Positions 1-33,292 of a stretch of DNA of 33,292 nt are shown here, one piece after another. The position numbers and the translations under genes were made by a program. The stretch is from NCBI GenBank assembly GCA_003614675.1, contig ML002409.1, forward strand, positions 1 to 33,292, read 5' to 3'. The DNA is from Dimargaris cristalligena. Lineage: Eukaryota. How positions within the stretch are numbered: the first letter of the stretch is position 1; each line of letters starts with the position of its first letter. The notes under the pieces are model-generated. The model saw only the letters and a program-made list of their open reading frames with translations, did not search any database and was not told the origin of the DNA.

Positions 1-1097
1 GGGGCCAATAGTAACCAAGCCCTTGCCAGTATCACCTTACTTCACCCTTTTTACGGTCCGGAGTCGGCCAGTGAAATATCAAGGAACCGCATCCCTTCTG
101 TCCCAGCTCCCGTTCCCATTTTTCGCCTTGCTATGTAACTTCAACCCTTGACTTGCGTCCCTTCCTTCGAAACAACAACAAAGAAAGGGGGAGCTGTGTC
201 CTACTAGAGCCCAAATCGGTCACTTCATGAACTTCGGAATCCTATTCAAATTATTCATAACCGGAATCAAGAGGGCTGGGTGACTCTGGCTTGAAGGTCC
301 TAAACCTAGGGATGTGGAAAATAGATTAGTCATCATTCTTGTGATGTAGTGAACTCAATGAAGCAACTCGCCGGCCTGTATTTTATGGTGATGCTTGACG
401 GGGTGGATGGACAAGTTTTCGGGGAAAATTGGCATGTAGCTAGTGGTTGGGATAGGTGGGAAAATGGTGAAATTAATATCAATAATACTACGAGGGATTA
501 GCGGCAAATAATATGGCTTGCTAAGGGATTTCTCCATGAATATCCGACGACTTTCTATTCTTCATAAATTTCCTGTGGTTTTTGTACGCTTATATGGATG
601 GTGAAATGGTATTAATGGTTTGCAAAAGGGGTATATATAGTAAAAATAGCATATGTAGAAATTGGCTATAAGCTAATGGTAGGGAAATATACTAGTGTAC
701 CAAATTTTTGGCCATGATAAGTCGCCAAATAAATGTTGACCCGAGTGCAGTAAGCTAACTTTGAACCATAGGAACCAGATGGTGGCGGGGATTGATATTA
801 TCCCCTAACAGTAAACTATGGTCAGTCAGCTGGGCTATACCTTTCAGATTCCCTATCAGTGGCGACCAGGGGATTGTTTAACTTTCCTGACACGCATTTT
901 ATATTATAGTCCTATTAGGGATGCGATTAGTGGGGCATTTGCGATGGTGGCTCTATATGAAAGAGGGACTGGATAGTTTACATCGGACTACGTTATTGAT
1001 GATAGGCATTAATGGTATTCATAGGCGGGTTAATATGTCTCGCAAATTGCCACTATTTATACGCCCAGTCATCCTACTCATCTCCTTTTTTATATAT
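1..1097 (+). repeat. Duplicated block A, copy 1 (direct-orientation homologue of 20195..21294); probably extends left of the window
   Basis: Collinear similarity by eye. 1 ggggccaatagtaaccaagc ~ 20195 gaggccaatagtagccaagt; tacgcttatatggat, gccaaataaatgtt and ctctatatgaaagagggactggatagttta are shared. Similarity ends at the ttttttatat run near 1090. Confidence 0.92.
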
Positions 1098-2048
1098 AGC
1101 ATTTATAGCACAGATGTAATAATCCAATATATTATATAAGTTGCTTAATACTATAGCCAGTATTGTCCAATTATATAATTCCATCCCGGAACTAGGTGAG
1201 CCCCGTAGTTGAGCGGTGGGCCATTGTTCCTACTTGGTCAACCGTAAACCGGCGGCCTCACTCGACTCGGAAAAGGCGAAGTTCCAAATCTCCGTATACG
1301 CATTAGTAGGTTTCCCGACTTGTCTTTTCCAATACTCCATGGTCCTGTGGAATATATGTTGGCTACTTCAACTAGCGGAAAAAGAAGAAAGCCCGGGGTA
1401 CTAGTCGCTCTGATATTTGACCACTTCTATTCATTAGCAAATATCTATATATCGGCTTTGAGAGGTGGAGGCAGTATGGAATAGGGTATAGGTAGCCCCA
1501 TAATAGTCGAAAGGTGGAGGCAAAACGTATCCGGCACCATTTTGCCGGACTTTTCACTTTGGAATGATGTAATTATGGGCCAACCTAGGCGTGCTGCTAT
1601 TCCATAATATATAATCGCCCATTAGCGTGCACGGCATAGTGCGGTTTTTCTCCGGCGAAGGAGGAGTTAGGAGTAGACGAGGGTGGGGCTCGAGTTGAGG
1701 CTCGGGGTCAACTCCATTCTTCACCGGGACAAGGTAGCGTTCAACCGAGAATTCCTGTATACCCTGCAAGCCAATGGCTTTTTATTAAAGGTTCAAACTC
1801 CATCACACCCGATCCGAGTGATTTTCTCTAACCATCACTAATCATACTACTATTTTCCCTGTGCATTGAAATAGCCAACGACCAGGCCAAGGAAAGTCGG
1901 CAAGGCAGGTCGCTCGTTGAATAAAAAATACCCCCGCCAATGGGTACATAAAACGAATAATTGGCGCTAAGGAAAATAGTCGGGTATTTCGAAACCGAAA
2001 GAGGGGAGGGGTGATGTATAGCAGTAGGCTTCCTTTGGATCACGCAGA

Positions 2049-2056
2049 TATAAATA
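2049..2056 (+). promoter_or_regulatory. Probable TATA box of secreted paralogue 1
   Basis: TATAAATA lies ~230 nt upstream of ATG 2281, inside cacgcagatataaatag, which is conserved in the paralogous promoter (19179..19186, - strand). Confidence 0.6.
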
Positions 2057-2280
2057 GCTATGGAAAGTCCCCCCTTCGACACTTATCTACATCTTGCCCA
2101 GACAAAGTAGCTTTATTTTGCCATCTCCCTCTGATAATAATTTCCTATATTAACTTAGCTGTTGTTCACATACGCCTGTTCATCGTGCCGTCCTTAGCCA
2201 TTTGGTACGTACAACATTTCCCCCGCCCCAAACTTTTCTCTTCGACCCCCGCTCATCGATACCCTGACAGCTTCTCTATT

Positions 2281-3372
2281 ATGAAGGTCAACATCGCTGC
2301 TATTGCCGTGGTCGCTACCGCCGGTGTATGTATGTCTACCGTTTCGGCCACTCCCCTATTAGGGTCTAGTAGCTCCAATACCAGCAGCGCTGCTGGAAAC
2401 CAAGTTACGGCTGAGAATATCCATCCTTACTGCGCGGCATTCATGAATGTCGCCAACAAGGGCCTGTCCGCCAAATACCGTGCAATTAAGCGTAAATTCG
2501 ATCTTTCATCTTATGGAACAGTCCAGGGAACGGGTCCAGGGAGCTCCACGCCATTCACCAAGGAAAAGCTGGCTGCTTTTGAGAAGCTTCAAGCCGTCTT
2601 TTCTGATGCCTACAAAGGTAAAACTAATGCTGCATTGGACGAGGTACCTAGTACCAATCCCGGCATGGTGAGCTACGCCCTAGAAGTCACGGCCAACGGT
2701 ATTCGTCCGTCACTCGTGAATGACCCCGGAATAGCTGGTTATTTCAAGGCCTATAGCCAAATGTCCAAAAATAAGCGCCCAACTCGCTATTTAATCCTCG
2801 ACTCCAAGAACCCCGTGGACATGGAGACCCAAAAATGGCTACAGGACTGCTATGGCGGCATCCTCGGGTCGCCCAACACCGCCAATGCCCCACTATACGT
2901 TCCGGTTAACGATAATATGATACCGTCAGTCGGCGGCAATTCCGATGGATACAATTCAACGCCCTCTGACCCAGCGTTGGCTACCGAAGGCAAGGTTGGC
3001 GACTCTAAACTTCCCACTGGCCAAGACCCGTCATCTATCAATGGCCCCAGCAATCCCTATCCCCCACCCCTACCTACCCATGTTCAACAATACAGTGCTC
3101 AACAGTCCCAGTCGAGCCAGCAGTTCAACGAATATAACGGAGCTTCCAATATTCCCAATTCTAACCCCCAGCACCTGTCTAACAATGGTCAACAGTATAG
3201 CAACCCTCAGTCCAATCCGGTTTGGCAGCCTTATAACGTTAACGGAGCTACGGCTGCTCCCTACGCCTACCCCGCACCTCCCACGACCCAGGGTGAGCAA
3301 TACAACACCCCTCCGCTCTACGTAAACCCGACCAATGGAAACTATATAAACCCCAGCACTGTGGCCATCTAA
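2281..3372 (+). CDS. Secreted protein, unrecognised 'PYC-NGIRP-YLILD' family, paralogue 1 (363 aa)
   Basis: ATG 2281 begins a signal-peptide-like N-terminus (MKVNIAAIAVVATAGVCMSTVSA|TP). A conserved two-Cys domain is shared with 17919..18929 and 10762..11684, followed by a P/N/Q/S/Y-rich tail. The ORF-track extension from 2011 overlaps the TATA box and is treated as UTR. Confidence 0.85.
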   Translation: MKVNIAAIAVVATAGVCMSTVSATPLLGSSSSNTSSAAGNQVTAENIHPYCAAFMNVANKGLSAKYRAIKRKFDLSSYGTVQGTGPGSSTPFTKEKLAAFEKLQAVFSDAYKGKTNAALDEVPSTNPGMVSYALEVTANGIRPSLVNDPGIAGYFKAYSQMSKNKRPTRYLILDSKNPVDMETQKWLQDCYGGILGSPNTANAPLYVPVNDNMIPSVGGNSDGYNSTPSDPALATEGKVGDSKLPTGQDPSSINGPSNPYPPPLPTHVQQYSAQQSQSSQQFNEYNGASNIPNSNPQHLSNNGQQYSNPQSNPVWQPYNVNGATAAPYAYPAPPTTQGEQYNTPPLYVNPTNGNYINPSTVAI

Positions 3373-6300
3373 AGTCTCAGCCAGTGTCATCTAAACTGGC
3401 CCCTGGGTTGCCTATGCTGGCTCAAATCCCAGTGGGCCAAACAGGAGCCACCCGTGGTACTAATGAGTCGGATTGTTTTCTACCAACTATCGATTGACAA
3501 TATGACTTACCAAGACAGCTAACGATGGGTTATTTAGTATAGTTTATTTATATACCTCGCTTTCTTTTACAATTTCAATTTATCTTGACAGACATACCTT
3601 CTGTATATACTAGTATATTCTTGCAGTGAGCTCTTCGGTGCAAGGGCACTTGATATTGACATGCCTTCTACGCCTATTTTTAAAACCAAAAACCCACATG
3701 GATGTCAATAAAACCAACTTAGCTATAGTTATAGCAACGTACTAGCTGTATATCAGTTATGTTAACGCCCAATCCCAGAAGTTTTGTTTTGAAAATATGG
3801 TATATAGTGTTACTTCTAATCCTGCGGCCGGGGCTAGCTCCGCCAACACCAATAAGTTTGTATCTATGCCAAAGGATGGTATGGCCGGGAATTGATGCAA
3901 CCAGGGGCATAGTCACTTAGAAACCCCGACCATTGGCACATATATATCCCTGTCCATCAGCACCAACGGCTCCAACCCACAAAACCTCTTGTCCTCGCCA
4001 ACTAGACTTATCAAGCACGGTTGTTGCCCTCTCATTTTCCAGGGCTACCTCAAGGCTTAATACCCATTAGGGTCGAACCTCACACTCACCATGCACTTTC
4101 AGCTCGCAGTGTAAAATCTGAATTGAATACGTGTAAAAGCTGCTCTGCTAACATGGTAATAATTCTTTACTTTACTAGCACTCCAATCGCTACTATATCA
4201 TTATATTTACTATCTATATCAATTGCAGCCAATGCTTAAGACAGACACAAATAAGGTAAGTGTGGGTGCTGCATGTCCGCAGTAGGGGGGGGGTGTTGTA
4301 TTATATCTTTATTCGGGAATGATCGAACGACTTTTTAGTATTTACCTTGATACCAGTGTAAAGGTGGTGGGCAAATCTACATACTACTTAGAAATCCCAT
4401 GCATAACTTAATTTTCTTATTTATTTATAATGTTTTCCCACTTGGCGGAATTGTTCATGGCCGGACCATCGATGCCGCCCATCCAACTTCTCTAATGTTA
4501 CTCAATGTAATCAAATGACCTTGGGAGGGGGCAGGGGACAAACAGCGGTCGACCGGAACAGATACAACATATGTGGGGGTAGTTCAACAAGGCTGTATAA
4601 CGAAAAATCCTTTTGATGAGGCAAACACTACTTGTTAAAAATAAACATACCACCAATTTTCCCCTACACATATCAGATAAAACCTTATATAACCGAGCTG
4701 AACTTCACCCATATTTTTAGACACTCAGTATTCTGTAACATACATATTTGGGTGACATTCATTACTGTATATCGAGCCACACTTGCCCTGAATTAATAGA
4801 CCACTGAAACAGTAATATGGCAGCTATAAATATTGCATATGGAAAAGGCATGCCCATGGGGCTTAGCGAATTTGGTGAGCGAATTGAGCTATTTTATTAG
4901 TAGATATATTTATTAATCGACTGAGATATAAAGTGATAAAAGAGGATACTAGCGAATGAATGTATTAATGAGTGAGTGGGAGTAATAGCCATCTGAGGGG
5001 CTCTACCTCGCCGAGTTATTTCTTTCTTTTAATATTGGAGAATACAGAGGCCTAAGTTGGGTTCTCCTCTATGGGGATTGTTTCTAATTGGAGGTGGTTC
5101 CACCCTGGCTGTATGCCCGTCAACGTGAACTACTTGGCCGATGCCAAGTGCTGCTGTTGGCTCAGTATTAACACCCACACATGTTAATTGCATGATTACC
5201 TGTTAAGAAAAATGCACAATTATGCCCCCCACAATTGGCTTTAAAGCAAATTACAGGTATGGGGTATACATGTCTATTCCCCCTTTGATGAGGATATGTA
5301 AGAGCCCAATATTGTAGGCAGGAGTGAGAGTTGGAAAACATTCTCCCGGGATTAGTAAATTAATGAATAGGGGTAAGCGGGTCATGGTGACAGGCGGCAG
5401 TCCGCCAGATATACATACATATCTATTACTAAGCTCTTGGCTCTGGAATTTTATTTGGGCAGGGTATGTATTGGAAATTGATTTATCCCGCCAACCAACT
5501 AAGTCCGTACCTTAGGCCAAGTGCCCTATGGTTGGGACGGTATTATATTGGCTAATATTTTCCACAAATAATTTTCTCAATCAAATTAACTGTAGAAATT
5601 TACCGTTCACATTGGGCATTGCAACGGCCTGGGCCCTTGGTTTCGTAATGATTCGGTGAGGTGCGTATCTATAAAATGATTCCGGCTTGAGAAATGCTAG
5701 GGGAGTGCATGCTGTTGTAGTGCCGTGAGACCACCACCGATTGGCTTTGGATATCTGGCTATCAGTTCAGCCGGTGGCTGTGATGACAGTATCGCCAATT
5801 ATCGATTATTTGAATAGTAATGACTGATATGACGATTTTATGAGGTCGATTTGAAACGTGGAATGTAACATTGCATATTTAAACGATTTCTTTGAGACCT
5901 TTAGTTCGAGAGCCCTCTTCGAAATAAATTGAAATTTTCTGTGTATACTTTTCCCTTTCTTTTACGATTTAGAGTCCTATGGCAATAATTATTTATTGAA
6001 ATAAATACTATATGCACAATACTGGCTCATCCTAATTATTTATTGTTTATTTAAATAATATATTTGTTATTACGTCTTATCCATCAGTCGTTTTTTTCTT
6101 GTCCGGCCAAAACCCCTCTCTGTCGGCCAGGACCCCATAGATCAGAGTCTGCAACTCCCAGGCGCATCCCCAAACCCGGCGCCGTGAGTGCCTATCCTGA
6201 CAGCAACTCATTAACATTATTGAGTGATTACTGCCTGCGACAATTTCCGGTATCGTAATCTTAGGAAGCCTACCCATTTGGACTTTTATCTGCTATTGTA

Positions 6301-7026
6301 CCGGTTAATTACTACACCATCAAGTATAAGAAAACTGGTGAGACATCTATTTTCAACCCGGCATGCCCATTTTAATAACCGGGGTTTTTTAAAAAAAATT
6401 ACAATTGGATTGAATTCATCCCAGATCTAACCTGAAACTATCAGTTACGTGTATACTATTTCCCGCTTCCCTCCGTAATCAGACAAAGTCTTTATTTTAT
6501 TATATTGGCGGCACATTAACAAATTGACTTATACACTCTCAATTTTAATAACCACACAGTATGCCCTTCTCGTGGCATCGTTATACTACTCACCGACCTC
6601 CTGTCCGGATTATCCAACTCCTGGTATCATATAGGAACTAGATTGAGGCTGTTCATTTGGGTTATAGATACCCTAAAATGTGCTGAGTCAATCAGCCAAA
6701 CAAGTGCCCACTTATTCAGACAAAAGTATACCATATTGTCCTATACTTCAACTTGTGATATAGAGCCCTTTACTTTTGTCTACCACTAAGCCGTCCATTA
6801 ATTAAGGCGTAAAAGGTACGGATTTTTATTTGGAAAAGAAAATTTCAGGGCTGCCTATACTAGTCAGCCCCCTAAAATCGCAGGTCTACTCTTTAGTTAA
6901 AGTATATGGACATAATATGCCTCACTGGGAAATGCCAAAACACACTAATGCTGTAAAAAATATGGAATGAGCCGGGAAAATCGACCCTTCTCTTCTGTTG
7001 ATTTTCTTGTTTGGGTATCCCTGCCG

Positions 7027-8310
7027 TTAATTACCACTGGCGATCCAATTTTTTATTTGAGCACCCCAGTTCCTTATGTAATTCAAGGGATTAGTACCTT
7101 GGTTATGCCACACCGAGAAAGTCGTGTACGTGTTGGTAAACGGCGCAGATTTTCCATCAGGCAGGCCGAGTACATAGCTACATAGAGGCTTGTTTAGCTG
7201 CATGTCCTTCAGTTCTTCAGCTGGTACCGGAGTTATGTTGAATATGCCATACAGATTATTCCTAGACCTAGCATAACCCATTACGCTGGCACACTCCGCG
7301 ACTATTTTGAACATGATAGATGATATGGGCGGTAGGTTTTTAGCAGTTAAAGTAGTGAGTGCCACCGTCTTCTCCGTTACGGACGGGTCATTAAGTCCGG
7401 CCACGATCATGGGCAGGCTACAGGTTTTGGTTGCACAATAGTTCAGTACTCTGACCCAACCCTCTCCCGTCGCGGACTCGGCGGCGATGGCCCATAGAAT
7501 TTTTTCAACCAAGATGGTTTGCATATAAGTAATAAATGCAATGCGATCCGAGTCTCCCGCTGGGGAACGGCCCACGGTAAGGTTAATCCAACGGGTCATC
7601 AGCTCATCACCATACGTATGCAACAACTCCTGGACGTTACTAACGTATTGTAAAACTTCCGCCGGATATTGGGCCGCGCACCGAAGGAGTGGGAACAACA
7701 TGGCCTTTTGGTTATCCGACACGCTAGTCCAATCGACTTCCTTGTATGGGGTCGGAGTTCCCGCCGCGGTAATAGTACCCCTGCTGGCGCTGAGGGTGAG
7801 ATGGGATTCAAGATCTTTGCGGATCCACCCCAGGTAATCATCCACTAGTTCAGGGTCGGCGGTTTTCGAATTGTTCTCCGTACCATCTTGTATTACTTGT
7901 TTAAATACAGCGGCCATGCCTTGAAGTTTTTGGCAGTTAAATGGTCCTTGTACGTCGGCCTAGCGGATTGAGCGATGTATAATAGACGACACAAGGGTGA
8001 GAGTTAATATATATATGCCAAATAAGATAAGTTGGTGTGTAGGGGTGGGCCCGTTTAGGCCGACTCGATAAATAAAGCTTCGGTATAGGTAGTAGTCTGT
8101 ATTGGCCGATAGGACAGGGCGCAGGCCGAGGTTACTTACATGGTGTTTTCTTTCATTGTTCAGCTCAGGGGCCACTTTACTTGGACTTTTTACGTCTTGA
8201 TAGTTCACCATGCGAAGAGGACGGACAAAATCACCACCTCCTCCGTACATACCTAAGACCATTTGACAAGCGGTGGCCATTAAGCCAACCGACAGGATAA
8301 TATAGTTCAT
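7027..8310 (-). CDS. Secreted orphan protein, two exons join(8310..8140, 7959..7027), ~367 aa (alternative ATG at 8331)
   Basis: Signal-peptide-like MNYIILSVGLMATACQMVLG. A phase-0 intron GTAAGT...ATTAAC...CTAG joins ORF 7960..8472 in frame to ORF 7027..7917 (..ERKHH|ADVQGPFNCQNFKGMAAVF..). No domain recognised. Confidence 0.8.
7960..8139 (-). other. Spliceosomal intron (180 nt) of the secreted orphan gene
   Basis: Donor GTAAGT at 8139, branch-like ATTAAC, acceptor CTAG at 7960. Splicing restores the frame. Confidence 0.8.
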
Positions 8311-8649
8311 TGAAGGGGCGTGCTTGGTCATTGTAATCTCGTCAATTGGACTGGATAAATGAACAGGTACAAGATGATTTTCCGGGACTGATGGGTTCAC
8401 CACGCTAACTGTGTGTCTTAATAAAATTATGGACAGGGAGTTGGCAGAGAATACAACGCAGCGGCTGTTCAAGGCGGGGTTTTCAAGATGAAATAAGTAA
8501 AATACCGTGTTGTTAATAATATGGTCTATAGAGGTGGGAGTGGTGGTGTGGAAGGAAGGAAGGAAGGGAAGCTGCCATGTGTACTTTTATATGTATATAT
8601 AAATATGTATGCATTCGTACGAAAAACCAAGGTTCATGTATAAGGATAT

Positions 8650-8671
8650 GGGGTTGGGGCTGGGGCTGGGG
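8650..8671 (+). promoter_or_regulatory. Putative four-tetrad G-quadruplex motif upstream of the secreted orphan gene
   Basis: GGGG-TT-GGGG-CT-GGGG-CT-GGGG lies ~45 nt upstream of a TATA-like AT tract (~8586-8605) of the - strand gene. Confidence 0.45.
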
Positions 8672-10761
8672 CTGGACGAGAGGTAGCGCGGAGGATGAAG
8701 TGACGCGGTATTCTCGTGGGTATACCCTAAACTACAATTTCAGCTAAAGAGCCCCTCTCATACTGTGAATAGGCCCCCTTGAAAATAGAATATGTGGGGA
8801 TACCGCGATCTCTGATTGGCTTATCCGGATACCTTGAGTAACGGTTCCCTCAAACAATCGGGACGGCCGGGTCGCATCGTGTAATTCTAGACCCTACCGC
8901 TTCCCATTGTATGTTTCACATATTTTGCTCTTTTTGAGAGACCATTGATTCGGCTCCCTTTTTTGGAACAACTTCATTATAAACACCTCACCTGTACGGG
9001 TATAACTGGTCAAACTGCCCTTTATTTGGAAAGCTGCTTCTTTTATTTAACTGTAGCGCCCCATGCCGTTCATTAGAACCGCTAAATTAGTTAGCCTTTA
9101 TGTACAGACCTATACAGCTAAATATAATATGGATAAGGCAGCAGAGGAGTTCTGCGGTTTAGTGTGTCGATGGGTAAAGAGTCCTACAGTCCCTTCTTGA
9201 CCGGCCTGCATGAATTAACCAAATCTATCCCGTTGAACCTCTTTCGGTTGTACCATATCTCTAAGCCTTTAGACTATTGGTTAGGGTAAAAGACATCAGC
9301 CGCATTACTCGCGAATAGCTTACGTTCTAATCGGATATCCCAATGGTACTGTGGCCTTGGTAAGATGTTTTTAAGCGAAGGAAAGGCTGGGCATGTCTTC
9401 AATTGTACTACATCCCTTCGGATAGGATGATTGGAATGGTCGGTCGGCCTCACCTCAACTCTACTCTACTCTACATTTCGGGATTTTATGGGTATTATTA
9501 TATATACCTAATGCCTGAATAGAACGGCCTATATTCGTGCTATCCCCTTCCTGCCTAAGCCTTAGGCGACCATGCTACTTGGCCAAAATTAGAATAGAGT
9601 TAATGAATAATAGCTTGGCATTTGGGCCTTCAGAGCTGAGCCCGATTTGGTGAACGGTCTACTAAATTTGGTATCTCCAAATGTTGGGCGGTAGGCCCAG
9701 GTGGTCCGTGTGGTCAATAAGACCACTTTTCTGGCTCTAAAAATATACCGCCTAAAAGGCACTCTGTAATGAGCCTAGGGGCCATGCGTATTGAGGGATT
9801 GGGTAGACAAGGAAGCAATATCTCGGCTGGTGAAGGGTGTACAGAACAGGGCCATGCCACTACCTCGATGGAGCACAGTAAACTAGACCAATTAAATGAT
9901 ACCGCCGATTATAAAAATATAAAGGTGTAATGGCAGCCATTAGTTATTACCACTATTTTTTGGGAGGAGGGGGAGAAGCACTCGCTGTGTGTAAGAGCTA
10001 GACTAGGGGTTAATAGCGGTACCCGAAAATAAAGCTAGCCAAAGGCAACCGAGGCAAAGGGAAACATAGTAAAACAATGCCAAGGAGAGCAGTTGGCACT
10101 AACAACCGTCGAAGGGACATGTAATTAGATAGTTGTCCTGGATATAGTAATATACATGGGGCATGATAGAGGGGGACATTCTTTAAAGATAAGGCAACAG
10201 CAAGCACATGTGTGGCTAGAGATCCGCGCCTGTGTATGTTAGATTGGGTACGGGGAAATTAGCTAGTGTGGCGTATATTATGACTTGACTATCAACAGCG
10301 TATGCGTCTACTTTATAGTTATTTCCTCCTCCTAGCAAGCCTGGTGAATTGGGAGGGAGCTTTTTAGCTGGCTAGTCAGTCGAATTTTCCAACCGAGCAG
10401 CGCGAAGCAAGGCTTGCCCTCTTATTGTGACTCTGTTCATGGTGGGTATATGCCTGACACGTTGTTTTATTTACAGCGGCGTTGGGCTATAGGGGCCAAG
10501 TCTTGATTCGGATACTTGGTCCAGGAAAGATTCTATGCAAAGATATGACCACCGAGCAGCCCTTTAAAAACTAAATATCTGAGAAATACCTCTGCGCGTG
10601 GCATTAGGCAAGTGAAAAATATAATCTATGCTATAGGAGACTGTCTACTGTCTCCGACAAATATTCTACTATTTAAGTGTGTCCAGTTGGGGGGAAGCGT
10701 CATTCAAAGTACTGAGGGAGAGGGGGCATACAATGGGCTGGGACGCTGGGATTCCGTTGAT

Positions 10762-11684
10762 TTAAGCGGTAACTAACGTTGCCGGGTCGGGCGGAGGGTA
10801 GCCATAGCTATTGCCCAACACTGGAGCAAGCTGCTGGCTGGTGTTTGGCCCCGGCTGGTTATATTGGTTAGTTTGCGATACAGGCATTCCCATACTCTGG
10901 GGGGGATAGGCATCTCTATGGATGGGAGTGGGAGGGGGTGCAATATAGCCTTCAACAAGCGGGGAAAGCCCTAGAGGGTGATTAGTTTGGGCGACGGGGT
11001 TGTATTTGGTGTTGGTGCTGGGTGCACCCGGAGTGAAGGACTGATGCCCCGGATTCAGCGGAAGATATTGATTAGGAGTCGTTGCCATTGGCTTTACTGC
11101 ATTTTTTTATACGTGGCAAAAATATCCCCCATTTTTTCCGTGTCAGCCAAGGCCTTATAGCAGTGGCCAATCAACGCCATGGCCACCTGGTGTCCGGGAA
11201 TGCGACGGTCCAAAATAAGGTATTTTTCCGGTTTCTCGCCGGCCATTTTCGTCACACTTCGAAAGACCCCCGCGTCAAAAGTATCCTGAGCCACACGGGG
11301 TCGAATGCCATTGGGAGTTCGCGTGAGCGCAAAACTCACGTGGCCCTGCTCTTTGCTAGGGGCATCGGCCAGGTGTTCACCGCCGACTCCTTTGTAGCCG
11401 TTTCGAAAGGCCTTTAGCAGCAGTTTATAAGCAGCATCGTACGAGGCGGACATGCCACTGAAGCCAAGTTTCAGTTTGAGGCTGAGGTAAACGCTGCGCA
11501 ACTTAGCCCGCAGCTTGGGACGCCGGATATTGAAAAGGGGCTCACAGTAGGGTCGAAGCGGAATATCGGGGACAGTGTCACTGGATGGGAGGGGTTTGTG
11601 GAAGCCTAGAAATGGAGAGGACGACACGGTGGTCAGCATTATGGCCATAGCAACGCCAACCAGGGCGACCGTACCTAGTTTCAT
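10762..11684 (-). pseudogene. Secreted 'PYC-NGIRP-YLILD' family paralogue 3, frameshifted at an A7 run (196 aa as written; ~307 aa if A8)
   Basis: Signal peptide MKLGTVALVGVAMAIMLTTVSS; motifs RPYC, GYKG, SFALTRTPNGIRP, PEKYLILD, HCY. One extra A in the run at 11102..11108 fuses ORF 11094..11684 with ORF 10762..11088 (..YKKNAVKPMATTP..), restoring the P/N/Q/Y tail seen in the paralogues. It could equally be an intact gene with a homopolymer sequencing error. Confidence 0.7.
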
Positions 11685-11862
11685 GGTTGCAAAGATGCAG
11701 GAATCTCACCTCGGAAAAATAGAGAAGCCAAGGGGGCTACTCTAAACAACGCAGTAGATATAACCGGAAATGGGCAAATAATAAATGAACAATTTAACCA
11801 AGAAGCTGTTAAAAGGGAGCAAAGTACCTAAACTAGGAATGCAAGGGAAATGCAGCAGTAGG

Positions 11863-11863
<1 letters not shown>

Positions 11864-11891
<28 letters not shown>
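11864..11891. repeat. (TA)14 microsatellite in the promoter region of paralogue 3
   Basis: Perfect TA dinucleotide run ~180 nt upstream of ATG 11684 (- strand). Confidence 0.95.
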
Positions 11892-11895
<4 letters not shown>

Positions 11896-13323
11896 GGACA
11901 ACATCTTTGAGGTGTCGGGGGAGGATGAAATTATCGAGCCATACGGGGCAATTGCTCAATTGGATAAATTGACTCTAAACATCAGCTATTTCTGCCCAAG
12001 AGCCTTGTATTATACGTAAAGGGCGTCCGACTCACCAGATTAACAAGGTGCGGCTACTAAGCTTACAATAGAGCAGCCAGCCCTTCATCAATAGTAGCTA
12101 CTTCGGCAACACAAGTGCTACTTTGGGGCCGTGCCCGATGGGCACAGTGGTGACTGTTGGAACATACGGTTTTACACAGGGCAATGCCGCTTAGGGCGTT
12201 CAACTACCTGTATCTAGCCGACGAGGACACACCCGCCATAATCGCCCATGGCGCTGTTGGCAAAACCTACAAAATTCGGGTGGCATGGTCGGTGAGCACA
12301 GTGGTCGCAGTTGGAATTCAGGATTTCACAGGGCGAGGCCACCTCCTGCCCTTATATACGTGCATGCCGCCGACGGTGGTTTTTGCCAAGGCTCCCTCGT
12401 ATTTGAGGTCGGTTGGTACGTGTGCATCGCTATTTAGGCGGTAATTAGAGAGGTTCGGGAGAATAGGAGGGACACGAAGAGGGCATGCGGTTTTTCTTAC
12501 CAATGACATAAAGCATGAACAAAATATAAAGGGGTGGGATGTCCATAAAAAGGAAGCGGCGAGCAGGCGGTCGCCCATAACCAAATGGCCGGAATAGAGA
12601 CCGCTATACTGGGAAAAATAGCCGAGCGGGATAAGGATGATATCACAGGAATGGCCGAGCCTAGACCCCACATCATGGCGATACGGACCAGGGCCGAAAA
12701 AGACAACGGACTGGCATTAACTGGATAACAATAATTGTGTAAATGGGATTCCCGCAACTCTATGAAGTTGAAAGCCCACCCTGCGGACTCTGGCCTGGGC
12801 TTAGAAGGATTCACTGCAATGCCCCCATTATATCATACACCGTTTGCGCTGAGCTTGCCAGGCAGGCATGGGCTGTAGCATCTCCACCCTTCACTACAGT
12901 GAAAGGGCATACATGGCGTTGCTTATCTAGGAGATTTCAAAGGCATAGCATTCCTTCACTAACGGCGATTAGATATGCCGGGCAGGGGGGAGATGTAGAA
13001 GTATGAAACAGGCCCTTGTCAGTTGACCAGCCCACTGAGCAACAAAATCCCATTAAATTTGACAAGCATATATATTAATGCCGCATTTATCCACCTCCCA
13101 GCACGTTGGAACTCCTCTTGCTTCTTATTGGTTTTGGCTGTTGATATTTGTATTGCGTTGATCAGCATTCGTCTCTGCTGTCTTTTCTCCTTAACCTGCC
13201 ATTTCCCTTCGTCACATGTACCATACATCTGCTCTTCGCCATCCAACAGCCAGCCCCGTCTCCCATTGTCGTGTCTTCAGTGTCAAATAGTTTTCTATAT
13301 ATCTCTAGGTACTTGCACAGCGC

Positions 13324-16300
13324 ATGCCCCGCTACTTGAGTCGAGCCGGAACTGGCATCGACGCCTTCCAGTCCGACCTTGCCCGTTTTGTGTCCATCGA
13401 TGACCGCCCCAATCTCACTCAAACTCAGCCTGCCCGCTCCGGTAGTTCTCGTCGGTCGCGCCGCCGGCAACGCTACCGTGACCAAACTACAACGGGTCCA
13501 CCTACCGCTCGCCTCCATCCTAACCCAGCAGCCGCCACAGGTGTCCAATCGTCTGGACCATCCTTCCCCCGCTTAACCGGCGAATCGGCCCATGCTCCTT
13601 TCACCGGAAAGTCCCGCCGTCAAAGCGACTCCTTTTTAACCTTGGCCAACCCATCGGCAACCGCCGCCCGGCTGGAGTCTCCCCTCCAGTCTCCGGTATT
13701 TTCGGCCATCCGCCGTCGGCATTCCAACACCAGCAGCCACAAGTCCTTTATAACCAGCCACCCCTCCGGAGGTACCCGTTCGTACCACCATCGGTTCTCG
13801 GGCCGGTCCCATGCGAGTCGACGCCGACTGTCGTCCGATGGGTCGAAACCCTCCTACCCCTTCTCAACTACTACCGGCGGCCCTCAGCCGGGCTCTCCCA
13901 ATTTACTTCCTACCTCACCGCGTGTACCCCTCCTAGGCGGCAACCCTGCTCGCCCATCCAATTACGGCGCCTTGCCATCGCCCGGCCAAGGGTTGGCGGA
14001 CCCAGTACCGATCGTGGCCCACAAACTGGGTACATTTGACGGAGTGTTCCTTCCCGTCTGTTCCTCAATCTGGGGCATTATCCTCTTCGTCCGAATGGGG
14101 TTCGCGGTTGGCCAGGCTGGTATCATTGGGACCGCCGGTATCTTCCTACTAAGCTATCTCATTACCATGCTGGCTTCGCTGTCAGTTTCGGCCATTTGCA
14201 CCAACGGCGTAGTTAAAGGGGGCGGCCCGTATTACATGATTTCCCGCTGCCTCGGCCCCGAATTCGGTGGTAGCATCGGCGTCGTCTTCGCCTTCGGCAC
14301 CCTTCTTTCCGGAGTGCTTAATGCCATCGCCTTCTCCGAACCTCTTGTGGCCAACTTTGGCCTCCACCACGGTGACCTGGTGAAATTAATCCCTGAGGGT
14401 TACTGGTACAGTTTCATGTATAACTCCATTGCGTTGTTCTTCTGTGCAATTGTATGCTTCCTCGGCGTTCAGCTCTTCGCCAAGGCCAATACTATCCTGA
14501 CCGGTATCGTGTTCTCGGCCACCTTTTCCACTTTAGTGTCGTTTGTCTTCAAGGCCCCGTTCTCAGCTCCGCACAAGCATGTGGAGTTTACGGGGTTCAG
14601 CTGGCAAACCTTCCAAGAAAATCTGTGGCCTCAATTCACGGCGACCGCCCCGGGACAACCCCCGGAGAGTTTTTTGACAGTATTTTCGATTCTTTTCCCT
14701 GCGTGTATCGGTATAATGGCCGGCGCTTCCATGTCGGGTGATCTGCGCAAGCCCAGCAAATCCATCCCGAAGGGGACGCTGGCCGGACTGGGAACCACAT
14801 TTACCGTCTACATACTGCTTATGCTCGGTCTAGGTGCCACCACCACCCGCAACTCCCTACTTCGCAACTACAACGTGCTCCAAGAAATCTCAATCTTCCC
14901 CCCAATTGTCGCCCTGGGCTCCCTCTCCACGGCCTTTACATCCACTCTAACCTGTATGATCCTGTCGTCCAAGATCCTCCAGGCCATTGCCCGCGACCAC
15001 ATTATTCCCTTCTTCAGCGCCTTCCGCTATGGGGCCCCCAAGACCGACGAGCCCCTCGTGGCCACATTTGTGAACTACCTCTTGTGCCAGATTTGTCTGC
15101 TGGCTGGCAATGTCAACGCCGTCGCCCCCTTCGTCACCATGTTCTACCTGCTGACCTTTGCCATCATCAACTTGGCCTGTTTCCTCCTCAAAATTAGCTC
15201 GGCTCCTAACTTCCGACCTTCGTTCCATTTCTTCAAGTGGTGGACCGCCTTCCTCGGCGTGGTCGTGAGCTTCGGGCTTATGGCGGTGGCGGACCCCTTG
15301 ATTGCGTCCTTATCCGTCCTGCTCATGTACCTCCTATTTATCATTATTCACTACACCGCTCCCCCCAAATCCTGGGGCGATGTGACCCAATCGCTCATCT
15401 ACCACCAGGTGCGCAAGTACCTCCTTCGGCTCGACTTGCGCAAGGACCACGTCAAATATTGGCGTCCGCAAATCCTATTGCTCGTTCATAACCCCCGGCG
15501 TATGTACCACCTCATCAAATTCTGCAATTCCCTTAAAAAGGGCGGGTTATTTATTCTGGGGCATATTCTGAAGGGCGATTTTCAATCCCATTTGCCCGAA
15601 CTCCGCCGTCAGCAGCAAGCCTGGCTGCGTTTCGTCGACGTGGCCCAAATTAAGGCATTCGTCGATCTCACCATCGCCGATTCGGAATGTACCGGGGTTC
15701 GGAATCTTATTCTGGCCTCGGGACTGGGAGGGATGCGGCCCAATCTAGTGATTATGGGCCTATACGACCTGAGTGGGTACCGTTACCGGCTGCGCTACCA
15801 CCGGGAGGAGGACTCAGACTCGACCTTTTCCGACGACTCCTACGATTCGGACCTTGACTCAATGGACCTGCCCACCGACCAAATCGAGCTTGAGACATCA
15901 ATGACCGTACAGGACTACGTTTGCATCATCGAAGACCTCCTGGTCATCAAAAAAGCTGTGGCCCTGTCCTACGGGTTCACCCGCCTGCACAAGACTTGCC
16001 CTTCGCCCTGCAATTCTTCAAATAGTCGTTGGTGGTCCCCCTTCAGCGACCACCCGGGCAAGAAATACATTGACCTTTGGCCGATCCAAATGTCCGTTGA
16101 GCATCCCACCTATGCTGCTCCGGACGACCCGTTGGCCGATGTGGGTCCGGCAGGCCACCGCACCTACACCACCAATTTTGATTCGTACGCCTTGGTCCTT
16201 CAATTGGGTACGATTTTACACATGGTACCCTACTGGCACGACCACTTTGTGCTCCGGGTTATGTGCTTTGTTGAACATGCCGCCGACGTTAAGGAAGAAT

Positions 16301-17565
16301 ACCGGCGGGTTAAGTCCCTACTTGAAACCCTCCGCATTGACGCCGAACTGAAGGTTCTTTATCTGGACTGTGGTCAAGTGGCAACCTACGATTTGATCGT
16401 CCAGGGTGACTCGAGCCATGTTGAGGCCCACGCTCTGGAGGAACTGTACTGCGCCTTGGACCACCAGCCAATGGAACCCGGTCATGCAACTGCACTCCCC
16501 CTCCCGGAACCGCTGCCGGGTATTTTGGCCACCCAGAACGGTCTCTCCCCAACGTCCGAGGCTGTCACCACCGCCCTTCCGGCTACGTCCGCCATTGACC
16601 CCATTACTCTGTCGCCGGATACTACAGCGGACCTTCCGGCCCCCCGGGTGGTTTTCGGCATCCCTAACCATGACCCCGGTCGACCTACGCCGGCCGCTAC
16701 CCAACTGCTTCCCCTGAGTAGTAGCGAAGCGGTGCTGCAAATCCAACGCCAGGCGGCGCCCCAAATGGCCCTGTCCGGCTCGATGCGTATGAACATTTCG
16801 CTACCCCCCGCCGCGCCCGACCTCGACAGCGAACCGTCGTACAGTGGTAGTGAAACCAGCAGTGATGCCGACGACTACCACTTCCTCTACGAGCGCTTCG
16901 AGGGTCGTCTGGCCGACCGGACTTATCCCACTGATTGGAATACTGCCCTGGAGTTACCGCAGTTCCCGTCCAATCACCCGGCGGTCTCGCCTGGTATGTT
17001 CCACACTAATGTAGATATACCGGAAGTTGAAGGACTGTCCTCCGGGTCCAGTTCGACCCAACCCCTATGCCCTTCAGATACTACGTCGCTACCCAATGGC
17101 CCGGTGCTCTATTCGCAAGTCTCGTTGATCCAGCCGGTCCGTAGCCCCGAGATCGACTGTACCCTCCCTCCACATGGTGACGAGCGGTCGATCCACTCGG
17201 CACCGGGCAACTTAACCGCAGGAGCCAACGAAGGCGAACCATCATCGGATAACGCCCGCCCCTACAACCGGGAAGGTGGAGTGATTCCTTTCGCTGGACC
17301 ACCACTAGCCTCGCCCACTCGCCAGCGCCTGGAATTCAACGATCTTACCAGCCGGGCGCAAAATATCATTCTCAACAACTTGATTCAGCTACATTCCAAG
17401 GAAACCGCCGTTATTTTTACAACGCTACCCACCCCTGATAAGGGAACGCACTTGAGTGAAGAGAAATCCGTGGGCTACATTGAAGATATCGAATTGTTGG
17501 TCAATGGGCTGCCCCCCACCATGTTAATCCATGCAGCCTCGCTGACCGTGACTACCGCGCTATAG
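13324..17565 (+). CDS. VHC1: Cation-chloride cotransporter (SLC12 / amino-acid-permease superfamily), fungal vacuolar Vhc1-like, 1413 aa, intronless
   Basis: SLC12 motifs KLGTFDGVF, GGGPYYMISRCLGPEFGGSIG, FPACIGIMAGASMSGDLRKPSKSIPKGT, NFRPSF, KYWRPQILLL and GLGGMRPN. About 12 hydrophobic segments; C-terminal TVTTAL typical of fungal Vhc1. Confidence 0.92.
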   Translation: MPRYLSRAGTGIDAFQSDLARFVSIDDRPNLTQTQPARSGSSRRSRRRQRYRDQTTTGPPTARLHPNPAAATGVQSSGPSFPRLTGESAHAPFTGKSRRQSDSFLTLANPSATAARLESPLQSPVFSAIRRRHSNTSSHKSFITSHPSGGTRSYHHRFSGRSHASRRRLSSDGSKPSYPFSTTTGGPQPGSPNLLPTSPRVPLLGGNPARPSNYGALPSPGQGLADPVPIVAHKLGTFDGVFLPVCSSIWGIILFVRMGFAVGQAGIIGTAGIFLLSYLITMLASLSVSAICTNGVVKGGGPYYMISRCLGPEFGGSIGVVFAFGTLLSGVLNAIAFSEPLVANFGLHHGDLVKLIPEGYWYSFMYNSIALFFCAIVCFLGVQLFAKANTILTGIVFSATFSTLVSFVFKAPFSAPHKHVEFTGFSWQTFQENLWPQFTATAPGQPPESFLTVFSILFPACIGIMAGASMSGDLRKPSKSIPKGTLAGLGTTFTVYILLMLGLGATTTRNSLLRNYNVLQEISIFPPIVALGSLSTAFTSTLTCMILSSKILQAIARDHIIPFFSAFRYGAPKTDEPLVATFVNYLLCQICLLAGNVNAVAPFVTMFYLLTFAIINLACFLLKISSAPNFRPSFHFFKWWTAFLGVVVSFGLMAVADPLIASLSVLLMYLLFIIIHYTAPPKSWGDVTQSLIYHQVRKYLLRLDLRKDHVKYWRPQILLLVHNPRRMYHLIKFCNSLKKGGLFILGHILKGDFQSHLPELRRQQQAWLRFVDVAQIKAFVDLTIADSECTGVRNLILASGLGGMRPNLVIMGLYDLSGYRYRLRYHREEDSDSTFSDDSYDSDLDSMDLPTDQIELETSMTVQDYVCIIEDLLVIKKAVALSYGFTRLHKTCPSPCNSSNSRWWSPFSDHPGKKYIDLWPIQMSVEHPTYAAPDDPLADVGPAGHRTYTTNFDSYALVLQLGTILHMVPYWHDHFVLRVMCFVEHAADVKEEYRRVKSLLETLRIDAELKVLYLDCGQVATYDLIVQGDSSHVEAHALEELYCALDHQPMEPGHATALPLPEPLPGILATQNGLSPTSEAVTTALPATSAIDPITLSPDTTADLPAPRVVFGIPNHDPGRPTPAATQLLPLSSSEAVLQIQRQAAPQMALSGSMRMNISLPPAAPDLDSEPSYSGSETSSDADDYHFLYERFEGRLADRTYPTDWNTALELPQFPSNHPAVSPGMFHTNVDIPEVEGLSSGSSSTQPLCPSDTTSLPNGPVLYSQVSLIQPVRSPEIDCTLPPHGDERSIHSAPGNLTAGANEGEPSSDNARPYNREGGVIPFAGPPLASPTRQRLEFNDLTSRAQNIILNNLIQLHSKETAVIFTTLPTPDKGTHLSEEKSVGYIEDIELLVNGLPPTMLIHAASLTVTTAL

Positions 17566-17918
17566 GTAAATCTGGAAATATAAAAGCTATCTGGGTTCAC
17601 GCGATGGTGCTCTATTGATTATTTAAAATGTATTAGCTTCTTTAATTTTTCTCATTCACTCGGTATATCCGTTTGTTTTATTAAATAAATACTATAATAA
17701 TTAAATATACGGGAAATTCGACCCCACCTTGGGTGATATTGATTGAAATAATTGAATTTACCCAGCATTGGCAGTCTTGGTCAGCCTTGCTGCCAATCGT
17801 AATAAAAAGAAAACCCTTCAACTTAGTAATAGCATGGGAGTCTCCTGTTCGGCCCACTGGTATTTGAAGTGGCATAGGCAACTTAGGGGCTAGTTTGGAT
17901 GGTGTTGACTGAGACTTA

Positions 17919-18929
17919 TTAGACGGCGGCAGTGCGACGGTTCTCAGAATATTCGTAAGTCTGGCCTATGTCGAGCGGAGGGGTGTTGTATTGCTCACCC
18001 TGGACCGTGGAGCGTTCAGGGTAGGCGTAGGGATTACTCGAGGCTCCGCTAGCGCTATTCAATAGCTGGTTTGGGCTGGAAAGATGAGCATCGTACTGTT
18101 GAGCACGGGGGGGCGAGGGGGCGGTGTAGGAATTGGAGAGGTCATTGGTAGACGACAGGTCTTGGCCAGTGGGGAAGTTAAAACCGCCGGGATTACCTTG
18201 GGTAGCCAACGCCAGGGCAGAGGGCGCTGCATCGGATCGATTGGGATTGCCGCCGAGTCTCGGCATCGTACCATTATCGACGGAAACGTCCACTGGTATA
18301 TTGGCGGCGTTAGGTGGTGACCCGAGGGTGCTACCATAGCAGTCCTGCAACCAAATCTTGGCCTCCTGGTCCACGGGATCTTGGAGGTCAAGGATTAAAT
18401 AGCGAGTTGGGGACTTATTATTGGACGATTTATCATAGGCATTATTATAAGGCACTTCGCTGTGGGTTTGCACAAGCGACGGACGAATACCGTTGGCCGT
18501 GATAAACAGGGCGTAGCTCTCCATGCCAGGATCGATACTAGGTGTCGCGGCCAACCCATCATTAGTTTTGCCCTTGTAAGCATTATAAAAGGCGGATTGG
18601 AGCTTCTTAAAAGCATTCAGTTCATTCTCGGTGAAGAGCTTGTCTTTCTTGGTGAATATCGGGAGATTCTTTCTACCTTTTCGCAAGTCACTTTCATGAG
18701 CTGAAATAATTATTTTACGCTCAACGGCACGGTATTTGGCACTCAAGCCCTTGTTGGTGACATTCTGGAAAGCCGCGCAATAGGGGTGGAGCTCCTCGAC
18801 AGGAACCTGTTCCTCGATAGCGTTGTTGGTCTTGGAGTTGCCCAACCAAGAGACGGGAGTGGCCGAAACGGTGGACACACATACACCGGTGGCAGCGACC
18901 ACGGCGATAGCAGCGATGTTGACCTTCAT
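17919..18929 (-). CDS. Secreted 'PYC-NGIRP-YLILD' family paralogue 2 (336 aa)
   Basis: MKVNIAAIAVVAATGVCVSTVSA|TP signal peptide, nearly identical to paralogue 1. HPYCAAF, NKGLSAKYRA, AYKGKTN, TANGIRPSLV, PTRYLILD and WLQDCYG are shared; P/N/Q-rich tail. Confidence 0.85.
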   Translation of the reverse strand: MKVNIAAIAVVAATGVCVSTVSATPVSWLGNSKTNNAIEEQVPVEELHPYCAAFQNVTNKGLSAKYRAVERKIIISAHESDLRKGRKNLPIFTKKDKLFTENELNAFKKLQSAFYNAYKGKTNDGLAATPSIDPGMESYALFITANGIRPSLVQTHSEVPYNNAYDKSSNNKSPTRYLILDLQDPVDQEAKIWLQDCYGSTLGSPPNAANIPVDVSVDNGTMPRLGGNPNRSDAAPSALALATQGNPGGFNFPTGQDLSSTNDLSNSYTAPSPPRAQQYDAHLSSPNQLLNSASGASSNPYAYPERSTVQGEQYNTPPLDIGQTYEYSENRRTAAV

Positions 18930-19178
18930 AATAGAGAAACTAGCAGGGTATCGATGGGCGGGGGAGGGGGATAGACCGAAGAGAAAAGCTTGGGGTGAGC
19001 GATATGTCGTACGTGTCAAATGGCTAAGAGCGGTGCGATGAACAAACGTAAGCACAAGAGCGTAGGTGAACAACTGCTAACCTAAAATAGGTAAGTGGAA
19101 TCAGAGGGGGAAGGCAAAATAAAGCTACTTTGCCTGGGTAAGGTGTAGATAAGTGCCTTAGAGGGTTCTTCGCCCACC

Positions 19179-19186
19179 TATTTATA
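19179..19186 (-). promoter_or_regulatory. Probable TATA box of secreted paralogue 2
   Basis: TATAAATA on the - strand, in the same conserved context as 2049..2056. Confidence 0.6.
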
Positions 19187-20194
19187 TCTGCGTGGCCCAG
19201 GCTGATTCTATTGCTATACACCTCCCCTCCCTTCTTTCGTTTTCGAAATATCCGACTCTTTTCTCAAGCGCCAACTATTCGTTCGACGCAGCCATTGGCG
19301 GGGGGGTCCTTTCAATAAGCGACCTGCCTTGCCGACTTTCCTTGTCCCGGTCGTCGGCTATTTTAATATACTGGAAAAATGTCAATACAATTGAAGATAG
19401 CTGGACGAATCCACCCGAACCGGATATAATTAAGGTTGAACCCCGAGTGAGTGACCCTTGACCTTTAGCACAATAGACGAAAATTCTTAATTGAACGTGA
19501 GCGTCTCCCTGCGACAAAAGGGAGTCGGCCCCCCAGCCACAACTCGAGTCCTGCCCTAGTCTACTCCTAACTCCTCATTCGCCGAAAAGTAATCGCACTA
19601 CACCGTGCACTCTAGCGGGGGGAAATATTTAACGGAATAGCAGGACGCCTAAATGGGGCCATCACTACGCCACTCTAAAGTGAACAGCCCGATTAGACGG
19701 CACTGAATACATGTTTCTTCCACTTTTCCAGTATCGTGGGGCTGCCAATGCCCAATTTTATACAGTCTCCACCTCCCTGAAGCCGATACATATGTCTTTA
19801 CCTACCAATGTATAGTAGCGGGTTTCTATCAGAGCGGTTATTACCTCAGATTGGATTTGTTTACAAATGGTGAAAAAGGTCGACGGATATTCCGTCGGGC
19901 TGTGGGGTATAGGAAAAGCAAAGTCAGGCAGTCTACCAATGCGTATACGGATAGTTGGGGCCTTATCTCTACTATGTTGAATGAGACCGACAGTTAAGGG
20001 TCAGCCAAGTAGGTGTAATGGCCCAATGTCGAACTAAGGGGCTCAACTAATTTCCGGATGGAATAGTTCAAGTGCTTACTACCATCCACACTGTAAAAAA
20101 TCATAATATACCTCGACTTTCTTGCTATTGGTTTAAATGTGGATATCATTGAATGCAAAGCCATTGTCCTAAGGATTCATGAACAGATGCATTG

Positions 20195-21294
20195 GAGGCC
20201 AATAGTAGCCAAGTCTTCACCAGCATCGCCATACTTCACCCCTTTTACGGTCCGAAATCGGGAGTCGGCTAGTGAAAAAATAATTCAACTGCGCCCTTTC
20301 TGTCCTAGTTACCGCTTAAATTATTAACCTTGCTACCTAGCTCCCTCCCCTGACTGGAATCCCCCTCCTTCGAAACAGCGGCTCTACAAAGAGGAACTAT
20401 GTCCTAAATGGGTCCTCGCCGATCATTTCATGAACTTCAGAATTCTATTCAAACTTTCCAAAAAAAGGCATCGAGAAGGTTAGGTGGCTCTGGCTTACAG
20501 GAGCTAGGCCTAGTAATGCGGAAAATAGATTAGGAATCCATCTTGGGATATTTCAAGCTCGACGAGGCAATTCCCCAGCCTACTGGAAAAGAATTGCCCA
20601 AAGGGGTAGACAGGCGGGACTCTGGGTTACTTTAGCCTATGGCTAATGGTCGAGATAGTTGACGAGGTGGGGAGAACGTGATGTTAATAATGCTATGAGA
20701 GATTGGTGGCAAATAATATAGGGACTTACTAAGGGATTTCCCCATGAATTGCCAACAACGCTCTTTTTTTCATAGATTCCCAAGGACTTTCTTACGCTTA
20801 TATGGATAGTGAAATGCTATTGATGGTGAGTAAAAGGGGTATATATATTAAAAATAAAATATGTATAAGTTGGCAATAAGTCAATGGTGGGGAAATATAC
20901 TGGTGTATCAAATTTCTGGCCATAATAAGTTGCCAAATAAATGTTAACCCGAATTTAGTAAGCTAATTTTGAAAAATAGGAAACAGATGGTGGCGAGAAT
21001 GGGCATTATCCCCTAGTAGTCAACTATGGCCAGCCAGTCAGGCTGTACATTACTCACCTAGTTACTGTCAGGAAATTGCTTAACCTTCCTGACACACATT
21101 TTATATTATAGTGCCATTGGGGATGAGATTAGTAGGGCATTTGCAATGGTGGCTCTATATGAAAGAGGGACTGGATAGTTTATATTGGACATTGCTGTTG
21201 ATGACAGGCATAAATGGTATTCATAGGAGGGTTAATATATCTCACAAATTGGTACTATTTATACATCCAGTTACCCTACATATTTCTTTTTTTA
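20195..21294 (+). repeat. Duplicated block A, copy 2
   Basis: Direct-orientation homologue of 1..1097; ends at the mariner left TIR. Confidence 0.92.
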
Positions 21295-21296
21295 TG

Positions 21297-22602
21297 CACA
21301 GTCTGACCCAAAAGTTTTGTCCCTGGGGCTGTAAAATCAGTTTCACATACACCATCTATTAATATGAAACATTTTTAAATAGGTAAATAAAAACTCTATT
21401 ATGTGGGAAAATTTGAAAGCTCTAGCATTTTTAGTTTTTTTACTATAATTTTTCTCCTAAGTTAACTTTTCTTCCCTTATTATATATTCAAGATTCAAAG
21501 TTCAATTGAATATTAGGCTCTGTTATAAGCTTAGAAAAAGTACCAACGAGGCCCTGGAGATAATCCAAAATATCCATGGGAATGGTGCTGTGACTCTTAG
21601 GACTATTTTCCATTGGTTTGCAAGCTTTAAAGAAGGTTGGGAAGAGATTGAGGATAACTCCCTTTCAGGATACCCAAAGGAAGGGTGTAGCAAGCAATAC
21701 ATCTAAATAGTCACTGATATCCTGAAAACCAACTGGTGGATAACCACCCAATTGCTCGAGGATATTACTGGAATACCTAGGTCTACTATTAATAGGATTC
21801 TGGTCAAGGATTTACGTCTGAAAAAGATCTGCACCCAGTTTGTCCCCCACCAGCCAACTAATGACTAAATAATGTCCCAAGTGAACTACAGCTTAGATAT
21901 ACAGAAAATGGGTAAAAATAACTGAAACTTTACCAGAAGTATTGTTGCTAGTAATGGGACTCGGTGCTTCTAATATGAGCCATTAATGAAATATGACAGC
22001 TCTGAGTGGGTAGGTACTGAAGATCCAAGATTAAAGAAGTTGCACCTTCAGCTGAGCTAAACCAAGACTTTGTTTACTGTTTTATTTAACTCCAAGGGGA
22101 CCACCCACTAGGAATTCACTCCCCAAGGTCAAACAGTCACTGGTCATTACTACCTGGGAGTCTTAACATGCCTACTGGCAAGGGTCAACCATGTAAGGCT
22201 AGAGTACAAGTAAGGATCCTGGAGTCTCCTCCATAATAATGTACCTATACACAAGTATAAAATTATCTGGGCATATTTGGCTAAAAGAGGTATAGTAGTA
22301 CTTGACCACCCACTGCATTCACCTGATCTAGCCCCAGCTGCCTTCTGGCTATTCCCAAAACTTAGGCTGGCTATGAAAGGGGAGTATTATAGCTCTATAT
22401 AGGACATCCAAGACACTATGACTGACATCCCAAAGGGCATCTTGAAGGATGGGTTTCCAAGCTGCTTCCACTCATTGTTTAGGTGATTCCAGAAGTGTGC
22501 TAATGAAAAAGGATTTTATTTTGAATTAACACAAAAAATGTAAAAATCTTAAACCGTTTTCATTTTAGAGCACTAGTGATATAACTTATGGGTCAGACGG
22601 TG
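21297..22602 (+). mobile_element. Full-length (~1.3 kb) mariner DNA transposon (Tc1/mariner, DD34D), inactive
   Basis: Imperfect ~42 bp TIRs: left cacagtctgacccaaaagttttgtccctggggctgtaaaat; right (revcomp) caccgtctgacccataagttatatcactagtgctctaaaat. TA at 22603-22604 and TG (probably mutated TA) at 21295-21296. Internal transposase remnant. Confidence 0.93.
21491..22543 (+). pseudogene. Mariner transposase pseudogene: single frame, 9 premature stops, catalytic Asp residues lost
   Basis: In-frame translation gives TIFHWF..FKEG, FVPHQP (WVPHEL-like), SNGTRCF*YEP (GDETWxxxYDP), GQTV..YYLGVL, WSLLHNNVP.H (HDNA), HSPDLAPAAFWLFPKL (YSPDLAPxD) and GFYFE. There are 34 residues between the second and third catalytic positions. 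The start is approximate. Confidence 0.93.
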
Positions 22603-23449
22603 TAAGCTAAGGAACTTATATACCAAAACTTGGCTAAAATACTTATATGCTCGGACAACACTGTGGAGTTGTCCTAAAAGGAATGCTTAAGAGATCTGCC
22701 AGTGTCTGGAAAACGCTGATGGAAACATAGCAGTCTTTGGATGAATACCTGGGTGTGAAGGATGTGGGATACACCACACGTAACCGGGGGATAAACTAGT
22801 AGGGCATCGTGGCAAGGGATGTTGCTACGGGAAGGCACTTTTGCCTAGTAAGATCTAATGTAGGCGAGTTGCGCGGAAGGGTCTCAATCCTATTAGGGTG
22901 GATTAGCCAGCGCGACACCTAATATAAGAAACTTTGTTTTGCTTTATGACTGGGTTGATAATGTCCCGTGCATGTACATTTTCGACTCAAGGCACTCCGG
23001 GTTTCGCCTATTGATGGCTTTATTGAATCTGTGATCAGCGAGTTGATATTGTAGATGTCCAGTACTATACGATTAAAATCGGAACCCATTTTAGATTAGG
23101 TTTGATACCTGGTTACATTCATTCTGACACCGTTTCCCGGTCTATATAAAACGGTATAATGGTAAGATATGATTTGGGGTCGCCTGTGGTTGCCCACCTA
23201 TTTTACCAAACGGCAATCAGTATCGCTATACATAACTAGCCGAGTGGTTTTTAATATCACCCACACACGCCTCCCTTTCTTCGGAACAACTCGGTGACTT
23301 ATAGTATTGACTAAAATGGAGGAGTCAAGTAGATAATGCGGGCCACCCCGATCTACTAACATCCCTGGATATTGTTTAGAAATGAATTTATAAAATATTT
23401 TGGGGAAAACTTTGTTTAATTAGGCCAGGGGGTCCAAAACCCATTTTGG

Positions 23450-26374
23450 TTACAAATACTTTTGGTTTACCCCAAATGCAAGACCTACTAACAGGGGGAC
23501 CACCAGTGCCATATGGGCCGTCCAGGCAATCTGGTAGAGATATTTAGGAGAGAATACAGACCAAATAAAAAGGTGACGACGCTGTATGAACACCACTAAA
23601 GACAATAGTGCGAGGACTGCACTATGAAACAGTTGGTAACATTGGATGATGTTCCAGGGCGTTGCATCGAGTGTTTGCTCAGCTTTAACAGATACTGGCA
23701 AGGGGTGGCGATGGACAAGGTCCGCAGGAACGGTTGGGGTCGGTGCATTGCGGCGGATGGCGGAACCTTCGGCTAGGCTCACGGCCACAATGGCACCGTA
23801 CAACGACCAGAAGAGGGGACCAGCCCAATTGGATACAAACGTCAATAGGCCTACCCAAATAACCTGGTAGGCCGCTACACCCGTGTAGGCGAAACCTAAA
23901 TCTACGGTAGCCAGGGAATTTGAATACCCAAAACAATAAAATGAAGTCACGGTAGCGACCAGGTGAAGTACCACTGGGGAAAGGTGCGGGATAGGCGAAC
24001 AGGTGCCACTAGAAGACAGCGGCATCCGATTACTAGACGGGCCGAAAGGGGAGCGTCCCATATAGCGGACGAACGCATGATTAAGACGGGCCAGGGTATG
24101 AAATATTAAAAAGAGGGCAGCGTTATGGTTGCGGTTAAGTAGAATAAATACAATTGAGGACGCATTAAGTAATCCCCACAGTGGTCCGGATGGGTCAACA
24201 TTGGAATTGGCTGTCGACGTGGCTGATGACAGCCCTGGCACAGTTAGGCACCCTAACACCACCGCCGAGATAATCCATATACAGTAGATGACCCGCGGGG
24301 CAGTTTGGATCGGATCAAAAAGGGCAACCCTGGACAAGACCTGCCATGGTAGCCCGCCGAATAAATAGGTATGTTCGGGACCGGCGAGGGACACCTTATG
24401 GATTATTACTAGAGCAGCCATATACAGCGTCCCTCCGCCCAAGCCTGATTTAATCCAACGACTACAGGGCAGCCGGGCAACCGTGTTCCACTGGAGTCCC
24501 GTAATGGCCAACAGTGCTATTACCAAAAGGCCCCATGATAAGGCAGTCCCATCGGGCTGAAGAAGAAGCGTCCGAAAATCCACCATATCCCGCAGTTGCA
24601 TACCGGCGTTATTCCACTGTTGGGCTATGCGCCACAGTACCATTTGGAAGATAACGTTCAGGGCCAGTTTACCCACAGGGACAGGTGGTTTTTGGGAGAC
24701 GCCGGCCCGGCGAACGAGTAAGAAGACCTGGAAACCCAACAGGGTGCTAGTCCACCAATACCAATAATACTGCTCGTCTTCGATAAAACTGGTGCCAAAG
24801 AGGGTTATCACATAGGTTACGATCATGGCGAGGACCAGACCACGGGGTAACCAGAGGGCGGAGTTAGACGGATTTGTAAATAGACCCCCCTGAATCCCGT
24901 ACAGTGCTAAGGCAAGGATTGCAGCTGCAAACTGGAGGCCAAGTCCCACCAGCATACTCGGTATATGATAATTACTGAACGAATGGGACAGAGACTCGCT
25001 GGTATAATCCACCAATGTTCGGTAGTGATGATGGGCCTTCATAATGTAGGCCGGATCGGGGACTAGTGAACCGTCTGAGGAAGTTGGTAAGTCGGCCTGG
25101 TCAGCGAAGTGCCGGGCCATGCTATAATGGCACTGGACCTTGGTAAACGAAATCTCACCCACCTCAATGATATGCGCACAATCGGGATCAAGAGTAACCC
25201 AATGCTCGTCCCTGGTCTGGAAATCCGGATACATGAGTTGAACCAAATCGATCATTTGGTCTGCCTGCTGGCGGAGAGCCAGAAGCTGGTCGGCTAAACT
25301 CAAGCGGTGGAGAAACTGTGGAATTATACGGCCCAAACTGTTGCGTGGGATCGGGACGCCCAAAGCGATACTTAGGGTAGGGACCAAATCGATTTGCCGA
25401 ATCACCCCTTGGATAGGCAATATGTCCGTCTGGTCGTAATGGGTTAGGGCATTGGCTGACAAGTCTAATGGCTCATTTGAAAGGGGCTGGTCATGAAAGG
25501 CGGAGCTGAGGAACACCATCCCAGGGGAAGTTTCCCTGACCGAATTGCCCCCGTGATTACCTGCATCACTCATTCCGTGGTCGCCTAAAACCACCAGTAG
25601 ACTGGGTTTGGCCGTGGGATTGCGCGCCAGTTGGGCCCGGTCCTGCACTAGGAGGCGGTCGTAAATGGTCTGAACTACCTGATCCATCTCCCGCTGCTTG
25701 GGGGCCATCATTGGACTATTCGGGCCTTCTAAATGACCAATATGGTCCAGGCCCAGGTAGTGAAGGATGAGCACATCCCAGTCCGCTTGCTCCATTTCGC
25801 GGTGGATATGGCGGGTGACATTGTGATCCACCTCCGTAGTATCCGAAACAAAAAACGAAGTAGTCCCTTCGTGGCGGGAAAAGGTTTGGGGGAACAGGCG
25901 GAGCCACGTATCATCGCCATAGAACACCAGCGACTTTTGCCCTGCGTGTTTTAGCTGATGCAACAAATTGTCTTGGTTCACTAGGGTAGCTGACGCGTCG
26001 TTTTCCGCAATATTGAGCACCGCGTCAAGGAAATTAGGGGTCGACCCAGTGGTGAGGGCCTTTAGGCAGGGCATGGTAACGGTAGGCGGGCTAGCCCGAG
26101 CCACGTAAGCCAGGGCCTGTCCAGAGCGTATCAGGTTCTGGGTGAAGGGCATATGGGACCGCTGGGGAGCTAGGACGAAATCGTACCGGAGGGCATCGAC
26201 GACCATCACAACTAGGCGGCCGAATGAGGCAGCGGGGGCGGGAGGGGCATCCGGACGAAATTGCGCAAAGCCCGGTAGAATCTGTTTGTACGGAAAGAAG
26301 CCCTTGGCGAACCAGTAGAGCCCGGCCAACTCTAGGGCCAGACAAAGGACGAAATAGACTAGGGGGCGGGCCAT
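23450..26374 (-). CDS. GPI7: GPI ethanolamine phosphate transferase 2 (Gpi7/PIG-G), 974 aa, intronless
   Basis: FAKGFFPYK, VVDALRYDF, PPTVTMPxLKALTTG, FYGDDTWLRLFP, SFFVSDTTEVDHNVTRH, ILHYLGLDHIGH, GDHGM, NSLATVDL and RRHLFIWSVFSPKYLY; multi-TM C-terminal half. Confidence 0.93.
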   Translation of the reverse strand: MARPLVYFVLCLALELAGLYWFAKGFFPYKQILPGFAQFRPDAPPAPAASFGRLVVMVVDALRYDFVLAPQRSHMPFTQNLIRSGQALAYVARASPPTVTMPCLKALTTGSTPNFLDAVLNIAENDASATLVNQDNLLHQLKHAGQKSLVFYGDDTWLRLFPQTFSRHEGTTSFFVSDTTEVDHNVTRHIHREMEQADWDVLILHYLGLDHIGHLEGPNSPMMAPKQREMDQVVQTIYDRLLVQDRAQLARNPTAKPSLLVVLGDHGMSDAGNHGGNSVRETSPGMVFLSSAFHDQPLSNEPLDLSANALTHYDQTDILPIQGVIRQIDLVPTLSIALGVPIPRNSLGRIIPQFLHRLSLADQLLALRQQADQMIDLVQLMYPDFQTRDEHWVTLDPDCAHIIEVGEISFTKVQCHYSMARHFADQADLPTSSDGSLVPDPAYIMKAHHHYRTLVDYTSESLSHSFSNYHIPSMLVGLGLQFAAAILALALYGIQGGLFTNPSNSALWLPRGLVLAMIVTYVITLFGTSFIEDEQYYWYWWTSTLLGFQVFLLVRRAGVSQKPPVPVGKLALNVIFQMVLWRIAQQWNNAGMQLRDMVDFRTLLLQPDGTALSWGLLVIALLAITGLQWNTVARLPCSRWIKSGLGGGTLYMAALVIIHKVSLAGPEHTYLFGGLPWQVLSRVALFDPIQTAPRVIYCIWIISAVVLGCLTVPGLSSATSTANSNVDPSGPLWGLLNASSIVFILLNRNHNAALFLIFHTLARLNHAFVRYMGRSPFGPSSNRMPLSSSGTCSPIPHLSPVVLHLVATVTSFYCFGYSNSLATVDLGFAYTGVAAYQVIWVGLLTFVSNWAGPLFWSLYGAIVAVSLAEGSAIRRNAPTPTVPADLVHRHPLPVSVKAEQTLDATPWNIIQCYQLFHSAVLALLSLVVFIQRRHLFIWSVFSPKYLYQIAWTAHMALVVPLLVGLAFGVNQKYL

Positions 26375-26548
26375 GTGTAAAGAAGAGCATAGGGAGTGGC
26401 GAACATCGAAGGGGCTCGCCGGTGAGAGTTAGGTAAATGAACGGAATGAACTATAGGAATCCCCATTGGAGCATCTCTTTAAAGTAAATGGAGTTACGTG
26501 TAGTATGGCCAACTTTAGGCCAAACTTCAATGGATGGCTGTTATTGAA

Positions 26549-26565
26549 CCCCCCCCCCCCCCCCC
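26549..26565. repeat. C17 homopolymer (G17 on the GPI7 sense strand) ~175 nt upstream of GPI7
   Basis: 17 consecutive C, flanked by TTGAA and TTCAA. Confidence 0.9.
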
Positions 26566-27080
26566 TTCAACGTGCCAGTAGTACCAGTGTCGGATAAAGT
26601 GCGTGTGGAGGAAGCGTGTTTTAAGAACATTTCACGCCCGAAGAGCCCATCTTTCAAAAATAAATCACAGGGGATATTAAATTATACAATCATTTCTATT
26701 ATATGCTACAGTTTCGAGCATTCACCGTTAAGAGGCCCATAAATGGCAGTGGAAATTAGCAAGATAATGGAACATTAGAATTCGATGGCATATTGTATTC
26801 CACTCAGAGTTATTTGTGTTTGATTATCACAACTCACTGGGGTATCAAGGCGAAATTTCCTGATCCTTGCCTGTCAAAAGTAAAGGCCAATTACATCGAA
26901 AGGTCGGGGCCAGTTTGAATTCCATAATAGGCGGATATGGGCTGTCTGTTCTATCCAGGACAGGACAATGCCTTTAATTACATAACCTATAGCCAACATA
27001 TTCAAAATGGCTAATAATCAATACATACTAGAAAAGTAATAGAATGATTCCCAACACAGCTATGGGGGATATCAACCGGA

Positions 27081-30043
27081 TTAGCGGTGCTGCTTACGAT
27101 GTAAGAAATCGTGCAGCCGTTGACCAGGTAAATTGCCAATCAGGGTCTTCAACCTCGCCAGAGACAGGTCGCACAACTCCGCAATATTCTTCACTTCGTT
27201 AATAATGAGGTGATGATTGGCCGATGTAACCCCAGGCATACTACGCAGCATATCCTGGGGAGTCATATTATGGACCGCATTAATCTCGGTTTCTGAATGG
27301 GAGCCAAGGCGCATAGCCAGGTTCATGTCGGGCTCCTCCTGGTTCCCTTTTAAATCCTGGAACATTTCAGCCGTGGCGCGTGGACTCGATGACCACAGCA
27401 ACTGGAGTGTAGGAAAAGCCAGGGTCAGCATCACCAATTTCGACGAGATGTCACTCAGCACGATATCAGACTTGAGATCCCCAAGTGCCTGGAGCGAAAA
27501 GGAACCACCCTCTTCGAATTCAATGAGAAGAACGGGGGTGGTGTAATACTGCGCCATGCTTTCCGCCTGACTGTAAAGGCGGCCTGAGCTGAATGAACTG
27601 ATCAGATCGGGTATACTCTTCCGTTCAACACACACCGTGGGGCTGAGCACATAATCGCCCACAATTAAGGTGCAAGGCTTTAGCGTAAAACCCTCCAAGT
27701 GCAGAACGGACGGCAGGGCACTGCGGAATTCACGCACGTCCACCACAATCTGCGGTCGGGCGGTCCCAAAGGTAAGCCTACCTCCCCCCGCAATGCGGGT
27801 GTTCAAGTTCTTGAGGAGGGTCAGCTCGTGTTGGTAGTCTAGCGGATCCTGGCTGGCGTAGGCATCCAGGGGAATAACCATGACGGATCGTTCGTGTATT
27901 AATTTTTCAAATGCGTCCTTCTCCCGGCGCACGTTGGTGAGGTATAGTTGCTCCTCGACGGAATTCTCGTAGACCATGAAGTAAACCCGCAATGGAATTT
28001 GGGGGTGGGTGACTTTGAATAGCTGTTTGGGGTTGGGTGTTATTAAGGGGGTAAATCAGCGGAAATATACATAAGCGACCATTAAAATCCCGGGAATGAG
28101 AACACATACTGATGAAGGTCAAAGCGGCGTAAATTGAACGATAGAGCTCAAATAGAAAAAAAAGCTATATTAGTCAAGTCAGCCTCACATACCTCAATTT
28201 GCCGGACAAACATGGGGCTAGGATCGTACATAATGATGTAGTGCGGCTTGAGATCATTAAGCATGGCCATATCGGCCTCTCCCTGGTAAGTCCGGAATAA
28301 AACCATTTCCTGGGGATCTAATACACCAAAACATTCCATAAAATCGGCCTCATCCAAATCCGCGAGTGATTCGGGGGGAATGGTGGCTCGCTCTTGGTCA
28401 CGGCTAGTGGCAGCACTGCCCGGTTCGGTGGCTTCGGATGGACGGCTGGTGAAGAAATTCTCAAGGGCCGTCTCCGTATCGGGCAAGACCGGGGCGGCGG
28501 AGGACCTGGCTGAACCGCCGGCCCGGTAGGATTGACCTCCAGCTGCCCCTCCCCGAACCCGCCTCCGCTTATTGCCCGGTTGGGCCGCCCGAGTGGGGGA
28601 AGGGGGTTTAGATGGGGCAGCAGCGGAGGGAGGTATGGCGACGGATGTTATGCTGTTGACCCGATATTTCCAACGGAAATAGTGCCTGAGCAAGTCTGTT
28701 AGGAAAGCTGGTCGCGTAGGGTGGTCTTCGGAATCCGGCTGTATTTCCACTCTGTTATGGAGGGTCCCCAAGTATTGCTGGAGTTGCTGGCCGGTGCGTT
28801 GAGTGCTGACCATAACTAGAATGGACCCGGGCGGTGAATCGCTGCCATTGTCATCGGCGGATTCGGATCGGGCCTGGCGAAAGGCGTAAACCTCATCCAG
28901 CGTATCCCGCAAGAGGGCCCACTTGGGCTGCTCCTCTAGAACCGGCTGAATATTAGGTGGCAGCCCAATGTCAGCCAAGCTCTGCTGTAGCGCGGGTGGT
29001 AGATTAAATTCCCGTCGGTATACACGATCCCGGGCGAACCGGAACAGTAGGTCACCCGCATCCGTCATAATCCAGGGCGACTGGATACCCCCGCTACGGC
29101 CGGCCGCATTGTTGGCGGCTAGCAGGGTTTCGAGGTACTCGTAGAAGGTGACACAGTCATAGCTAGCCAAGAATCCAATGAGGCGCCGCAGTTGGGAGAT
29201 GTCCGCAACCAGCCGCTTGGTGCGCGCACTGATGCGGTGCCACAGGGGGTCCAGTTGCCGCCGGAGGACACCGTCGAAAGACTTTACCAGCGAGTTTTCG
29301 AGGTTTATTTCATCCAGATCGACTAATTTATGAAACCGCCGGAGCTCCGCCACACACGCCCGCATGCAGTCCATCACGGCCAGCTGGATTTCCTGCATGG
29401 ACGGAGCGAGGGGTTGCCGCAATTCCACCACTGCCCCCGTGGTCTGGGGCCCATCCAAGTCCGCTCCAACAGCGACGTGGAAGCGCGGCCATAGGAAAGC
29501 CCGCCGCAGTTTCAGGGCCTTCAGCGCCCGTTCGAGGGGCGAAAAGCCCTGGGCAAAGGCCTCGGGGGAGTCCGAGAAAGCCTTGATGAAGGCCCGCTGG
29601 TTGCGTTCGCGCAAAAGACGTAAAATAAAGGCTTCGGACGAGGAAGCGGCCGCGGCTTGGGTGGCCACTTGGTGGGCGTGGTTCACCACCACTCCGGTTA
29701 CCAACTCCGTGGGTAACCGACCGGCCAGCATGTCGACCACCAGAATCCGCGAGGTGATGGAAAAGAGGCCCCCGCGGTGGTACAGCTGAACCCGTTCCTG
29801 ACTACCGATGTCATTCTTCAGAATGCGAAACTGGTCCCGCGTAACGCCTTGGCGGGCTAGGGCGTCCCGTAGTCGGGCCTCTTCGTCCGGTGGAGTGTTT
29901 AATAGAAGGACTAGGTTACGAGTATCCGCATGGGCTAGTAGGAACTGCTGGAGAATGGCGGTCAGGCCCAACCCTTTGCCGAGAATGAGCAGTCCATCCT
30001 CGTCCTTGAGCTCCGTCAGAATTTGTCTTTGGAATTCAAGCAT
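27081..30043 (-). CDS. RAD1: DNA repair endonuclease XPF/ERCC4 (Rad1/Rad16/MEI-9), join(30043..28193, 28022..27081), ~930 aa
   Basis: N-terminal MLEFQ..DGLLILGKGLGL, ITSRILVVDML, FIKAFSDSPE, LWPRFH and VLEEQPKW. Nuclease domain VDVREFRS, GDYVLSP..CVERKS..DL..S..SGRLY.Q, plus C-terminal HhH. A phase-0 intron joins FVRQIE|LFKVTHPQIPLRVYFMVY. Confidence 0.95.
28023..28192 (-). other. Spliceosomal intron (170 nt) of RAD1/XPF
   Basis: Donor GAG|GTATGT at 28192 and acceptor AAACAG at 28023; splicing keeps the frame across a conserved XPF segment. Confidence 0.88.
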
Positions 30044-30779
30044 CGTGGTTAGGAGGCAATGGTCACAATTCGGTTCAGCCCAAATGATATATAAAGATAA
30101 AGATAAAAACAACAAGGCCCATTGACCTATACTGACGAATGCAAGCTGTAGAATTCCTTCTACAAACTCGTTATGTTTTAACTGAAGGGAAATACTTTTC
30201 CCGCATAAATACCGCTCTCCCCGAAGTAGAATGTAAGTATTTTAGTGAGAAAATATGGCTCTTATCTTTCTTCTCCTTTTATTCATTCCTACCGACCGAC
30301 CTCATTTAGTTTTTATTTTTTTTCCAGTCAAAATTGTCTCTCTGCCGTGTTCTTTATACAAGGATATGGTGCCTTTTCGGTACATGTTGACCGCTTACTT
30401 GTCCATTGGGCGATATATGTAACATCAAGGAATATCAAAACATAGACGGCATCTATTAACGATAATAGTGCCCTAAGATCGTTAGATCAGGGATAATTGG
30501 CTTAATCTGGATTGTGTAGAGGTGGGGCCAGTGCAGTACGAAGCGTGAATGACAAATCGTGTACTAGAGAATACTGTACCAACGGCTAGAAGAAAGAGTT
30601 TCGGACAATGGACTTGGTCTCAGTATCTATATCAACCAAATTATCCCGGCCATACAAGATGTTTGGCCCGCAACAGTGGTGCATTTCGTGGTATGGCTCA
30701 ACATTGAAGCACTTAACCAGCCTATCCACCAATACACTATAGAGTACTACCAGTACAGTTAGATTAACTATGGTACATA

Positions 30780-33292
30780 CTATGGGCAGTAGCACATCCC
30801 AATTATGCAGTAGTTCTATATTTAAGTCAAAGTGATGAACTGAATGGTGCTAAACCCAGAGAAAAATACATGTGAATTGGTGTAATACTACATACCTGTT
30901 GGCCCTTCTAATCTGACCTAATCCGGCTGGATGATTGCCTACTATATCAGGCCTTATAGCACCATATTAAACTCCCCATGGTCACCCCTGGTACTATGGG
31001 GCCATCATTTATCTTATACCCACTCCCTGGTTGGACTTCCTGGCATTCACACTAATTACTCTACTGTCAATCCAAGGACTCTTCCAGTTCCCATGAGAGT
31101 CTTCTGGATACAAGGACCACCCGGCTAGCCTACTTATTGATACCTTAGTTATGTAGTCCTTTCCCTTGGGGGCCTCCCTTTAGAGTTGTTCCCCATATAT
31201 ATATAACTGGTCCCAATGGGGCCCAGTTAGGTTCAGCAGCTTATTCCTACCCCCCAGTTTACCCCAATAAACTCACTATATACACTCATTCCCTTATACT
31301 GACCAGTAAGTGTGCACTGCTGCACATCCCTTGTATAGTTGCCCCATGTGCATTTATTTGGTTAGTATTGCCCTGTCCCTAATACTAGTAGCCCACTTGG
31401 CCAAGTCTAAGCCCTGCCTACCATTAGAAGCCTACCCCCAGGGCTCTTGATGGATTAAGAGTAGATAACCCAGGCAACAATACCAAATAGCCATTTTTTG
31501 TGAGAATATCACAAACTCATTGACATGTAACTTAATTTTCCTGGCATAAGTGCTGGATAAAATATGGATTGTCCCTGGGCTATGTGGCACAGATAGATGA
31601 CACGCCTACTTTCTGCCCACCCCAAGCTAGTAATGGACTAATTGAGGAAATCACTTAGCCTCACTTTTATAGATAAGTAAACACCCCCTGCCCCCATTCC
31701 AAACCTATTGTTTTTTGGTTGGCCTTCCTGTCTGTTGTAATCCATTACTCCAGCATCAGCAATGTACTACAACAAACTCCTGGTTGACTATTCTGCTCTT
31801 CCATTAAAAGACTAGCATCAATGGTTTCATCATAGAGACTTTGTTGTATACCATTAGTCATTTTGATTGACTACCCCCCTCTTTTCCTTGGTGTGAACCT
31901 GGCTGCCACTATGTTTCCCCTTGGTGATATTATTGCATCATTAGTTGCTGCCCCTTTAGCGACCACCAATTCAACAGTAAACCCTACTCATCATAACACA
32001 ATTGGTCACTTAAAATTTTACTGGGCAGATGATGTATCAAAACTACCTGCTCTAGTGAGTGAAAAGGTTTTAAACCATTTAGAAGTCTCAGCCTGTTCCT
32101 AGTGGACCCTCTGTGTTGCATGGGACTGACATTTTCAATGCTCCAATTGTTTTTGAAAAGATAGGTGTTCTCTTTCAATTCACCAAATTTATGCATTTTG
32201 GTTGATAAGTTTTATCATTCTAGACCAAACATACTCTATTGACTGATACCAGTATGTGCAATCCTATGGTCTTTTCTAAACATCAATTTATCTAAATCTA
32301 CTGGTTTATTTTCTAATATATCTTTATGCCAAATAATAATACCAAGAATAATGGCCCCCCTTCCCACCTATCAATTTAGACAAAGTCATTTATGAATTAG
32401 TGTGAAGGAGATCCAGCAAGAATAAGTTCAAGCCTACTCAGGCTGAAGTATTGACAAACAAGTGGCTGGTCTATGTCCCAATGGGGACTACTAACATGGT
32501 TTAGGAAGCTATAGCTAGAATGGGATATTGTTGCTGAACTAGTAGTTTGGTTGAATCAACCAAATCTGGGACATCATCAAATGGTACTTCAGATATCAAT
32601 TGTGCCAACTTTAAACAGATACTTAACACTCCACTGACTAGCCACATTCAATAGAAATATGTTAACCTAAGCTAAGTTCCACCAAGTGATTCCCCCACTT
32701 GCATTTATCCATCACCCAGACGGCAGATATGGTGGTCATATGACCACTTGCCATGATTGTGTCACCCATCCTCTGCCCTTCAGACAAATCTCAAATAACC
32801 CTACAGATTGGCTATAACCCACTGAATTTCGGGTCAGTAATAAAGATCTGTAAAGTATTTGGAATTACTGATTGTCATGCTCTATGTTATGAACCTTGAT
32901 AATAATGCAGAACATGGTACTTGGGTACCTATACTGGGAGGGTGACACTGACCAGTGCAATGCCTTAATATGCCCATGGATCAAATGGGGTCCATCTGCT
33001 CATTTGGGGGGCCATCACTGTCTTGCCCACATTGGGATTGCCCAACAGGACACCCTCTTTGCCAAGCCCATTAACCAGCACTGGTTCAAGTGTAGGACTC
33101 CCTAGTTCAATTAGGACTAGGTGAAAAAGAACACTCTCTAGCTCATGTTTTTCAAATGTTAATGTGCAATTGGCTTTATCAATAGTATTGATACTAACTT
33201 TGACCTTATGTTGGAGCATGTGTAAAGAACTGAACTTAAATCCTTGAAAACTGAACTTTATTTGAAAAGATAGATAATAAAAGGGAAAGTGG
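30780..33292. other. Strongly CpG-depleted, mutationally decayed tract (repeat or pseudogene remnant)
   Basis: I count only about 6 CpG in ~2.5 kb despite abundant C and G. No long ORF; composition resembles the mariner copy. Confidence 0.65.
31911..33170 (+). pseudogene. Possible decayed secreted-protein gene
   Basis: Signal-peptide-like MFPLGDIIASLVAAPLA at 31911 and protein-like frame-1 segments (FNRNMLT*AKFHQVIPPLAFI; MQNMVLGYLYWEG..LAHIGIAQQDTLFAK) interrupted by stops. Stop density is not clearly below random, so support is weak. Confidence 0.3.

Follow-up and report, generated by a model that had tools for sequence, protein, structure and literature searches.

In the stretch of Dimargaris cristalligena DNA analysed here, 33,292 nucleotides long (GenBank assembly GCA_003614675.1, contig ML002409.1, positions 1 to 33,292 of the forward strand; hereafter the window), three loci, P1, P2 and P3, were found to represent a real, lineage-restricted and fast-evolving protein family with an unrecognised domain, which is apparently secreted. 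Judging from sequence, we give about even chances to the view that this narrowly distributed two-Cys family may serve as host-interaction proteins, as candidate effectors or adhesion factors, at the parasite-host interface, and an effector role for it is plausible. The features of the loci are listed in Table 1.

Table 1. Positions of the family loci and of their surroundings in the window
Feature	Positions	Strand	Basis
P1, 363 aa	2281..3372	+	translation, alignments
P1 signal-peptide-like residues 1-23	2281..2349	+	simple sequence rules
P1 two-Cys domain, about residues 45-200, with C51 and C190	2413..2880	+	alignments, AlphaFold model of residues 25-205
P1 P/N/S/Q/Y-rich tail	2881..3369	+	composition
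P2, 336 aa, with signal-peptide-like N-terminus, two-Cys domain (C51, C197) and low-complexity tail	17919..18929	-	translation, tblastn to P1
P3 domain ORF, 196 aa, with signal-like N-terminus, C47 and C175, stop at 11094..11096	11094..11684	-	translation, AlphaFold model
P3 tail frame, 114 codons stop to stop, P/N/Q/Y-rich, in another frame than the domain ORF	10762..11106	-	
P3 frame break, overlap of both frames, beside an A7 run (11102..11108) and the stop (11094..11096)	11094..11110	-	sequence itself
Block B of the duplication, with P1: P1 CDS preceded by about 1.1 kb of non-coding DNA and followed by about 150 bp	1178..3530	+	blastn, sliding identity, inverted repeats
Block B' of the duplication, with P2, in the opposite orientation to B	17760..20064	-	blastn, sliding identity, inverted repeats
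SLC12-type cation-chloride cotransporter, 1413 aa, between P3 and P2; context, not a family member	13324..17565	+	

A preliminary description of this DNA had proposed that the three stretches are paralogues, and they indeed translate as described and align with one another. In tblastn searches within the window, P1 shared 52% identity with P2 over 317 aa (E=3e-85) and 32% with P3 over 194 aa (E=9e-21), and P2 matched P3 with E=1e-17; no fourth copy was detected in the window, the next best match having E=0.094. A family HMM run against the 667 six-frame segments of at least 30 aa likewise matched exactly three loci, each with E<=2e-62, and no further in-window locus (next best E=2.8). We define the family by a signal-like N-terminus, a domain with a Cys...AK...Cys arrangement in which the Cys are spaced 109-149 residues, and a match to the family profile; P1, P2 and P3 all show these features, the Cys spacing being 139, 146 and 128, respectively. 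The motifs named in that description (PYC, AK.R, YKG, NGIRP, YLILD and CY) are all invariant in the three-way alignment. In an alignment of eight members, whose sequences are 21-54% identical to P1, the invariant columns are M1, K2, A7, C51, K65 and C190 (P1 numbering), and P0010 has N in place of the D of YLILD. Exactly two Cys are present after residue 22 in all eight members.

The claim that each of the three loci encodes the domain followed by a P/N/Q/Y tail holds for P1 and P2. At P3 it fails, as 10762..11684 is not a single open frame and the tail lies beyond a stop. The P3 domain ORF is identical to P0005 and shares 53% identity over 193 aa with P0006 (H4R33_006503), its closest paralogue, in which domain and tail form one frame; the P3 tail is homologous to that of P0006 (16/31 identical, E=9e-5). 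The sole GT..AG candidate at the P3 junction begins GTAAAG, and GTATGT is the start of the single genuine intron inspected in this window. P3, with its frame interrupted, may perhaps be decaying. P3 groups with its sister H4R33_006503 (support 99/99), the locus tag of which is far from those of the cluster, and it belongs to an older subfamily than the local P1/P2 duplication.

An exhaustive profile search of 1,835,955,588 representatives, run for one round with a three-sequence profile that distant relatives in other fungi could escape, found nine at E<=1e-3. These comprise four gene models of the three loci, four dispersed D. cristalligena genes and one protein without a source name; all six matches with source names are from D. 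cristalligena. The family thus amounts to 7-8 loci, seen in D. cristalligena only, apart from the one protein of unknown source, and the suggestion that it is lineage-specific is borne out by these nine matches in 1.84 billion. The suggested parasitic lifestyle also agrees with the part of PMC10386755 that describes D. cristalligena as a haustorial mycoparasite. The family had further been pictured as expanding around a housekeeping gene. This is correct insofar as the local inverted duplication of P1 and P2 flanks the SLC12 gene, but P3 is of an older subfamily with its sister elsewhere, and at least four further members are dispersed outside the cluster.

Signal peptides were judged by simple rules, which call for basic residues at the N-terminus, a hydrophobic 10-mer and small residues in positions -3/-1, and all eight members conform to them, with a mean Kyte-Doolittle value of 2.0-2.9 for the 10-mer. 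No later hydrophobic segment was found in any of the eight (maximum 19-mer hydropathy after residue 25, 0.55-1.04), and a hydropathy scan of the eight C-termini, which are polar, revealed no GPI-type hydrophobic end. These rule-based features suggest that the family proteins probably enter the secretory pathway. The tails, rich in P, N, S, Q, Y and G, are 98-158 aa long in five members and occupy roughly a third to half of most proteins. The Cys-rich effector stereotype has several disulfides, with at least four Cys in the mature protein, and is not matched by any of the eight members. Total lengths are 293 aa for P0006, 261 for P0009, 234 for P0010, 318 for P0008 and 339 for P0011; hence the limit of less than 300 aa for small secreted proteins (SSPs) given in the Methods of PMC9391592 is exceeded by P1, P2, P0008 and P0011, whereas the P3 domain ORF, P0006, P0009 and P0010 fall within it. 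As observations that count against an effector role, P1 and P2 are longer than 300 aa and their two Cys do not make them Cys-rich, and a low-complexity tail filling half of each protein is less typical for classical effectors than for wall or adhesive proteins.

The domain had been described as unrecognised, and every search supports this. No Pfam family matched P1, P2, the P3 domain or the P3 tail at E<=0.01; at E<=10, only two families appeared for the eight members, each matching one of them (E 0.051 and 0.089). A profile search of 177,635 distinct PDB sequences returned a sole match, tau, at E=1.5, which was dismissed as spurious. AlphaFold models, built from an alignment of eight sequences, were obtained for P1 residues 25-205 (pTM 0.65) and full-length P3 (pTM 0.62), both of moderate confidence (mean pLDDT 66-67; core blocks 77-92). 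Both are predicted to have the same order of elements, H-H-H-E-E-H-E-H; helix 1, which is short, carries the first Cys, and the last long helix, after which the P3 model adds two short helices, carries the second. Foldseek searches with the two models gave no PDB match at E<=1e-3 (best E 0.46 and 0.34; TM<=0.23 among the 50 matches listed for each) and no BFVD match at E<=1e-3, and the ESM Atlas held no match to the family. The absence of a known fold, as it depends on predicted models, is therefore provisional. Ribosomal protein uS7 recurs among the low-ranking Foldseek matches (E=0.4-2, probability <=0.08, TM 0.11-0.18, rmsd 15-18 Å) because this helical bundle with a beta-hairpin has a similar order of secondary-structure elements; being cytosolic and RNA-binding, it was rejected as a homologue of a secreted protein.

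P1 and P2 form an inverted 2.3-kb duplication, the two blocks being 71.5% identical over 1989 nt and 73% over a further 300 nt (blastn) and joined by inverted repeat pairs I1-I7. Their coding sequences have diverged by pS 0.32 and pN 0.26, with dN/dS of 0.76 for the whole CDS and, taken separately, 0.70 for the domain and 0.85 for the tail. Amino-acid change therefore nearly matches the silent rate while the frames stay open. As dN/dS is below 1, positive selection is not demonstrated by these values, and relaxed constraint gives an equal figure.

We propose that each protein is built of a signal peptide, a short disordered linker, an alpha+beta domain of about 150 aa and a disordered tail rich in P, N, Q, S and Y. 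The two invariant Cys would form a single putative disulfide, stapling the domain for extracellular life, and short Tyr-Pro motifs may sit in the tail, which would be a flexible spacer or tether. As two Cys and a single Lys are all that the family keeps invariant, the domain would be a binding module rather than an enzyme. The proteins may act where an appressorium or haustorium of the parasite meets the Mucorales hyphae of its host; they are thus candidates for effectors or adhesion factors, and would have diversified via duplication and rapid divergence under host-driven selection. In a bolder and, in our view, improbable form of this proposal, the domain would be a new fold, and haustorial fungus-on-fungus biotrophy in Zoopagomycota would have its first described effector family; the proteins would be delivered to or into Mucorales hyphae, their tail motifs (Y-x-Y-P, [PL]P-x-Y) engaging conserved host machinery, such as WW-domain proteins, and their head diversifying to evade or match host targets.

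The divergence of P1 and P2 might also be read as that of young orphan ORFs with little or no function, either near-neutral drifting duplicated DNA whose frames are not yet lost or annotation noise. The coding divergence is indeed close to that of the upstream non-coding flank (301 mismatches at 1098 aligned sites, 27%), mismatches show no third-position excess (99/83/88 by codon position over 328 codons), and the frame of P3 is broken. However, neutral simulations over 1089 nt kept the frame open in only 64 of 20000 runs at p=0.15 and in 3 of 20000 at p=0.274, yet it is kept in two copies. The three CDS indels span 7, 1 and 35 codons and leave the frame intact; the upstream DNA, which is just as diverged, has gaps whose lengths are not divisible by three. 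In addition, the domain can be recognised in eight members, with both Cys kept throughout, even where identity falls to 21%, and the same topology is predicted from two members that are 32% identical, which requires long-term purifying selection on the core. We consider it very unlikely that the family consists of such orphans.

A function directed at the parasite itself is a more serious, if still doubtful, alternative: the proteins could be structural, adhesive or wall proteins of its own hyphal, spore or appressorial surface, the head being shown on a tail that is cross-linked into or sticks to the wall, without manipulation of the host. The long tails are in line with this, as is the persistence of their composition despite fast change, including the 35-codon indel. 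The tails of P1, P2, P3 and P0010 together contain four Y-x-Y-P motifs where 0.4 would be expected, a total of four being reached in 2 of 2000 shuffles, an excess to be read with the motif having been picked post hoc and the scored sequences being related; P0008 contains a tandem QPISYNQ-type repeat. On the other hand, the GPI-type C-terminal segment is lacking in all eight members, no Pfam wall or adhesin family is matched, and the family is very narrow, whereas structural wall proteins are usually conserved among related fungi. The tails of P0009 and P0010 are short (29 and 62 aa), indicating that the tail is not essential to the family. A secreted enzyme or a killer-toxin-like antifungal toxin, whose novel domain would harm the host directly through catalysis or pore formation, would likewise fit the secretion-type N-terminus, the disulfide-type Cys pair and a parasite that attacks other fungi, and a toxin had been suggested in the preliminary description, but this reading has little probability. 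Once the N-terminal signal positions are set aside, the eight members have no invariant residues but two Cys and a Lys, and even the YLILD Asp is replaced in P0010, which is too little for a conserved catalytic site. Neither sequence nor fold matched an enzyme or toxin family, no amphipathic or hydrophobic pore-like segment is present, and the biotrophic, haustorial parasitism of Dimargaritales, as described in parts of PMC10386755 and PMC6784888, disfavours host-killing toxins.

The host-interaction proposal can be set against known systems. Structure-defined fungal effector families include MAX, RALPH/RNase-like, KP6-like, ToxA-like and FOLD proteins. The present family resembles them in its probable secretion, disulfides (here putative) and divergent paralogues with a shared fold (here predicted), and in belonging to a parasite in which it duplicates locally and evolves fast. 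It differs in that its models have no PDB match at E<=1e-3, in its predicted a-a-a-b-b-a-b-a order, in its single putative disulfide and in its long disordered tail, and its host is another fungus, not a plant. Candida albicans Hwp1 is a Pro/Gln-rich fungal surface protein whose low-complexity region mediates attachment to another organism's surface. Both are secreted, apparently so in our family, and have a long P/Q-rich low-complexity region. Nevertheless, no sequence relationship was found between them; the family has no GPI-type C-terminus, and its two-Cys head has no counterpart in Hwp1.

In the zygomycete data set of PMC9391592, 2,222 of 3,066 multi-species SSP orthogroups are reported to be without Pfam similarity, indicating that families of this kind are common. 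Like these orthogroups, the family is taxonomically narrow and lacks any Pfam domain, and its N-termini, as judged by rules, suggest secretion; P1 and P2 differ in exceeding 300 aa, which would place them in the 'OTHER' class of that study. The name Dimargaris does not occur in the main text of PMC9391592, nor do the words secretome, secreted or effector in that of PMC6784888. Haustorial mycoparasitism of Dimargaris and Dimargaritales is covered in sections of PMC10386755 and PMC6784888, and genome papers, including the latter, treat proteases, CAZymes and secondary metabolites in the sections considered, effector families being absent from these. A compact, fast-evolving, apparently secreted family offers a concrete, testable handle on the molecular basis of Dimargaritales parasitism on fungi; its two-Cys domain would be a new domain family for databases. 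It is one candidate among many, and would not surprise a specialist, since lineage-restricted, Pfam-less secreted families abound in zygomycetes.

Comparison with gene models from another assembly showed that P1 is 97% identical to H4R33_002983 of D. cristalligena (9 of 296 residues differ) and that the first 277 aa of P2 are identical to H4R33_002987 (0 of 277 differ). The product of the gene between P3 and P2 matches the Pfam families AA_permease (E=2.5e-63) and SLC12 (E=4.6e-19). Long ORF-poor stretches of lower GC content (37-44% GC at 4-7 kb and 20-23 kb) adjoin the family genes.

The three paralogues, P1, P2 and P3, all start with M-K followed by a hydrophobic run, and their alignment revealed the common blocks PYC, AK.R, YKG, PS..G..S[YF]AL..T.NGIRP, YLILD and CY. 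In tblastn within the window, P1 matched P2 at E=3e-85 and P3 at E=9e-21, and P2 matched P3 at E=1e-17, the next best match being at E=0.094. When an HMM of the domain, a ~150-aa head with two Cys (about residues 45-200 in P1), was run against the 667 six-frame segments of the window, the three loci were found at E<=2e-62 and the next best segment at E=2.8, and neither tblastn nor the family HMM detected a fourth copy in these segments. The three-paralogue cluster with shared motifs that had been noticed in the sequence is thus far beyond chance, and the copy number in the window is exactly three. Searches of the window for RNA genes gave no Rfam match and no tRNA.

Paralogues of the two-Cys family in the window (standard-code translation)
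Paralogue	Position	Strand	Reading frame
P1	2281..3372	+	363 aa, uninterrupted
P2	17919..18929	-	336 aa, uninterrupted
P3	10762..11684	-	196 aa open, then stops

Eight family members, with 21-54% identity to P1, were compared in an alignment, in which the invariant columns are M1, K2, A7, C51, K65 and C190 (P1 numbering). Every member has exactly two Cys past residue 22, spaced 109-149 residues apart, and a single putative disulfide between them may stabilise the domain. In a rule-based check (not SignalP), all eight showed a basic N-terminus, a hydrophobic 10-mer (mean hydropathy 2.0-2.9) and small residues at -3/-1, and the same hydropathy rules found no later hydrophobic stretch in any of the eight; the family proteins are predicted to be secreted. 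The tails, counted from 12 residues beyond the second Cys, are 29-162 aa long and rich in P, N, S, Q, Y and G. Two motifs recur in them, both defined post hoc and counted in related sequences: Y-x-Y-P (4 observed vs 0.4 expected, equalled in 2 of 2000 shuffles), which occurs in the tails of P1, P2, P3 (10765..11106) and the public protein P0010, near the C-terminal part and in three deep subfamilies, and [PL]P-x-Y (6 vs 1.3, 3 of 2000 shuffles).

The preliminary description had not recognised the domain, and the searches bear this out: Pfam at strict and lenient thresholds gave no family for it, a PDB sequence-profile search and two look-ups in the ESM Atlas gave nothing (TM<=0.34 for the model that the Atlas itself provides, of pLDDT 0.43), and Foldseek was empty against both PDB and BFVD. 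AlphaFold2 models from the 8-sequence alignment reached a mean pLDDT of 66.9 and a pTM of 0.65 for P1 residues 25-205 and 66.4 and 0.62 for P3, with pLDDT 77-92 in the core blocks of both. The two models agree in the order of their elements. A short first helix bears the first Cys and is followed by a pair of long helices; the S[YF]AL..T.NGIRP block then makes a beta-hairpin, and after one more helix YLILD forms a strand, before a long last helix with the second Cys. Against 350,542 PDB chains, neither model had a Foldseek match at E<=1e-3 (best E 0.46 and 0.34; TM<=0.23 among the matches listed). Recurring weak rows for uS7, CapRel, CNPase and cNMP-domain proteins (E 0.3-2, TM<=0.23) were dismissed as noise. 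The domain appears undescribed. The novelty of the modelled fold, like its Cys-Cys distance, is provisional.

A word-indexed search retrieved the D. cristalligena hypothetical proteins H4R33_002983 (97% to P1) and H4R33_002987 (matching P2), which share one 48,954-nt contig. An exhaustive search of 1,835,955,588 representatives, made in one round with a 3-sequence profile, returned nine proteins at E<=1e-3. The three loci in the window account for four of them, as the public gene models P0003, P0004, P0005 and P0007. Another four come from further D. cristalligena genes, namely H4R33_006503, H4R33_006206, H4R33_000171 and BJ085DRAFT_35329, and the ninth, P0010, carries no source name; the family has at least seven loci. 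P0010 apart, the matched sequences would restrict the family to D. cristalligena, which is the current picture and no proof, because of the single round with three sequences and because other Dimargaritales proteomes possibly lie outside the searched library; further genomes of this order, among them Dimargaris xerosporica, Dispira and Tieghemiomyces, are said in excerpts of PMC9866270 to be deposited. The public models look imperfect, as P0003 at the P1 locus stops at 296 aa vs 363 for the window ORF, and P0004 at the P2 locus drops 15 tail residues as a very short 'intron'. Compared with the H4R33 annotation, the window differs at 9/296 residues in P1 and at 0/277 in P2 (first 277). These differences concentrated in P1 could be strain or haplotype polymorphism; D. 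cristalligena is reported as non-haploid in the accessible text of PMC10386755 and PMC6784888.

P3 had been described as a domain with a low-complexity tail, and both parts are present, but they do not form one open frame, since a stop at 11094..11096 closes the domain ORF. A P/N/Q/Y-rich frame of 114 codons (10762..11106) overlaps the end of this ORF in another frame, and an A7 run (11102..11108) adjoins the frame change. The tail frame is homologous to the tail of H4R33_006503 (16/31 identical, E=9e-5). The P3 domain, too, is closest to this protein (53% over 193 aa), in which head and tail share a single frame. One real intron was examined in the window, that of the XPF/ERCC4 gene, and it reads GTATGT...CTAAT...CAG, with CTAAT as the branch site. 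The only GT sites at the P3 junction, GTAAAG and GTATAA, are weaker, so an intron seems less likely as the cause of the break than a one-base difference in the length of the A7 run, which could be a genuine mutation or have arisen in the assembly. The public models of this locus handle the break differently, P0005 ending at 196 aa and P0007 removing half of the domain by splicing to reach the tail, suggesting that the break is also present in the annotated assembly. P0007 also joins an upstream exon to the half domain and tail. The P3 start codon is preceded, at a distance of ~180 bp, by a perfect (TA)14.5 microsatellite (11864-11892).

P1 and P2 are held in an inverted duplication of ~2.3 kb (1178..3530 vs 17760..20064), which takes in 1.1 kb of upstream DNA that is 27% diverged. 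A coding element in this upstream DNA was rejected (mismatches by phase 104/97/100 of 366 each, no conserved ORF, tblastx matches in all frames). Phylogenetic analysis paired P3 with the dispersed H4R33_006503 (99/99), apart from P1 and P2, which group with H4R33_006206 (88/95); among the remaining members, P0009 and P0011 form a pair (100/99). Given the pairing of P3 with H4R33_006503, the cluster is taken, from its sequences, to consist of one old member and a younger duplicated pair flanking an SLC12 transporter gene. The proposed expansion around a housekeeping gene therefore stands for P1 and P2 and not for P3. At third codon positions the paralogues have a GC content (GC3 0.53-0.59) similar to that of the neighbouring genes (0.58-0.66), and they are therefore native genes. 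Identity between the P1 and P2 copies rises to 90% over the ~100 bp that span the start codons (2245-2344, 18866-18965), from 60-80% elsewhere in the block, and pS is 0.10 in the signal-peptide codons vs 0.33 elsewhere. This suggests that gene conversion acted locally or that the 5' UTR and signal sequence are strongly constrained.

That the paralogues are near-neutral orphan ORFs is improbable, given that selection keeps their frames open. Between P1 and P2, coding divergence is about equal to that of the upstream DNA (pS 0.32, pN 0.26), a third-position excess is absent (99/83/88 of 328 codons), and dN/dS, 0.76 overall, reaches 0.70 for the domain and 0.85 for the tail. When neutral change was simulated, the frame survived in 64 of 20000 runs at p=0.15 and in 3 of 20000 at p=0.274. 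None of the three coding indels (7, 1 and 35 codons) shifts the frame, whereas upstream gaps are not multiples of three.

The proteins form a narrowly distributed, fast-evolving family whose N-termini are of the secretion type and whose Cys pair is conserved, in a fungus that lives as a biotrophic parasite of other fungi; excerpts of PMC10386755 and PMC6784888 describe Dimargaritales as haustorial mycoparasites of Mucoromycota, and PMC6784888 also describes a supplemented medium for axenic growth. The proteins may work as binding modules in contact with the host, and we give about an even chance to a host-interface role as candidate effector or adhesion factor. Against an effector speak the length of P1 and P2, beyond the 300-aa SSP limit in the accessible text of PMC9391592, the presence of only two Cys, dN/dS below 1 and the broken P3. 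A self-directed wall or adhesive role, to which the long P/Q/N/Y tails and the recurrent, post hoc Y-x-Y-P motif would lend themselves, is a distinctly weaker candidate. A toxin or enzyme is a long shot, and a conserved catalytic site seems unlikely because so few residues are invariant.

Pfam-less, lineage-restricted secreted families are well known in parasitic fungi, and excerpts of PMC9391592 count 2,222 of 3,066 zygomycete SSP orthogroups without Pfam similarity. The accessible main text of one genome paper (PMC6784888) has no occurrence of secretome, secreted or effector, effector mentions in excerpts of PMC9866270 concern fungalysins rather than such a family, and the family is absent from the titles and abstracts of the papers listed for Dimargaris effectors and for D. 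cristalligena secreted proteins.

A second duplicated segment of ~1.1 kb (3-1093 and 20197-21295; families D1-D6), in direct orientation with 71-85% identity, borders the inverted P1/P2 block on its upstream side at both sites, in opposite relative orientation, and reaches the left window edge. It was rejected as coding, showing no coding periodicity, as for the 1.1-kb upstream DNA, and no Pfam match in its longest ORFs; either a repeat element or the remains of a rearrangement behind the duplication could account for it. The family lies in gene-sparse surroundings. Stretches with no ORF >=100 aa flank the paralogues (3400-7000, 8600-10700, 19000-23400 and 30100-32900), with GC of 37-44% in their lowest 1-kb bins vs 52-60% in housekeeping genes. 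Inside the cluster, at 7027-8586(-), lies an unassigned gene. Its 296-aa ORF (7027..7917) has no Pfam match, and a single stop (7960..7962) parts it from 208 open codons further upstream in the same frame (7963..8586); the gene could be split by an intron, be a pseudogene or in fact be two genes. The XPF/RAD1-type nuclease gene (27081-30241(-)) comprises an ERCC4 domain exon (27081..27977, Pfam E=1.7e-24) and an upstream ORF of 631-697 aa without Pfam match, separated by an intron at ~28023-28190.

Follow-up and report, generated by a model that had tools for sequence, protein, structure and literature searches.

What has inactivated a transposon whose transposase gene can still be followed in a single frame and is interrupted by nine stop codons? 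The window analyzed here (the whole stretch of 33,292 nucleotides) contains such a mariner element, and elsewhere in it are genes for an SLC12-like transporter, a GPI ethanolamine-phosphate transferase, and an ERCC4-domain protein. The first-pass annotation attributed the state of this element to a genome defense that is either RIP-like or based on non-CpG methylation.

Structure and State of the mariner Element

The features considered are listed in table 1. The annotated position of the element, its frame of ~345 codons, and its nine stops (five TAA, two TAG, and two TGA, all in one frame) were confirmed. All six remaining CpG were also recovered, which corresponds to an observed/expected ratio (o/e) of 0.12, against ~0.8–1.0 in neighboring genes. 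Each stop can be derived by C>T changes as had been proposed: six from CAA or CAG, two from CGA to TGA, and one from CGA to TAA by a double hit. In addition, a TpG>TpA hit has turned the start codon into ATA, and TTA stands in place of the natural stop codon. The absence of frameshifts noted previously is true of this copy, which has a single in-frame 3-bp deletion, but not of the family, as 6 of 12 copies carry frameshifts.

The element resembles Mos1-like DD34D mariners in its length (~1.3 kb), short terminal inverted repeats (TIRs), TA duplication, and HTH_48 and Transposase_1 domains, both of which were detected in it by Pfam. The D-34-D spacing can be read in its intact relative, the transposase P0125 (Asp residues 181, 276, and 311), and Pfam and P0125 together reveal the Mos1-type HTH and the DD34D domain with its YSPDLAP motif. 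It differs from such mariners in that all 13 family copies found here are dead, the closest intact relative being P0125 from another assembly. The terminal arms are 80% complementary, and the other full-length copies have TA on both flanks. In public DNA runs of two studies, contigs match long parts of the element with 0–1 differences, although one of them may itself be the source of the window sequence. Because of these matches, the element is not an assembly error. A search of public runs of all kinds listed five DNA runs lacking a library description.

Table 1.— Coordinates of the mariner element, the comparison sequences, and the host methyltransferase gene.
Feature	Position	Strand	Remarks
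Full-length dead mariner, DD34D type	21297..22602	+	1306 bp; 6 CpG left
Left TIR, similarity region of 41 nt	21297..21337	+	Inverted-arm pairing
Right TIR	22562..22602	-	Inverted-arm pairing
TA target-site duplication, right side	22603..22604	+	Left side (21295-21296) now TG
Transposase pseudogene	21482..22528	+	HTH_48, Transposase_1; nine premature stops
Premature stops of transposase	Start at 21704, 21866, 21923, 21971, 22058, 22109, 22211, 22400, 22484	+	
Left flank of mariner	21100..21296	.	7/7 CpG of paralogous far copy absent here, 0 reverse; binomial p = 0.016
Control host-gene duplicate	1178..3101	+	Inverted partner 18085-20064, 71% identical; 103 and 112 CpG kept
Control duplicate, no ORF >=100 aa	20197..21295	+	Partner 3-1093, 75% identical
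High-copy 580-bp repeat, unrelated to mariner	30896..31480	.	Comparison family
DNMT1 gene (L039)	G000:C729:9500-14769		Second half not found elsewhere in assembly

Family Copies and Ancestral Reference

A DNA search of the host assembly (G000) gave 17 matches, four of which were TIR self-matches and were dropped, leaving 13 places including the window copy. Seven of these copies, the window copy among them, are full-length, and the others are 81–87% identical to the window copy. All 10 PF01359 matches in the genome belong to this family, and no further mariner families were found. A 170-bp piece (L013) was excluded from the copy statistics, which were calculated from 12 copies. The phylogeny is nearly star-like, as any pair shares at most five derived states over 733 non-hypermutable columns. 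Similar sequence precedes the 5' truncation points of three truncated copies (L008, L010, and L011), where another repeat has probably inserted.

The CG-aware family reference has an open frame of 349 codons, a GC content of 0.49, and a CpG o/e of 1.07. The likelihood reference is matched by P0125 at 87% identity, the individual copies at 62–73%, and the window copy at 68%. The motifs SGRP, GDETW, HDNA, FDSKG, CARFVP, and FQY, which the first-pass annotation had assumed to be ancestral, are all present in P0125, but the position of the assumed RRIT is occupied by RRMT. Since P0125 is intact and has the expected motifs, the ancestral codons are checked rather than only inferred. Loose calling of ancestral CG (83 sites) was rejected for false calls, for example at Trp codons; a likelihood mixture (43 sites) and codon anchoring on P0125 were used instead. 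The closeness of P0125 to the family reference might reflect horizontal transfer, or else a relative in which a copy is still active.

As the reconstruction shows, the family started from a CpG-rich ancestor (~49% GC, CpG o/e ~1.07) and expanded in a small burst, after which its copies died in place.

Context Dependence of Substitutions

We applied a four-state likelihood model to the 12 copies, in which any CA, TG, or TA column may be a hidden CG. The estimated number of C>T changes per cytosine was 1.65 at CpG (bootstrap 1.3–2.2), 0.35 at CpA (bootstrap 0.31–0.38), and 0.046 at CpC/CpT, the last being 1.3 times the T>C background of 0.035. The CpA rate is 7.6-fold that of CpC/CpT (bootstrap 6.3–9.3) and the CpG rate ~36-fold, with a CpG:CpA ratio of ~5:1 per cytosine. 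Equality of CpA and CpC/CpT was rejected (likelihood-ratio statistic 588, 1 df), as was equality of CpG and CpA (statistic 262). The proposed transitions at CpA/TpG in addition to CpG are therefore real, and tabulation by context over the collected copies, which had been suggested as a check, showed changes that are neither confined to CpG nor free of context bias.

Residues anchored on P0125 gave a similar picture: CpA was hit in 112/403 cases, CpC in 12/443, and CpT in 25/451, and CpG was lost in 151/155. Changes of Trp codons (TGG) led to TAG in 11 cases and to TGA in one (p = 0.006). It had also been claimed that passive deamination of methyl-CpG is insufficient. This is correct for the CpA changes, on which rejection of the hidden-CpG model and the codon-anchored test agree. 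CG>TA can be explained by sequential hits: the TA share at ancestral CG sites was 0.209, against 0.208 under the sequential model. Thus, no special double event is required and two concurrent rates suffice.

The window copy itself shows 100 C>T changes, 24 T>C changes, and 18 transversions (transitions 124/142), with CpA hit at 23/124 sites and CpC+CpT at 8/320 (p = 3.5e-8). Among its 43 ancestral CG, 3 survive, 16 are CA, 14 TG, 8 TA, and 2 other, whereas 44 of its 173 CA/TG sites are now TA. Across the mariner family, C>T changes have removed nearly all CG steps and roughly one in four CA steps.

Neither a 5' base nor a +2 base preference was found at CpA. First hits at CpG did not favor TpCpG (T 34/76, A 32/54, C 34/71, and G 31/61), nor did changes between retroelement pairs (TCG 38/103, against 0.43–0.48 for other contexts). 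Methylation at CHG/CWG was also considered and rejected, as CAG (77/371) is not favored over other CAN (0.25–0.28). No selection is visible at CpA sites, which were hit in 169/476 cases when the change was synonymous, 245/739 when non-synonymous, and 50/187 when stop-forming.

Strand, Load, and Position of the Changes

Hits formed 320 strand runs, where 325.7 were expected, indicating that strand tracts are absent. No excess of same-strand pairs was found in nine tests (lowest p = 0.156), and the strand balance was homogeneous over the 12 copies (p = 0.21). A single copy (L007, 1/12) appeared clustered in one variant of the runs test, which used the loose reference (p = 0.001), but this weakened with the likelihood reference (30 bp, p = 0.026; 100 bp, p = 0.22). 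The CpA load per copy ranged from 0.17 to 0.36 over the 12 copies and was less overdispersed (P = 0.035) than the transversion load (P = 4e-6).

Toward the element ends (terminal 60 bp), more CG was kept (13/44 vs. 8/375 elsewhere) and less CA was hit (28/153 vs. 470/1614 elsewhere). As both kinds of hits are fewer there, one shared mark is indicated. This fall-off ties the CG and CA hits to one domain, with which methylation and pairing are both compatible. In the flanks, some of which are themselves repeats, CpG o/e was 0.25–0.56 within 300 bp and 0.96 at 1–1.5 kb. The CpG loss in the left flank (table 1) is a weak sign of spreading.

RIP indices had also been suggested as a check, and the composite index did not indicate RIP: it was -0.07 in the window copy and negative in 9/13 copies.

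Control Duplicates and Other Repeats

The host-gene duplicate was flat over contexts (CA 49/167, CC 67/246, CG 45/169, and CT 53/170), with transversions at 197/1921 positions. The duplicate without a long ORF showed an excess at CpG (24/40, p = 0.0006), and the excess at CpA was not significant (42/110 vs. 70/226, p = 0.22). Both controls are old and one is coding. RIP in Neurospora hits duplications above ~400 bp and 80% identity. Because the two controls are only 71–75% identical, they are a poor test of this homology rule, and a genome search for a young duplicate of that gene found none. The paired genes at 1178-3101 and 18085-20064 have secreted-looking products with low-complexity tails and belong to no Pfam family; further small ORFs of secreted appearance are located at 7960-8586 and 11094-11705.

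The high-copy 580-bp repeat was sampled at 25 loci of at least 40, in 12 disjoint pairs (40 of 1066 candidates were scored). Its pairwise C/T differences were 285/605 at CpA, 146/767 at CpC, 122/756 at CpT (268/1523 for CpC+CpT), and 28/30 at CpG, which is the same CpG plus CpA pattern as in mariner. The repeat-linked bias that had been proposed is thus seen in repeats and absent from the host-gene duplicate. Among the sequences tested, the spectrum is restricted to repeats.

Between the 580-bp repeat and a second high-copy repeat lies a 1.7-kb stretch (31500-33200), which is as CpG-poor as the repeats (o/e 0.05–0.07) and has one 68% relative in the genome. No Pfam match was found in six frames of 31400-33292. 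The second repeat starts at the contig end (33220-33290) and is more conserved (91–97% identical).

Five retroelement pairs differed at 169/401 CpG and showed a mild excess at CpA (199/1402, vs. 243/2627 at CpC+CpT; odds ratio 1.6). They are weak evidence because decay in the host is mixed with divergence during active replication. One of the near-identical repeat pairs, 97.9% identical over 799 bp, differs at CpG in 8/32 and at CpA in 3/95 cases. Both this pair and one of 99.8% over 1331 bp could be assembly redundancy. Many reverse-transcriptase matches are located in open frames of >1000 codons. Five retroelements (L104, L113, L103, L106, and L107) have long open frames with a CpG o/e of only 0.07–0.22, which suggests lineages already avoiding CpG.

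Methyltransferases of the Host

Profile searches of the assembly with PF00145 and TIGR00675 detected two loci, DNMT1 and DNMT2. The DNMT1 protein contains RFD, BAH, and methylase motifs I–VI and runs off its contig (C729) after motif VI; complete Dimargaritales DNMT1 proteins have 1742–1875 aa. Its best matches are from Dimargaris, Tieghemiomyces, and Dispira (49–50% over residues 380–1097), and in a phylogenetic tree it falls within a 99/98 clade with Dimargaritales. This grouping places the host outside Dikarya, a possibility raised in the annotation. Dimargaritales belong to Kickxellomycotina.

Of the methylases that had been recommended for search, DNMT1 (along with DNMT2) was found, but no RID/Masc1 and no DIM-2 were detected in the incomplete assembly with the two profiles and two DNMT1-like protein queries. 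As the assembly is incomplete and lacks even the C-terminal half of DNMT1, another methylase could be missed. The recognition loops of Dimargaritales DNMT1 appear ordinary in comparison with other DNMT1/MET1 proteins, and no structural reason for activity at CA was found in them.

A weak search for T:G repair glycosylases with PF03167 gave a gene of virus-like character and a single piece of 32 residues (E = 0.01). In the former (L115; G000:C2211:1-2017), the uracil-DNA-glycosylase-like ORF adjoins a second ORF, possibly as part of a viral fragment in the assembly. The neighboring ORF presumably resembles a D5-type helicase-primase, as in giant DNA viruses.

Possible Origins of the Decay

Judging from the sequences, the decay is probably best explained by methylation of transposons, strong at CG and weaker at CA, with deamination following gradually. 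The host would place 5-methylcytosine on transposon DNA, densely at CG and to a lesser extent at CA, almost sparing CC/CT. The DNMT1-type enzyme, which is present, would be the most likely writer. Methylcytosines would then change to thymine singly, on either strand, and over a long time. As the model fit shows, CG first becomes TG or CA, and these, like the original CA/TG, proceed to TA at ~1/5 of the CG rate. The outcome would be irreversible inactivation as in RIP, arrived at gradually. As CG decay refills the CA/TG pool, standard RIP indices are blind to the CA part. Support for this reading comes from the rates per cytosine, the TA share at ancestral CG, the lack of strand tracts, the even CpA load, the joint fall-off at the element ends, the 97.9% identical pair, the DNMT1 of the host, and the repeat-restricted 5mC of Phycomyces (PMC11258239). 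The CpG-only signature of fungi with just a DNMT1/Masc2 enzyme (PMC4352252), the gaps in the assembly, and the small CpA excess in the five retroelement pairs speak against it.

In mammals, the excess of CpG changes over other contexts is roughly tenfold. The CpG rate found here, relative to CpC/CpT, is above this value and could mean enzymatic mutation. It is conceivable, if rather doubtful, that a RID-independent repeat mutator exists outside Dikarya, in which active C>T conversion at CpG and CpA is carried out by DNMT1 or an unrecognized enzyme. If true, this would be a RIP-like defense with an origin independent of RID or older than it, and it would escape dinucleotide RIP indices, the CA/TG pool being refilled.

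Another scenario requires two writers, with DNMT1 causing the CG decay and an unseen de novo DIM-2-like methylase marking or mutating CA in repeats during vegetative growth. The sharp preference for CA over CC/CT suits a dedicated enzyme, the host assembly has gaps, Dim2-dependent mitotic C>T at CA has been shown in Zymoseptoria tritici (PMC8016269), and a DIM-2 homologue has been reported in Phycomyces (PMC11258239). However, our two profile and two protein searches returned only DNMT1 and DNMT2 (the protein queries being DNMT1-like, none a true DIM-2), CG is spared in Z. tritici and is the main target here, and CG and CA hits fall off together at the element ends. We consider this scenario unlikely.

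A true RIP-like defense, that is, a premeiotic and pairing-dependent process acting on CpR with CG preferred over many sexual cycles, with RID absent or divergent, seems improbable. It would agree with the dominance of transitions in the window copy and with the confinement of the changes to repeats with short leakage into flanks. Moreover, RIP at CpG plus CpA has been cited for Aspergillus (PMC4352252), RIP-index signals have been described, with caveats, in Entomophthorales (PMC11105155), and many rounds would also erase strand tracts. On the other hand, there are neither strand tracts nor a strand skew, and the load is uniform over copies. Reverse-transcriptase frames and near-identical pairs (the latter possibly redundant in the assembly) have survived, and the 1.7-kb stretch with its single distant relative is equally CpG-free. 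Reports of RID concern Pezizomycotina and a small number of other Dikarya (PMC5751038), and it was not found here. Of the two options offered by the first-pass annotation, non-CpG methylation is the better fit. RIP in the form it had stated disagrees with a CpG-first spectrum, strand-balanced hits without tracts, a similar load in all copies, the persistence of intact and near-identical retroelements, and the failure of our searches to detect RID or DIM-2.

We regard as very improbable the idea that the CA changes are by-products of CG damage through error-prone repair, or the work of a deaminase acting on repeats, without CA methylation. Error-prone repair near 5mC has been raised for Tuber (PMC4165359), and CpA within 4 bp of an ancestral CpG is indeed hit slightly more often (127/328 = 0.39, vs. 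0.26–0.33 further out). However, CpA at least 15 bp from any CpG is still hit in 120/364 = 0.33 of cases, CC/CT barely exceed the T>C background, and CpA shows no preference for a 5' or +2 base. Finally, an artifact or a genome-wide bias (mis-inferred CG, shared ancestry, amplification damage, or a general CA>TA bias) deserves almost no credence and is largely refuted: the ancestor is reconstructed, some of the loose CG calls were false, and the control duplicates are old with one coding, but the mixture with hidden CG still rejects equal CpA and CpY rates, the outside protein P0125 gives the same rates with TAG prevailing at Trp codons, few derived states are shared, the host-gene duplicate is flat, and the public runs match.

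Comparison with Known Systems

RIP in Neurospora crassa is premeiotic, depends on RID and DIM-2, prefers CpA, and leaves strand-biased mutation tracts. The decay described here resembles it in C>T changes within repeats, preference for CpA over CpC/CpT, stops that kill the transposase, and leakage into flanks. It differs in that CpG exceeds CpA fivefold, strand tracts are absent, the composite index is negative in 9/13 copies, intact retroelements persist, and no RID was found in our searches. Even with about a quarter of CA sites mutated, the index comes out negative, and surveys based on it would miss such genomes.

The Dim2-dependent mitotic mutator of Z. tritici is similar in that C>T changes are directed to CA in methylated repeats without a sexual cycle (PMC8016269). 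That process needs Dim2 and leaves CG untouched, whereas the mariner copies are hit mainly at CG and our searches found no DIM-2. In Microbotryum, Puccinia, and Melampsora, CpG also dominates, a DNMT1-RFD enzyme is present, and no RID was found (PMC4352252, PMC3318451). Their decay is confined to CpG, whereas in our case CpA is hit 7.6 times as often as CpC/CpT and TpCpG is not preferred.

In a survey of 10 genomes, CpA signatures accompany RID, and fungi with DNMT1/Masc2 only have the CpG signature alone (PMC4352252). CpA-directed repeat mutation has been tied to RID- or DIM-2-bearing ascomycetes. The hierarchy of CG over CA, and of CA far over CC/CT, in a Dimargaritales fungus breaks this pairing of RID/DIM-2 with CpA, and the CpA part of the decay is unusual for an early-diverging fungal branch. 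In Phycomyces, 5mC is restricted to repeats and occurs in CG and CHH, and a similar restriction is cited for Linderina (PMC11258239). The methylation table searched in that article lists Linderina and not Dimargaris, and relatives of Dimargaritales are described as 5mC-poor (PMC11258239, PMC13297926). All 130 strong RIP genomes of a further survey, whose genome list includes a Dimargaris species, belong to four ascomycete classes (PMC12543289), and its supplement may hold per-species results touching novelty. We found no prior description of the CG plus CA pattern in Dimargaritales in the openly accessible literature searched. What the mariner family adds is an outside check of the ancestor, rate estimates, and tests for strand tracts. 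The methylation reading also predicts a measurable mark at CA on transposons.

Transposons of Tuber melanosporum show the same order of C>T changes, with CpG primary and CpA secondary, restricted to transposable elements (PMC4352252, Table 2; PMC4165359). These elements have ~80% CG and 30% non-CG methylation, and the authors favor MIP over RIP (PMC4165359). The difference is that Tuber, an ascomycete, is listed as having both RID/Masc1 and Dim2 genes, whereas only DNMT1 and DNMT2 were found in the Dimargaritales host. On balance, the mariner decay is best placed as a variant among the methylation-linked forms of transposon decay, not within RIP.
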